Of a stretch of DNA of 50,786 nt, positions 1 through 50,786 are shown piece by piece; within the stretch, counting starts at the first letter, position 1, and every line of letters begins with the position of its first letter. The position numbers and the translations under genes are program-made. The notes beneath the pieces were generated by a model, which was not told where the DNA came from, did not search any database, and was given only the letters and a program-made list of their open reading frames with translations. Source of the DNA: Bradymonadia bacterium (GTDB lineage Bacteria > Myxococcota_A > Bradymonadia > UBA7976 > UBA1532); contig JBKAGE010000011.1 in the NCBI GenBank assembly GCA_046290225.1, positions 1 through 50,786 on the forward strand, given 5' to 3'.

Positions 1-190
1 TCTGCTGAATTTTCGTCGCTTCCTGCGACCCATCTTGAACCCCTATCCGACATGTCGGTCTTATTTAACCTACATGTCCAAGATTTGGGGTCCACCTCAA
101 TCTTCATCGCTGAGGATATGGAATAGAGCTTCGACCATTCGCAGATAGAGTCGCGGCATGCTGCAATTGGGGCAGAGATGAGTGTTGTGA

Positions 191-1939
191 TCAGGGCGAT
201 TCGTCAGAGGTCGATTTGACCTCTCCAAGATGCTTGATCTCGATGAGAGAGGGTTTCGTCTTTGAGCGGGATTTATCGGATGACCCGGAAGATTTGAGCG
301 TCCCTACGGTACCCAGGTTGAGGTTGATTTTGGCCGGTTGAGGCTCGTTCTGGAGAGCCTTTGAGGTGTGTGTGCCCACCGAAGGTCTTGGCTTGGAGGG
401 CGAGGTCGCATGTCGTCGCTTCGATGAAACTGCTCGTTTTCCATTGAGTCTTTTGATGGGCGCTGACCGAGCGGATCCTTGACGAGCATCCTCAAGGGGG
501 GAGGCCATACCTGCATCAACGAGTGGCATCACTGAAGGTTCAGGGGCGTTGACAGGTGCCAGGGCTTGCTGGGCAGGCTGAATTGAGGCATCGATGGGCC
601 CTGTTTCTCCAGAGGGCTGGTTCGATGTCGCCTTCGGGTATGCAAGCTCCGAGGTTGCTTGTGCTGTACCTGAGGAAGCATGTGCTCGGGGCGAAGAGGG
701 AGGTATGTGCATCACTGCATCGCGAGATGTGTGCTTCATCAATTTGAAGCCTGCAAAACCCGCAAGCAGCAAGAATGTGGCCCCCAGCACAAGCAGGTGT
801 TTTCGGCGCAGAGGGCCGTGTTGGACGGTATGAGGCCGTGCCGGAGACACTGAAGTCGCTGGCGGCGCGGCAGAGTGGGCATGCTCAAGCGCTGAGTCTT
901 TGAGTGGCGCCGTTTCAGACAAAGGCGTGTCGTGTGCCGGGTCTGTAAAAGGCCCGGAGGGTGGTGGAAGAACTGGGGGCTCCGCTTCGACAGGTCCTGG
1001 GTGTTTCTCAAATCTGAGAGGCTGTGTCTCCGGGGGCATGTCTACTGCTGTCGAGCGCCCGAGGAGGAGCTGATGATAAAGGGGGCTCACCTCATGTCTG
1101 AGCTCATCAACGCTCTGTGGCCGAAGCGCCGGATCTTTCTCCAAGCACCAGTGGATGAGTGTCTCGAGGGCCTGAGGGGCATGGACGGGCTTGAGCTGGT
1201 AGGCTGTGCAAAACTCGCCGAAGGTGGGGGGGGGAGCGCTGAAATGTTGTTGCTGCAAATCCGACAAATCCCCCTGAAATGGCAGCATGCCCGTAAGGCA
1301 CTCGAAAAGCACCACAGCCAGGGCGTAAAAGTCCGCAGGTGGATCGCACGGCAGACCTCTGAGCTGCTCTGGCGGCATATATTCAGGGGTCCCAGGTGAG
1401 GGGGAGCCTGCTCGGGTCAGCGGGGCCGACTCCGCCTTCCATTTGGCGATGCCGAAGTCGAGCACTGTGACATGCTCTTCACCATCGTGGGTTGTCAGAA
1501 AGAGGTTGTTCGGTTTGAGATCTCGATGGATTACACCGTGACGGTGGGCTTCGGCGAGGCTACGTAATACCTGCTGCATGATGTTCAACGTGCGGATGAC
1601 AGAGAGGCGCCCTTCAGTGTCTATCACCTCGTCGAGGGGTCGCCCTTCGAGCAACTCACACACCATGAACAGGCCCCCGCCTGGCAAGACCCCCTGATCG
1701 AGCAGGCGAAGTGTATGAGGACTCTTCAGCTTGGAGATGATCATCGCCTCACGGCGAAAGCGCTCCACGAGGCTGGGGTGGTGGGCATACTGATCAAGGA
1801 TGCATTTGATGGCCACCTGTTGTCCGGTGGACTGCTGCTCGGCGATGTAGATCTTGCCCATCCCACCAGTGGACAGGAGCGACTGCACCTCATATCGCTC
1901 TGCCAGTACCTGGCCGATCAGGGGATCACTTGCATTCAC
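191..1939 (-). CDS. Membrane-anchored Hanks-type Ser/Thr protein kinase
   Basis: Motifs LSTGGMGKIY, VAIK, HRDLKPNN, LDFG and GTPEYMPPE. One TM segment (LLVLGATFLLLAGFAGF) and a Pro/Ser/Lys-rich tail. Start moved from ORF 2149 to the GTG at 1939, which follows a GGAG RBS and matches the paralogue N-terminus. Confidence 0.92.
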   Translation of the reverse strand: MNASDPLIGQVLAERYEVQSLLSTGGMGKIYIAEQQSTGQQVAIKCILDQYAHHPSLVERFRREAMIISKLKSPHTLRLLDQGVLPGGGLFMVCELLEGRPLDEVIDTEGRLSVIRTLNIMQQVLRSLAEAHRHGVIHRDLKPNNLFLTTHDGEEHVTVLDFGIAKWKAESAPLTRAGSPSPGTPEYMPPEQLRGLPCDPPADFYALAVVLFECLTGMLPFQGDLSDLQQQHFSAPPPTFGEFCTAYQLKPVHAPQALETLIHWCLEKDPALRPQSVDELRHEVSPLYHQLLLGRSTAVDMPPETQPLRFEKHPGPVEAEPPVLPPPSGPFTDPAHDTPLSETAPLKDSALEHAHSAAPPATSVSPARPHTVQHGPLRRKHLLVLGATFLLLAGFAGFKLMKHTSRDAVMHIPPSSPRAHASSGTAQATSELAYPKATSNQPSGETGPIDASIQPAQQALAPVNAPEPSVMPLVDAGMASPLEDARQGSARSAPIKRLNGKRAVSSKRRHATSPSKPRPSVGTHTSKALQNEPQPAKINLNLGTVGTLKSSGSSDKSRSKTKPSLIEIKHLGEVKSTSDESP

Positions 1940-1997
1940 CGCAGCAACTCCGTATGGGATCTCATCCCTCAACGTTGGAGGAACGACGTCTGGCACG

Positions 1998-3317
1998 ATG
2001 ACACGTACCCGTACGATAAACCCTTCACACCCTGAGACAATCAATGTCTCGACGGTCAGGCGGTTCCTGACCCCTGTATATCCCAGGGCAGGGCGCAGTG
2101 TGGAGTTGGGCCGACAGCTGACACTCGGACGAAATGGGGGGCCCGGCACTCTGCGCCTTGACGATCCTACGGTGAGTGGTGCTCATTGTCAGCTGGCTTC
2201 TGCACGGAAGCTCACCAGCTGGTCGATCAAAGATCTCGGCAGCAGAAACGGCACCTTCGTCGATGGTGTTCAAGTGGTCGGTGAGCAGATCCTCAACAAT
2301 GAAGCGGTCATCTGCATCGGTGAGCATGCTCTGGTGTATTCGGTCATCACCGAGGCCCCGAGTCACATCCATGTGCCGCAGCTGATGTCGCCACGCCTTG
2401 CCATTGCCGAAGCGAGAGTACGTCAGTACAGCAGTGTGCAGACCCCTCCATCACTCTTGTTGTTGGGCCCTTCCGGATCAGGCAAAGAGCGGCTTGCACA
2501 CATCGCCCATACCGAGAGTGAGCGTCAGGGGGCTTTTGTACCCGTCAACTGTGCCACGTTGACTCCAGAGCGGGTGGGCAGTGATCTCTGGGGACATCTC
2601 AGAGGCGCGTTTACAGGCGCCGTGGCTGATCATGCAGGCTTCTTTCGGGAAGCACATCAAGGCACGTTGTTTCTCGATGAAATTGGCGACTTGCCGCCCT
2701 CGATTCAGCCAGCGTTGCTCCGTGCTGTCGAGGAAGGCACCTTTCGGCCACTCGGGGCGTCGAAAGACGAGCGAGCAGATGTGAGGGTGGTGGCGGCCAC
2801 CCATCTCGACATCGAGACACTCGCTGATGAAGGCCATTTTCGTACAGATTTGCTCGCTCGACTCGCTGGCGTTCGTGTTGCCCTCCACGGGCTCGACCGC
2901 CGACGGGCCGACATCTTGCCATTGCTGGCCCATTTCCTCGATCGTGATCCTCACAGGCCTGGAGCATGGTTGACCTTCGATGCCGCCAGGTGGTTGCTTC
3001 ATCGGAGCTGGCTGTTAAACATCAGAGAAGTACGGGATTTCGCTCGAACCTTGGAGATCAGCGCTCTCGGTCAAGAGCAGCTTGACGTCCCTCACCTTCT
3101 AGAGGTGGCTCAGTTGCGACCACGGCGCCAGAAGCGTTGGCCTGATTGGGTTGATCCTGACACGCCCGAAGGTATGCGTTGGTTGCTCGACCATTATGAA
3201 GGCAACGTCTCTCTGCTCGCTCGAGATTGGGCCCGCTCTCGACAGTCGGTCTACCGACTGATCGAACGTCTTGGTTTGTCTGCGTATGTGCCTCAGGGCG
3301 GGAATAAATCTGAATGA
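1998..3317 (+). CDS. FHA-domain sigma54-dependent enhancer-binding protein (FHA-AAA+-HTH)
   Basis: FHA motifs LGR, VSGAH and DLGSRNGTFV; Walker A GPSGSGKE; GAFTGA; Walker B LFLDEIG; C-terminal Fis-like HTH GNVSLLAR..RQSVYR. Likely start is ATG 1998. Confidence 0.92.
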   Translation: MTRTRTINPSHPETINVSTVRRFLTPVYPRAGRSVELGRQLTLGRNGGPGTLRLDDPTVSGAHCQLASARKLTSWSIKDLGSRNGTFVDGVQVVGEQILNNEAVICIGEHALVYSVITEAPSHIHVPQLMSPRLAIAEARVRQYSSVQTPPSLLLLGPSGSGKERLAHIAHTESERQGAFVPVNCATLTPERVGSDLWGHLRGAFTGAVADHAGFFREAHQGTLFLDEIGDLPPSIQPALLRAVEEGTFRPLGASKDERADVRVVAATHLDIETLADEGHFRTDLLARLAGVRVALHGLDRRRADILPLLAHFLDRDPHRPGAWLTFDAARWLLHRSWLLNIREVRDFARTLEISALGQEQLDVPHLLEVAQLRPRRQKRWPDWVDPDTPEGMRWLLDHYEGNVSLLARDWARSRQSVYRLIERLGLSAYVPQGGNKSE

Positions 3318-3376
3318 GCACAGAATATTCACCTGCAGGGCATAGGGGGTTGCAGTCCCTCATCATAAGGGTATCC

Positions 3377-4210
3377 ATGTTGAGAACACTGTGTTGGGTG
3401 TGTGTATGCATCTGTGTCTGGAGCCAGGCCTCAGCGAAGACACAGGATGAAGCCTCTCAGAAGTCTCTTTTCAGCTGGAGCATGATGATGTTCTACGCTG
3501 CTCATGGCAGCTGTGAGGAGGCTGACCCCGAGTGTGTGCGTGGTCAAATGTGCGGCCCCCACCCTTTGGGATGCCCTGCTGTGGGTCTACTACTTGTAGA
3601 AAAACTTGAGCCTGAACTGTGGGATGCCACCTATCTTACAGGCCTCAAGGTGCTTCACTACAGCCGGGCGGGTGCATGCGTAGAAGAGCAGGCGGCATGG
3701 GGGGAGTACGAGGCTGCGTGCGGGCGAAAGTGCGATTTCGAGCAGCTGGAGATCATCTCGCAGGTCAGGGAGAGCTTTACCGGACGTTGCATCCATCCAG
3801 CATCCACTGCACCCCCTGTCACCCAAACGCCCGTCGCCCCAGAGACGCAGAGCCCTGTGCTGAGCGCAGAGGTGCCTCCATCTGATTCTCGGTGGACATC
3901 GGGACAAGCCATTGCAGGGTATTCACTCCTTGTCGTGGGTGTGGCGGCGTTGGCGGGCGGCTATGTGTGGCTGGACGGCGCTCGGACATCACAGGAGGAC
4001 GCTTCCAGCGCTCAGAGTCTGGCGGAGTTCAATGGGCATGTGGCGGATATGGAAGACCAGGAAACTCTGGCCATTGGCGGCGCGGTTGTGGGTGGTGTGG
4101 CCCTGATCACGGCGGTGACTCTGCTCGTGACCAGCACGACTGCCACTGACGCTCAAGTCTCCAGTGCCCCGCAGGGCAGCCTCGGTACAGGGCTGAGCTG
4201 GCGTTTTTGA
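3377..4210 (+). CDS. Exported Cys-rich protein with a C-terminal hydrophobic helix pair (PEGA/TPR-cassette-like)
   Basis: Signal peptide (MLRTLCWVCVCICVWSQASA), two Gly-rich hydrophobic segments and a terminal GLSWRF. Start inferred at ATG 3377. Confidence 0.6.
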   Translation: MLRTLCWVCVCICVWSQASAKTQDEASQKSLFSWSMMMFYAAHGSCEEADPECVRGQMCGPHPLGCPAVGLLLVEKLEPELWDATYLTGLKVLHYSRAGACVEEQAAWGEYEAACGRKCDFEQLEIISQVRESFTGRCIHPASTAPPVTQTPVAPETQSPVLSAEVPPSDSRWTSGQAIAGYSLLVVGVAALAGGYVWLDGARTSQEDASSAQSLAEFNGHVADMEDQETLAIGGAVVGGVALITAVTLLVTSTTATDAQVSSAPQGSLGTGLSWRF

Positions 4211-4250
4211 CGTATCCGGACATCGACTGCATCCCCCGTGTCCGGATACG
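4211..4250. repeat. Perfect 12-bp inverted repeat (terminator or activator binding site)
   Basis: CGTATCCGGACA-N16-TGTCCGGATACG directly after the stop codon at 4210. Confidence 0.6.
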
Positions 4251-4284
4251 AGCACTCAATTCAGAGTTTAAGCGGTTGGTGAGA

Positions 4285-4301
4285 TTGGTCGGCAGGTTGC
4301 T
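4285..4301 (+). promoter_or_regulatory. Putative sigma54 -24/-12 promoter
   Basis: TTGGTCGGCAGGTTGCT has GG-N10-GC spacing with TTGCT, about 34 nt upstream of the AGGAG-ATG at 4335. Confidence 0.5.
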
Positions 4302-4334
4302 CATAAGAGCCAGACCTTATAGGAGCAGCCAGCC

Positions 4335-4778
4335 ATGAGAGTGTTCATTTTGACCTGTTTTGCACATCTTGTCCCGTACCCCAGTTTGGGTGCACCCCCC
4401 ATTGTCCCTGAGCAGCCATTTTGTGCTGAAGTACCCGCTGTACAGGAGGCTGACCAGGAGACATCCCAAACCCTCATGGGCTACCTGCTTCTCGGTGTCG
4501 GTGTCGCAGGCACAATGACTGGGCTGATCTCACAACAAAAACAAGAGTGGCATCACCGTCAGGCGGACATTGCCACACACCGTGAACTCTACTGGCATCA
4601 TGCTGCGCATGAGTCGAATCATCGTCACTGGGCTCATGGTGGATACATCGTCGGTGGAGTGGCGCTGACTACGGCGCTGCTGCTCCTGGTCTGGAGCGGC
4701 GAAGACTCGGAACAGCAACACCTCTCGGTGACGCAGGGTGTAGAGCCTACCCACTTGATGGCGTCCGTGAAATTTTGA
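4335..4778 (+). CDS. Small exported/membrane protein resembling the C-terminal half of 3377-4210
   Basis: AGGAG RBS. GYLLLGVGVAG and GGVALTTALLLLV parallel GYSLLVVGVAA and GGVALITAVTLLV in the upstream gene. Ends in F. Confidence 0.6.
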   Translation: MRVFILTCFAHLVPYPSLGAPPIVPEQPFCAEVPAVQEADQETSQTLMGYLLLGVGVAGTMTGLISQQKQEWHHRQADIATHRELYWHHAAHESNHRHWAHGGYIVGGVALTTALLLLVWSGEDSEQQHLSVTQGVEPTHLMASVKF

Positions 4779-6505
4779 AAATGAAGCACAGTCAGCCTCT
4801 CGGAGAGTCAACCATGCATGTGTATTCAAGGCGCGTGATGCCTGTCAGCCCCTCGGCCATCTTGCTCATTGGATGCTTCTTTCTTGTGAGTGGCTGCCTT
4901 GAAGCACCAGACGTACCAGAGTGTTTTCCCGGGGGAGGGGCTGGCTCTGAGTGTCCGCTTGGAAAGATGTGCATTCAGAATGTCTGTGTGGAGCAGATGT
5001 CGGATGCTGGGCCGATGGCCGGTGCCGGAGGAGAGGCGGGTGCTGGAGGTATGGCTGGTGCAGGTGGAATGAGCGGAGCTGGGGGGATCGGCGAAGAAGA
5101 TATGGGCCCTCTCGGAGGTATGGGTGGCGAGCCCGGTGGTGCGGGCGGCATGGGTGGGAATGTTGGCGGAGCTGGCGGCAACATTGGAGGAGTTGGCGGT
5201 GACGTTGCGGGGGCTGGTGGTAATGTTGGAGGCGCCGGTGGCAACATTGGCGGTGCCATGGGTGGCATGGGTGGCATGGGCGGCGAGCCTGGTGGTGCTG
5301 GTGGCATGGGCGGCATGGGTGGAGAGCCCATGCCCTGTGAGCCGACTCCTGAGGTGTGTGATCGAATGGACAATGACTGTGATGAGCAGGTTGACGAAGG
5401 TGTAGAAGGGGAGCCGCTCAGTGAGCCATGTTACTCAGGCCCTGAGGGCACTGAGGGGCGCGGTCAATGCCAGTCCGGGTTGAGGGTGTGCCGTGATGGC
5501 ATCCTTGGGGCGTGTCAGTCAGAAGTGCTGCCCTCAGAAGAGAGCTGTGACGGTGTCGATGAAGATTGTGATGGGGCTGTGGACGAGAACGTGACTCGTG
5601 CATGCTATCTCGGCCCTGAGGGCACTGAGGGAGTGGGTGCCTGCATGGGCGGATTCCAGGCCTGCTCTGAAGGCGAGTTCGCGGCAGAGTGCACCGGGGA
5701 GATTATGCCGTCGATGGAGGTGTGCAACGAGATCGACGATGATTGTGATGGTGTGGTTGATGAAGCGCTCAACTGCCCGCTGAGTATCCCTGGCGGTGGG
5801 GAGATCCAGATGATCGAGCTTCCAGCCGGTGTCTTCTTGAGAGGATCCGATTTCGGCCCGGCAGATGAATTGCCGATCCGAGAGGTCACCATACCCGCGT
5901 TTCGCATGAGTCGAACTGAGGTCACCGTGCGCCAGTATGCTGCATGCGTGTCTGCAGGCGTGTGTGCGCCTTCTGCTGGAGAAGAGGAATGCAACGCACA
6001 CATACCTGGTCGAGAAGAGCATCCCATCAATTGTGTACTGTGGAGCGACGCACGTACTTTTGCTGCATGGGTGGGTGCTCGGCTGCCCACCGAGGCAGAG
6101 TGGGAGTATGCCGCCCGTGGTGGGGGCCTGGATCGACTCTACCCCTGGCCTCGACAGCAAGGAGGTGCCACCTGTGAACGTACTGTGATGTACCAGGGGG
6201 ATCTCAGAGGGTGTGGCGATGATTCGACCTCGACCGTATGCAGTCGGGAAGCAGGCAACACCGTTCAGGGGCTGTGTGATATGGCAGGGAACGTCTGGGA
6301 GTGGGTCGAGGATGTCTATGTAGGCACCTATGAGGGTGTGCCTGTAGATGGCAGTGCACTTTTGGAAGGCGATGCACGGAGAGTATTTCGTGGGGGCGGT
6401 TGGAGAAGTGGAGGAAGCAATCTACGGACAACAGACAGGAATGCCGGGGAGCCCGAGTTTCAGGGGAACTCACTCGGTTTTCGGCTCGCCATCACCGATC
6501 CCTGA
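4775..6505 (+). CDS. Lipoprotein with Gly-rich linker, MopE-like Cys/Asp repeats and a C-terminal FGE-sulfatase (SUMF1/EgtB/PvdO-type) domain
   Basis: Lipobox LVSGC; GGAGG repeats; CDxxDxDCDxxVDE three times; FGE motifs TEVT, RLPTEAEWEYAARGG, GLCDMAGNVWEWV, RGGGW and GFRL. Exact start uncertain. Confidence 0.88.
   Translation: MKMKHSQPLGESTMHVYSRRVMPVSPSAILLIGCFFLVSGCLEAPDVPECFPGGGAGSECPLGKMCIQNVCVEQMSDAGPMAGAGGEAGAGGMAGAGGMSGAGGIGEEDMGPLGGMGGEPGGAGGMGGNVGGAGGNIGGVGGDVAGAGGNVGGAGGNIGGAMGGMGGMGGEPGGAGGMGGMGGEPMPCEPTPEVCDRMDNDCDEQVDEGVEGEPLSEPCYSGPEGTEGRGQCQSGLRVCRDGILGACQSEVLPSEESCDGVDEDCDGAVDENVTRACYLGPEGTEGVGACMGGFQACSEGEFAAECTGEIMPSMEVCNEIDDDCDGVVDEALNCPLSIPGGGEIQMIELPAGVFLRGSDFGPADELPIREVTIPAFRMSRTEVTVRQYAACVSAGVCAPSAGEEECNAHIPGREEHPINCVLWSDARTFAAWVGARLPTEAEWEYAARGGGLDRLYPWPRQQGGATCERTVMYQGDLRGCGDDSTSTVCSREAGNTVQGLCDMAGNVWEWVEDVYVGTYEGVPVDGSALLEGDARRVFRGGGWRSGGSNLRTTDRNAGEPEFQGNSLGFRLAITDP
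5010..5325 (+). repeat. Low-complexity Gly-rich coding repeat (GGAGGNxG / GGMGG units)
   Basis: Imperfect tandem units visible in both DNA and protein. Confidence 0.7.
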
Positions 6506-6540
6506 CACGCCTTTGAGGTATATGGGAGGCTGACTCAACT

Positions 6541-8301
6541 CTAAGGAGCCGGCTGCTTTACCGTGCCCAAATCGTTGATGTTGATCAGAGGTTTTTTGCC
6601 CTGTGTTTCGCCTCTGGACTCTGAATCGGAGCCTTTGAGCTTACCGACCTGGCCCAGGTTGAGGTTGATCTTGGACTGAGATGGGGTGGGCGTAGTCACC
6701 GATGTTGTGTTCTCGCTTATTTCTTCACGTACTGAAGCTCGTCGAGGCGCTTTCGACGCAGATTTCGTCTTCTGACCTTTTTTAGGCTTTGTTCGAGGAC
6801 GAGCTGGTGTGCCTCCCTCTACAAGAGGCTGCATCTCTGTTGCCGAGATCACAGCTTCGGCCGTTTTAGATGGGAGCCGGGCCGCAGGCTCAGGGGCAGA
6901 CTGCTCGGCCATTGGGGAAACTGGTCTGTTTGAATCGGGCACAACATGTTTGGGGCGCGCCCCAGGTTGCTCCGGTTGAGACTCGGTGCTGTGAGAAGCA
7001 AGTGCGGTGGGGCCGCGTGGCTCGGATTTCGATGGGGTACTTTGGCGTGTGAGATCTGCGCCAGTACTAATTCCCTGTTCATTGTAGGGAGTCGCCCAAT
7101 CGACGAGGGTGAGGCTGGCAAGTCCACCGATGGTGAGTACTGCACCTAAAGCCAGTGCCCATGGCTTCAAATATTGTGGGCCAGCATCCTTAAATGCCAC
7201 CGCTGGTGCTGGTGCAGGCTGCTCAGGTGGTAAAATACGTGTTGTGGCCGAGTCCACGGGGGCAGCCACTGGCTGGCTCGGTGGTGAAGGTACAACAGTG
7301 TTGTGTGCTTTGGGTTCATCAGCGAGCTGACTCGAAGCTGTCGTTGCGATCCCGAGGGCTTGTTGAGCAAGCTCACCCGTCCTTCTCACCTCGTTGATGT
7401 CCGAAGCGGGTGTGTTCAGGACGAGCCGGTGATAGATGTCAGTTGCCTCTTTCCGAAGCGCTGCAGCACTCTCAGGCCTCTGAACAGGATCTTTTTCGAG
7501 ACACCAGTGGATGAGCTGTTCAAGGTCCGCAGGGACATCCACAGATTGAAGTCGATGCGCATCACAGAATGCGTTGAACGTAGGTGGAGGCTCATTGAGG
7601 TGTTGGTGCTTCAGATAAAAAGGTACGCCCTGGAATGGCCGTTTTCCGGTGAGGCATTCAAAGGCCACGACACCCAAAGCGTAGAGATCAGCCTGGGGGT
7701 CACATGGCAGACCTTTGATCTGCTCAGGGGACATATATTCCAAGGTACCCGGTGAAGGGGCACCTGTCCGAGTCAGTGGGGTCGATTCTGCCTTCCATTT
7801 AGCGATGCCAAAGTCGAGGACCGTCACATGTTCTTCGCCGTCATGGTTGGTGACAAAGAGGTTGTTCGGCTTCAAGTCACGGTGGATCACCCCATGGCGG
7901 TGAGCTTCGGCGAGGCTGCGTAATACCTGCTGCATGATGTTCAGAGTACGTGGAGCAGAAAGGCGGCCTTCTGCCCGTATCACCTCGTCAAGCGGTTGGC
8001 CCTCAAGGAGTTCACACACCATGAACAAGCCACCACTCGGTAAAGCGCCCTGATCGAGCAAACGGAGCGTATGAGGGCTCTTCAGTTTGGAGATGATCAT
8101 CGCCTCTCGGCGAAACCGCGCCATGAACTGGTCATCATGGGCGTACTGGTCGAGGATGCACTTCAGGGCCACTTGCTGTTTGGTGGATTGTTGTTCGGCG
8201 ATGTAGATCTTGCCCATTCCCCCTGTAGACAGGAGTGACTGGATCTCATATCGCCCCTCCAGCACATGGCCAATGAGAGGATCTCGTGCATTCACAACCA
8301 C
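6541..8301 (-). CDS. Membrane-anchored Hanks-type Ser/Thr kinase, paralogue of 191-1939
   Basis: Long identical stretches with the first kinase (RFRREAMIISKLKSPHTLRLLDQG, HRDLKPNNLF, HVTVLDFGIAKWKAES), a TM segment and the shared tail motif KINLNLG. Start is GTG 8295 or 8301. Confidence 0.92.
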   Translation of the reverse strand: MVVNARDPLIGHVLEGRYEIQSLLSTGGMGKIYIAEQQSTKQQVALKCILDQYAHDDQFMARFRREAMIISKLKSPHTLRLLDQGALPSGGLFMVCELLEGQPLDEVIRAEGRLSAPRTLNIMQQVLRSLAEAHRHGVIHRDLKPNNLFVTNHDGEEHVTVLDFGIAKWKAESTPLTRTGAPSPGTLEYMSPEQIKGLPCDPQADLYALGVVAFECLTGKRPFQGVPFYLKHQHLNEPPPTFNAFCDAHRLQSVDVPADLEQLIHWCLEKDPVQRPESAAALRKEATDIYHRLVLNTPASDINEVRRTGELAQQALGIATTASSQLADEPKAHNTVVPSPPSQPVAAPVDSATTRILPPEQPAPAPAVAFKDAGPQYLKPWALALGAVLTIGGLASLTLVDWATPYNEQGISTGADLTRQSTPSKSEPRGPTALASHSTESQPEQPGARPKHVVPDSNRPVSPMAEQSAPEPAARLPSKTAEAVISATEMQPLVEGGTPARPRTKPKKGQKTKSASKAPRRASVREEISENTTSVTTPTPSQSKINLNLGQVGKLKGSDSESRGETQGKKPLININDLGTVKQPAP

Positions 8302-8552
8302 AACTCCGAGCGTTTACAGCGTGATGAGGAAGAGCCTGCTACACCAGACGTGCCCATCGACGAGATCCCAAGCTCAGAACTGCTCAGTACATCTTCAGAG
8401 CCTGCTCTCGACCTCTCGCCGATGTGCTTCACCTGTCGCATCAGTTTCTTCCTCACAACGCTGGAGTGGAGCCAAATCAGCCTGTTGAGCCTACTGTGTA
8501 TGGCTGTCATTGTCAGCCTGCTTCTATATCTTGAATGTCAAGGCACATCCAG

Positions 8553-8993
8553 CTACCCAACCAACGTATCCTCCGGCAACCCCACCTTCGCCGGGTACAC
8601 AAGCACATCATCCAACTGATCAGCCCGCAAATGCGGTGCTTCGATCACGTATCGAGCCTCCTCCCCTGGGGCCAACACCGACACAAAGGCCAGCAGAGGG
8701 CCCGACTCTCCCTGCACCTGACAGTGGATGATGAGCTGTCGTAGGGCCAACTGCCCGCGGTTCGTCACCGTGCCCTCGAGCCGCCACGACCCTGGGCTGC
8801 CAGAGACCTCGGGCTCAGAGACCTCCACGTTCTGAAGGGCCAGCGAGCGCCAGATCTCAGTGTCGAAGCTGTGGCTCTGTTTGGGGGCGCGGCCGTGGCC
8901 ATATTGGCGCAGGTATCCGATGCCCACCGAGATCACCACGATGAGCGTCAGGATCGAGAACGCGACCAGAAGGAAGCTGATGGCCAGGGACAT
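8553..8993 (-). CDS. Single-TM protein with an FxLYD-like Ig domain
   Basis: N-terminal TM segment; GTVTNRG...LAPGEEARY pattern. Confidence 0.55.
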   Translation of the reverse strand: MSLAISFLLVAFSILTLIVVISVGIGYLRQYGHGRAPKQSHSFDTEIWRSLALQNVEVSEPEVSGSPGSWRLEGTVTNRGQLALRQLIIHCQVQGESGPLLAFVSVLAPGEEARYVIEAPHLRADQLDDVLVYPAKVGLPEDTLVG

Positions 8994-9002
8994 GGGTGAG
9001 TA

Positions 9003-9524
9003 TCAGAACGATTGTTGGGGGATCGGCTGACACATGCCATTGCCGCGAACCACCATGTTGATGCCCATACAGACAAGGCCCTGCGGGCAGTCCGGATCGG
9101 CTGTGCACGGCAGTGACATCGGCTGTGGCACCCCATCATCGGCCACTTCAGGTGGCGGGCCGGCGTCTGGTGGCATCAGCGGCATGGTCTCGGTGCAGGC
9201 CTCCTGCGTCAGGCAAGTCAGCGTATTCGGGCAGCACACCCACGGATCGGCGCAGCTGTCGATGCTGCTGCCACCGCTGCGATTGCAGGGGTTGCCTTCG
9301 ATGAGCACAGGCATGAAGCCATCACAGTAGTCGATGTCTTCGCAGTAGGGGACCGATGCTCCGATGGGGGGGATGCGTGGGTTGGTGCAACACACCGAGG
9401 GGTAGATGCAGTCAGGCCCCTGGCTGCAGGGGTTGCCCTCTACGATCGTCAGATCGCCACAGCCCCACGCACCCACCAGCGCCAGCATCAACGAAGACCA
9501 TTTCATCATCGTGAGCCCCCTCAA
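9003..9524 (-). CDS. Cys-rich lipoprotein
   Basis: Lipobox-like AWGC; repeated EGNPC...CC units; CTADPDCPQGLVC. Confidence 0.7.
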   Translation of the reverse strand: MRGLTMMKWSSLMLALVGAWGCGDLTIVEGNPCSQGPDCIYPSVCCTNPRIPPIGASVPYCEDIDYCDGFMPVLIEGNPCNRSGGSSIDSCADPWVCCPNTLTCLTQEACTETMPLMPPDAGPPPEVADDGVPQPMSLPCTADPDCPQGLVCMGINMVVRGNGMCQPIPQQSF

Positions 9525-10570
9525 ATCTCGATGTTCAGGCCGATGGAGGGCCCCCAGAGCAGGTAATCAGGGGGCCACAAGTTCGCGTCGTTGATTTCTG
9601 CGCTGAAGTAATTACCGATGAGGGGCAGCATGTAGTCCGCTCGAAAAGATGCGTATGGCTCGAGCACCATCAACTTGCCGATGGTGAACGGCCATGACCA
9701 GCGAATGTCCACCGAGCCAGCCATGGGTACGCCCCATTGCGTGCCAAAGGGGCCAAGATCGAGCCAGACCAGGCCCGTGATCGGGATGAAGTCACCGCTC
9801 ACCGTCCAGCAGGTGTCGTCGCAGGTCTTCATGAGGGCCCGCACGCCGATGGCCACCATGTTCATCTCGCCGTCCTGGATCGCGAAGCCGCGGCCGCGGT
9901 TGTCGCCGAAGCCGAGCACCACAGGCCGCTCGAAGGATGTATAGCGAGAGAAGACGCCAAAGCCATCTCGCCCTTCGTACGACTCGGGATCTCCGTCTTC
10001 ACCGAAGGAGCCCGCTTCGAGGGTGAGCAGGTTGGTCCGCCACTTCGCGCCATTACGAGAAGGGAACCACGGATCCCCGTTCCGGGTGGCGAACCGATAT
10101 GGATCGTCGATGACCCCCTCAAGCCGGCCGAACTCCACCCGCACATAAGGTGTCATGTCGTCGAAGAGGAAGTCGTCCATGTCGGGGCGTAGCTCTCCGG
10201 CGAGCAGCAGCAGTGCGTCTTGCGCCAGCGTGTTGCCCACGTTGTCTTCCACGACGCGGCGGGCGCCGGCGTCGAAGATGCTCTCGGAGACATAACTGAA
10301 GAAGAGATCGTGTCCGTAGGCCTGCACCCGCCCCCGGAGCTGACCTACGTTCCCTTTTCCTGTGCCGATGGAGTCGATGGCGCGATCGACGCCGGTTTTG
10401 GACTGGCCCGTGAGATCGAGATCGATGTCGGTGATGCCAGCGCTGAGTCGAGCGAAGAACAGACCGATGTCGGCTTCGACGATGATCTCGTCGTCCGAGG
10501 CGTGTGATTCGGCCGGCAAAGCAAAAGTCCACAGCGCGAGTGCCGTGGCGGTGAGCATATGGGTGTGCAT
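9521..10570 (-). CDS. Exported protein, probable outer-membrane beta-barrel
   Basis: Signal peptide ending SHA; amphipathic beta strands; C-terminal WGPSIGLNIEI; GGAGG RBS. Confidence 0.6.
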   Translation of the reverse strand: MHTHMLTATALALWTFALPAESHASDDEIIVEADIGLFFARLSAGITDIDLDLTGQSKTGVDRAIDSIGTGKGNVGQLRGRVQAYGHDLFFSYVSESIFDAGARRVVEDNVGNTLAQDALLLLAGELRPDMDDFLFDDMTPYVRVEFGRLEGVIDDPYRFATRNGDPWFPSRNGAKWRTNLLTLEAGSFGEDGDPESYEGRDGFGVFSRYTSFERPVVLGFGDNRGRGFAIQDGEMNMVAIGVRALMKTCDDTCWTVSGDFIPITGLVWLDLGPFGTQWGVPMAGSVDIRWSWPFTIGKLMVLEPYASFRADYMLPLIGNYFSAEINDANLWPPDYLLWGPSIGLNIEI

Positions 10571-10618
10571 GATCCCTCCCTCAAGGGTCTGGGATCACGG
10601 TAGCAGAGAGGTGGGGAT

Positions 10619-11182
10619 TTAGAGAATGTCCACGCCGGTGGCCACCATGCGCAGCTCCACCTCGGGCACCTTGTCGATGGTGGTGCCTTCGTCCTTGGCG
10701 AAGTGAGCGCGGGCGGCCTCGGAGAGGGCCTTCAGCTCCACGACGCCTTCCACGGAGCACTCGCGACCGGCGACGTCTTTGGGCACGAAGAAGGCGTAAT
10801 CCTTGAAGGTGATGCGGGCAGACTGCTTGCCGTCGGCGGTCTTGATGGCCATCCAGCAGCCCTTCGCCTGGCAGACCTTGGAGATCTTGCCCTTCACCCG
10901 CACGGTCTTGCTGGCGTACTGCTTCGGCGACGCTGCGACGGTATCGAAGCTGATCTCTTTGTCAGCGCCAAGGGTGAAGGCTGCGCCGCGGTGCATGCCT
11001 GCCTTGCCCTGAGCGTGGCCGTGGTCGTGATCTTTGCCGTGGGCGTGATCGTGGGCCTTGCCACCGTGATCGTGGCTGTGCGTGTGGGGCTGGGAGCTGG
11101 GCTGCGAGCCCGGCTGAGAGCTCGGGGGATCAGCAAAGGCAGGGGAAGCGACGAGGGCGATGATGGCGATCCACTTGTACAT
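10619..11182 (-). CDS. DUF4920 family exported protein with a His-rich N-terminus
   Basis: KVCQAKGCWM and FKDYAFFVPKD signatures; signal peptide; HTHSHDHGGKAHDHAHGKDHDH tract. Confidence 0.85.
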   Translation of the reverse strand: MYKWIAIIALVASPAFADPPSSQPGSQPSSQPHTHSHDHGGKAHDHAHGKDHDHGHAQGKAGMHRGAAFTLGADKEISFDTVAASPKQYASKTVRVKGKISKVCQAKGCWMAIKTADGKQSARITFKDYAFFVPKDVAGRECSVEGVVELKALSEAARAHFAKDEGTTIDKVPEVELRMVATGVDIL

Positions 11183-11337
11183 GTGTCGTACCTCTGTGTT
11201 GACAGCTGCGTTCGTGCTGTGGGCCGATGTGGACCGACCACAGCCGCCCCCGATTCATTGGGGCGCGGATTTTGGTGCTCGTATTTACCGGGATCCGGCC
11301 GCCGGGTTCAAACCCGAAGACGGGGATGATGCTGTAA

Positions 11338-11390
11338 GAGGTCCTCACACAACGGCGGACCGAGCCAGGGAGGTGAGGCGTGAGGACCTC
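11338..11390. mobile_element. 53-bp MITE with 11-bp terminal inverted repeats and a TAA target duplication
   Basis: TAA-GAGGTCCTCAC...GTGAGGACCTC-TAA, with TAA at 11335-11337 and 11391-11393. Confidence 0.6.
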
Positions 11391-11435
11391 TAAGCGGTCG
11401 GTGGGGTTCGGTCTCGAAGACGTCGTCGGCGCGGA

Positions 11436-12806
11436 TCAGCCTTTGGCGATCTTGCGGCTGCCTCTCACCCGGGCGAGACCGCGGCGGCCCTCGTCGGCGA
11501 GCTCGGGCAGGGTGAGGGCCATCTCGTACATGCGCTCCGCCCAGTCCCATCGGCGGAGCTTCTCAGCGTGGCTCGCGACGTGGAGCGCGCACTGTGGATC
11601 GCGCATCAACGTCTGGGCAGGTTGCTCTACTCGGAGCAGCAGTTCGTCGAGCAAAGTCACCATCGAGAGCACGTCGTCGCGGTTGTGGTTCACCACTGAG
11701 ACCAGTGGGGCCGGATCTCCGCCATGGAGGAACGCGCGATAGATGCCGGGTACCTCGGCGCCGGGCACGTCGCCGTAGCGGATCACCTTCAAGATGTCGC
11801 GCTCGACGGTGGCGAGGCGGCAGTTTTCGAGGGTGTGCTTCACCATACGGCGCGAGGCTGGGAGCAGGTCGAGGTGGGGCGGTGACTTCGGCGCGGCCAT
11901 GTGGTGCGCTCGCATGCGGGTGACGAGCAGGGGCAGGTCGAAGCGACGCCCGTTGTAGGTCACCAGAGATTTTGCCGCTTCGATACGGGCGTGCACATCG
12001 GCGAGCATCGCCCGCTCGTGATCAGGGTTCTCGAGGAACCACTGCTCGAGCACCAGCACCCCGTCGACGAAGCGCGCTGCGCCCACCAAAAACCCCAAGG
12101 TGCCCATGGCGTTCTCGAGGCCCGTGGTCTCGATGTCGAGGAACAACGCCTCCCGGGGGTCGAAGTCGTCGAGCTCGGGCTGGCTGTAGAGCAACGCCGT
12201 GTCGGTCTTTGCCTGCCGAGCGAGAACTTGATGCAGGGGTCGATCGCCGTGCACCGCCTCTGGCCCGTACGGGGCCTCGATGAAGAGACAGCGTCCATCT
12301 TCGGTGACCTTCTCACGGGCGCCGATGAGACCGCGGATCGAAGGGTAGAGCGCCGGCGCCGGGCCACCGTGCAGAGGCATGGGCCCTTGCTCGGGCAGGG
12401 CGTCGAGGCCAGTGTCGCGTCGGAGCAGGGCCAGCCGACCGCGGACGCCGCTGGGCGCGGGCTCCGAGAGCTCGTCGGCGACGAGGGGAGGGCGGTGCTC
12501 CTCATGGCCGCGGCGCAGTGCTCGAGTATGACGGGCCACCGTGCGTCGCGCCGCCACGCCCATCTCCGGGGCCCGGCTCAGTCGCGTGAGGGGCCCTGGC
12601 GTCGTATTGGGGGACGCAGGCAGGGGGGTCACAGGTGCAGGGCGAGTGGTGGGTGTCGTGGAGGGTCGATTGGACTGGCCATCAGACGGGCCGCTGACCT
12701 GGCGATCACCGAGCAGGCGCTCGAGGCGTCGCCGGAGAGCCCCTTCCTGCCGTGCGCCTTCCTGGCGAGGCAGGGGCGTTTGATCGTCTTGTTGAGCGCC
12801 AGCCAC
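11436..12806 (-). CDS. RNase_H_2 / YprB (MrfB-like) DEDD exonuclease
   Basis: LFLDIETTGL, LVTYNGRRFDLP, HLDLL and HNRDDVLS; short TPR-like tail; long low-complexity N-terminus. Confidence 0.85.
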   Translation of the reverse strand: MAGAQQDDQTPLPRQEGARQEGALRRRLERLLGDRQVSGPSDGQSNRPSTTPTTRPAPVTPLPASPNTTPGPLTRLSRAPEMGVAARRTVARHTRALRRGHEEHRPPLVADELSEPAPSGVRGRLALLRRDTGLDALPEQGPMPLHGGPAPALYPSIRGLIGAREKVTEDGRCLFIEAPYGPEAVHGDRPLHQVLARQAKTDTALLYSQPELDDFDPREALFLDIETTGLENAMGTLGFLVGAARFVDGVLVLEQWFLENPDHERAMLADVHARIEAAKSLVTYNGRRFDLPLLVTRMRAHHMAAPKSPPHLDLLPASRRMVKHTLENCRLATVERDILKVIRYGDVPGAEVPGIYRAFLHGGDPAPLVSVVNHNRDDVLSMVTLLDELLLRVEQPAQTLMRDPQCALHVASHAEKLRRWDWAERMYEMALTLPELADEGRRGLARVRGSRKIAKG

Positions 12807-13047
12807 CGTGAATTTGCCTCGTTCTCACCCGCTCAGAGGTGTGTCTCGACACGCCGAACCAAGTCGACAATCTTGCCATGTCATGGGGCCGGGCCCAAAA
12901 AAACTCGTCTTTGGCGCAAACGCATTCACGACAATTGATTCGTGTTTTTGTGCGACTGAATTTGATGTCGTGCTTCTAAGTAGGCGTACACCGACCATTG
13001 CAGAGCACCCTCAGCCCGACCACGAGGGGTACAGGAGACGTACGTCC

Positions 13048-13440
13048 ATGGGCCGTCTGCGCGCTTTACAGATAGAACTCGACGACGACAAGACCTGTGT
13101 CGTCTGTGGCCGCCGGATCGAGTGGCGCCGGAAGTGGGCCGATCAGTGGCACGAGATCACGCGGTGCAGTGAGCGCTGTCGCAAGATGCGCCTCGACAAG
13201 ACCGACGAAGCCCTCGAAGAGGCGTTGATCGCCATGGCCCGAGCTCGAGGGCGACGGAAGAGCTTCATGCTCTCCGAGGCCGCTCAGAAGGTGTCCCCTC
13301 TGGGCTGGATGCCTCTGATGGAGCGTACGCTGATGGCCGCACGGCGGCTGGTGGCGCGGGGCGAGCTGCTCATGCTCCAGGGTGGTCGTGCCGTAGATCC
13401 GTCTACTGCCCGTGGTGCGGTTCACCTGAGGAGGCCTTGA
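13048..13440 (+). CDS. DUF2256-DUF3253 fusion protein
   Basis: KTCVVCGRRIEWRRKW..W..RCSERCR (DUF2256), then AARRLVARGE..QGGRAVDPSTARG (DUF3253). Start is ATG 13048. Confidence 0.85.
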   Translation: MGRLRALQIELDDDKTCVVCGRRIEWRRKWADQWHEITRCSERCRKMRLDKTDEALEEALIAMARARGRRKSFMLSEAAQKVSPLGWMPLMERTLMAARRLVARGELLMLQGGRAVDPSTARGAVHLRRP

Positions 13441-15751
13441 GGATGGTGTTGAGCAGCGACAGGCTCTGGGATCGACTGCGATCTGGCCCACCGGTGCAGG
13501 CCGGGCATCCATCAGCGCACGGGCAGGCGGCGAGCAACGCCGCCGAGGCCTCGAGGACCTGGGGCGCCACCTCGAAGAGGGCATCGTACAGGCCCACGCC
13601 TCCTGGCTGGCGTTCATAAACGAAGATCCACGGATCAGGCGTGGCCGGCGTCATGCCATCGTGTGAGAGAGGGCTCACCGTCTCTACCCCCAAATCAGCA
13701 GGATCACACATCAGATGCACCGCTGCCGTGGCCCGTAGAGCCTCGGCGACGCCAGCGAGGGCCATGGGCACCTCTCCTGGTGGCAGTGGCTGCGACCCGG
13801 CAGGCCGCAACCAGAACCCCGTCGTGTGCAGGGTGCGGGGATCGAGGTGTACGTCCCCTCGCCCCACCACCTCACCCGTGCTGAAGCGCACCCGCTTGAA
13901 GCCGATCACCTGCTCTGTGAGCTTGAGCTCGCCGCGGCCCGCCTCCATCACCCCCATGGGGCGTACCGCGTGGGTCTCCAGCACCGAGACGTCTCGATCG
14001 GCGTGGGCCTCGGTGTACCAGTCCACATCGGTGGGGATCGCCTCGGCGTGACGCCCTTGGAGATCGAGGGCGGTGATCTCGTAGGTCTTGCCATAGATCG
14101 TGTAGATGGCCCCGAGGTGCAGAGTAGACGGGGCGCGGTGGAACTCCACCTCGCCGAGGGGCTTGCCGCGATCACCGCCTCTGGGACCGCCGCCGTGCAC
14201 CACCATCACCCCGCCGTCGGCCATGCGCCTCAGGCTCACTCCACGGGCCGGGTAGTCCTCACCGGTCCACTGGTAGCGATCAGCCCCCGGATAGACCACA
14301 CGGTGATCGGCCAGGAACCCCAGGATCTCCTCTACATCTTCGGCGGCGCATCGACCAAAAGCGGCCCCACGAGGGATCGGCAGCTCGAAGGCGGCGCACT
14401 TGAGGTGATCAGCGAGGATGAGCAGGTTGTCAGCGTCGAGGCGGGCCTGCTCGGGGGCGCCCTCGAAGAAGAACTCCGGGTGCCCGGCGATGTATTGATC
14501 TACAGGGGCGCTCCGGGCGATGAGGACCACGGCCCCGGGCACACCAGATCGGCCCACTCGCCCCGCGCGCTGCAGCGCGCTGGCGATGGTGCCGGGATAG
14601 CCCGCCAGCACACAGGCTTCGAGCTGGCCGATGTCCACCCCGAGCTCCAGGGCGCTGGTGCTCACCACCGTGCGGATCTGTCCTGATCTCAGGCCGGCCT
14701 CCACTTGCCGCCGAAGCTCTGGCAGATAGCCTCCGCGGTAGCCCGCCACCGACTCCGGATCGAGCCCGAGCGCCTCGACGTCGGTCTTCAGCAGCTTCAC
14801 CAGCTGCTCCACCCGGGCCCGGCTGTCGGCGAAGACGATGGTGGGCACGCGGGCTTCGTGCAACGCCAGCGTCACCCGCCGTGCGGCCTGCAGATAGCTC
14901 GCCCTGATCCCACGCTCCGCATCCACCATAGGTGGGCGATAGATGTAGAGCGCTCGCCCTGCCGTGGGCCCCGTGCTCCGCAGCACGGGGAAGACCGGAC
15001 CTTCTAAGAGGGCCTCGGCATGGGCTCGAGGGTTGGCGATGGTGGCCGAGCAGAGCACATAGCGAGGATCAGTCTCGTGGAACGCGGTCACCCGACGCAG
15101 GCGGCGGATCACGTTGGCCACGTGGCTGCCGAAGACCCCTCGATACACATGACTCTCGTCGATCACCACATGACGCAGCCCGGCGAAGAGACCCCGCCAG
15201 CGGTCGTGCCGGGGCAGGATGCCGCTGTGCAGCATGTCGGGATTGGTGATGATCACGCGCCCTTGCTCGCGGATGCGTCGGCGAGCGTCTCGTGGGGTGT
15301 CACCATCATAGGTCTCCGCCGCCACCATCAGCCCACAGGCCTCGGCGAGGGCGTTGAAGGCCACCGCCTGGTCGTGGGCCAGGGCCTTCGTGGGGCAGAT
15401 GATGAGTGCCCGAGCCCCTGGATCGGTCATGAGCGCCGTGAGGATGGGCAGCGTGTAGATCAGACTCTTGCCACTCGCCGTGGGGGTGGCCACCACCACG
15501 TCAGCCCCTTCGTGCACTGCCTGTATCGCCTGGCGCTGATGCCGATACAGCCCGCTGATGCCCCGACGCTCCAGCGCGCGGATCAGCTGCTCTGGCAGCC
15601 AGTCCGGCCATGGGGTGATCTCTGCTGGCTGCTCTGGCTCTGCCCGGCGGGCCACGAAGGGCTCACCCTTTTGCGGATCTCGGGCCCAGGCGTCGAGCAG
15701 CTCGATGGCGCGGCGGCTCTGCATCGGCGGGCCGTTACTCCGGTGCGACAA
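13403..15751 (-). CDS. DEAD/DEAH helicase with DUF1998 (MrfA/YprA/Hrq1 family)
   Basis: TPTASGKS, PTKALAHDQ, DESH, SATI, SALELGVDIG, QRAGRVGR; C-terminal CPCADGCPAC Zn motif. Confidence 0.92.
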   Translation of the reverse strand: MSHRSNGPPMQSRRAIELLDAWARDPQKGEPFVARRAEPEQPAEITPWPDWLPEQLIRALERRGISGLYRHQRQAIQAVHEGADVVVATPTASGKSLIYTLPILTALMTDPGARALIICPTKALAHDQAVAFNALAEACGLMVAAETYDGDTPRDARRRIREQGRVIITNPDMLHSGILPRHDRWRGLFAGLRHVVIDESHVYRGVFGSHVANVIRRLRRVTAFHETDPRYVLCSATIANPRAHAEALLEGPVFPVLRSTGPTAGRALYIYRPPMVDAERGIRASYLQAARRVTLALHEARVPTIVFADSRARVEQLVKLLKTDVEALGLDPESVAGYRGGYLPELRRQVEAGLRSGQIRTVVSTSALELGVDIGQLEACVLAGYPGTIASALQRAGRVGRSGVPGAVVLIARSAPVDQYIAGHPEFFFEGAPEQARLDADNLLILADHLKCAAFELPIPRGAAFGRCAAEDVEEILGFLADHRVVYPGADRYQWTGEDYPARGVSLRRMADGGVMVVHGGGPRGGDRGKPLGEVEFHRAPSTLHLGAIYTIYGKTYEITALDLQGRHAEAIPTDVDWYTEAHADRDVSVLETHAVRPMGVMEAGRGELKLTEQVIGFKRVRFSTGEVVGRGDVHLDPRTLHTTGFWLRPAGSQPLPPGEVPMALAGVAEALRATAAVHLMCDPADLGVETVSPLSHDGMTPATPDPWIFVYERQPGGVGLYDALFEVAPQVLEASAALLAACPCADGCPACTGGPDRSRSQSLSLLNTILKASSGEPHHGQ

Positions 15752-16712
15752 AGCGGGCGATCCAGTCGTCGAAGTCGGCGTCGTCGGCGAGCTCCACCAG
15801 CACGGGAGCAGCGATGTCGATGATCTCGGTGCGCCACGCCTCGAGCACGTGCATCTCGGTGAGCAGATCTGCGGTGGTGCGATCGCCTTCGATCTCGAGC
15901 CAGACGTTCATCTCTTCGAGCAAAGCGTCGCGCAGCTCGGGCCGCGCGAGGTTGTGGGCGATCAGCCCCGGCAGGATCTCCATGAGATCGGCCCGGGGCA
16001 GGTTGTCGGCGCTCATCCGCCAGAGATCGTAGATGCGCTGCTCGAGGCCCTGCTCGAATGCGTTGAGCTTGGCGCGCCCCATCTGTCGAGCAGTCTCGGG
16101 GCTGGTGATCATCTGCACCACCCGGCTGATCATCATGTCCATCGAGTTGTCGATGAAGCTGCGAGCGGCCCGCTGAATCTGCGATTCGAACTGAGCGGTG
16201 ATGTTGCCCATGAGGCCCAGCCCCCGGCGCCCGCCGAAGAGGTTGCTGGGGTTGAAGGCCGAGATGAACTTCTCGATCGACTCCTTGACCACCGAGGTGA
16301 TCATCGACTTCACCCCGGGCTGCTGCACGAAACGCTCGACCTGGGCTTTCTCGAGGCGTACGGGCTTTGCCGCGAGGGCCCGCAGCTCGGCGATGGCTTC
16401 AGCGGTGAGCCAGTCGCGCAGGCGCTCTTCCTTACGGCCTTCGAGCCGCACCTCTTCACGGTCGAACCAGGGGCTCAGATGACGCTCGACGAGGGTCTCC
16501 AGCGCGCCTTCGTCGAGGGCGGCGTCGAGGTGCACCAGCACCCGCTCGGGCTTGAGAAACCGCCGGACGGGTTGCCGGCTGGCGAAGTCGAACACCAGCC
16601 CCACCAGGGCGCGGGCGGCGGCCTCGTCCCGGAGGGCGGCCTTGAAGGTCAGCTCGTTCATGCGTGCCTCGGAGATCTGTAAACTGCGAACAGCTATCAG
16701 GTCTGTGAGCAT
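15735..16712 (-). CDS. Hypothetical alpha-helical protein
   Basis: 325-aa ORF with GC3-rich codons, overlapping the helicase start. The start may be ATG 16661. Confidence 0.65.
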   Translation of the reverse strand: MLTDLIAVRSLQISEARMNELTFKAALRDEAAARALVGLVFDFASRQPVRRFLKPERVLVHLDAALDEGALETLVERHLSPWFDREEVRLEGRKEERLRDWLTAEAIAELRALAAKPVRLEKAQVERFVQQPGVKSMITSVVKESIEKFISAFNPSNLFGGRRGLGLMGNITAQFESQIQRAARSFIDNSMDMMISRVVQMITSPETARQMGRAKLNAFEQGLEQRIYDLWRMSADNLPRADLMEILPGLIAHNLARPELRDALLEEMNVWLEIEGDRTTADLLTEMHVLEAWRTEIIDIAAPVLVELADDADFDDWIARFVAPE

Positions 16713-16729
16713 AAACCAAGGAGCCCTTC

Positions 16730-17050
16730 GTGAAGATCGTGCTGTGCAATTGCCCCCCTGACGCGGCCCCCACCATCGCCCGAGCGGTGGTGGAGGCGGG
16801 TGTCGCCGCCTGCGTGAACCTGATCCCCGGAGTACGCAGCATCTACAGCTGGGAAGGTGAGATCTGCGATGACGTGGAGACCACGTTGCTGATCAAGACC
16901 AGCGAGGCACAAGTGGGCGCGTTGCGAGTGGCGTTACTGGAAGCACATCCCTACGATGTGCCGGAGGTGGTGGTGGTCGACGTGAACGACGAGGCGTCAC
17001 ACGGTCCGTACGTAGGTTGGGTTGTCGAGATGTGTACTCCCCGAGCGTGA
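16730..17050 (+). CDS. cutA: Divalent-cation tolerance protein CutA
   Basis: AACVNLIPGVRSIYSWEG, LLIKT and HPYDVPE; AAGGAG RBS. Confidence 0.93.
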   Translation: MKIVLCNCPPDAAPTIARAVVEAGVAACVNLIPGVRSIYSWEGEICDDVETTLLIKTSEAQVGALRVALLEAHPYDVPEVVVVDVNDEASHGPYVGWVVEMCTPRA

Positions 17051-17086
17051 TGTGCATCGTGAACGGAGTTTGGCTACCGTGTACCC

Positions 17087-17974
17087 ATGAGCCGAAACAC
17101 CCATCACTGGTGTCTCCTGGTGGGCTTGGTGGCCACGCTGGCGGCGTGCCCGGCCCCTGATCCGCCGCCGAACAATCAATACCCCTCGATGTCCGACGCC
17201 ATCAGCGATGTGCGGGCCTTGATCCCGGGCCTCGGCGGCCATGACCCGCACACTGGAGTGCCCATCTTCGGCGAAGGGGCATGCCGCATTGTCGACGAGC
17301 CGCTGAGCGGTGACGGACGAGAAGAGGTGCGCACGTACGATGACGAGGGTCGCCTGCTCACGCGCCAGACGGGCGTCGTAGGTGAGCCTGCGGAGTTCAC
17401 ATGGCGTATCGAGTGGGGCGCTGATGGCTTGCCCACCGTGTTCTCGAGCCAGTACCAGGACTTTGCCCCCAACGAGATGGACATCGAGCACGACGGAGAC
17501 GGGGTGCTGGTCAAGGTCGATCAGCGAGGTCGCGACAATCTGTGGGTCTACACCTACGCAGAGGGTCGGATCGCTCAGCTCGACTTTCAACTCGACGCTC
17601 AGGGCGCAGAGGGCTTTCGACTCGAATACACGTACGACTCGGAGGGGCAACTCGTCAGCAAGCAGGCGTGGAAGAGCTGGGGTATCTGGATCGACGTGGC
17701 ATACGACTACGATGATCAGGGACAGCTGAGCCGCAAAACCTTCATCGACGCCCTCGAGGAGGGCGACATCGTCGAGCACTATGTGTGGCGTGATGGCCGA
17801 GTCGTGGGGGTGAGTCGTCCGCTCGAAGGATGGTCCGACTCGATCGAGTACGACTCAGCAGGGCGAATCGAGACGATGTCGCGGACCTATGTGCCCAAGA
17901 TCGACGGAGAGCCGGCGCCAGACGCTGCTTATGTATCGCGCATCAGGCGTTTCGAATGGGGGTGTAGGGAGTAG
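17087..17974 (+). CDS. Lipoprotein with YD/RHS-like beta repeats
   Basis: Lipobox LAAC; repeats TYDDEGRL, YTYDSEGQL, YDYDDQGQL and EYDSAGRI. Confidence 0.75.
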   Translation: MSRNTHHWCLLVGLVATLAACPAPDPPPNNQYPSMSDAISDVRALIPGLGGHDPHTGVPIFGEGACRIVDEPLSGDGREEVRTYDDEGRLLTRQTGVVGEPAEFTWRIEWGADGLPTVFSSQYQDFAPNEMDIEHDGDGVLVKVDQRGRDNLWVYTYAEGRIAQLDFQLDAQGAEGFRLEYTYDSEGQLVSKQAWKSWGIWIDVAYDYDDQGQLSRKTFIDALEEGDIVEHYVWRDGRVVGVSRPLEGWSDSIEYDSAGRIETMSRTYVPKIDGEPAPDAAYVSRIRRFEWGCRE

Positions 17975-17977
17975 AGT

Positions 17978-19117
17978 TCAGTCACACCATCCATCGCCGT
18001 TGGTGTCGAGGCCGTAGATGTCGATGGTCCACTCGGTGCACACCCGGCCGGACAGATCATAGAAGATGATGTCGATGCCTTCGTCAGTATCGACGCTCAC
18101 CTGCAAACCTTCATCCGTGTCTTCCCAAGCAGTGCACTCCCGGCAGCCCATGTAGACGCCCTCTTCTTCGATGTCGTCATCGTCGAAGCCCTCGCCGATG
18201 TCGTCGTCGAAAGTGTTGTCGAGCAGATCGATGTCGTCGCACAGCTGCGCTGCATTGACCTTGTCGGCGAGGGTCTTGAGCAACGCATAGGTGCCTGCGG
18301 AGACCACGCCGAGGGTGGCCAGAGCGAGCGCCTGGCCGCCCACATAGATTGAGGGTGCCAGAATGACCGGATCGATGAGGCCGGCACCGATGGAGAGCGT
18401 GGTGGAGTTGCTCGAGATCAGAAACGCTGCATAGCCACCCACTGCGGTGGAGATGCTGCCAATGATGAAGTCATTGCCCAGATAGTCGACGAAGTGTTCA
18501 CAGAAGGTCTCCCGATCCGAGGCCGAGAAGAGCTCCAGATCGGCCTGCTCTCCACCAAGGTACACACCATCTGAGTCGTAGTGGCCCACAGTACGGCGGC
18601 TGGTGGTCACTTCGAGGAGGCTGTATCCCCGATGCTCTGCATCTACACGAGTGCTGCCGATCCGACGCTTGTATTTTCCGAGATACATGTCGAAGCGGCC
18701 AGTGGCCTCTCGATCTCCGTTGTCGATCGTGAACTCCGAGACTGTCTTGAAAGCCATCTGATGGCCGTTGATACAGCCACTGCCGCCATCACAGGCTTCA
18801 TCTTTGAGCATCACGACCTCAGATGTTTGTCTGAGTCGATCACCTGAGGACGAGCTGCTGGTGATGGTCGTGTAATACAGATCGCACACCTCTGCCTGCT
18901 CACACGGGCCGAACTGCTCCACCTCAACGCCATCGGTCAGGTTGCTCTCGATCCAGCTCTCAGATCGGCAAGCGTCATCGAACATGACCCGGTCGCCGAT
19001 GCATGATGTGGCCCGGACTGCATCCTGATTTAACAACGCCCCCGGGTTGCCGAGTTGGGCATGACTCTGGGTCGACACGCACGCGGCGAGCACAGTCAGT
19101 GTAAGGAACTTATACAT
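17978..19117 (-). CDS. Secreted acidic hypothetical protein with an internal hydrophobic region
   Basis: GGAG RBS before ATG 19117; signal peptide ending SHA; hydrophobic Gly/Ala stretch; Asp-rich tail ending DTNGDGWCD. Confidence 0.65.
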   Translation of the reverse strand: MYKFLTLTVLAACVSTQSHAQLGNPGALLNQDAVRATSCIGDRVMFDDACRSESWIESNLTDGVEVEQFGPCEQAEVCDLYYTTITSSSSSGDRLRQTSEVVMLKDEACDGGSGCINGHQMAFKTVSEFTIDNGDREATGRFDMYLGKYKRRIGSTRVDAEHRGYSLLEVTTSRRTVGHYDSDGVYLGGEQADLELFSASDRETFCEHFVDYLGNDFIIGSISTAVGGYAAFLISSNSTTLSIGAGLIDPVILAPSIYVGGQALALATLGVVSAGTYALLKTLADKVNAAQLCDDIDLLDNTFDDDIGEGFDDDDIEEEGVYMGCRECTAWEDTDEGLQVSVDTDEGIDIIFYDLSGRVCTEWTIDIYGLDTNGDGWCD

Positions 19118-19252
19118 ATGGTTCTCCTGCTCTGGTGATTGATGTGCCTCGACAGGCACCCACAGAAGACATTCGAGGGGATGTTTCCGAATCTGACTGG
19201 CGTATGCGTGTTTCGTGTTGAAATGCGTTGGTGTTGTCGGTACACACTGGCT

Positions 19253-19708
19253 ATGGGCCAACATGTACAACGCGTCGAATTCTACAGCGTGCAAGGGGAG
19301 TGGGGGGAGTTCTCCAACTTCGCCGAGTACCCCATTCGCCTTGCGGGCAAGACCTGGTCATCGGTGGAGCACTACTTCCAGGCGATGAAGTTCAAGGACA
19401 AGGCCCTGCAAGAAAAGGTGAGGCGCACCAGGACGCCGAGCCTCGCCGCGCGTATGGGCCGTGATCGCAAGCTGCCCCTGCGTCGCGACTGGGAGTCGGC
19501 GAAGGTAAACGTCATGCGCGATGCGGTGCGGGCGAAGTTCACCCAACACGACGATCTTCGGGCGCTGCTGCTGAGCACGGGGGATGCGCGCATCATCGAG
19601 CACACTGAGAACGACGCCTATTGGGGCGACGGCGGTGATGGCCGGGGGAAGAACATGCTGGGGCGCATCTTGATGCAGGTGCGTGCGGAGTTGGAGAGAG
19701 TCGAATGA
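19253..19708 (+). CDS. ybiA: NADAR family protein (YbiA-like)
   Basis: FSNF, SVEHYFQAMKF, KFTQH..L..LLLSTG, IIEHTENDAYWGDG and GKNMLGRILM. Confidence 0.9.
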   Translation: MGQHVQRVEFYSVQGEWGEFSNFAEYPIRLAGKTWSSVEHYFQAMKFKDKALQEKVRRTRTPSLAARMGRDRKLPLRRDWESAKVNVMRDAVRAKFTQHDDLRALLLSTGDARIIEHTENDAYWGDGGDGRGKNMLGRILMQVRAELERVE

Positions 19709-19783
19709 GCCTCAGCAGCTGGGTGTCACTGGAAAGTATTTCGTGAGGACCTCTTTGTCAGAAGGCTCTCCTGACCTGGTCGT

Positions 19784-20797
19784 TCAGCACTCCACTGACT
19801 GCAGCGCGGACAACAGCTCAGATGCACTCTGATATCTCTGTGCAGGTGATTTGGAGAGTGCTTTGAATACAATGGCTTCGAGTGCTTCCGGAACACTTGT
19901 GTCGGGACGGAAATATTTGAAGGGCTCTGGCATGCTGTTGAGCTGAGAAAAGAGCATGGCAGCTGGATGCTCTTTGAGTTGTTGAAATGGGTGCATGCCC
20001 ATGAGCAGTACGTACAGGATCATCCCGATGGCATAGATATCAACGCGATGATCGATCTTCAGAGGTGTACGAATCTGCTCAGGTGACATGAACCCAACCG
20101 AGCCCAACAGGGTGTGCTCACGTGTCAACGTGTTGACCCCGTCGATGTTTCCCATTTTTGAGATGCCGAAGTCGAGAAGCTTCATGTGGGGACGACCATC
20201 AGGCCCTTCACAGACAATGAGGTTCTTGGGCTTCAGATCGCGGTGTACGATGCCCCGACTGTGTGCTTCTTCCAAAGCGCTACAGACTTGAGTGATGAGC
20301 TGCACCGCTTCTTCTGCTTCGAGGCATTTTTTCTCTTTGAGAAGCTCGTGCAGAGTCGGTCCGTCAAGATATTCCATACAGATGTATATCTGGCCCTCAG
20401 GGGTAGTGTCCCAGCGATGCACCCTCACTGTATGAGGTGAGCTCAGCATACGCGCCATACGAAACTCGCGAATGAACCGCCTTCTCCTTCGTACCCTGTC
20501 CTCGTTGTCGTCGATCAGGACCTTGAGCGCCACCACCTGACCACCCTTGAGATCGAGAGCATGATAGACGACCGCCATCCCGCCCTGACCCAAACAAGAC
20601 AAGATCCGATAGCGTTGATCGAAGAGCGTGCCAGGAGGTAGAGGTGCGAGGCGCAGTGGGATGCTGAGCTTCGATAGCGCTTGCCCGTTATACTCATCAA
20701 AGGAAGCCGCGTCCCCATATGAGAGTGTTTGCCCTTCCTGAATGGTCTGACCACAATCATGGTGGTACGGGTACACTGCACGGATGTGAGCGTTCAT
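19784..20797 (-). CDS. Soluble Hanks-type Ser/Thr protein kinase
   Basis: LGQGGMAVVY, VALK, HRDLKPKN, LDFG, FMSPE and DIYAIG; no TM or sensor domain. Confidence 0.9.
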   Translation of the reverse strand: MNAHIRAVYPYHHDCGQTIQEGQTLSYGDAASFDEYNGQALSKLSIPLRLAPLPPGTLFDQRYRILSCLGQGGMAVVYHALDLKGGQVVALKVLIDDNEDRVRRRRRFIREFRMARMLSSPHTVRVHRWDTTPEGQIYICMEYLDGPTLHELLKEKKCLEAEEAVQLITQVCSALEEAHSRGIVHRDLKPKNLIVCEGPDGRPHMKLLDFGISKMGNIDGVNTLTREHTLLGSVGFMSPEQIRTPLKIDHRVDIYAIGMILYVLLMGMHPFQQLKEHPAAMLFSQLNSMPEPFKYFRPDTSVPEALEAIVFKALSKSPAQRYQSASELLSALQSVEC

Positions 20798-20860
20798 GTC
20801 ATCTCTCTTGAGTCGGGCAGGTGGTAGGGGGTTAGACTGCTTGTATGATCCGTGTGGCGC

Positions 20861-22177
20861 TCAGCGCCAGGCTCTCTCCATGGGGCGCGAGCTCATGAGC
20901 AGTGCAGAGGTCTGCTCTGCATGGAGCGCCCTGATGGGCACGGTAGGTGGAATATAGATCGCGTATCCCGATCCACACCCTTTCACCGTGCATCCGAGCA
21001 TTGAAGACTCTTGTTGCCCAGAGCCAGAGAGCAGTATGGGGTGATCATGACGAGCGGTGCGTATACCCTCAATGTGCTCGCCACCCCCAATGTCGATCTG
21101 TACGGAAACGCTCCCATCCAGAATCGCGAAGACGCCCTCCAGCGTGTCGTTCTCTTTGAGCAGTGTCTCACCATCAATAAAGCGAGGGGTGTAGTTCCGT
21201 GGGTCAGACACGACGGTTTGTACTGCTTCCGAGAGGCTCAACGCCCCAAGCCTTGGGGTACCAGACTGAGGGTTGCTTGGCAGCGCCAGAGTCATGGTGA
21301 GCAGCGATTGCACCCGACGCTCAAGGTAGAGCCATTGCAACATGGAGGACATTTGCTGGCCGCCTTGCTCTGACTGCAACTCGTCCAGGAGCGAATATGG
21401 CACTTTCCAGGCTTCGATGGGTGACATGGCCACGCAGTCTGCTGTGCGATCTCGATCGACTGACAGCCACCCCATCTCTCCGATCACGTCGCCTTCGCTG
21501 CGATAGCACACAAACCGGCGATGTTTTTGAAAAGGCGCCCAGACTGCCACCTGGCCACTCCGAAGAATATAGAGCGCTGTTGCAGGGTTGCCTGCCACGG
21601 CCAGGTGCTCGCCGGCCTGGTAGCTGAGTGCTTCGATTTCATCGGCCAAACGCGCTTTGAGATCATGAGAGATGTGCTGAAACAGTGGATGAGCGGTCAC
21701 CTGAGTCAGAGGGGTTGAAGCCCGAATCAATGCCCTGGGGGCATTTCGGTCTGCGAAGCGCTTCCACGCAGGGGAGGGGGCATGAGCGGTGATGGCTGCA
21801 AGATGGCGCGCCTCGATCTCAGGATCACCGAGGGCGTCGCCAATCTGCATACCCTCGGCGTGGATCTGACACGCGAGCTCTTTCTCGCCCAAGGCCACCG
21901 CCATCCCGCCTACCCACTCGAGCCCCCTGGACCGGACTCTGGGAAACCCGTCGAGCATGGCGAGCAGCTGAATGGACCGGGCAAGCCCACTGGCTGTGGG
22001 GTGTGTGGCGAACCGCTGTAGTGCACTGAGCGCGAGGTTGGCCTGCGAGCCCTCAGGGGGCTCGTCGATGACTGGAGCTGCGCCCTGACGTGTACGCGTG
22101 ATTCGATAGACCCCCTGCATGATGGAGCCCACCGCTCTGGAGAAGGCGCCCTGCTCTGCTTCCGAATGCGTCGACAT
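20861..22177 (-). CDS. Cyclic-nucleotide-binding protein (helical N-terminus, one intact and one degenerate cNMP domain)
   Basis: LYILRSGQV...GDVIGEMGW...RTADCVA phosphate-binding cassette; second domain GETLLKEND..GVFAILDGSV lacks a clear cassette. Confidence 0.78.
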   Translation of the reverse strand: MSTHSEAEQGAFSRAVGSIMQGVYRITRTRQGAAPVIDEPPEGSQANLALSALQRFATHPTASGLARSIQLLAMLDGFPRVRSRGLEWVGGMAVALGEKELACQIHAEGMQIGDALGDPEIEARHLAAITAHAPSPAWKRFADRNAPRALIRASTPLTQVTAHPLFQHISHDLKARLADEIEALSYQAGEHLAVAGNPATALYILRSGQVAVWAPFQKHRRFVCYRSEGDVIGEMGWLSVDRDRTADCVAMSPIEAWKVPYSLLDELQSEQGGQQMSSMLQWLYLERRVQSLLTMTLALPSNPQSGTPRLGALSLSEAVQTVVSDPRNYTPRFIDGETLLKENDTLEGVFAILDGSVSVQIDIGGGEHIEGIRTARHDHPILLSGSGQQESSMLGCTVKGCGSGYAIYIPPTVPIRALHAEQTSALLMSSRPMERAWR

Positions 22178-22207
22178 TCTGTCCCCATATCTGCTGTTCA
22201 ATGAGGA

Positions 22208-22234
22208 AACGAGGGCCAGGGTCGGAGCGTGACA
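22208..22234 (-). promoter_or_regulatory. Putative ECF-sigma promoter for the cNMP-kinase genes
   Basis: Minus strand TGTCAC-N17-CGTT between the sigma gene stop and the cNMP gene start. Confidence 0.45.
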
Positions 22235-22266
22235 ATTTTTGATTCGTTTTTGCGAATGGTGTGCAG

Positions 22267-22890
22267 TCAGCGCAGGTCGCTGTGATCGATGCGGCTCAAT
22301 GCCCGGCTGATCCGCTTACGTACGTTGGGCGCCGTCATACCCTTGCGGGCGGCGATTTCTGCGCTGCTCTGGCCCTCGATGAAGCGCATCTGCACCAATT
22401 CGCGATCAAGGGGGTTCAGCCGCTCGAGCAACCTGTGCACGGCGACACGTTGTTCTTCCGCTGCAAGCAAGTCATCTGGCAAAGGCGTCGGGGGGACAGG
22501 GGTTTGCGCATGCTGCCTGAGACCGGCCTGATGATGCGCGCGCTGGCTCGCCTTGACGTCGAGGGCGCGGTTGCGGATCGAGGTTCGGAGGAAGCTCAAG
22601 GGCTTGCCTTCGATCATCCGCTGGAGGAACTCTGCCTCGCCGAGCAGTCCCGCGAACTTGCACAATACGTCTTGAACGACGTCCTCTGGGCCCACTGAGG
22701 CGAGCCCTCTGACAGGATGGGCAGCCTTGAGCAGGGTGGGCAGGCAGAGCGGTACGATGCGCTCCAAGGCACGCTCGATATGGGCCATGGGGGCGTCGGT
22801 GGATAGGCCCCTGGCGCGCTCCTCGACGAGCACGGCGCTGACCCACTCGTTGGTGGGCTCAGGGGCTGGTGGGGGGGCGTGGTTGGCCAT
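22267..22890 (-). CDS. ECF-family RNA polymerase sigma factor
   Basis: Region 2 EDVVQDV...FLRTSIRNRALD; region 4 LNPLDRELVQMRFIEGQSSAEIA...NVRKRISRA. Confidence 0.88.
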   Translation of the reverse strand: MANHAPPPAPEPTNEWVSAVLVEERARGLSTDAPMAHIERALERIVPLCLPTLLKAAHPVRGLASVGPEDVVQDVLCKFAGLLGEAEFLQRMIEGKPLSFLRTSIRNRALDVKASQRAHHQAGLRQHAQTPVPPTPLPDDLLAAEEQRVAVHRLLERLNPLDRELVQMRFIEGQSSAEIAARKGMTAPNVRKRISRALSRIDHSDLR

Positions 22891-23055
22891 GGCGTGGGCA
22901 TTCTGTCAGAGCTCTTTGGTGAGAGCCAACCCGTTGAAGGTGAAAGGCGCATTGAGAGGAATTGATGAAGCTCTTCTCGCATTTGAGTCCCTTGACGGAC
23001 GGTCAGACCGCCTGATAGCTGTCACCGCGTGTCACTGTTGACCTTGGAGGGTAGG

Positions 23056-24048
23056 GTGTCGAACAAAGAGAAGATAGATGCCATCGATGTCTTCAATCGC
23101 GCCGTTGGAGAGGTCTCAGAAAAAGGGTCCAGAGATGCTGCACTGATCACAAATGGGATCGTCAACATCATCAGCCGTGCCGGTAAGGTACGACGAGGGC
23201 AGTCGGTCATCGGAGGTCTTGCGGAAGAAGACTCTGATGAAGAAGAGCAGCAAGATGAGGGTGAGCAAAAGACGCTCAAAGAGTTCAACCTGTTACTTGA
23301 TGAGGCAAACGAGCAGATCGCCCACATTTTTCACGAGTTTCATGGGTTGCCGCGTCCAGCTGCTCTCTACGAAGGGATACCCCTCCGTCGTCGGCTCGAA
23401 GCCGAGAGGGCAGTCCTTGCCAATGTGCATGACATGCTGAAGCGTAATCGAGGCTCTACTTACAGTCAGTTTGCCGCAGCGATGCGGCGAGGGTTGATGA
23501 GAGAGCCCGAGGTCGAGTATTCGGACTCGGGTGGTGTGCAGAGCCGCTCATTCTCGGTTAAGGCATCACCTATGCTTATCCCGGTGGGGGTGAGCGACAT
23601 CGCGCCATATATACAAGACCCACGCATATGGCGTGACGCTGTGGGGAGCGTAGAGTCGGCGATTCTGTCTAACATGAGTCGCGGCCCCACAAGGAGAAGG
23701 TTCAATCTGCGCAAGGTCACGAACCTGCTCTGGCCCTTCTTCTTGAATGCGTATCGATTTGATGACTCGATATACATGAAATATGAGTCCTTGCCTCGCC
23801 GAAACCCAGACTATTATCTATTGGAACACGAGTTGGTGCAGAGCCACGACGAGAAACTTCTGCGAGACGAGGGCTATATCGTCGCGCAAGGTGACGAACA
23901 CTCCACCATCGTGGCTGTTCACAAATCCATCAGGATCCGAGGGGGTGTGTTCGAAGAGCTCGAGAACACGGTGCCGATCGTCATGCAGGCCACGCTGATG
24001 ATGTGGGTCCTCCAAATCGCGTATCATGCGCGCTCCAGCAGGGTTTAA
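23056..24048 (+). CDS. Hypothetical protein with a probable START/SRPBCC helix-grip C-terminal domain
   Basis: GGAGG RBS before GTG 23056. Strand, then helix (VSDIAPYIQDPRIW), beta strands and a long C-terminal helix. Fold is inferred only. Confidence 0.5.
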   Translation: MSNKEKIDAIDVFNRAVGEVSEKGSRDAALITNGIVNIISRAGKVRRGQSVIGGLAEEDSDEEEQQDEGEQKTLKEFNLLLDEANEQIAHIFHEFHGLPRPAALYEGIPLRRRLEAERAVLANVHDMLKRNRGSTYSQFAAAMRRGLMREPEVEYSDSGGVQSRSFSVKASPMLIPVGVSDIAPYIQDPRIWRDAVGSVESAILSNMSRGPTRRRFNLRKVTNLLWPFFLNAYRFDDSIYMKYESLPRRNPDYYLLEHELVQSHDEKLLRDEGYIVAQGDEHSTIVAVHKSIRIRGGVFEELENTVPIVMQATLMMWVLQIAYHARSSRV

Positions 24049-24052
24049 TCGC

Positions 24053-26305
24053 ATGGCCGCAAGTGAAAAGAAGAACGTGTTGATTCTCGGAGGCGGGCTG
24101 AGCGGTCTCGCTGCGGCCGCAGCTCTGTCTCAGTTCGAGGAGCAGATTCAGGTCACTGTGGTCGAAAAGATGCCTTACCCAGGCGGCAAGGCTGCAAGCA
24201 CGCGGACGAGAAAGAAAGACGCTCCAGCTGAGCCTGACCGGATCATCGAGCACGGCCTGCATGTCCTCATGGGGTTTTATGAGAACACCTTTTGCCTGCT
24301 GCGTCAGGTGTATACCGCAGAGCCATACGGCTACTCTCGGGAGGACTGGCCCACCGCGCTGAGCCACATGTTCGAGGCGGACTACTCCATGACCATTAGC
24401 GAGCCTGGGCAAGATGGGCGCCCCTCACGGTGGAGACGCTTTGAGCTCATGAAGAGAGAAAGCCGCCCCGGCGAGCTTTGCTCAGCAGCAGGCTCGATTG
24501 TTGGTGATGGGGCGACGCTGACTGGAGCAGGTTTGCTTGTAGAAGAGCCATCTGCACAGGAGCCTGCCCTGGAGACGCGGATCCAGATCTACGAGATGCT
24601 CGAGCATATTCTGATCGCGACTCACACGGTCGCTTGTCAGGGCGCGATAGGTTTTTTGAGCAGCGAGCCACCAGGTGACGCCTTCGGTGTTTTGACTTCT
24701 GCGCTCTCCGAGGGGCAAGATCTCGATCTGAAGAGCGTCCCTGAGGGGATCGAACCGAGCGCCGCCGTCGCCATCTCTACGCTCTCATACGCCGCGCGTT
24801 ACTGGAGAAGGCAAGCCTGCACCGACGATTGCAAAGACAAAGATGAGTTTCGGGACGTTCTGAAAGATCTGCTGTTCTACCTCAGACTCTTTCGAGACAT
24901 TTTCTATCTGACCTTGAGGCCAGATGGAGATATTGAGCGGTCAGACGTATGGCACATCATCGACGTGCTCTCGACCACAGCCATCGGTCTCATCGCCGAT
25001 GAGGTGTACCTACCCGAACCAGGTCAGGGAGAGCTCGGTGAGTCAGAGTGGATCGAAAACCTGGCCGGCCTCGACGAACGCTCCTACCGAGGCTGGCTGC
25101 GTCACCACGGCGCACATGAGCCGACGCTGAACTGTGGCGTGATCCGCGCGATAGAGAGCGGCCTCTTCGCCCTCGAGCACGCCAAGGCAAAGGGCGGCAG
25201 GCGAGGGGTGGGCGCGGGGACCTTCATTTATGGCGCTTGGCGGATGTTGTTCGGGTACTCTGGTAGCCCGTTCTACAAAATGAAAGGTGGCATGGGCGAG
25301 ATCGTCATCGCCCCCATCTTCAATTATCTACAGTGTGAGACATCGACGCGTTTTTGGCTGGATGCAGACATCAAGTCCATCTCCATCAAGACGGAGGCGG
25401 GCGTCTCGACGGTCGACGAAGTGAAGGTGGCTCACGCTGCAAACAATGAAAGACCCGTAGGTAGAGGGTTGCCCGGTACGCATCGAGTGCCCCTTGAGCA
25501 CTTCCCGGAGATCTGTACTGGGTTTTATGGGAGGCAGTTTTGGTACGCAACGGACCAGCTGGAGGCTTTACCCAACGAGACCAGCCTTGCCGCAGGGGAA
25601 GACTTCGATGTCGTGATCCTCACGCTGCCGCCTGCTGTGAGCAGGCCGATGCTGACGTCACAGAGCTTGCCCGAGAGCCTGCGCAATGCCGTCAATGGCA
25701 TCGAAGACACGGCGGTCCTTTCTGCGCAACTCTGGTACGAGAGGTGTGTGGATGAAGACGGAAAACCCTGCGAACGAGAGGAGGATCAGAAGCACGCGGT
25801 CGTCTCCGGCGATGTGGCGCCACTCGACGTGCTCGCTGACATGAGCCACCTGAAGGATGCAGAGCCTGGGTACGGCTCAGTGGTTTATCTCTGTGGCGGG
25901 TTTGCAGACGGTCCCTCAGTTGAACCTCTATCTGTTTCACCGGGTCAGATGCTCAATCAATGGGTTCAGAGTGGGGGGGCAGAGAAGCTCAGCCGCTTGG
26001 TCGAGACGAGCACATCGGGCCAGCTTCCCAAGCTCGTGGGGTCAGTCGCTTACAAACGAGACCAACCTCACGAGCGCTACGTGTTGTCTACACCTGGCAC
26101 GCGAGTTCATCGTATTCGGGCCGACGAATCAGGGGTCAGCAACATGATGGTGGCGGGGGACTGGACCCGCACCGCGCTCTCCGTTGGCTCCGCCGAGGCG
26201 GCCGTGGTCTCTGGTTTGTTGGCTGCAAAAGCAGCACTTAAGCAAGTGGGCCTGGAAGAGCTCGCCAAAAAGATCAAAGTCTACAAAGAGCCTGGAGAGG
26301 GGTGA
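24053..26305 (+). CDS. Large FAD/NAD(P)-dependent oxidoreductase (amine oxidase / carotene desaturase superfamily)
   Basis: ILGGGLSGLAAA, GGKAAS, IEHGLHVLMGFYENTF, GGMGEIVIAP and C-terminal AGDWT...EAAVVSG. Confidence 0.85.
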   Translation: MAASEKKNVLILGGGLSGLAAAAALSQFEEQIQVTVVEKMPYPGGKAASTRTRKKDAPAEPDRIIEHGLHVLMGFYENTFCLLRQVYTAEPYGYSREDWPTALSHMFEADYSMTISEPGQDGRPSRWRRFELMKRESRPGELCSAAGSIVGDGATLTGAGLLVEEPSAQEPALETRIQIYEMLEHILIATHTVACQGAIGFLSSEPPGDAFGVLTSALSEGQDLDLKSVPEGIEPSAAVAISTLSYAARYWRRQACTDDCKDKDEFRDVLKDLLFYLRLFRDIFYLTLRPDGDIERSDVWHIIDVLSTTAIGLIADEVYLPEPGQGELGESEWIENLAGLDERSYRGWLRHHGAHEPTLNCGVIRAIESGLFALEHAKAKGGRRGVGAGTFIYGAWRMLFGYSGSPFYKMKGGMGEIVIAPIFNYLQCETSTRFWLDADIKSISIKTEAGVSTVDEVKVAHAANNERPVGRGLPGTHRVPLEHFPEICTGFYGRQFWYATDQLEALPNETSLAAGEDFDVVILTLPPAVSRPMLTSQSLPESLRNAVNGIEDTAVLSAQLWYERCVDEDGKPCEREEDQKHAVVSGDVAPLDVLADMSHLKDAEPGYGSVVYLCGGFADGPSVEPLSVSPGQMLNQWVQSGGAEKLSRLVETSTSGQLPKLVGSVAYKRDQPHERYVLSTPGTRVHRIRADESGVSNMMVAGDWTRTALSVGSAEAAVVSGLLAAKAALKQVGLEELAKKIKVYKEPGEG

Positions 26306-26308
26306 CGC

Positions 26309-27130
26309 ATGGATCTATTTTCAAAATGGGACACCATTGTAGAGAAGCTGAACGGGCTCGGTTACGAGTGGACGACGCTCGAGCGCGCCGCGAGAGATGC
26401 GGGGGTGATCACTGAAGCCTTCGCGCTCAAAAAGCTCTACAGCATCGTGCCCGACAAGCAGGCCTTGGCCCGAGCATGGTTCTTGGGCACGCTGAGTCTC
26501 GTCATCAACAATTACAAAGCCGACATCTGTGATGAGCGGCCAACGTTGGGGGATGCCCTGGAGTCGGTCATCTCCGATCTCATAGACAAGCTCACCATAC
26601 GCAGAGAGTTTTCTGTGGCCGCCATCCGTGACGCACAAGCGAGTTGGTCCATGCAGGGGCCAGAACTGAAGGAGTTTCGGCGGCAGCTTTGGGAAGAGAT
26701 CGACAAGCTGCTCAAGCTCGTCGATTGCCCACCAAAGGACGGGGGTTGCACGCCGAGCTACATCTTGCCCTCCCTCAGGTTGACTGACCCGCTGGCGAAT
26801 GGCCCTGAGGCGATGAGGGAAAACTTCATCAACTTTCTCATGGTCTTGCTCGCAGCGACGCTTCGGTACTGGGCCGAAGATACTTCTCCCGGATCTCTCT
26901 ACACACACCGCGTGTGTCGAGACGGGGTTTGGCTGCTGGCAGGGGTGCTAAGACCTGAGGCGGAGTGCCCTGAGGACAGCCCTATCCTTCGGGGGCAATC
27001 TCTCTTCAACACGTTGGGAGATCGTCAACTCACCAGCCTCGTCAAGTCGGTAGTACCTCTTCATATGGAAGACTATGTCGTGCCATTGCTCAAAGATCTC
27101 TTGAAGGGGAAGTGGCCCTTTGAAAGGTGA
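26309..27130 (+). CDS. TetR-fold protein (TetR/COQ9-like)
   Basis: GYEWTTLERAARDAGV...LYSIVPDKQAL resembles a TetR HTH; LRYWAEDTSPG..T resembles the TetR_C/COQ9 W..D.S motif. Confidence 0.55.
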   Translation: MDLFSKWDTIVEKLNGLGYEWTTLERAARDAGVITEAFALKKLYSIVPDKQALARAWFLGTLSLVINNYKADICDERPTLGDALESVISDLIDKLTIRREFSVAAIRDAQASWSMQGPELKEFRRQLWEEIDKLLKLVDCPPKDGGCTPSYILPSLRLTDPLANGPEAMRENFINFLMVLLAATLRYWAEDTSPGSLYTHRVCRDGVWLLAGVLRPEAECPEDSPILRGQSLFNTLGDRQLTSLVKSVVPLHMEDYVVPLLKDLLKGKWPFER

Positions 27131-28412
27131 CGTCCCCACCGCCGCATGGCGGCGCAACCTGCTCGCGGGGCAAGGCGCCGCGCGGGTCGCCTCTGACAAA
27201 GCGCTCGCGTCTTTGGCGCGTCCGTTCCGCAGCGCCGAGTCTCAGGCGCGTGCAGATGCTGCCCTCGACGCGAAGACCGCTGATCGTATCTTCGAGGTGC
27301 TCTCGAGGCTAAGGGGGAGCGCGCTCAAGGTGGCGCAGTTCTTCTCGATGGAGACCGACCTCGTGTCACCAGAGATGGCCAAGCGGCTACGACAGACGTG
27401 TGATCGGGTGCCAATGATGAACTCTGCCTTCGTCCGCACAGAGGTCAGGCGAGCGCTTGGGCACAGCCCAAACCGGATGTTCGTGCAGTTTGACCACAAG
27501 GCCATGGCCGCGGCGAGTATCGGCCAAGTGCACGCCGCCACGACCCACGATGGCCGATCCGTCGTGGTCAAGGTGCAATATCCAGGCATCGAACAGACCA
27601 TTATCAACGACATGCGCACCTTAAGTCGCCTGATACGCCTCACCTCCAACTCATCCTATCTGTTGTCACTGGTCGACGAGGTCAAGGCGCGGCTGCTCGA
27701 AGAGTGCGACTATCATCTCGAAGCGGAGCAACTGGCGTGGTTTGCCGCACATGGCCAAATCGAGGGCGTCAGTACGCCCGAGCCTGTGCCCGAACTGAGC
27801 AGCTCCAGGGTCCTGACCATGACCCGGATGAGCGGTGAGCCGCTGTGCGAGTGGCTGCAAGGTGACCCTTCTCAGGCGCAGCGCGAGCGCGTCGCGGGCC
27901 GGGTGCACCAGGTCTTCGTCGATGCGATTCGGCGTCACGGACGGTTACACGCAGACTCGAACCCCGGGAACTTCTTGTTCACCGATGACAAGGTCTCAGT
28001 CCTCGACTTCGGGTGCGTGCGCGCCTTGAGTGAAGACTATCGAGATCTGGTCTTGAGGCTGTGGCGAACCTTCGCTCACCCTGAGCCGAGTGAGCTGTGG
28101 TCGCTCTACGAGCAGATGGGCCTGTTCAAGAATATGCCCACGCATGAGGCAGAGGCGATGGAGGCTGAGCACCTGCTACCCTTCAGGGAGTGGCTCGCCG
28201 AGCCCCTTCGAGTCGAGCGGTTCGACTTCGGGGCCGATCCAGACTTCATCAGCCGAGGCCGTGACCTATTCTTCAGTTTTATCAAGCACCGAGCGCACTT
28301 GGGGCTTCGATCCGAGTTCGTGCTCGTCAACCGAGCGCTCTTTGGCATGTATCGATTGTTCGAGCAGCTCGGTGCCCGCGTCAGCCTTCGCGAAGCGTGG
28401 CTTGAGTCATGA
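27120..28412 (+). CDS. ABC1/UbiB (COQ8-like) atypical kinase
   Basis: LRGSALKVAQ (KxGQ variant), AAASIGQVH, VKVQYPG, ECDY..EA, HADSNPGNF and LDFGC. Confidence 0.92.
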   Translation: MKGDVPTAAWRRNLLAGQGAARVASDKALASLARPFRSAESQARADAALDAKTADRIFEVLSRLRGSALKVAQFFSMETDLVSPEMAKRLRQTCDRVPMMNSAFVRTEVRRALGHSPNRMFVQFDHKAMAAASIGQVHAATTHDGRSVVVKVQYPGIEQTIINDMRTLSRLIRLTSNSSYLLSLVDEVKARLLEECDYHLEAEQLAWFAAHGQIEGVSTPEPVPELSSSRVLTMTRMSGEPLCEWLQGDPSQAQRERVAGRVHQVFVDAIRRHGRLHADSNPGNFLFTDDKVSVLDFGCVRALSEDYRDLVLRLWRTFAHPEPSELWSLYEQMGLFKNMPTHEAEAMEAEHLLPFREWLAEPLRVERFDFGADPDFISRGRDLFFSFIKHRAHLGLRSEFVLVNRALFGMYRLFEQLGARVSLREAWLES

Positions 28413-29743
28413 AGACCGTTATCATCGGTGGCGGGATTGCGGGGCTGACCGCCGCATGGCACCTCGCGAAGAGCGGCCACCGTGACGTCATCGTGCTTGA
28501 GAGCGAAGAGTATCTGGGTGGAAAAGCAGGAGGCTGGAGAGACGCCGACGGTGACGTGATCGAAGCTGGTCTGCACATCTGCTTTGCGCACTACACGCAT
28601 TTGCTCTCATTGATGCGCGAGCTGGAGGTGGAGGACAAGGTCGCGTGGCAGCCAGCGGCCTTCACCTATGCCTTCGAGGATGGCTCCACATTCGAACTGA
28701 AGATGCCCCCTCTGCCACCACCTCTGCCAGGTGTGGCAGTCATGCTGCGTTACCCTGGGCTGCGTATGCGCGATCGGGTGGCGTCGATTCGAGCTGCTGC
28801 AGAAGCCGCCACCGTTCCATGGCGCTGGCTCGAGACTCAGGACTCGATCTCGTTCAAGGCGTGGCTGCGCAAGAGGCTGGTGCCAGAGGCGGTCGTTACC
28901 CAGCTCTTCGAGCCGATGACCAGGGGGCTGACCTTCATCAACCCCGAAGACGTCTCGGCGACAACAATGTTGAGATACGTCCGTCAGGTGGCGAGGAGCC
29001 GACAGGATTTCGGCATCGGGTTCTTCCAGGGGGGCGTCTTCGAGGCGCTGATCGAGCCCCTCGTGCAGCGCCTCCGAGCGCTCGGGGTTGAGGTGAGGGT
29101 CAACCAGACGGTGCAGCAAATCGAGCTCGGTGAGGAGGCTGTGACCGGGGTCCTCATGAGCGATGGTGAGCGGATCCCCACAGAAGCTGTCATCTGTGCG
29201 ACTCCGGCGCATGTGCTGCCCACACTGATCTCCGCGGCCGATCTCTCAAGGTTTAGATTGCTGTGGTCGCTGCGATTGTCGAGTGTGCCCGTCATCTCGG
29301 CTCAGGTCTGGCTCGATCGGCGTGTGGACACCTCACCGGGACTGTGGTTCTTCCCAGGGGCAATGTTCAACAGCGGCGCCGACGTGACCCGGTACGATCA
29401 TCCCGACGATCAGCACGCGCCATCGGTCTTTCATCTCGTCATTGCCCCTGCGGCCGAGTATATCGAGCGCACCACCGCAGAGCTCGAGTCTCTGGTCACG
29501 GGTGAGCTGCGGGCGCGGGTGAGGTCCACCTGGGGGGCCAAGGTGCGCAAGGTGTCGATCGTGCGTATGTACCGCTCCATTCACTTCTCCGAGCCTGGCT
29601 CGGAGAGGCTCCGCCCCGCCTGCGAGACCAGGGCCCGAGGCCTCTTCCTCGCTGGCGACTATGTCAAGACCGGTCACAGCTGCAACCTCGAGGGGGCGGT
29701 CTCGTCGGCGCTCGCCGCTGCGCGTGCCGTCATGGCCACCTGA
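28409..29743 (+). CDS. Phytoene/zeta-carotene desaturase-like (PDS/ZDS/HpnE family) FAD oxidoreductase
   Basis: IIGGGIAGLTAA, LGGKAGGWRDADGDVIEAGLHICFAHY, FINPEDVSA and LAGDY...LEGAVSS. Confidence 0.85.
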   Translation: MKTVIIGGGIAGLTAAWHLAKSGHRDVIVLESEEYLGGKAGGWRDADGDVIEAGLHICFAHYTHLLSLMRELEVEDKVAWQPAAFTYAFEDGSTFELKMPPLPPPLPGVAVMLRYPGLRMRDRVASIRAAAEAATVPWRWLETQDSISFKAWLRKRLVPEAVVTQLFEPMTRGLTFINPEDVSATTMLRYVRQVARSRQDFGIGFFQGGVFEALIEPLVQRLRALGVEVRVNQTVQQIELGEEAVTGVLMSDGERIPTEAVICATPAHVLPTLISAADLSRFRLLWSLRLSSVPVISAQVWLDRRVDTSPGLWFFPGAMFNSGADVTRYDHPDDQHAPSVFHLVIAPAAEYIERTTAELESLVTGELRARVRSTWGAKVRKVSIVRMYRSIHFSEPGSERLRPACETRARGLFLAGDYVKTGHSCNLEGAVSSALAAARAVMAT

Positions 29744-32700
29744 TGAACATCCAGCCAGGTGCTCAGGAGCTGTCGGCCTACTTCCCACGCTGGATCGCTC
29801 AGCCCCTGCTCCATAGACTTCGAGACCACCAGCACCCCTCCATGCATTGGACTGGGGCGGTGCTGTTTCTGGACATCTCGGGCTTCTCCGCCTTGACGCG
29901 GCGTTTCCAGGCAGAAGACGAGCGAGATGGGTTCGGGCGCCTTCAGGGGTTCCTGAACGAGGCCTTCGACGAACTCGCGCGCGTCATCGAGGCGTATGGA
30001 GGTACGTTGCTCACCTTCGTGGGTGATGCCCTTCTGGCGTTCTGGGGGGCCGAGGCGGCTCAACAGCGCGAACGCCAGTTGAGCTGTGCCGCTCGAGCAG
30101 GTCTAGACGCGTTGGGCTGTGTCGATGGGTTGAGCGTGCACGGGAGCGTCGCCTGGGGCGACATTTGTACTGTACTGCTCGGAGGCTACGAAGACGTCTG
30201 GTCACTCTTGAGCGCAGGCGACGCGATCTCTCAAGCGTCCGTGGCAATGACGACGGCGCTTCCAGGGCAGCTGAAGGTCGCCTCTGGGGCGAGATGCGGC
30301 GGCCTTATAGTGGACGACGAAGGCATCCTCCTAGGCGTCGAGGGATCACTGATGCCGCTTGAGGTGCCTTCTACGCCACCGCCGCTTCAGTCTGAGCAGC
30401 TTGTGCCGGCTCATGCTCGAGATGCGGTACTGCTCAATGTGCATTGGGCTGCTCAGCTGAGGACCCTGACCGCTGTATTCGTCAGGCTGGATCATGCCTC
30501 CGTGGCGGATATGAACGCGCTGAAAGCGTTGCAAGCAGTCGTCGAGCGCTCACAACGCACACTCCATGCTCACCATGGGGTCCTGGACCGGCTCAGTCAG
30601 GATGACAAGGGGCTGTGCGTCGTCGCCGAGTTCGGCATGCGAGGGAGCGCGGGGGCCGGCCCGGTTCATGCGTTGCAGTGGGCGCTGGCTCTTCGTGCGA
30701 AGCTCAAGGAGGTGGGGCAAAAGTGTTCAGTGGGGGTCGCGACGGGGCGTATGTTCATCGGCCCAATCGGGGCCAAGGCGCGTCACACCTTCACCGTGAT
30801 GGGCGAGGCGGTCAACCGAGCCGCCCACCTGATGCAATATGCCACCGACGCGATCATCTGTGACGAGGCGACCGCGCGGGGGTGTGATGGTCAGATCGAC
30901 CTACGCAGCGCCAAGACCATCACGTTGAAGCACAGCCACCAAGTGAGCGTATTCGAGGTCACCCAGCTGGGGCCGACGGCGCACAGACCGCAGGTGGAGA
31001 TGATCGGGCGGGCAAATGAGTTCGAGCGTGCCCTCGGTCTATGTCGAGAGCTCTGGGAAGATGGTGGTGGCTTCGCGTTGATCGGTGAAGCGGGCATTGG
31101 GAAGTCGACGCTCATACGACAGATCGTTTCCTCGTTGGGTGAAGAGGCGTTGCCGGTGTGTGCATGCGAGGCGTCGGCGATGACCTCGACTCAGCCGTAT
31201 CGTATTTGGGGGGATGTCATACGACAGATGTTGTCCGAGCGCCTGGAGCTCGGACTCGACATTCACACCGCCCTCGAGAGCATGTTGAGCACCTCTCCCG
31301 AGAGCGTAGAGCTGTTGCCTCTCTTGAACACCGTCTTGGGGACTCGGTTTCCGGAGACGCCCGCGACCGTGCTGCTTGATGGTCAGACTCGGATCGACAA
31401 CACCAAGAACCTCATCGTCAACTTCCTCGAGTGTTGCCCACGTAAGCTGCTCGTCATCGAGGACGCTCATTGGATGGACACCGCCTCCTGGGCCTTGCTC
31501 ACCTTCTCGATGCAGAAGATGGAGCGCTTGGGGGTGGTGCTCGTCATGCGGCCTCGAGGCAGCATCATCGTGGGGGAACGAGTACGCTTCGAGTTAGATC
31601 CGCGTACGAACATATTGGTGTTGGAGGCCCTTGAGGAGGCGCAGGTCGAGGCACTCATCAAAGAGAGTGTGGGCGTGTCGAACGTGCACCCAGAGGTCTT
31701 GTCTTGGCTATACACCCGCGGGCAGGGCCACCCATTCTTTACCCGAGAGCTCCTCGACGTTCTCAAGAGCTCACGATTGATTGACACCGTGGGCGATCAA
31801 CTTATCCGGACGCCTACGCGGGAGGAGCTGGCCAACACACACCTACCAGACACGATCGAGGGTGCGGTGGGGTTTCGTGTAGATCAGCTCCGCGCTCCTG
31901 AGCAGTACGTCCTGCGCGTGGCCAGCGTGCTGGGGCAAAAGTGTGAGTATGGCTACCTGTTAGAGGTGCTTGCCGCCATCGACGTACATGTCGAGCTGGA
32001 CGATGCGCTACGGCACCTCGACGAGGTGGGCCTCTTGAGTGGATCCGCCTCTGAAGAGCTTGTGTTCGTGCACCGCTATGTTCAAGAGGTTGCGTATTCT
32101 TCTCTGCCCGAGGCGCAGAGAGAGGTGGTGCACACCGCTGCGGCGAAGTCTCTTGAGCGAGACTCTACGGAAGGGACAGAAGAGGTTTCTACGCTGGCCT
32201 TCCACTGGCGCCACACGGACAATGACGAGCGGGCGCTTCACTATCTCGAAGCGGCAGGCCGCGCAGCACTGGACGCTGGCGCATATTTCGAGGCGGCGGA
32301 GCACCTCAAACACGCGCTGGAGAGAGACGAGGGCCGCGGTCAGCGAGAGGACGACTTGGTGTCGTCGAGCAGGAGAGCTTCCTGGCTCAGGTTGTTGAGT
32401 GATGCATGGTTCGGCCTCGGAGATGTCGAGCGGTGGGCGACGTCCGCCCGACGGTCGATCGAGGAGGCGGGCTGGTCCGTGCCTCGTCGTCAAGTCGTGT
32501 GGTTGGGTCGATTCTACGGCGGCCTCATTCGTCAACTGGGCCACCGTACACTGGGCCGGTGGCGCCGTCAGGCGCCTGAACGCCTGGGCCACCTGTGTTA
32601 CGAGGGGGCCCTTGCCGCAGGTCGGCTCAGCCAAGCGCAATACTTCTTGCATGCGCCGATCGCGATGGCTGGTGCTGGTCTGATGGCGGTGAACCTCCTG

Positions 32701-33717
32701 GAGAAGGGTGATAGGGCAGAGCCCGTGCCCTCGGCGTATGGCATGTTGGGCGTGGCGTTCGGTATGATGCGGCTGAATTGGCTCGCGCGTTGGTACCTCT
32801 CTGAGCTCGAGCGACGGGCTCAAGGGCGGCCGAGTGAGCTGGCCCTCGGGCTGTTTCACGAGGCGATGTGGCACTCATGTTTTTGTCGGTGGGAGTTCTC
32901 CTATCAAAGTGCAGAGCGGGGAGCCGAAGTCGCAGCATCTGTCGATGCACGTACTGAACTACGGATGCTTCAGACTTTGATTGCGTCAAACCATTTATTC
33001 ACTGGAGAGTATAGGGATAGTGTTGAGCTTATGAGTCGGGTCAGAGCATCTGCAATCGCAGATGCAAACTTACAGCATGAAGGGTGGAGTTACAACGTCA
33101 GTGGGAATGCTTTAGTATTTCTCGGTAACTATGAAGAAGCCCTGATGAGGGCGTCCAGAGCAGTGGAGATCTTTAATCGTCTCTACGATGATATATCACT
33201 GTACATCGCGTTATCGAGGGTGGGGATTGTGAATCTCTATCAGGGCAAGTATCTGTCTTCGGTTGAGTATGCGGACAAGGTTCTTGTACACATCAAAAAA
33301 GGCCTGCCCTCAAGTAACTTGACCTTGGATTCTAACGGATGGATGTGTGAGGTGTTCATCCACCATCTAGAGCGTCAGTCTGATTGTGAAGAGTGGAAGC
33401 GGAAGTCTCGCGCTGCTTTGAGTGAGTTTAGACGGTTTGCATGGGTGTTTCCCAATGGACGTGCCCGATATCTTTATTACAAGGCTCGGTATGCTGCGGC
33501 GATGGGTAAGACGTCAATGGCACATCGGCTCTATGCTCGGTCTTTGAAGGCTGCTCAGCGCTACAATATGCCCTATGATGAAGCGATGGCACTTGCTGGG
33601 TATGCGTCTTGCTCTATGGATAAGAAGCTTCGAGTTGAGAGTTCAGCTCAAGCCCATGCTTTGATGGATGAGCTTGGTGTGCCCTGGCCGCCTACCGTAC
33701 CACGACTTAGCGATTGA
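29743..33717 (+). CDS. Soluble-adenylyl-cyclase-like protein: tandem class III cyclase domains, STAND AAA ATPase and TPR-like region
   Basis: C1 LFLDISGF..TFVGDA; C2 DDKG..GVATG..FTVMGEAVNRAAHLM; Walker A GEAGIGKS; Walker B LVIEDAHWMD; GHPFF; FVHRYVQEVAY; helical C-terminus. Confidence 0.9.
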   Translation: MNIQPGAQELSAYFPRWIAQPLLHRLRDHQHPSMHWTGAVLFLDISGFSALTRRFQAEDERDGFGRLQGFLNEAFDELARVIEAYGGTLLTFVGDALLAFWGAEAAQQRERQLSCAARAGLDALGCVDGLSVHGSVAWGDICTVLLGGYEDVWSLLSAGDAISQASVAMTTALPGQLKVASGARCGGLIVDDEGILLGVEGSLMPLEVPSTPPPLQSEQLVPAHARDAVLLNVHWAAQLRTLTAVFVRLDHASVADMNALKALQAVVERSQRTLHAHHGVLDRLSQDDKGLCVVAEFGMRGSAGAGPVHALQWALALRAKLKEVGQKCSVGVATGRMFIGPIGAKARHTFTVMGEAVNRAAHLMQYATDAIICDEATARGCDGQIDLRSAKTITLKHSHQVSVFEVTQLGPTAHRPQVEMIGRANEFERALGLCRELWEDGGGFALIGEAGIGKSTLIRQIVSSLGEEALPVCACEASAMTSTQPYRIWGDVIRQMLSERLELGLDIHTALESMLSTSPESVELLPLLNTVLGTRFPETPATVLLDGQTRIDNTKNLIVNFLECCPRKLLVIEDAHWMDTASWALLTFSMQKMERLGVVLVMRPRGSIIVGERVRFELDPRTNILVLEALEEAQVEALIKESVGVSNVHPEVLSWLYTRGQGHPFFTRELLDVLKSSRLIDTVGDQLIRTPTREELANTHLPDTIEGAVGFRVDQLRAPEQYVLRVASVLGQKCEYGYLLEVLAAIDVHVELDDALRHLDEVGLLSGSASEELVFVHRYVQEVAYSSLPEAQREVVHTAAAKSLERDSTEGTEEVSTLAFHWRHTDNDERALHYLEAAGRAALDAGAYFEAAEHLKHALERDEGRGQREDDLVSSSRRASWLRLLSDAWFGLGDVERWATSARRSIEEAGWSVPRRQVVWLGRFYGGLIRQLGHRTLGRWRRQAPERLGHLCYEGALAAGRLSQAQYFLHAPIAMAGAGLMAVNLLEKGDRAEPVPSAYGMLGVAFGMMRLNWLARWYLSELERRAQGRPSELALGLFHEAMWHSCFCRWEFSYQSAERGAEVAASVDARTELRMLQTLIASNHLFTGEYRDSVELMSRVRASAIADANLQHEGWSYNVSGNALVFLGNYEEALMRASRAVEIFNRLYDDISLYIALSRVGIVNLYQGKYLSSVEYADKVLVHIKKGLPSSNLTLDSNGWMCEVFIHHLERQSDCEEWKRKSRAALSEFRRFAWVFPNGRARYLYYKARYAAAMGKTSMAHRLYARSLKAAQRYNMPYDEAMALAGYASCSMDKKLRVESSAQAHALMDELGVPWPPTVPRLSD

Positions 33718-33741
33718 TTCCGAATGTTGGAGGTGAATGCC

Positions 33742-34938
33742 TCATCTTCGAGAGGAGAAGCTAGGTGGTAGGTAGGATAGTGCTCCCCGTATTGAGATTG
33801 TCTCGGATGGAGTTTGGCGCTCGGTGAGCATGTCCTCAAGCGCCCTGCGAAACCCTGAGTGACTACGTGCCGCGAGTGTCAAGGCATCGGTGAGCCAGCC
33901 ATGACTGACGAGTTGCTGCAGGCGATCATAGCCCCGATAGATGGGTGTGAGCTGAGCTATTTTTCGTTGCATGCCTGAAGACAGAGCGACCCTACTCAGT
34001 TGCCCAGAGTCCAACGCATTGAGGGCGACTTGAGCTGCGTATCGACCACACTCAAGTGCTTTGCCAATGCCCTCACCTGTAAGCGCTTGAGTTGTACCTA
34101 TGGCTTCTCCGGCAATCAGGAGGTGATCTCGTGCCAGCGCGGTACCCTTTAGGCTGGTGCGGAGGGGCGCACCCTTGAGTGCTCCTTGCCACTGTACAGA
34201 GCGTAGTGCTGATGGCCTAGCGCTTTTTGCACCCACGAAGTGGTCCCAAATTTCGCGGAGGTTGAATGGGAAGTTGCCTGATGTATCTGCAAAGGCACCA
34301 ATACCAATGTTGAAGAGGCCCCCACCCATAGGAAAGGCCCAGCCATAGCCTGGTTGTAGTGTACGGTCATACCAAACATGCAGTGTATTTTCGGCAAGAC
34401 CTTTGACGACACCATATGTTCGGGCGGCATAGGCTGAAGCTGACGAGCGATGAGGCACACCAAAGCACTTGAGGGCCTTTGTAGATGCCCCAGTGCACAG
34501 AAGTGCAATGGGTGCGTGCAAAGTCTCACACCCCATCTCACCCTCTACAATGACCGAAGCTCGACCTCTATTATCAAAACCAACTGCTCGTGTTTGATCT
34601 AGAACCTCTACCCCTAGAGATTGAGCATGGTGAAGCAAGACTTCATCTAGATCTTGTCTGGCGAGTGAGAGGACGGGCAATTCGAGAGATGTCTGAAAGC
34701 CTCTTGGGGAAGAGAGGCGTATATAGGGGATGGCGTAAGCATGTTGATGTATTTTCGGCAGTAGGTTCAGTGTCTTGAGTGCATGTATTGCATCTGGTAG
34801 CAGAGCGTCACCACACACTTTCGGCCGCGGCGTGCGACGCTGCTCAAGTAGGACTACTTTCACACCATGCTGCGCAAGTGAGATAGCCGCTGCGCTACCA
34901 GAAGGTCCACCTCCGATGATGATCACATCCCACTTCAT
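33742..34938 (-). CDS. Geranylgeranyl reductase family FAD oxidoreductase
   Basis: DVIIIGGGPSGSAAA, RPKVCGDAL, RQDLDEVL, PGYGWAFP and AGEA....ALTGEGI. Confidence 0.88.
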   Translation of the reverse strand: MKWDVIIIGGGPSGSAAAISLAQHGVKVVLLEQRRTPRPKVCGDALLPDAIHALKTLNLLPKIHQHAYAIPYIRLSSPRGFQTSLELPVLSLARQDLDEVLLHHAQSLGVEVLDQTRAVGFDNRGRASVIVEGEMGCETLHAPIALLCTGASTKALKCFGVPHRSSASAYAARTYGVVKGLAENTLHVWYDRTLQPGYGWAFPMGGGLFNIGIGAFADTSGNFPFNLREIWDHFVGAKSARPSALRSVQWQGALKGAPLRTSLKGTALARDHLLIAGEAIGTTQALTGEGIGKALECGRYAAQVALNALDSGQLSRVALSSGMQRKIAQLTPIYRGYDRLQQLVSHGWLTDALTLAARSHSGFRRALEDMLTERQTPSETISIRGALSYLPPSFSSRR

Positions 34939-35176
34939 GCACTCACCTGAGATTGTGTCCTTGAGGGCCTGGAGATGGTTTGATATGAGGTGTAGTAGGC
35001 CTGAAGGCGCTTAGATACGTACCCTGATCCACTCAAGATGTCCTTCAGTTGAATGATTGTTTTGGCTTCGATTATTTTTACTACCATGGCGCTGCCCCTT
35101 GCTCTCTGCTTTATGAACCCATTTTTCAGCGAGTACCACGATTTTGCGTACCCTAACCATGATCACTGTCAGTTGC

Positions 35177-35878
35177 TCAACGCTTCAGCAACGCCTTGAT
35201 CCGTCCCTTCACCTCTGGCCCCGCCCAAATCGGCAGCACATCCGACTCAAAGAGCGCGTCCCCCTCCGGATCGTCCGGATCCGTATGCGCACGTAGCGCA
35301 TGCTTTGCCGCCGCGTATGCATCCGCCGGATAGCTGCTCAGCGTCTTCAACATCCCCCGCGCATCAGCAAGCGGATTCGACACCACGTGATCCACCAGGC
35401 CCAGACGTTGAGACTCTGTCGGCCCGTGCAGCCCCGCGCCCAGAATCACCTCCGACACATGACACGGCGCCAGTCGCGACACTGCCAAACGCAGCACCCG
35501 TGGTGGGAACCGCAAACCCAGCGCCACCTCGTTCAGGCCGATGCGTGCTCGAGCGTTGTCAGTGCAAAAGCGCACATCACACAGCAGCGCCAGCAGGCAG
35601 CCCCCGGCGATGGCGTGGCCGTTCACCGCCGCCACCGTGGGCCCGGGGTGGTGGTGAAGCAGCGCCATCAGCTCCGTGAGCTTGTGCAAGAACACCCGCA
35701 TGTCGTCGAGATCAGCAGCGAGCACCTCTTTGAGGTTCAACCCTGCAGAGAAGGCGTCACCGGCGCCAGTCAGGAGCAAAGGGCCATCACCAGCGGCCTT
35801 GATGCCGTCGATGAGGGTATCCATGAGGGCGAGCCCCAGGGCGTTCTTGCCTGGGGCCTCGATGATGAGCTCGGTCAT
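35177..35878 (-). CDS. Enoyl-CoA hydratase/isomerase family protein
   Basis: AFSAGLNL, VAAVNGHAIAGGCLLALLCD and IGLNEVALG. Start is ATG 35878 after GGAG. Confidence 0.9.
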   Translation of the reverse strand: MTELIIEAPGKNALGLALMDTLIDGIKAAGDGPLLLTGAGDAFSAGLNLKEVLAADLDDMRVFLHKLTELMALLHHHPGPTVAAVNGHAIAGGCLLALLCDVRFCTDNARARIGLNEVALGLRFPPRVLRLAVSRLAPCHVSEVILGAGLHGPTESQRLGLVDHVVSNPLADARGMLKTLSSYPADAYAAAKHALRAHTDPDDPEGDALFESDVLPIWAGPEVKGRIKALLKR

Positions 35879-36006
35879 GAGGGCTCCGTGAAGCGGTTGT
35901 GCCTGCACACCTTGCCACTGGACTCAGTCGAAACACCACACCATGGCCGCAGGTATATGCTCAGAACCCCTTGCGGAGCACCTCGATGAAGTGATCTCAG
36001 AGTAGG

Positions 36007-36090
36007 CTCCCGCAAATGGCCAAGCTGCTCAAGCAGGAGCCCTTCAACCCCGAGACCTTCAGCTGCGGCAGCTGCCACGTGATCCAGTGA
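36007..36090 (+). pseudogene. C-terminal relic of a c-type cytochrome
   Basis: Reads LPQMAKLLKQEPFNPETFSCGSCHVIQ*, containing CxxCH with GC3-rich codons. In-frame stop upstream at 35992. Confidence 0.5.
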
Positions 36091-36100
36091 TCAGAGCACT

Positions 36101-37822
36101 CTACTGCTTGACCTTGAAGTAGCGGGAGAGGTGGGTCCCGGTGATGTGTGCCTGGTAGCCGTCTAGCCAGGGCTGAGCCAGATCGTAATTGTTCAAGAAG
36201 TACACAGGCATGGCTGGTAGCTCGTCCACCCAGACCTGCTCGGCTTTGCGGAGCGCGGCGTTTCGGCTCTCGAGGGTATGCGCCTGCCTCGCTTCGGCAA
36301 TGTGCGCGTCATAGTCCGCGTTGCGCCACTTGACGCGGTTGAAGGAGCTGTCGCCTTCCCACAAAACCAGGAACGCCAGCGGATCAAAGGCGTTGCCCAC
36401 CCAGCCGCCGAGGCTGATGTGGAAGTCGAGTTGCCTCTGGCGACTCATCAAGACCTTCCACTCCATGTTCTCGAGCTCGATGTTGATGTTGAGGTGCTTG
36501 CGCCACTGCTCTTGCAGGTACTGGGCAACAAGCTTGTGGCGTTCGAGGGTGTTGTAGCTGAGCTTCAGGCGGGGGAAGCCCTTGCCATCGGGGAAGCCTG
36601 CTTCGGCGAGCAGGGCGCGGGCCTTGTCAGGGTCGAAGCCAGCGCCGGCGACCGGGGCGTAGCCCATGTGCTCGAGGGCCGGGTGCACGATACTGGTGGC
36701 CGGAGGCTGGTTGCCCTTCACCACGTACTTGCCCACCTCGGCTTTGTTGATTGCCATGTTCAATGCATGGCGTACCCGCTTGTCGTTCAGAGGAGGCACC
36801 TGTGTATTGAAGAGAAATTGATACACGCCCACATAAGGAGAGACCTTCAAGTCAGGGCGCTTCTCTTCGATGTACTTCGGCAGAGACGAGGGGGGGATTT
36901 TACCCTGCAAGAAGTCGATTTCACCGGCCAGATACAGATTGTGTGCCGGCTCTGCCTCTTGAGTGATGTGATACACGATTGTGTCGAAGGGCAGGTTAGC
37001 AGCGCCCCAATAGTGAGCGTTCTTCTCCAGAGTGATGCGCTGTTTACTCTTCCATTCCACGGTCTTCCATGGACCATTTGAAACAATGTGCGCCGGCTTC
37101 ACCCACGCATCACCATGTTGCTCCACCACGTGTCGGGGCACCGGAGAGAAGGCCTGGTATGCAGTCAGGGCGTGAAACAGCGGCTGCGGCGCTTCGAGGG
37201 TGACCTGCAACGTGACGTCGTCCAGCGCTTTGACACCCACAGCCTCGCGTAGAGCGGTTTGGTCATCCTTCGCTGTGGAGCTGTTGTAAGCCTGACCCCC
37301 TTTGATGAAGCCCGCGAGCCAGCTCGCGGTCTTGGAGGCGGTCTTCGGATCGAGCACGCGCTTCCAGGCATACTCGAAGTCCCTGGCGGTGACCGGCGTG
37401 CCATCGGACCAGCGGCCGTTCTCGCGCAGGTGAAACGTCCACACCAGGCCATCTTTCGAGATCTCGTGACGCAGAGCTGCCCCTGGCTGCCACGTCGTAT
37501 GATCAGCAGCGTTGATATAGAGCCCCTCGAAGGTGTCGAAGGCGATGGTGGCGCCCTCCGTGCTCAAGATCAGGGCTGGATCCAATGTGTCGGGCTCGCT
37601 CAGGCTGCGATGAAAGACGCGGGGGTCGCGCTCTCTGCGTGTGGGGCCCGCTACGGCTTTGGTGTTTAGGGTGCTTTGGGTTTGAGCGTCGGTCTTCTTC
37701 GACGCTCGATGGGCTGGGGCCTGCCCCCCTTTGTCGCTGCACCCAATCAGGCACAACATCAGCGGAATGCAAAGACTCACTCCAAGGGCAGGTGAGTATG
37801 TTTTTTCAATCATCCTCGCCAT
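36101..37822 (-). CDS. oppA: Oligopeptide ABC transporter substrate-binding lipoprotein (OppA family)
   Basis: EPDTLDP, WTFHLR..RWSDGTPVTARDF, SNGPW and RVRHALNMAIN; lipobox LIGC. Confidence 0.9.
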   Translation of the reverse strand: MARMIEKTYSPALGVSLCIPLMLCLIGCSDKGGQAPAHRASKKTDAQTQSTLNTKAVAGPTRRERDPRVFHRSLSEPDTLDPALILSTEGATIAFDTFEGLYINAADHTTWQPGAALRHEISKDGLVWTFHLRENGRWSDGTPVTARDFEYAWKRVLDPKTASKTASWLAGFIKGGQAYNSSTAKDDQTALREAVGVKALDDVTLQVTLEAPQPLFHALTAYQAFSPVPRHVVEQHGDAWVKPAHIVSNGPWKTVEWKSKQRITLEKNAHYWGAANLPFDTIVYHITQEAEPAHNLYLAGEIDFLQGKIPPSSLPKYIEEKRPDLKVSPYVGVYQFLFNTQVPPLNDKRVRHALNMAINKAEVGKYVVKGNQPPATSIVHPALEHMGYAPVAGAGFDPDKARALLAEAGFPDGKGFPRLKLSYNTLERHKLVAQYLQEQWRKHLNINIELENMEWKVLMSRQRQLDFHISLGGWVGNAFDPLAFLVLWEGDSSFNRVKWRNADYDAHIAEARQAHTLESRNAALRKAEQVWVDELPAMPVYFLNNYDLAQPWLDGYQAHITGTHLSRYFKVKQ

Positions 37823-38390
37823 CCAAAATACGGCAGTATCGTGTCACATGTTCGATAGCGTTCAATTGTTGAACCGAATCTCGTTCGATGGGCCAGTCTT
37901 CATCCCAATGACTTGCACCCACCCAGACCAGCAAAAATATATCGTCCGTGAAGGTGCCTTGGCTGCGAAGGTTGAAAAGAGCTTTGATGGATGCTCGAAG
38001 TGTTGCGTGGAAATGAGCGAGTGCATGTTCAGGGATCACAAGTTCTTCTGATTGGGGAGGAGCCAGATTCAAATATGTTGTCTCGTATACTGAGATGACT
38101 CGATTCGTTCTGGCAAATGGTGGCTCGTTCCACCAGTGTTTCCATTCATTGGGGAAGTACATGAAATAGTCGTAGTCACTCGACCCTTCGTGCTCCGCTA
38201 TGTCTCTCCTCATATTGGTCATGACCCATGGGAAGGGCGCTGTCGCTTCGGGGTCGAAACCCAAAGCATAGCAACAAAAGTGGTGTCCCTGCGTGCGGAG
38301 TTGGTTCACGTGGAAAAGGACATCCTCTTGGACCGCTTTCACTAGGTCATCACGTGGGGTCAGGAGCCATTGCTGGAGCGTGTTCGGCAT
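37806..38390 (-). CDS. DUF4303-like protein
   Basis: CYAL..D, Y..PNEW, AL..LR..G.F, LLVWV and SV..LN pattern; lower GC than neighbours. Confidence 0.6.
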   Translation of the reverse strand: MPNTLQQWLLTPRDDLVKAVQEDVLFHVNQLRTQGHHFCCYALGFDPEATAPFPWVMTNMRRDIAEHEGSSDYDYFMYFPNEWKHWWNEPPFARTNRVISVYETTYLNLAPPQSEELVIPEHALAHFHATLRASIKALFNLRSQGTFTDDIFLLVWVGASHWDEDWPIERDSVQQLNAIEHVTRYCRILDGEDD

Positions 38391-38438
38391 CTCGTTTATC
38401 CTCTTCAGCGCCGGTTTCGGCGACTTCCAGCTCAGCCT

Positions 38439-38795
38439 CTAGCCCAGCAGGCGCACGTTGTGCCCAGCGTTCAATTGCAGCAGCTGCTGCACAATTGAAC
38501 GCTCGGGCCACGCTTCGCTGAAGCGGCGCATGTACTTGAGGTTGCGGGGCGATAGTCCCTTCATATCGGGGAAGGCCCGTTGAAGGTCTTTTGACAGCCG
38601 GTCGATGACCTTGGCACCCCAGCCCTCAACGGCTTGTCGTTCGAGGATTGCTCGGCCCAGATCCCAGTACAGGAGGGTCAGCGCCTGGTTGGCTGCCAGG
38701 GTGGCTCGTAGCCGTGCGCCGTGGATACAGGCCTTCAGGTCGGAGAGCAGGGCGCTGTAGTTTGATGGAATGACCGGGTTGTCTGAATCGCCCAT
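38439..38795 (-). pseudogene. Truncated YhcG/DUF1016 (N-terminal domain only; PD-(D/E)XK nuclease domain missing)
   Basis: LYWDLGRAILERQ..EGWGAKVIDRLSKDL...GLSPRNLKYMRRF; stops at 118 aa just after GHNVRLL. Confidence 0.75.
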
Positions 38796-38854
38796 AATGC
38801 CTCCTCGATTGCGTCGAAGGCTAACCAGATGGCGGCTGGGCGGCAACTTGGGCG

Positions 38855-39433
38855 CTATCCGAAATAGCTCGGTGCGTTCCCCGGCTTCCACTTGATGTTG
38901 CACCCGATGCTCGGCAGCTGGTTGTCGAGGGCAGGCTGGCCTGCGAGTACAGCGTCGAGGGCGGCTCGGAGATCACCGCCATGCGCTGTACCTTTCCCGG
39001 GGCGGGTCTCGTCGAACTGACCGCGATAGACCAGCGCATGTGATGCATCGAAGACGAAGAAGTCCGGCGTGCATGCCGCGGTGTACGCCTTCGCCACCTC
39101 CTGGGATTCATCATAGAGGTAGGGGAACACATACCCCGCCGATGCTTTCTTCTCCGCCATCTTCGTCGGACCATCTTGAGGGTGTGACTCGATGCTGTTG
39201 GCGCTGATGGCCACAATGCCCAGGGTGGTCTCGGCATAGTCATGACCGAGTTTTGCCAGAGCAGCCTCGAGGTGCACGACGAAGGGGCAGTGATTGCAGA
39301 TGAACATCACCAGCAGAGGCCGCCCGGCATAATCAGAGAGGCTCACCTGATCACCTGTCGTGGTCTCGGGGAGGCTGAAGTCGGGGGCGGGGGTGCCCGG
39401 GGAGAGCATCATTGTCGAGGGGGTAAGGGCCAT
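38855..39433 (-). CDS. Thioredoxin-fold AhpC/TSA-like protein
   Basis: APDFSL, FICNHCPFV, FPYLYDESQEVAKAY.AACTPDFF and SIGCNIKW. Confidence 0.92.
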   Translation of the reverse strand: MALTPSTMMLSPGTPAPDFSLPETTTGDQVSLSDYAGRPLLVMFICNHCPFVVHLEAALAKLGHDYAETTLGIVAISANSIESHPQDGPTKMAEKKASAGYVFPYLYDESQEVAKAYTAACTPDFFVFDASHALVYRGQFDETRPGKGTAHGGDLRAALDAVLAGQPALDNQLPSIGCNIKWKPGNAPSYFG

Positions 39434-39509
39434 CGGTCATCCTGTGCGGTTGTGTGAAGACACTCTGAATGCGCAGGGAGGATGCCAGAAACCCCCGTGG
39501 GAGTGCAGA

Positions 39510-41129
39510 TTACTCGCAGGCCGTGACCTGCATACCGGCGAAGGGATCCGCACTCTCGTCGACGCCCTCGAGCGCCTCGTCGGCGAGGGGGGCCATACAC
39601 ATACCCGCCTCGACGATCAGGGGCTCATCGCTTGCCGAGGTGCTGATTGTCAGGTTGCCTTCCACCATCTGGACCTGGCCAGCGTCGAAGCTGTCCAGCA
39701 GGCGGATGCGCGGCTCGTTGGCACCGTCCACCTTGATCTGCATCCACTCCACACCCATGGCTTCATCTTCGGGCATCTCTTCGGCGAAGTCGTCGCCCTC
39801 GTCGAGCTTGGCCATGGCCTCGGCGTCCACAGTCAGGCGCAGATCGAAGGCCGGGCTCAGGGCGATCTCCACGCCGCCTTCGACAGGCTGCATCGTGCCG
39901 TTGATCTCATGATCGTGCTCAGGGTTGAAGAGCATCTCGAGGGCCTGGGTACCGTCGATGTCGAGCGTCCAGGGGGCCAGCTGCAGCCCGGAGAGCGTGA
40001 GGCGATCTTCAGCGAGCTGAGCCACGATCTCGCCGCCGATGCCGCCGATGCTCGCCTGAATGCGCTTGGGCTCTGCGGGCGCCTCCATCCCGAACTCGCG
40101 ATCGATCTCCTCAGAGGCGCCGACCTCGAGCTCCAGCTCCGAGGGCATGTCGAGCTCGATCTGGCCACCAGAGAGGCTCAGTCGGGCTTCGGCGTGTGTG
40201 CCATCGAGGCTGGCCTTGATCTGCGTGCCCGACGACACGGCCATCTTCACCAGCTCACCGTCGAACTCACCCTCGACATTTACGCCGTTGGGGGCGCCGA
40301 TGCTCAGGTGAATGGCGTCGGCGTCGTGCTGCAGAGCGGCCTCGATGCGACCCGTCAGCTCGATGGGCAGCTGCATGTCCTCACCAGAGGCGGTGCTGAG
40401 ATCGCCGAGGATGGGGGCGATGGTGCCCAGATCGATCCAGCCAGCGAGCTGATCACTGTGCAATGCTACGCCAACAGGCTGATGGCGTCCGGCGCCGAGC
40501 TGCAATGTGAGGTTGATGTCGCCCTCGGCAGGAGAGGTCATCACCACTCGAACAGGGAAGTCGGTGAACAGCTGCACACATGCCTCGTCGGGACCGGAGG
40601 AGATGATCTCGGGCTCGCCCTCTTCGCCCACAGGGACCGGACTGCGGACCTCTTCCGACTCACACAGCAGATCAGGGCCGATGCGGTACACCACTGAGCG
40701 ACCGTTGTCCGACTCAAGCTCTGCCTTCTCCTGCAACTCGGCGAGCATCTCGTCGATGCCCTGGGCCATACCGTCGAGATCGGCCCGCTCCAGAGCGCAC
40801 ATGGTGTCGAACTCTTCGTCGACAGGCTCGCCATTCTCGTCCAAGCCGACACCGACAGAGGCATCGCAGCTCAGCTCATCGAGGGCCCCGAGCAGCAGCC
40901 TCAAACTTTCACCACGGCCTTCGTCGAGACCATTGGACATGGCCCGGAGCTGGTCGAGGACGTCTGCGGTGGCGGTGGTGGCGCCGTGGGCGTTGGCGCT
41001 GGCCTGAGGCCGGGCCTCTGCCGCGGTGATGGGCGCGCCGGAAGACGATTCGTCTTCAGCGCCACAGCCGGCGATGGCGAGGGCGGTGAGGGTTGCAGGG
41101 GCTAGGCCGCGAATCAGGGGGCGCTTCAT
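39510..41129 (-). CDS. Acidic lipoprotein of unknown function
   Basis: GGAGGAG RBS before ATG 41129; lipobox IAGC; beta-rich acidic body. Confidence 0.75.
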   Translation of the reverse strand: MKRPLIRGLAPATLTALAIAGCGAEDESSSGAPITAAEARPQASANAHGATTATADVLDQLRAMSNGLDEGRGESLRLLLGALDELSCDASVGVGLDENGEPVDEEFDTMCALERADLDGMAQGIDEMLAELQEKAELESDNGRSVVYRIGPDLLCESEEVRSPVPVGEEGEPEIISSGPDEACVQLFTDFPVRVVMTSPAEGDINLTLQLGAGRHQPVGVALHSDQLAGWIDLGTIAPILGDLSTASGEDMQLPIELTGRIEAALQHDADAIHLSIGAPNGVNVEGEFDGELVKMAVSSGTQIKASLDGTHAEARLSLSGGQIELDMPSELELEVGASEEIDREFGMEAPAEPKRIQASIGGIGGEIVAQLAEDRLTLSGLQLAPWTLDIDGTQALEMLFNPEHDHEINGTMQPVEGGVEIALSPAFDLRLTVDAEAMAKLDEGDDFAEEMPEDEAMGVEWMQIKVDGANEPRIRLLDSFDAGQVQMVEGNLTISTSASDEPLIVEAGMCMAPLADEALEGVDESADPFAGMQVTACE

Positions 41130-41175
41130 CGAATCTCCTCCACGAGATGTATGTGAACAGTCGGCGGCTCCCTTC

Positions 41176-41192
41176 CGCATGGCCCGTGCCAA
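41176..41192 (-). promoter_or_regulatory. Sigma54 -24/-12 promoter
   Basis: Minus strand TTGGCACGGGCCATGCG (GG-N10-GC), about 47 nt upstream of ATG 41129. Confidence 0.7.
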
Positions 41193-41410
41193 AGGTGAGG
41201 AGGGCGGCAAAACGGCCTGAACACATAGATGTCGGATCGAAGATGTGTGGGCTGGCGGCACGCATGTGAAGGATGGGCTACAGGTCATGTGTGACCCACG
41301 GGGCAGGCCACTCTGATGACCTCATGGCGCAAGGTTGGGTGACATTTAAGTCAACAACGGCGATGTAGATCCCACGAAGAGGCACCCACGCAAAACGGAG
41401 AAGCGCGAGG

Positions 41411-42934
41411 ATGAGCCGATTGAATCCCTGGCCGATGATCGCGGCCATGGCCCTGATGGGATGTGTAGAGAACGCTGACGAGACTGGGAGTGATCCCACA
41501 CCAGACATGATGATGGCCGCCCCTGATGCGGCTTCTGGCGGCGCTGGAGGTGGTGCCGGGGGTATGGGTGGTGCTGCAGGTGAGGGGGGCGCGATGCCCG
41601 ACGCGGCGTTGCCTGATGCTGCGGGCGGTGCTGGGGGCGAGATGCCCGACATGATGCCGCCACCGAATGATTCATGCCCCGAGGCCTGTGAGCGCATTGT
41701 GTCGTGCACAGTGCAATTGTGCCCTGGCGCCGATGACCTCGATCTCGACGCCCTCGACGCCAGTTGCCAGAACGTCTGCGCCGACAACCCCTCGGTGGCT
41801 GTGGTGGTGAATGGCTCTGATGCCTGCGCTGATGTGGTGGGTTTTGCCTCTGGGCAAGGCCTGGACGATGCCTACGAGGCGGCCTGCACCCCAGATCTGC
41901 CCCCGCCTGATCCGATGTCGTGTCCATATGAGTGCGCCGAGAGCGAGCGCTGTATCGGCGGGCGTTGCCTACGAGAAGACGGCACCTGCGACACTGACTA
42001 TCACTGTGAGGCAGAGACACAGACATGCCGTGAGGGTCAGTGTCGACCGGCTCAGTTCGCCCGCTGCCAAGGGGCGGATGACTGTGACGAGGGCCAACGC
42101 TGTGAGCGCTTCGGGATGGGGAACCTGCAGCCGGGCTACTGCGTGATCGAGTGTGCCCGCAATGAAGACTGTCCCATCAACGAGAGCTGCACGCAGGGAT
42201 ACTGCAACTACACTTACTGCGGCATGGTGCTGGCGAACGGTCAGGTGAACAGCGAGTGCACGATCAATGACAGCCCTGGGGCGTGCTTCCCGCTGCCCCT
42301 CGGTGATCCGGCGAACCCCACGAACTTCGGCATCTGCATCGAAGGCGGCACTGCCCTCGAAGGAGAGACCTGTGATGCTCAGGCGGAAGCCCGAGACGAA
42401 GCAGAGACTGCCCTGCGGTGTGCTGCGGGCAGCTTCTGTTTTGGTGATCCGGATGATCCGCTACAGCCCGGGGCACCTCAGGATGGTCGAGGCGAATGCG
42501 CGGCGCTGTGCAATCCGCTGGCGGCGAACACCTGCGCTGAGGGGCGCACCTGCGTGAACTTCAGCAACGGCGACGATCCGACGACGCCGGGTTATGACGA
42601 GACCCGCGTGCTGGGCATCTGCCTGGAGGCAGACTGCTCGGTTGTGGGCGAGGAGAGCTGTGAAGAGGGCGGCACGTGCCGCCCGCTCACCATACTGATC
42701 GAAGAGGGCCAGTGCGGGCCTGCCGGTGCATCGCCCTTCGGTGGGCCCTGCGAGACCGCTGAAGACTGTGCTGATGGCTTCTGCAACGATCTCGGAGACG
42801 GCACACTGGTGTGTATGGATTACTGTGAGCTGGGGGCTGAGAGCTGTGGCCCGAACTCGGTGTGTTTCGAGCAGCCTGGCTGGGCGTGGGGGATCTGTTT
42901 CCCTGTCCCTGAGATGGAGATGGGTGAGGAGTAA
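41411..42934 (+). CDS. Cys-rich acidic lipoprotein with a Gly-rich linker
   Basis: Lipobox LMGC; many CxxxxDC..GxxC modules. Confidence 0.8.
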   Translation: MSRLNPWPMIAAMALMGCVENADETGSDPTPDMMMAAPDAASGGAGGGAGGMGGAAGEGGAMPDAALPDAAGGAGGEMPDMMPPPNDSCPEACERIVSCTVQLCPGADDLDLDALDASCQNVCADNPSVAVVVNGSDACADVVGFASGQGLDDAYEAACTPDLPPPDPMSCPYECAESERCIGGRCLREDGTCDTDYHCEAETQTCREGQCRPAQFARCQGADDCDEGQRCERFGMGNLQPGYCVIECARNEDCPINESCTQGYCNYTYCGMVLANGQVNSECTINDSPGACFPLPLGDPANPTNFGICIEGGTALEGETCDAQAEARDEAETALRCAAGSFCFGDPDDPLQPGAPQDGRGECAALCNPLAANTCAEGRTCVNFSNGDDPTTPGYDETRVLGICLEADCSVVGEESCEEGGTCRPLTILIEEGQCGPAGASPFGGPCETAEDCADGFCNDLGDGTLVCMDYCELGAESCGPNSVCFEQPGWAWGICFPVPEMEMGEE

Positions 42935-42938
42935 GGGT

Positions 42939-43715
42939 CTACAGCGTTTGGGCGGCACCACCGAGGACCTTCCATGTGCGGTTGTGCTGCACATAGATCA
43001 CTGCGGTGAGTCCCTTGGTATCGACGCCATCAGGCAGCCGAGCCTTGATGGTGCCTTTGCTCTGTGCTGAGTCGGTGCCGAGGGCCCGGACGACGTGACC
43101 ATGAGTGAGGGTGCGGCCATGGTTCTCACCGGCGCCGATCTCTGACGTCAGGCCGCCTTCGGTGACGGCAAGCAAGACTTTGCTGCCCTCAGGTACTGTG
43201 TCGAGGCTGTATTGCGCTGTCACTGTTCGGCCCTGTGAGGCAAGGGCGCCGATCTTCACTTTGACCTGGGCGGGGGACTTGAGGGCTTCTGAAAGCGCAG
43301 CCCGTGCCTTGCCCGCACTCGAACCTACAAACTCGCGCTGTCCGTTTACGACCATCTGCGGGGTGTAGATGCGCCGACTGCCCCGGCTGGCTGCAAACTG
43401 ATTTTGTCTCTGAGTCCACGCTTTGTGGCTGAACGGGTCGTCCCAGCCGATGTAATTCCAATAGTCTACGTGGAAGGCCAGGGGGAATACTGGCAGCCCT
43501 TTGGCCCTGGCCTCGCGGCCCATGGCGTCGAGTACAGCGTCGGCGGGTGGGCAGCTGCTGCAGCCTTCGGATGTATAGAGCTCGACAACTGCAACGGCCT
43601 CACTGTTGGCCTTGGCGGGCAACAGGTTGCTGGCGTCCGCGTGGCTTTCGGTGATGGCTGCAGAGAGAATCCCGAGACTGAGGGCGGCGGCAGAGACGAG
43701 AAGGAAGGTGCGCAT
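42939..43715 (-). CDS. DUF1223 family exported thioredoxin-like protein
   Basis: VELYTSEGCSSCPPAD, FHVDYWNYIGWDDPF, YTPQMVVNG and GENHGRTL. Confidence 0.92.
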   Translation of the reverse strand: MRTFLLVSAAALSLGILSAAITESHADASNLLPAKANSEAVAVVELYTSEGCSSCPPADAVLDAMGREARAKGLPVFPLAFHVDYWNYIGWDDPFSHKAWTQRQNQFAASRGSRRIYTPQMVVNGQREFVGSSAGKARAALSEALKSPAQVKVKIGALASQGRTVTAQYSLDTVPEGSKVLLAVTEGGLTSEIGAGENHGRTLTHGHVVRALGTDSAQSKGTIKARLPDGVDTKGLTAVIYVQHNRTWKVLGGAAQTL

Positions 43716-43747
43716 GATACAGACTCCTTGGGTGGGGTTCGTATCTG

Positions 43748-43775
43748 TTTACGTAGGGGGTGGGGGGATGTTGCA
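43748..43775 (-). promoter_or_regulatory. Putative ECF-sigma promoter of the DUF1223 gene
   Basis: Minus strand TGCAAC-N16-CGTAAA, about 33 nt before the AAGGAG-ATG. Confidence 0.5.
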
Positions 43776-43795
43776 GAGGGTTTTTAAGAGAGTTT

Positions 43796-43813
43796 CGGGC
43801 ACGGGCACGGGCA
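43796..43813. repeat. (CGGGCA)x3 tandem hexamer
   Basis: Read directly; flanked on both sides by GAGTTT. Confidence 0.7.
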
Positions 43814-43928
43814 CGAGTTTTACGCGACCTGACAGTGCAGTCTGAGGCTGCACATCTTGGAGGTGGGTGCGCTAGGCGTTGCTCGATTAGCCAGGTGCCC
43901 TATGCGATTGGGAGGTTGTTGTGTACGT

Positions 43929-44098
43929 GCTCCGCGGAGCCCCGGAGGTGGCGACAGTCGTCGTGAGGGTGGGGAGTGCGTGTGCAGATGCGGGCTTTCA
44001 CCCGCAGGCGCAGCAGCGCTGCGTCGAGGACGGAAAGGTCGTAGCTGTGCGCGTAATCGCCGCCCTCACGATGACTGGCGTCGCCGGAGGGGCGGAGC
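43929..44098 (+). ncRNA. Candidate structured RNA or palindromic element (long rod hairpin)
   Basis: Six nested stems with about 9 G-U pairs and no A-C pairs on the + strand; see findings. Confidence 0.55.
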
Positions 44099-44099
44099 C

Positions 44100-46547
44100 T
44101 CAGTAACCCGAGCGGCTCAGGGTATCGAGCCAGTAGAAGTGCCAGTCCAGGACCGGCTCGTCGGGCACACCGAAGAGCCAGCGGGTGAAGCGACCCATGC
44201 TGCTGGGCTTGAGCTGAGTCCAGCGGAAGTGATCGTTGGCCCGGGTGCCCATCCAGATGCCGAAGATGCTGCTCTCCGTCGCCACGACGCCGTCGTTCTC
44301 GCCCTCATTGTCGCGCACGATGCGGAAGGGGAGGAGCAGCTCCGTGGCCAGGGTGTCACCGCAGGAGCCGGTGACGCAGCTCTGGGCGCTCCAGGAGAAG
44401 AAGGTGGGACCGCGGCGGGTCGGTGCCGGCAGCTTGGGCTGACCGTTGGCATCGGTGGAGGGCAGATCAGCCTCGTCGAGGCCCAGCTCGGCGCGGCAGG
44501 TGGAATCCTGCGCACACTGCCAGGTGTACTTGCGCTCGGGGACCGGCTCCAGGTGGGCGCTCATCACATCTTCACAGTACTCCACCGAGAGGGCGTAGAA
44601 GGTGTCGATGAGAGCCTGGGTGTCCTCAGGGCTCAGACCCATCACCAGCTTCACCACCTTGCGGAAGGCCCAGTTGAGGAAGTCGCGGTTGAGCTGGCGC
44701 ATGCCCCAACTCGCGAAGCTCGAGCCACAGTGAGGCGTCGACAGCGTCGTCACCGAGACCACCCGATCACGCCATTGGATCACCACACCGTCATCGTCGG
44801 TGAGGCAGCAGGCTTCGGGCTCGCCGTCAGCATCGGTGCAGCAGTACTGCGAGTTCGGAGCAGCGTCGTCGGGGGCACACATCTGCACCTGGTGGCACTG
44901 ATCGTTGTTGTACTTGGGGTGGTTGAGCAGGAAGCGGTTGTCGAGGCCACCCATGGAGTGGGCGATGACATTCAGACGCATGTACGCCTCGTTCGCCGCA
45001 GGGGGGATGTTGTCCGCCTTCAGCCGGGCGAGGAAGTCGGTCATGTTGCGGCGCAGGTGCTCTGCGCGGACCGGCACGGGCTGGTAACCGGGGACCGAGT
45101 CGGCGTAGACCCAACCGTGGGGCTCCTTCCAACCATCCTGATCTTCGTCAGCGGCGTCGTCGAAGAACACCGTGCTCTGCCAGCGATCGTCGTTGGCGAG
45201 GCTGTCGATGAAGTAGGTCCAGCTGACGCGGCTCGTGTTGAAGCCGTGGGCCAAGTAGATCGGGTACTTGGTGATCTGGCTCTTGGGGCTGCAGGTGCCC
45301 TCGCAGGTCACCTTCAGGTCGTAGAGAGAAGACTCATCCACGTCGATGTGCAGCGGGCGGTAGTACGTGATCAGCGCGTCGCCGTTCTCGACGGGCACGA
45401 TGGCGTCGTCCTTGATGTAGGCCGGCACCATGCAGTTGTGCAGGTCGGGATCTGCATCGCAGCTGCCGTCCTTGGTGAGGGTGATCTCCTCGCCGTTGTG
45501 GACCTCGGGCACCAAGGCCACCAGCGCAGCATCCATAAGATCGTCGCCGCTCAGCGAGAGCAGCTTGCCGTCGCCCGATACCGACTCGAGGATGTGGAAG
45601 GTCTCCTGAGCACCGGGGTTGTCGGGATCGATGAGGGTGGTGATGCCCTCGTAGGGCTCGTTGAAGAGGCCCAGGCGGAGATCGCCGCCGTCCTTGGAGA
45701 TGAACCAGGTCGAGCGGGACCAGGCCTCGGGGCTGTACCAGTCGAGCTCGCCGTCGGGGCCCTCGGCCCAGATGATGCCGTCGTTGGCCTCCGGATCGTA
45801 GTCAGGGGCGTTGACGGGGTTGGCGATGGGACGCTTCTCGACGATCTCGTCCTGGGCGTTGGCAAAGCCCAGAGACAAGATCTCAGCGCCGTCAGGGCCC
45901 TGCTCGGAGACGATGTAGACCCGCTCCTCTTCGTGGAAGCCCTCTTCGTCCTCATAGCGGACGATCGCCTGGTGGCCGGGGTAGCGGGGGAGGAAGCCCT
46001 GACCCGTCTCAGGGCCCACCACCAGGGCGTACTGGCCATACTCGCGGGTGTTGAGGTTCACCTTCACCGTGCCGTTCTCGGCCACGGCCGGCGCCGGCTT
46101 GCCCCAGCTGCCATCGGCGAGGCGAGGACCGAAGACCCAAACCGCCGCCGTGTTTGCCATCCGGGCGTCTTCAGTCTTCAGCTCCACCGTGTAAGTGGCC
46201 TGGCCGTAAGAGGCGAAGGGGAACACGTGCCAGCGGCGGCTGCGATGGCTGAAGGTCTGAGCGCGGCGCTCTGCAACGGGGTTGCCCGAGAGGTCGAGCC
46301 GATCGCGCAGCACGAAGCGGGGGTGGTTGTGCAGCGCCTCCACCTCTTCAGGGCGGAGGTTGTCCGCGAGGTCGGTCGAGTCGGCCTTTGCCGAGGGCGT
46401 TGGCGGTGCGCTCGCGCCCGGTCCAGGCGTCGGCGCGCCCTGATCGTCGGCCTCCTGGCCACAACCAGCCACAGTGGCCAGTAGAGTGGCCATCAACACC
46501 AGCGGGCGTCCCGCGGTGCGCATCAAACTCGAACTCTTCGTGGACAT
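44100..46547 (-). CDS. Large lipoprotein with a C-terminal lipase/esterase (alpha/beta hydrolase) domain
   Basis: Lipobox VAGC; oxyanion LAHGF; nucleophile AHSMGG; LSTPHCGS; NDGVV; DHF. Start is ATG 46547 after GGAGG. Confidence 0.85.
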   Translation of the reverse strand: MSTKSSSLMRTAGRPLVLMATLLATVAGCGQEADDQGAPTPGPGASAPPTPSAKADSTDLADNLRPEEVEALHNHPRFVLRDRLDLSGNPVAERRAQTFSHRSRRWHVFPFASYGQATYTVELKTEDARMANTAAVWVFGPRLADGSWGKPAPAVAENGTVKVNLNTREYGQYALVVGPETGQGFLPRYPGHQAIVRYEDEEGFHEEERVYIVSEQGPDGAEILSLGFANAQDEIVEKRPIANPVNAPDYDPEANDGIIWAEGPDGELDWYSPEAWSRSTWFISKDGGDLRLGLFNEPYEGITTLIDPDNPGAQETFHILESVSGDGKLLSLSGDDLMDAALVALVPEVHNGEEITLTKDGSCDADPDLHNCMVPAYIKDDAIVPVENGDALITYYRPLHIDVDESSLYDLKVTCEGTCSPKSQITKYPIYLAHGFNTSRVSWTYFIDSLANDDRWQSTVFFDDAADEDQDGWKEPHGWVYADSVPGYQPVPVRAEHLRRNMTDFLARLKADNIPPAANEAYMRLNVIAHSMGGLDNRFLLNHPKYNNDQCHQVQMCAPDDAAPNSQYCCTDADGEPEACCLTDDDGVVIQWRDRVVSVTTLSTPHCGSSFASWGMRQLNRDFLNWAFRKVVKLVMGLSPEDTQALIDTFYALSVEYCEDVMSAHLEPVPERKYTWQCAQDSTCRAELGLDEADLPSTDANGQPKLPAPTRRGPTFFSWSAQSCVTGSCGDTLATELLLPFRIVRDNEGENDGVVATESSIFGIWMGTRANDHFRWTQLKPSSMGRFTRWLFGVPDEPVLDWHFYWLDTLSRSGY

Positions 46548-46624
46548 TGGGTTTTCCTCCCCCTGAGCGCCATCTTCCACCTGGCGACCAGAGCAGCCAT
46601 ATCGTTGCCTCGACATATGGTCTC

Positions 46625-46641
46625 CGCAAAGTGCGTGCCGG
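46625..46641 (-). promoter_or_regulatory. Sigma54 -24/-12 promoter
   Basis: Minus strand CCGGCACGCACTTTGCG (GG-N10-GC, GGCACG and TTGC), upstream of the lipase gene. Confidence 0.7.
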
Positions 46642-46656
46642 ATTGTCGAGTCGCTC

Positions 46657-47367
46657 TTATTGGGCTATGTGCCAGGCGAGGCCCAGAGGCGCTGCTAAAT
46701 CGGGGGCTTGAAGCCAGCCGTCAGGGCCAGGGCTACAGCGGGGGAGAGCGATGACTGGAATGCCGTTGAGGTGGTGCTCCAAGACCAGACGGGTCTCGTC
46801 AAGGGGCATGGGGGATGACAGTGATTCGCTGAGCACTACAGCCGAAACTGCCACGCCCTTGGCTGTGAGCGCCTCCACCGTGGTCAGGGTGTGGCTGATC
46901 GTGCCGAGATAGCTGCCCGTTACCACCAGGGCCTGCATTTGCAGGAGCCGGATCAGGTCTCGCACTGTGGCCTGATCAGTGAGCGGCACCATCGCGCCAC
47001 CGATGCCTTCTACGAGGAGCACCTGCTCCGGCCCTGCCTGGCAATCAGTGACAAAGCGGACCACACCATAGAGATCTATGCCCCGGCCCTCTCGCGCTGC
47101 GGCGACATCAGGTGACAGAGGTGCTGTGAATCTGAACGGTGAGACACGCTCGATGCCCTGCAGGTTAACAGGGTGCCCCATGGCCTGAAGCAGCTGCCCT
47201 GGATCACTCTCCGCCCAGGTCGAGGGCGCCTGCCCGTCGAAGCCGCTGAGGACCGGCTTGATCGCTCGAGCGCGGACGCCCATCAGCGCCAGGCGACGCA
47301 CCAGGGCGCAGGTGACGAAGGTCTTGCCGATCTCGGTACCCGTCGAGGTGATGAAGAGGGTGCGCAT
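46657..47367 (-). CDS. bioD: Dethiobiotin synthase
   Basis: FITSTGTEIGKTFV, KPVLSG, PLSP, LVEGIGG and YLGTISHT. Confidence 0.95.
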   Translation of the reverse strand: MRTLFITSTGTEIGKTFVTCALVRRLALMGVRARAIKPVLSGFDGQAPSTWAESDPGQLLQAMGHPVNLQGIERVSPFRFTAPLSPDVAAAREGRGIDLYGVVRFVTDCQAGPEQVLLVEGIGGAMVPLTDQATVRDLIRLLQMQALVVTGSYLGTISHTLTTVEALTAKGVAVSAVVLSESLSSPMPLDETRLVLEHHLNGIPVIALPRCSPGPDGWLQAPDLAAPLGLAWHIAQ

Positions 47368-47384
47368 TTCGGTGCTCCAGCAAG

Positions 47385-48542
47385 TCAGGGTGTCAGGAGG
47401 GGTCTCACTGCCTCGATGAGGCCATCGACCTGGGCTTCGGTGTGAGCAGCGCTGAAGGTCAGGCGCAAGCGCTCGGTGCCCACGGGTACTGTGGGGGCTC
47501 GGATGGCTGAGACGAGATAACCCTCAGCGAGTAAGTGGTCCGCACCAGCGAGGGCCCGGGTCGGTGAGCCCATGATCAAGGGCACGATGGGGGTCTCCGG
47601 TGTGGGCAGAGCCAGGGCGGCGGCAAAGCGTTGGGCGAGCATCACCGGCCGGCCGCACAAGGTGTCCGCTTCATCGTGGATGATGCGCAATGCCATCTCG
47701 GAGGCTGCCAGCGTCGCCGGCGGCAAGCCCGTGGAGTACACCAGAGTGCGCCCTCGAGTGCGGAGCAGATCGATGACCGGAGCGCTGGCGCACAGATAGC
47801 CCCCATAGCTGCCCACCGCCTTCGACAGCGTGCCCATCTGCAGCGGGACGTCCTCCGTCGTCAGCCCGGCTGCTGCGGCGCTGCCGCGGCCATTGCCGAT
47901 CACTCCGAGACCGTGGGCGTCGTCTGTGAGCAGCCATGCATCCCATCTGCGGGCGAGGGCTGCGAGTGCGCTCAGAGGTGCGAGATCACCATCCATGCTG
48001 AACACACCTTCGGTGATCAGCATACATCGCCGGGTTTGAGCGCGGTGGGCCTGCATGATCGCTGCTGCGGCATCGACATCATTGTGGGCGAAGATCTCGC
48101 ATCGGCTGCGGGCGAGGCGGGCTCCGGCGAAGAGGCAAGCATGGCTCAGAGCATCGATGACGATGAGATCATCAGGGCCCATCAGGGCAGGGATCACCCC
48201 CGTGTTGGCCAGATAGCCGCTGCCGAACACCAACGCGTCAGCGGTGCCCTTCAAGTGAGCCAGTCGGCGTTCCAAGGCGCAGTAGAGCGGGTTGTCACCC
48301 GTGATCAGCCGTGAGGCGCCGGCACCCGCTCCACTGCGCTCTATGGCCTCGACGGCGGCGGCCTTGACCCGAGGGTCGTGGCTCAACCCAAGGTAATCAT
48401 TGTCACAAAATGAGACGAGGTTGTGACCGTCCCGGAGTGCTTCGAGCCCTGGGCCCCTGGCTGTGGGCGTGATTCGGCGTCGGAGCTGGGCGGCGGAGAG
48501 GCGGTGAAGCTTCTCCTGGGCAAAATCATCGAGGGTGGTCAC
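47385..48542 (-). CDS. bioF: 8-amino-7-oxononanoate synthase
   Basis: NDYLGL, GSGYLAN, HACL, EGVFSMDGD, DDAHG, GTLSKAVG (PLP lysine) and RLRLT. Confidence 0.95.
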   Translation of the reverse strand: MTTLDDFAQEKLHRLSAAQLRRRITPTARGPGLEALRDGHNLVSFCDNDYLGLSHDPRVKAAAVEAIERSGAGAGASRLITGDNPLYCALERRLAHLKGTADALVFGSGYLANTGVIPALMGPDDLIVIDALSHACLFAGARLARSRCEIFAHNDVDAAAAIMQAHRAQTRRCMLITEGVFSMDGDLAPLSALAALARRWDAWLLTDDAHGLGVIGNGRGSAAAAGLTTEDVPLQMGTLSKAVGSYGGYLCASAPVIDLLRTRGRTLVYSTGLPPATLAASEMALRIIHDEADTLCGRPVMLAQRFAAALALPTPETPIVPLIMGSPTRALAGADHLLAEGYLVSAIRAPTVPVGTERLRLTFSAAHTEAQVDGLIEAVRPLLTP

Positions 48543-48561
48543 ACATCGACCTTCACGTCAC

Positions 48562-49473
48562 TCAGAGCAGGCTCTGAGCATTGAGTTCAGCCACCCGCTC
48601 CACAATATATTTCAGCGCCTCGTCTACCACACCGTGCACCCCCAGTGGGATACGACGCACGACGTAGAGCGCTGTCTCTTGAGGAACCGAGCACAAGCAC
48701 TTGAGGGGTGGGCGGGCCACCATCGTGGGCAGAACCGCGAGGTGATGCCCCCGGGCGCAGACCTGTGCCCCCATCTGCAAGCTGCTCACCGCCAGAGAGA
48801 TCTTCCGGGGCAGGTGCTCGGGCCAGTGATCATCTGCGCCTTCTGGGGGGGCCACGAAGGGGTAGGGGCAGAGCGTCTCCAAGTCAGTGACCTCAGCTGT
48901 GTACAAAGGGTGCTCCGGGCCACAGAACACGCCATATGAAAGCGCGCTCAGGCGCTCCGCCTGGAGCTGCTCGTCGAAGATGGGGTCGTCGAGCAGGGCC
49001 AGATCGAGCCGTCCGTCGAGGAGCTTCTCGTTGGCGCGCTGAGGACCTTCGTGAAGCAAGTGAGGTACGATGGCCGGGTGGGCGGTCACCAGAGCATCGA
49101 TGGCTGGGAGCACCATAAGCGCGGTGAACGCGCCTGGTGCGCTGACTCTCAATGGGCCTCGATAGACATCGGCACTGATCACGTTGAGGGCGTCGTCCAC
49201 CCGCCGCATGGCGTCACGAATGCCCATGAGCAATGCGCGGCCATCGGCGTTGAGGACCAGTCGCCGACCCACCCGATCGAAGAGCGGCCGACCGACCTCG
49301 TCCTCCAACAGCCGAATGGTGCGCGAAAGCGCAGAAGCACTCACATTGAGCCGCTCCGAGGCAGTGGGCAGATGCTCGGTCTGCGCCACGACGCGGAAGG
49401 CGGGCAGCCAGTTCCAGAGGTTCATCAAACGCAGGGTGCGATCCATACGACTCTCCATCGAATCGACAGCCAC
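48562..49473 (-). CDS. LysR-family transcriptional regulator
   Basis: HTH ASERLNVSASALSRTIRLLED..G..LFDRVGRRL; substrate-binding domain GRLDLAL. Confidence 0.92.
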   Translation of the reverse strand: MAVDSMESRMDRTLRLMNLWNWLPAFRVVAQTEHLPTASERLNVSASALSRTIRLLEDEVGRPLFDRVGRRLVLNADGRALLMGIRDAMRRVDDALNVISADVYRGPLRVSAPGAFTALMVLPAIDALVTAHPAIVPHLLHEGPQRANEKLLDGRLDLALLDDPIFDEQLQAERLSALSYGVFCGPEHPLYTAEVTDLETLCPYPFVAPPEGADDHWPEHLPRKISLAVSSLQMGAQVCARGHHLAVLPTMVARPPLKCLCSVPQETALYVVRRIPLGVHGVVDEALKYIVERVAELNAQSLL

Positions 49474-49701
49474 TCGAGGGGCTTCGAGTGCCCCAAAACA
49501 GGACGCTCGATATGGGCCATTTCGAGCCGGTTTTGAGACCCATTGAGGGTATACGGAATGCTCACGGTGTGGTAGAAGTAGGACCTTATGGTAGGCGCTC
49601 GGATATTTCTCGAATCAGGGGCGACACGGATGTCTGAAGCATATACCCGAAATCACTCCCAAACTTCCCTTCATTGTGGTCACCCACAAGGTCGTTTGAA
49701 T

Positions 49702-50786
49702 ATGCGTCGAAACACATCTCTCGGCATGATGGTGCTCTGCGCGCTCTCATCGGTGTCGGTGCTCATTCCTGGGGCTGCCTTTGCTCAGGGCGGTGATCCC
49801 GAAATCAACGAGACGATCCTCCGTCGAGGATTGAATCAGTACGATGGTGTCTCTGATGTACACATCAGCAGCAACGCCAGTACACATGTACCCGAGACCA
49901 CTGGCAACTTCGGCGCCAGTACTCAGCTGCGTGTGTCCGAGAATGGCAGGCGGCAGACGCTGATCCGTTTCGAACTCACCGGCGTGCCACCTCTGGCGGT
50001 CATCGATGAGGCGAACCTGGTGCTCAACATCGAGAGCATCAACTACGTCGATCGTCCTCAACTCGCCGCACACCCTCTGACGCAGCCCTGGGCCGAAGGC
50101 ACCTGTCTTCACCAATACAGCTGCGTTGCGGATGGGGCCACGTACTTCAGTCGTGGTGGTGGCAACGGTGACTGGACCAGCCCTGGGGGCGACTTCGGCG
50201 CACGCATCACTGTGGTGGACGCCCCACTGAACGGCAGCGTTTCGATCCCGCTGACAGGTCAGGTTCAGTCCTGGCTGAACGGCAGCGCCGACAACTATGG
50301 CGTGCTCCTCAAGGGTGAGCGTCAGTGGTCGAACGACTTCCGTATCAGCTCTTCCGAGGCGGAGAGCGAAGCTCTTCGTCCTCAGCTGGTTGTCCGCTGG
50401 CATCTGCCCGAGGGCGTCACTGATGGTGACGGTGACGGCTTCGATCCGCCTCAGGACTGTGATGACAGCGTTGCGGCCATCAACCCCGGGAACGCCGAGA
50501 TTCCTGGCAACGGCATCGATGACGACTGCGATGCCAGCACCCGTGACTCGCTGGACTTCGACCAGGATGGCTTCGAGTTCCCCGCTGACTGTGACGACGA
50601 CAATGCTGCGGTAAACCCCGGCGCCACTGAGATTCTCCTCAATGGCATCGATGATGACTGTAACATCCTGACTGTTGATGCCCGTGACCTGGACGGTGAT
50701 GGCTTCGATGAGTCCGTCGACTGTAATGATACTGATGCCAGCGTGAACCCTGGCGCATCCGAGGTATTGCGCAACAACATCGACGA
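49702..50786 (+). CDS. Secreted DNRLRE-like domain protein with MopE-like Ca/metal-binding repeats (partial, runs off the window)
   Basis: Open frame from ATG 49702: signal peptide, NFGASTQL..TLIRFELT..W..PGGDF..SSEA...RPQL, then repeats DxDxDGF...DCDD....NPG..E..NGIDDDC. Absent from the ORF track because it has no stop codon. Confidence 0.85.
   Translation, partial: MRRNTSLGMMVLCALSSVSVLIPGAAFAQGGDPEINETILRRGLNQYDGVSDVHISSNASTHVPETTGNFGASTQLRVSENGRRQTLIRFELTGVPPLAVIDEANLVLNIESINYVDRPQLAAHPLTQPWAEGTCLHQYSCVADGATYFSRGGGNGDWTSPGGDFGARITVVDAPLNGSVSIPLTGQVQSWLNGSADNYGVLLKGERQWSNDFRISSSEAESEALRPQLVVRWHLPEGVTDGDGDGFDPPQDCDDSVAAINPGNAEIPGNGIDDDCDASTRDSLDFDQDGFEFPADCDDDNAAVNPGATEILLNGIDDDCNILTVDARDLDGDGFDESVDCNDTDASVNPGASEVLRNNID

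Follow-up and report, generated by a model that had tools for sequence, protein, structure and literature searches.

A six-gene core that joins lipid-type enzymes to a cyclase-STAND-TPR protein in a Bradymonadia genome

Introduction

A locus in a Bradymonadia bacterium (GenBank assembly GCA_046290225.1, contig JBKAGE010000011.1) places START-like, flavoprotein, TetR-fold, COQ8-like and desaturase-like open reading frames directly before a gene for a cyclase-STAND-TPR protein. Is this a conserved unit, and what might it do? The original prediction was of a self-contained circuit of ten genes, in which a lipid signal is made or edited, sensed by the STAND protein and relayed to transcription. 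The window analysed here is the whole stretch of 50,786 nucleotides.

Results

Layout of the locus

All ten open reading frames are open at the positions given below, and the families earlier assigned to them hold in profile and structure searches. Six of them, the core, lie on the plus strand and span about 10.7 kb. Junctions were computed from the open reading frame coordinates and database starts P0015/P0001. The START-like frame ends at position 24048 and the flavoprotein ATG is at 24053 (4-bp gap); the flavoprotein and TetR frames (26305/26309) are 3 bp apart. The remaining frames overlap: TetR and ABC1 by 11 bp, ABC1 and PDS by 4 bp, and PDS and cyclase by 1 bp. This confirms the predicted six-gene operon with gaps of 4 bp or less, or overlaps.

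The coordinates also bear out the predicted flanking genes. A geranylgeranyl-reductase-family flavoprotein gene (GGR, 33742–34938, minus strand) is convergent to the core, 24 bp past the cyclase stop. An ECF sigma factor (22267–22890), a protein with a cNMP-binding domain (20861–22201) and a stand-alone Ser/Thr kinase (19784–20797) are on the minus strand with ~65-bp gaps, divergent from the core, and the ECF-to-core spacing is ~165 bp. The GC content of the cassette is 58.6% vs 63%–66% in the flanks. NADAR and a DUF1016 fragment are found near the cassette.

Proteins of the core

The START-like open reading frame (core 1, 330 aa, positions 23056–24048) has no Pfam match. Its Atlas model (pLDDT 0.50) matches SRPBCC/Polyketide_cyc proteins over 164 residues (TM 0.79–0.81, by target) and displays the helix-grip fold of START/SRPBCC lipid-pocket proteins. 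One distant stand-alone relative was found among 1.84 billion representatives. In two orthologous loci (L379 and L323) the long flavoprotein begins with a fused START sequence, and the core 1 profile matches this N-terminal part in L379 (99.2%).

Core 2 (750 aa, positions 24053–26305) is a long FAD oxidoreductase, a divergent member of an uncharacterised long-flavoprotein family whose usual partner is an acetoacetate-decarboxylase (ADC)-fold protein. Its best fold match is phytoene desaturase (PDS), with helical insertions; in structure comparison, protoporphyrinogen oxidases and amine oxidases reach Z values near those of PDS-fold enzymes.

Core 3 (positions 26309–27130) combines a weak TetR_C_23 match with a TetR fold; one row of the structure search is COQ9. 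The likeness to COQ9 is of fold only (TM 0.52/0.66), with no match to PF08511 at E 0.01. The TetR N-terminal HTH (PF00440) has no match in core 3 or its L379 homologue, is weak in L299 and L323, and is strong in two of three free-standing TetR relatives scanned. Homologues of core 3 hold the same position in L299, L323 and L379, and 76 of 134 loci have a TetR frame upstream of ABC1. Since TetR and ABC1 often occur as a pair on their own, with an intact TetR HTH in other loci, core 3 may be a plain repressor.

Core 4 (positions 27120–28412) is a UbiB/COQ8-like atypical kinase-ATPase. It has an ABC1 domain (PF03109, 182 bits) with the Ala-rich loop AAASIGQ and catalytic motifs of that family, and its best PDB match is COQ8B (E 2e-35, full-length alignment). 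KxGQ is a motif of the UbiB/COQ8 atypical kinases; core 4 has KVAQ instead, and KxAQ is present in 22 of 22 rows of its subclade. Core 4 is also below the UbiB equivalog (TIGR01982, 173 vs a cut-off of 488). The close subclade is 43%–49% identical (46% for the L379 copy), and it was not found in the 30 other genomes of the order of the window or the 250 Rubrivivax-family genomes searched.

Core 5 (444 aa, positions 28409–29743) is a PDS/HpnE-like flavin desaturase with scores below both equivalog cut-offs (TIGR02731 for PDS, 248 vs 569 bits; HpnE, 223 vs 283 bits). Its L379 counterpart, 39% identical over 439 aa, is likewise placed directly before the cyclase.

Core 6 (1324 aa, positions 29743–33717) contains class III cyclase, AAA_16 and TPR_12 domains and is 30% identical to its L379 homologue over 1323 aa. 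The best PDB match is the tandem C1–C2 cyclase of mammalian soluble adenylyl cyclase (sAC, ADCY10; E 9e-26). Both C1 metal-binding Asp residues are kept (D44 and D95; human Asp47 and Asp99), as are the C2 base-recognising residues (K289 and N358; human Lys334 and Asn412) and T351. The alpha-phosphate Arg416 of human sAC is replaced by His362, a position with Arg in 40 of 43 family members; the catalytic set is intact in 34 of the 43. In the L379 cyclase, Arg replaces Lys at the base-recognising position. The residues of both complete copies thus deviate; the core 6 cyclase is suspect and may be weak. Walker A (K454) and Walker B (D574) are kept, as in 43 of 43 relatives. They lie in AAA_16 between the N-terminal cyclase and the C-terminal TPRs, as expected for a STAND protein of the SWACOS type (Leipe et al. 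2004, cited in both PMC8195603 and PMC12802110). The N-terminal effector is a kinase in many relatives.

Accessory genes

The GGR protein reaches the TIGR02032 (GG-red-SF) subfamily cut-off (169.8 vs 158.8) and falls below those of BchP, MenJ and DGGR. Its gene has a GC3 of 46% vs 63%–77% in the core, which the original prediction overlooked together with His362, and the Rubrivivax homologue is on another contig, unlinked to the core. The gene is likely a separate arrival at the locus. The ECF sigma factor is above the TIGR02937 cut-off. The cNMP protein has a single PF00027 domain (residues 193–275, E 5e-19), and a search of 8000 scored candidates yielded only the protein itself. The kinase (PF00069) has many paralogues in the host genome (104 tblastn rows); kinases occur near 9 of 40 random regions, so that a kinase neighbour at the locus means little.

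Recurrence of the core

All six core genes are adjacent in L379, a locus of a Rubrivivax MAG that presumably belongs to another phylum. They are 22%–46% identical to those of the window; the PDS-cyclase pair is turned around relative to the window order and is still adjacent. Two metagenome contigs repeat the first four or three core genes in order, START-flavoprotein-TetR-ABC1 in L323 and flavoprotein-TetR-ABC1 in L299, and each contig ends there. L379 was the only complete six-gene copy found beyond the window. A NERD-UvrD lies 3 kb from this copy.

What is conserved is the six-gene core rather than the full set of ten genes. The ECF, cNMP and kinase genes are not present at the 20-kb Rubrivivax locus, and the only cNMP-domain match in that genome is weak and lies elsewhere. 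The original prediction had named a lack of co-occurrence in other genomes as refuting; for the core, co-occurrence holds. With the regulators missing, the cNMP protein an orphan and the cyclase short of one catalytic residue, the self-contained ten-gene circuit is not supported. The four accessory genes would be local additions, with or without a functional link to the core.

Neighbourhoods of the two families

Of 37 own-phylum loci of the long-flavoprotein family, 19 have a STAND gene within 6 kb (10 among the 27 that did not serve as profile seeds); GTDB-wide the figure is 21 of 80, vs 1 of 40 random regions. The other 59 GTDB-wide loci, many in Betaproteobacteria and Pseudoalteromonas, are without a STAND neighbour. 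Because the core recurs in the Rubrivivax MAG and the flavoprotein family is strongly enriched beside STAND genes, the association between lipid-type enzymes and the cyclase-STAND-TPR protein is not due to chance.

Isoprenoid enzymes are found in the same neighbourhoods. A polyprenyl synthase adjoins the flavoprotein family in L027, L036, L167 and L170, and a squalene/phytoene synthase in L055 and L090; a lycopene cyclase (weak, L038) and an MpaB oxygenase (L112) are nearby. Of 40 loci with full-length cyclase-STAND genes, 13 by strict Pfam calls and 27 by looser calls have a lipid, terpene or UbiE-type enzyme within two genes, vs 3 of 30 controls. In these neighbourhood comparisons, the classes were assigned by hand and post hoc, and the loci are non-independent.

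Discussion

Proposed function

The reading tentatively preferred is that of a mobile cassette which extracts and oxidises a polyprenyl membrane lipid, the product being reported by the STAND-TPR part of the sAC-like protein. Gene content, coupling, recurrence, folds and residues are observed directly, and the following steps are inferred. The COQ8-like ATPase and its TetR/COQ9-fold partner would extract and present the lipid, a role proposed for COQ8 with quinone intermediates; according to PMC10376127, the ATPase activity of COQ8 may drive or accompany the extraction of hydrophobic intermediates. The START pocket, in place of the ADC-fold partner usual for the family, would pass the lipid to the long flavoprotein, and the PDS-like enzyme would carry out a second redox step. 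Since the cassette is without a prenyl synthase, the substrate would be supplied by the host, most likely a quinone side chain or phytoene/squalene. Finally, the product would bind the TPR region, flip the STAND ATPase and free the N-terminal effector, the signal running from lipid to cyclase.

The full L379 copy, the partial copies L323 and L299, the STAND enrichment, the isoprenoid neighbours, Walker A/B conservation and the host crtI, crtB and prenyl synthase genes, which lie together on contig C12, argue for this reading. Against it count the single further full copy, the ABC1 subclade not found in the related genomes searched, the cyclase deviation in both copies, the closeness of PDS-fold enzymes to other oxidases, the 59 flavoprotein loci without a STAND neighbour, the chance that core 3 is a plain repressor, and fusions of a cNMP domain to the ADC enzyme in three relatives (below). 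It is somewhat unlikely that the locus represents an undescribed class of lipid-signal cassette, in which a COQ8/COQ9/COQ10-like trio feeds a membrane polyprenyl to desaturase-fold enzymes whose product unlocks the STAND-TPR of the sAC-like protein; such a product would be the first class of ligand assigned to the regulatory tail of soluble adenylyl cyclases.

The signal may run in the opposite direction, a possible if somewhat unlikely arrangement where the STAND-TPR senses another cue (envelope stress or a protein partner) and the cyclase or kinase output activates the lipid enzymes, remodelling isoprenoids. Fusions of a cNMP domain to the ADC partner beside kinase-STAND genes in three relatives (L025, L039 and L164) point this way, as do cNMP-patatin lipases adjoining cyclase-STAND genes (L139 and L161) and a cNMP domain within two genes of 4 of 40 cyclase loci vs 0 of 30 controls. 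The core enzymes of the window, however, have no cNMP domain, neither complete copy has an unaltered cyclase, and the enzymes beside cyclase loci vary widely, as expected for pairs of signal synthase and receptor. A closed loop of all ten genes, in which the lipid signal acts through cAMP and the cNMP receptor together with the kinase and the ECF sigma factor, is quite improbable given the findings on the regulators and His362, even though the divergent layout over ~165 bp would suit it and L160, from a same-family genome, groups a prenyl synthase, a methyltransferase, a cyclase-STAND gene and a kinase-cNMP fusion.

An anti-phage or inter-bacterial conflict system, with the STAND as sensor of an invader and the lipid enzymes as effector or arming module, is very doubtful. 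PADLOC matches are limited to generic kinase, cNMP and cyclase domains, the core is without a nuclease, TIR, pore or protease effector, and it is metabolic enzymes that neighbour the cyclase family. It would agree with the very patchy distribution seen for the ABC1 subclade, the lowered GC content, the NADAR, DUF1016 and NERD-UvrD neighbours, and the role of many STANDs in sensing phage (bioRxiv 10.64898/2026.01.04.697583). A chance gathering of mobile pieces with no relation to one another might explain why TetR-ABC1 and flavoprotein-STAND occur as separate modules and why gene order differs in Rubrivivax; it is highly improbable and largely refuted by L379, L323 and L299, with six diverged genes shared by two distant hosts, START fused to the flavoprotein and each junction translationally coupled.

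Relation to known systems

Every protein belongs to a known family; what is new is the cassette, which matches no described system found. As the original prediction supposed, no description of this combination was found in the literature searched. If the preferred reading holds, the cassette ties three questions to one testable locus: how the STAND/TPR tail of soluble adenylyl cyclases is regulated, which roles UbiB/COQ8 ATPases have beyond quinone synthesis (including the widespread TetR_C_23-ABC1 pair), and what the large long-flavoprotein family produces. On the first of these, a 2025 study found no regulator specific to full-length sAC and allows for a metabolite in that role (PMC12802110). 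With its size of six genes, the cassette is small enough to transfer to a laboratory host, where lipidomics and cAMP measurement can serve as assays.

Like ADCY10 and SWACOS proteins, core 6 has a tandem C1–C2, then a STAND P-loop and helical repeats; it differs from ADCY10, compared over the cyclase domain, by its His at the Arg416 position and by its place in a lipid-enzyme operon. MalT/LAL-type regulators are ligand-gated STANDs whose TPR sensor reads a metabolite of the pathway they are encoded with, but their effector is a DNA-binding HTH and not a cyclase or kinase. The locus shares with Pycsar and Avs a class III cyclase with a cNMP-binding protein, and a STAND-TPR sensor; here the PADLOC scan gave domain-level matches and no full-length system-protein match, the core has no toxic effector, and the sAC pocket is of adenine type.

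COQ10 is a START protein, and the COQ8-like ATPase, TetR-fold protein (COQ9 row) and START-fold protein of the cassette recall the coenzyme Q synthome. The cassette differs by having no ring hydroxylases or methyltransferases, PDS-fold partners and an attached signalling ATPase, and profile and sequence searches gave no sequence-level match to COQ9 or COQ10. PDS/CrtP and HpnE give the best family scores for core 5, although these are below the curated cut-offs, the cassette has no synthase and the host already has CrtI. Core 2 is ~280 residues longer than the solved PDS.

Organization of the locus

All ten open reading frames are open at the positions predicted for them. The six core genes, on the + strand, encode a START-like protein, a 750-aa FAD oxidoreductase (the long flavoprotein), a TetR-like protein, an ABC1 (COQ8-like) protein, a PDS-like enzyme and a cyclase-STAND-TPR protein, and adjacent genes are separated by 4 and 3 bp at the first two junctions and overlap by 11, 4 and 1 bp at the other three. 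A geranylgeranyl reductase family gene (GGR; GC3 46%) is convergent, 24 bp downstream, and genes for an ECF sigma factor, a cNMP-binding protein and a kinase are upstream, all divergent. Pfam and NCBIfam uphold the family assignments; the START-like open reading frame is without a profile match and displays an SRPBCC fold in its Atlas model, and the TetR-like one displays a TetR fold. The original prediction of a six-gene operon flanked in this way is borne out by the open reading frames, junctions and profiles.

The window is an entire contig of an 8.6 Mb genome (64.4% GC) in which the core genes, save ABC1 and the STAND protein, are single-copy. Its size, GC content and number of kinases would fit a myxobacterium-like host. 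The ten genes average 58.6% GC versus 63–66% in the flanks. Low GC is also found elsewhere on the contig, thus there is no sharp island at the ten genes.

Recurrence of the core

The window ABC1 protein has a close subclade (43%–49% identity). A degenerate pattern of its motif gave one match in 185,579 species genomes, in a Rubrivivax MAG (locus L379). Here a 1032-aa START-flavoprotein fusion (the START profile matches its N-terminus, 99.2%), TetR and ABC1 share a strand, and the PDS-like and cyclase-STAND-TPR genes are convergent to them. Identities to the window are 29% (fusion), 22% (TetR), 46% (ABC1), 39% (PDS-like) and 30% (cyclase-STAND-TPR). Among the best 80 metagenome loci for the ABC1 alignment, L323 displays a START-flavoprotein fusion, TetR and ABC1, and L299 a flavoprotein, TetR and ABC1; both contigs stop at ABC1. 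Upstream of the L323 fusion (positions 1998–3428) is a 477-aa protein that contains an HExxH motif and gives no Pfam match.

Because neither 30 other genomes from the window's order nor 250 Rubrivivax-family genomes gave a member of the ABC1 subclade, the cassette is rare and probably mobile. Literature searches found no paper on the six-gene set, and it is not treated in the available portions of PMC4558948, PMC12419801, PMC11495197 and PMC9304148. The cassette is real and cross-lineage as well as rare, with no description found, and its cyclase is doubtful. The predicted lipid-enzyme/STAND-cyclase circuit is partly supported: the core recurs (L379; in part L323 and L299), and the flanking four genes do not.

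The long-flavoprotein family

This uncharacterised family spans many phyla; in the window's own phylum, 31 of 301 genomes carry it, the window's genome counted. For the flavoprotein (model pLDDT 74.6) the best structural match is rice phytoene desaturase, and protoporphyrinogen oxidase scores 2.6 Z units lower. STAND genes occur no more than 6 kb away at 19 of all 37 non-self own-phylum loci (the profile was seeded from 10 of these; the other 27 give 10/27, L172 among the 10 being unconfirmed by gene calling) and at 21/80 GTDB-wide (best 80 of at least 604), compared with 1/40 regions picked arbitrarily in these genomes; the own-phylum and GTDB-wide sets share one locus, and related loci are not independent. 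The window's genome has 16 STAND genes. The STAND partner carries an N-terminal kinase or cyclase.

The usual partner has an acetoacetate-decarboxylase (ADC) fold (22/37 own-phylum; 57/80 GTDB-wide, among the same best 80). A local ADC profile gave no match in the window's genome, and START occupies the ADC place. In L025 (5440–6813), L039 (7936–9225) and L164 (2802–4178) a cNMP-binding domain is fused to an ADC-fold domain, adjoining a long flavoprotein, an epimerase and a kinase-STAND gene (GAF and cyclase also in L025 and L039). In Duganella, Janthinobacterium and Pseudoalteromonas (L046, L050–L054, L057, L071 and others) ADC-fold and long-flavoprotein genes form a fused or adjacent two-gene insert without a STAND neighbour. 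A cluster in L034 (902–12098) comprises genes for two long flavoproteins (one of them carrying a Rieske domain) and two CrtI-like enzymes, together with methyltransferase, SRPBCC and ADC genes.

The cyclase-STAND-TPR protein

The window cyclase is closest to human sAC. The source for SWACOS-type STAND proteins is said to be work by Leipe of 2004, and MalT/LAL regulators are ligand-gated STAND-TPR proteins. SWACOS is named in the available text of PMC8195603; that of PMC12802110 presents sAC with a predicted STAND module, with no regulator specific to the full-length form found. Scored against the residue table in the accessible part of PMC12867704, the window cyclase has both metal Asp, Lys and Asn, with His in place of Arg416; the L379 cyclase retains Arg and has Arg for Lys. 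In the family, all five of these residues are present in 34/43 and Walker A and B in 43/43.

Forty of the best full-length cyclase-STAND-TPR loci include one with a long flavoprotein. A lipid-type enzyme (MpaB oxygenase, UbiE-type methyltransferase, KAS III, P450, Pyr4 terpene cyclase, patatin or LPG synthase) lies within two genes at 13/40 by strict Pfam (E ≤ 1e-12), and at 27/40 with looser matches, local profiles and evident homologues, part of the neighbours being scanned. A comparable enzyme is found in 3/30 controls (30 of 40 regions, four neighbours per region, truncated to 480 residues apiece); classes were hand-assigned.

In L149 (5900–12824) and L150 (6984–7928) an intact sAC-like cyclase-STAND gene is flanked by Pyr4-like membrane terpene cyclases and P450, with ABC1 also nearby in L149. 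An acyltransferase, FabI-like reductase or KAS III plus a 150-aa unknown gene directly precede the intact cyclase-STAND gene in L125, L127, L134, L138 and L140; this arrangement recurs in several genomes, the window's family among them. A lipoxygenase-like gene (weak Pfam match) is directly 3′ of another (L129, 11908–14766).

ABC1, TetR and isoprenoid supply

KxGQ is the UbiB/COQ8 kinase motif, and COQ10 is a START protein. The ABC1 protein aligns over its full length with COQ8B; the available text of PMC10376127 proposes an extraction role for COQ8. Of 134 loci whose flanks are long enough, 76 have TetR upstream of ABC1, as do 45/45 of the best. A TetR_C_23 gene immediately 5′ of an ABC1/UbiB kinase gene (L219–L378) is a widespread two-gene unit of many phyla, on which no paper was found. 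In the window's genome crtI and crtB lie together with a prenyl synthase gene, and no squalene-hopene cyclase scores above cut-off; in the L379 genome two squalene/phytoene synthase genes are adjacent.

Possible function

The observed basis of the cassette is its gene content, coupling, recurrence, folds and residues. The COQ8-like ATPase, TetR/COQ9-fold protein and START protein would extract and present a host polyprenyl lipid, both PDS-fold enzymes would oxidise it, and the STAND-TPR protein may read the oxidised product, releasing its effector. This whole sequence of extraction, oxidation and sensing is placed first, tentatively, at somewhat below even chances. Signalling in the reverse direction comes second; it is somewhat unlikely, and is a serious rival, since three relatives (L025, L039, L164) have a cNMP domain fused to the ADC enzyme and two cyclases lie beside cNMP-patatin fusions. 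Lower still, a defence system is improbable; the supplements of bioRxiv 10.64898/2026.01.04.697583 may bear on it. Chance assembly of the genes is very improbable.

The original prediction joined all ten genes in one self-contained circuit, which is about as improbable as defence. No ECF, cNMP or kinase match is present in the 20-kb L379 locus, and the cNMP protein has no relative but itself among 8000 scored candidates. The L379 genome has one weak cNMP-domain match outside the locus and a GGR homologue (38%) on a different contig; the gene divergent from the fusion is an unrelated flavoprotein. In L160, from a same-family genome, a prenyl synthase, methyltransferase, cyclase-STAND and kinase-cNMP fusion occur together, therefore such wiring exists, though with other genes.

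Other loci in the window

Directly left of the kinase (17087–19708) are a YD/RHS-repeat lipoprotein-like open reading frame, a 438-aa one without family match, and a NADAR gene. Positions 11436–15751 encode an MrfA-type DEAD helicase, which bears a Zn-binding domain, and an RNase_H_2 exonuclease; a DUF2256/DUF3253 open reading frame lies between the two genes on the opposite strand. On the right-hand edge of the low-GC stretch (38439–38903) a lone DUF1016 N-terminal fragment, possibly a mobile-element remnant, adjoins DUF4303.

Follow-up and report, generated by a model that had tools for sequence, protein, structure and literature searches.

What is an unbranched 170-nt hairpin that folds well on one strand only and lies antisense to the genes on either side of it? 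The question arises in a 50,786-nt stretch of a draft genome of a Bradymonadia bacterium (GenBank assembly GCA_046290225.1, contig JBKAGE010000011.1, positions 1 to 50,786), the whole of which is called the window here. A preliminary description made from the letters alone had proposed a candidate novel ncRNA or ssDNA-folding element with a possible switch. The hairpin was found to be one copy of a repeat, and the ssDNA-folding half of that proposal fits it best. The repeat family of the window rod in this genome is named family A. The features of the locus are listed below.

42939..43715, - strand: DUF1223 gene on the 5' side of the hairpin, its start 213 nt away; outside the element
43787..43862, no strand assigned: between the DUF1223 gene and the hairpin, remnants of two further repeat families (GGCACG hexamers at ~43798-43815; ~37-nt unit at 43826-43862)
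43919..43928, + strand: conserved 5' shoulder
43929..44098, + strand: rod hairpin of family A, shown on its folding strand; the part paired throughout the family is 43934-44098
43936..43946, + strand: 5' halves of two basal GNA/GNA internal loops (43936-38, 43944-46), flanking a 5-bp covarying stem
44002..44030, + strand: apical core, comprising a GCA/GA internal loop, an 8-bp stem, and the triloop 44015-44017
44086..44098, + strand: matching 3' halves of both basal loops (44086-88, 44094-96), plus the fixed 3' end
44100..46616, - strand: abutted gene, 838 aa from the first ATG; our own gene model starts at 46493

The segment 43929-44098 (170 nt) forms an unbranched rod of -120.7 kcal/mol on the + strand (z -10.81), and none of 200 dinucleotide shuffles was as stable. 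The reverse strand reached -80.9 kcal/mol (z -4.56), in agreement with the one-strand folding described before. All six stems named earlier pair at their coordinates, with one G.G mismatch in the fifth. The minimum-energy RNA fold contains 68 pairs (43 G-C, 14 A-U, and 11 G-U); G-U pairs are present as proposed, their number being 11 rather than about nine. Both flanking genes (42939-43715 and 44100-46616) are encoded on the - strand, and the hairpin is indeed antisense to each. The alternative hairpin at 43989-44006, from which the switch had been suggested, exists as sequence and is neither favoured nor conserved. Its test pair has an ensemble probability of 0.002 (RNA) or 0.009 (DNA), all six of its pairs are possible in just 25 of 76 copies, and the switch was abandoned.

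The rod scored 151.8 bits with the family-A covariance model, whose training set includes this copy. Its outermost 7-bp stem is peculiar to the window copy, family A pairing 2 bp there, beneath a GGA/GGA loop. Columns G8, A10, and G16 of the basal 5' loops are invariant in the alignment, and A18 is nearly so. Most family-A copies carry a further A/C-rich 5' leader of ~60 nt, which the window copy lacks, and a short A-rich tail lies beyond the fixed 3' end in other copies. The apical core is common to family A, a second family of this genome (family B), MITEs of other genera, and Geobacter Gmet_R1001-R1024. A 61-aa ORF on the + strand overlaps the hairpin; a coding role was rejected since copy lengths of 164-186 nt break a shared frame.

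The stop codon of the abutted gene (44100-44102) is 1 nt off the hairpin. The gene has a codon bias at the 91st percentile, gave no Pfam match, and contains a GFN/AHSMGG pattern that we take to be lipase-like; with this query it was not found in 27 genomes of the host's family. In the gap on the other side, the GGCACG hexamers and the ~37-nt unit had 241 and 36 BLAST matches in the genome, respectively, and the latter was also found in ~100-nt tandem arrays (contigs C8, C40, and C51).

Copies, covariation, and segment exchange in family A

Family-A loci were collected by BLAST (45 matches in the own genome), followed by two rounds of profile search on the same genome. The profile search gave 122 non-overlapping loci, 82 of which span more than 140 of the 171 model positions; many of the remaining loci are half copies at contig ends, including halves split by an insertion sequence (IS). 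Family A is a dispersed repeat of about 100 copies. The strand matching the window + strand was the more stable one in all 79 full copies folded, by RNA energies (mean -120.9 vs -85.8 for the other strand) as well as DNA energies (-63.4 vs -45.8).

For the alignment, 41 of the 79 copies were picked for diversity, and copies with apical inserts were left out. Their identity ranges from 49 to 96% (median 66%), with almost no gaps except at the tip. Both sides change in 47 of the 63 consensus pairs, and 96.4% of cells pair. The proportion is 74.8% after column shuffling, with none of 500 shuffles reaching the observed value, and 31-50% with partners slid; since the copies are related, these figures are not probabilities. 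G.T and A.C cells occur in a ratio of 369:9, and the remaining mismatches are mostly purine-purine. The geometry is fixed, with two basal GNA/GNA loops, a GCA/GA loop close to the tip, and T.G wobbles at constant positions, such as column 30 (39 of 41 copies). Pairing, length, and purine-rich loops are conserved in family A, and stem sequence is free. The tip loops of the 79 copies are mostly triloops (AGC in 24, GGA in 14), with no GNRA or UUCG tetraloop among those listed; side loops are T-rich, and longer tips bear a T-rich side hairpin.

In DNA, GNA triloops, T4 loops, and sheared G.A zippers form stable structures. As DNA-stable motifs, the family-A loops tilt the interpretation towards ssDNA, a paper search on the DNA stability of these loops having returned nothing usable; the G.T wobbles fit RNA equally well. 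Template switching in quasi-palindromes can produce compensatory changes without selection, but it would not keep G.T wobbles. The hairpin is supported as a structure-selected element that folds on one strand and has homologues with strong covariation.

The rod was cut into seven segments, and segment similarity was compared among copies. Each 5'-arm segment tracks its own 3'-arm pairing partner (rho 0.73-0.91, vs 0.00-0.70 with any other segment), and the two apical segments vary almost independently of all others (0.03-0.29). On contig C82, two copies behind tandem paralogues have a common rare basal allele and different interiors. Segments are shuffled between copies along with their pairing partners, as would be expected from exchange between folded hairpins or from selection on symmetric recombinants.

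Two other mobile elements insert at fixed points of family A. One is an unassembled IS of about 10 copies, which inserts almost only into the tip triloop: all 20 ends follow the last six bases of the apical stem plus three (19 within a recognisable arm), and the 3-nt tip loop is kept on both sides of the inserted IS. The other is a group II intron (RF00029, 49.1 bits, cut-off 40), likewise unassembled and multicopy, with an atypical 5' end, which homes to the basal loop on the mRNA-sense strand; the same 5-nt basal-loop word precedes it at 6 of 6 junctions, and the C21 copy keeps just an intron 3' remnant. REPs have also been described as IS targets (PMC3733652). The contigs concerned are as follows.

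IS-bearing contig ends: C6, C15, C18, C20, C24, C35, C38, C42-44, C46, C48, C53, C54, C63, C64, C75, C79, C81
Group II intron 5' ends: C9, C12, C37, C51, C56, C65
Group II intron 3' ends: C5, C21, C23, C62, C65, C66, C72

Placement at gene ends

According to gene models made with our own dicodon caller, a gene points at the intact 3' end of the element in 83 of 94 copies, 65 of them within 15 nt. Because these models are home-made, the boundary test was repeated without them, using reverse-strand stops with 80 or more open codons after them. An opposite-strand stop lies -1 to +8 nt from the 3' end of the folding strand in 61 of 93 copies, compared with 359 of 5000 random intergenic positions, and the test at the element's other end gave 2 of 80. 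Several of the other 32 copies adjoin tRNA ends or terminator tails. In relation to the neighbouring gene, the folding strand serves as the template, and a stop, a tRNA end, or a terminator tail lies directly at the 3' end of that strand.

Codon bias was used as a proxy for expression. The abutted genes show ribosomal-protein-like codon usage: the top decile holds 32 of 71 of them, and 61 of 71 exceed the median (p 3e-15). Among the controls, it holds 157 of 1372 other genes that are last in their unit and, on the element's other side, 2 of 30 and 2 of 31 genes. A cruder codon reference set led to the same outcome. The neighbours include ribosomal-protein, ATP synthase, ssb, and tRNA genes (named by our own reading of the sequences). 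A host function and targeting would account for this expression bias equally well.

Twelve copies face a gene start, and in five of these the terminal GGAG is located 2-8 nt before the ATG, usually with the A-rich tail as a spacer. In five copies, the neighbouring reading frame enters the element and ends at a stop inside it. Owing to these two kinds of copies, the junctions gather at functional boundaries from both sides, a pattern that fits selection-limited loss of adjacent DNA better than a fixed target word. Target-site duplication was not detected in family A, the shared flank words being no longer than at mismatched loci (72 copies). The 5' leader is rich in A and C (0.31 and 0.35, vs 0.20 and 0.29 in controls), and partial duplicate arms are frequent in it. 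Comparison of the folding strand with the local GC skew gave 40 of 67, which shows no clear link to replication. A 27-nt stretch of the window (29605-29631) is 85% complementary to 44075-44101 and is possibly a lone 3'-end fragment of family A.

Relatives of the tip core

Family B is a conventional MITE of the same genome, with 22 full copies (C42:41338-41502 and 21 others) that possess TIRs and TNA flanks; the 3-nt flanks are identical in 13 of 22. It shares the tip core with family A. Its long forms of ~280 nt (e.g., C7:49443-49724) add a second, branched arm. A minimal family-B MITE of 53 nt, with TIRs only and identical TAA flanks, is located in the window at 11338-11390, and similar minimal forms were found on C81, C48, C1, and C42. 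No autonomous partner was detected between family-B TIRs in the genome.

A BLAST search among 30 relatives gave short matches in 7 genomes, which were not rods when folded. The family-A covariance model had weak multicopy matches in 9 of the 27 family genomes. Folding was applied to 23 such loci, which formed rods with the family-A tip loop, most of them enclosed by TIRs that are related neither to A nor among themselves. A 17-base core pattern occurred in 78 of 401 phylum genomes, this genome counted. Its reversed control never had more than one match per genome (24 genomes, own count), so single core matches are often due to chance. Eight other phylum genomes contain 5-27 core copies with self-complementary interiors. 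In 17 such loci that were folded, the motif strand was always the more stable one; most of these loci form rods of 150-200 nt bounded by terminal repeats, and inspection showed no transposase next to any of them. Many MITE families with unrelated TIRs and the same strand-asymmetric rod core were observed in G008, G014, G033, G013, G331, G222, G049, G309, and G005 (L085-L112, L139-L166), and some of the core-bearing MITEs in those genomes share the outer GGA/GA loop of family B.

An architecture pattern that recovers 55 family-A copies in this genome gave 10 matches in GTDB genomes, 7 in metagenomes, and 1 in viral contigs, none of which was scored by the covariance model but a low-complexity satellite; very close genomes possibly lie outside the scan. 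This sole outside covariance-model match (L124:400-1200), a metagenome contig of a palindromic 10-nt satellite, was rejected as an artefact. A plasmid and phage BLAST with family A gave no match. The base architecture of family A has so far been seen in one genome only.

The tip core itself is already known, since it is in print as a Geobacter palindrome. Gmet_R1001-R1024 of Geobacter metallireducens, 24 intergenic 'predicted short RNA elements' (PMC2700814, Fig. S1), are multicopy like family A, and their central palindrome GRCGTAGCGCTGCTACGCC is the reverse complement of a common family-A tip allele; palindromes of this type are also reported there from three other species. This reverse complement forms the tip of several copies (e.g., the alleles of rows L079-L080), and the window copy differs from it at two paired positions. 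Five of the 24 rows (R1003, R1010, R1013, R1015, and R1021) also have the loop-flanking bases of family A, by eye. Unlike family A, the Geobacter elements are ~113 nt as aligned and lack the double GNA/GNA base, and their arms look unrelated when compared by eye. The passages of PMC2700814 on Gmet_R give no covariation, strand asymmetry, stop-codon polarity, expression bias, mechanism, or function.

Origin and affinities of the repeat

Family A is a REP/MITE-like, structure-coded palindromic repeat that probably folds as ssDNA. The fuller reading, to which we assign a probability of about 45%, is that of a non-autonomous ssDNA repeat recognised by shape, which lands in strongly transcribed regions, is trimmed at the gene boundary, and is kept with its weaker fold in the mRNA. 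The folding strand would form a single-stranded DNA hairpin, either extruded by transcription-driven supercoiling or exposed in replication, and a putative protein would recognise it by shape. New copies would be laid down preferentially in strongly transcribed regions, and the DNA beside the fixed 3' end would be lost until selection halted the loss at the nearest functional boundary. The tolerated orientation would be that with the weaker fold in the mRNA, and copies would then swap segments in register via recombination or gene conversion. Hairpins at most 15 nt from a stop can trigger tmRNA action and mRNA decay (PMC5009743), and this risk may be one reason to keep the strong fold off the mRNA strand.

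Searches for a mover in the genome gave no match for Y1 transposase, RAYT, or IS110 (PF01797, PF02371, and NF047646), and clustering of 152 neighbour genes revealed no recurrent mobile gene; a search for IS91 (PF04986) was run without a positive control. Tyrosine recombinases are present in the genome, none of them linked to family A. Multicopy elements are collapsed or unassembled in the draft assembly, and the absence of a mover is therefore weak evidence.

How REP- and MITE-like repeats spread, and whether they render any service to the host, is a long-standing question, for which family A offers sharp rules: one folding strand, one fixed end, in-register segment exchange, a 10-nt landing window at stop codons, and a four-fold excess of top-decile expressed genes (by the codon-bias proxy). 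It also connects the Geobacter 'short RNA' elements with a hairpin core that occurs across the phylum and is carried from one kind of TIR to another, unrelated kind, and such carriage points to a shared, putative binding protein. A bolder version, which we consider doubtful, holds that the conserved unit is the rod and not IS ends. A shape-coded single-strand module (sheared G.A loops, polar T.G wobbles, fixed spacing) would reside inside unrelated-TIR MITEs from Geobacter to this phylum; here it would have shed the TIRs and acquired an undescribed, transcription-coupled mode of spread, homing to the 3' boundaries of highly expressed genes and recombining as a folded hairpin. If true, the rod would stand for a new class of short element, mobile or chromosome-organising, with a partner protein.

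A domesticated host site, in which the rod is kept at strongly transcribed gene ends for a job, whatever its origin, is unlikely as the primary account and compatible with the ssDNA-repeat reading as a later stage. The job could be that of a DNA roadblock, of a topoisomerase or nucleoid-protein site relieving supercoils (BIME-like), or of a signal for stabilisation or processing at the mRNA 3' end. Where two copies neighbour each other at up to 4 kb, they are arranged back to back in 14 of 16 cases (co-oriented in 2), with ordinary genes or tRNAs between the back-to-back ones. Canonical terminators were rare in our own scan (26 of 501 control genes). Both observations favour such a site, as do the restriction of the top-decile bias to the abutted side, the ribosomal-protein, ATP synthase, ssb, and tRNA neighbours, and the fact that old copies at 49% identity still pair; a test of terminator retention (1 of 46 vs 26 of 501) did not discriminate. 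However, the mRNA does not carry the best fold, and this speaks against a role at the mRNA level. In addition, only one genome was found to have the architecture, and the IS interrupts about 10 copies.

Slightly less probable is SINE-like retroposition, in which a reverse transcriptase (RT) borrowed from a group II intron or a retron would copy + strand RNA, with priming or template switching where abundant RNAs have their 3' ends. The outcome would be a fixed 3' end and a ragged 5' end, together with tandem duplications of the ends and shuffled segments. The fixed 3' end with its A-rich tail, the variable 5' flank, and the duplicated end units agree with this, as do the G.U asymmetry and the fact that junctions fall where abundant RNAs have stop codons, tRNA ends, or terminator tails. 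The genome has a multicopy group II intron and two retron-like RT genes, and msDNA-like repeats have been proposed in Nannocystis, to judge by a title cited in PMC6868368. The two RT genes, retron-like by our own reading, are convergent (C79:177640-181433; L034, L035); one has a long upstream hairpin region with TGTGT repeats, and the other has large co-oriented genes upstream. A retron msr-msd origin was rejected because the DNA around both RT genes is unlike the repeat (best E 0.68, filters off). The absence of target duplication and of a promoter match, the DNA-type loops, and the start-codon junctions, which the model leaves unexplained, also count against retroposition.

Family A may alternatively have eroded from a classical TIR-bounded, DDE-moved MITE like family B, its ends lost and its later spread due to gene conversion only, which seems improbable. 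In favour, family B has TIRs around the core, 13 of its 22 copies have identical flanks of 3 nt, and relatives hold the core inside varied TIRs. However, no TIR remnant or duplication is present in family A, which has its own conserved base and leader. Family B abuts stops at both ends (9 and 8 of 22), through its TNA target, and family A at one end only; family-B neighbours show no enrichment in the top codon-bias decile, which holds 2 of 25 of them by the crude reference set.

Independent antisense ncRNAs, or a riboswitch-like 5' leader in which the rod would hide the basal GGAG ribosome-binding site, are very improbable. The covariation, G.U pairs, and fixed geometry would suit an RNA, five copies have the GGAG and A-rich spacer before an ATG, and the Geobacter relatives are annotated as predicted short RNAs (PMC2700814). 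However, 83 of 94 copies are antisense behind a gene and not upstream of one, the switch hairpin is disfavoured, and no locus is conserved in other genera. At family-A copies, no sigma-70 promoter was matched and none is conserved. In Rfam 15, the window had no match at the gathering score, and below it only generic plant miRNA hairpins appeared (34 and 33 bits vs 268 and 168). The single novel ncRNA gene of the preliminary description thus gave way to a dispersed repeat of ~100 copies, without a sigma-70 promoter match and with a tip already published from Geobacter.

An attC-like recombination site of a dispersed integron, which the preliminary description had rightly set aside, is largely refuted: the polarity matches, with attC structure conserved over sequence and the purine-rich non-coding strand folding better just after a stop (PMC5371416), but the rod exceeds the 57-141 bp range given there, the alignment ends lack AAC/GTT cores, the best IntI match (TIGR02249) reached 85.6 bits vs a cut-off of 265, tandem cassette arrays are absent (2 of 16 co-oriented), and the neighbours include housekeeping genes.

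As a multicopy extragenic palindrome near gene 3' ends, family A resembles REPs. The REP/REPIN/BIME repeats covered in PMC3733652 are also dispersed palindromes less than 20 bp from gene 3' ends, where they sometimes provide the stop codon; they have G.T pairs and alternative complementary stems and are targeted by IS elements, as is seen in the rod repeats. REPs (GTAG-/CGTC-tagged) are described there as 20-40 nt long with a terminal tag and often a RAYT, whereas family A is a single 170-nt rod of fixed polarity without a terminal tag, and no RAYT was found; GTAG/CGTC tetramers occur inside its tip stem only. The ERIC, YPAl, Correia, Chunjie, and RPE MITEs (PMC10969869, PMC3184786) are like family A in their size, non-coding nature, long stable hairpin, and location near gene 3' ends. 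Family A differs from bacterial MITEs in having no TIR and no target duplication and in being GC-rich, and its termini are loops plus a 2-bp stem, not TIRs. It is REP/MITE-like, and attC-like in polarity, yet lacks the diagnostic features of each class. No description of its architecture was found in the literature covered, which left subscription papers mostly outside; the nine repeat alignments in the supplement of PMC2996986 and other figures of PMC2700814 may hold closer relatives. The gene-end pattern is sharper in family A than in the related bacterial repeats compared.

Two further observations concern the window at large. A short ORF with a DUF1016 N-terminal domain, apparently truncated, is located at 38439-38903. 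The segments 1272-1952 and 7628-8308 form a direct repeat with a spacing of 6356 nt and 76-80% identity, and are probably tandem paralogous genes.
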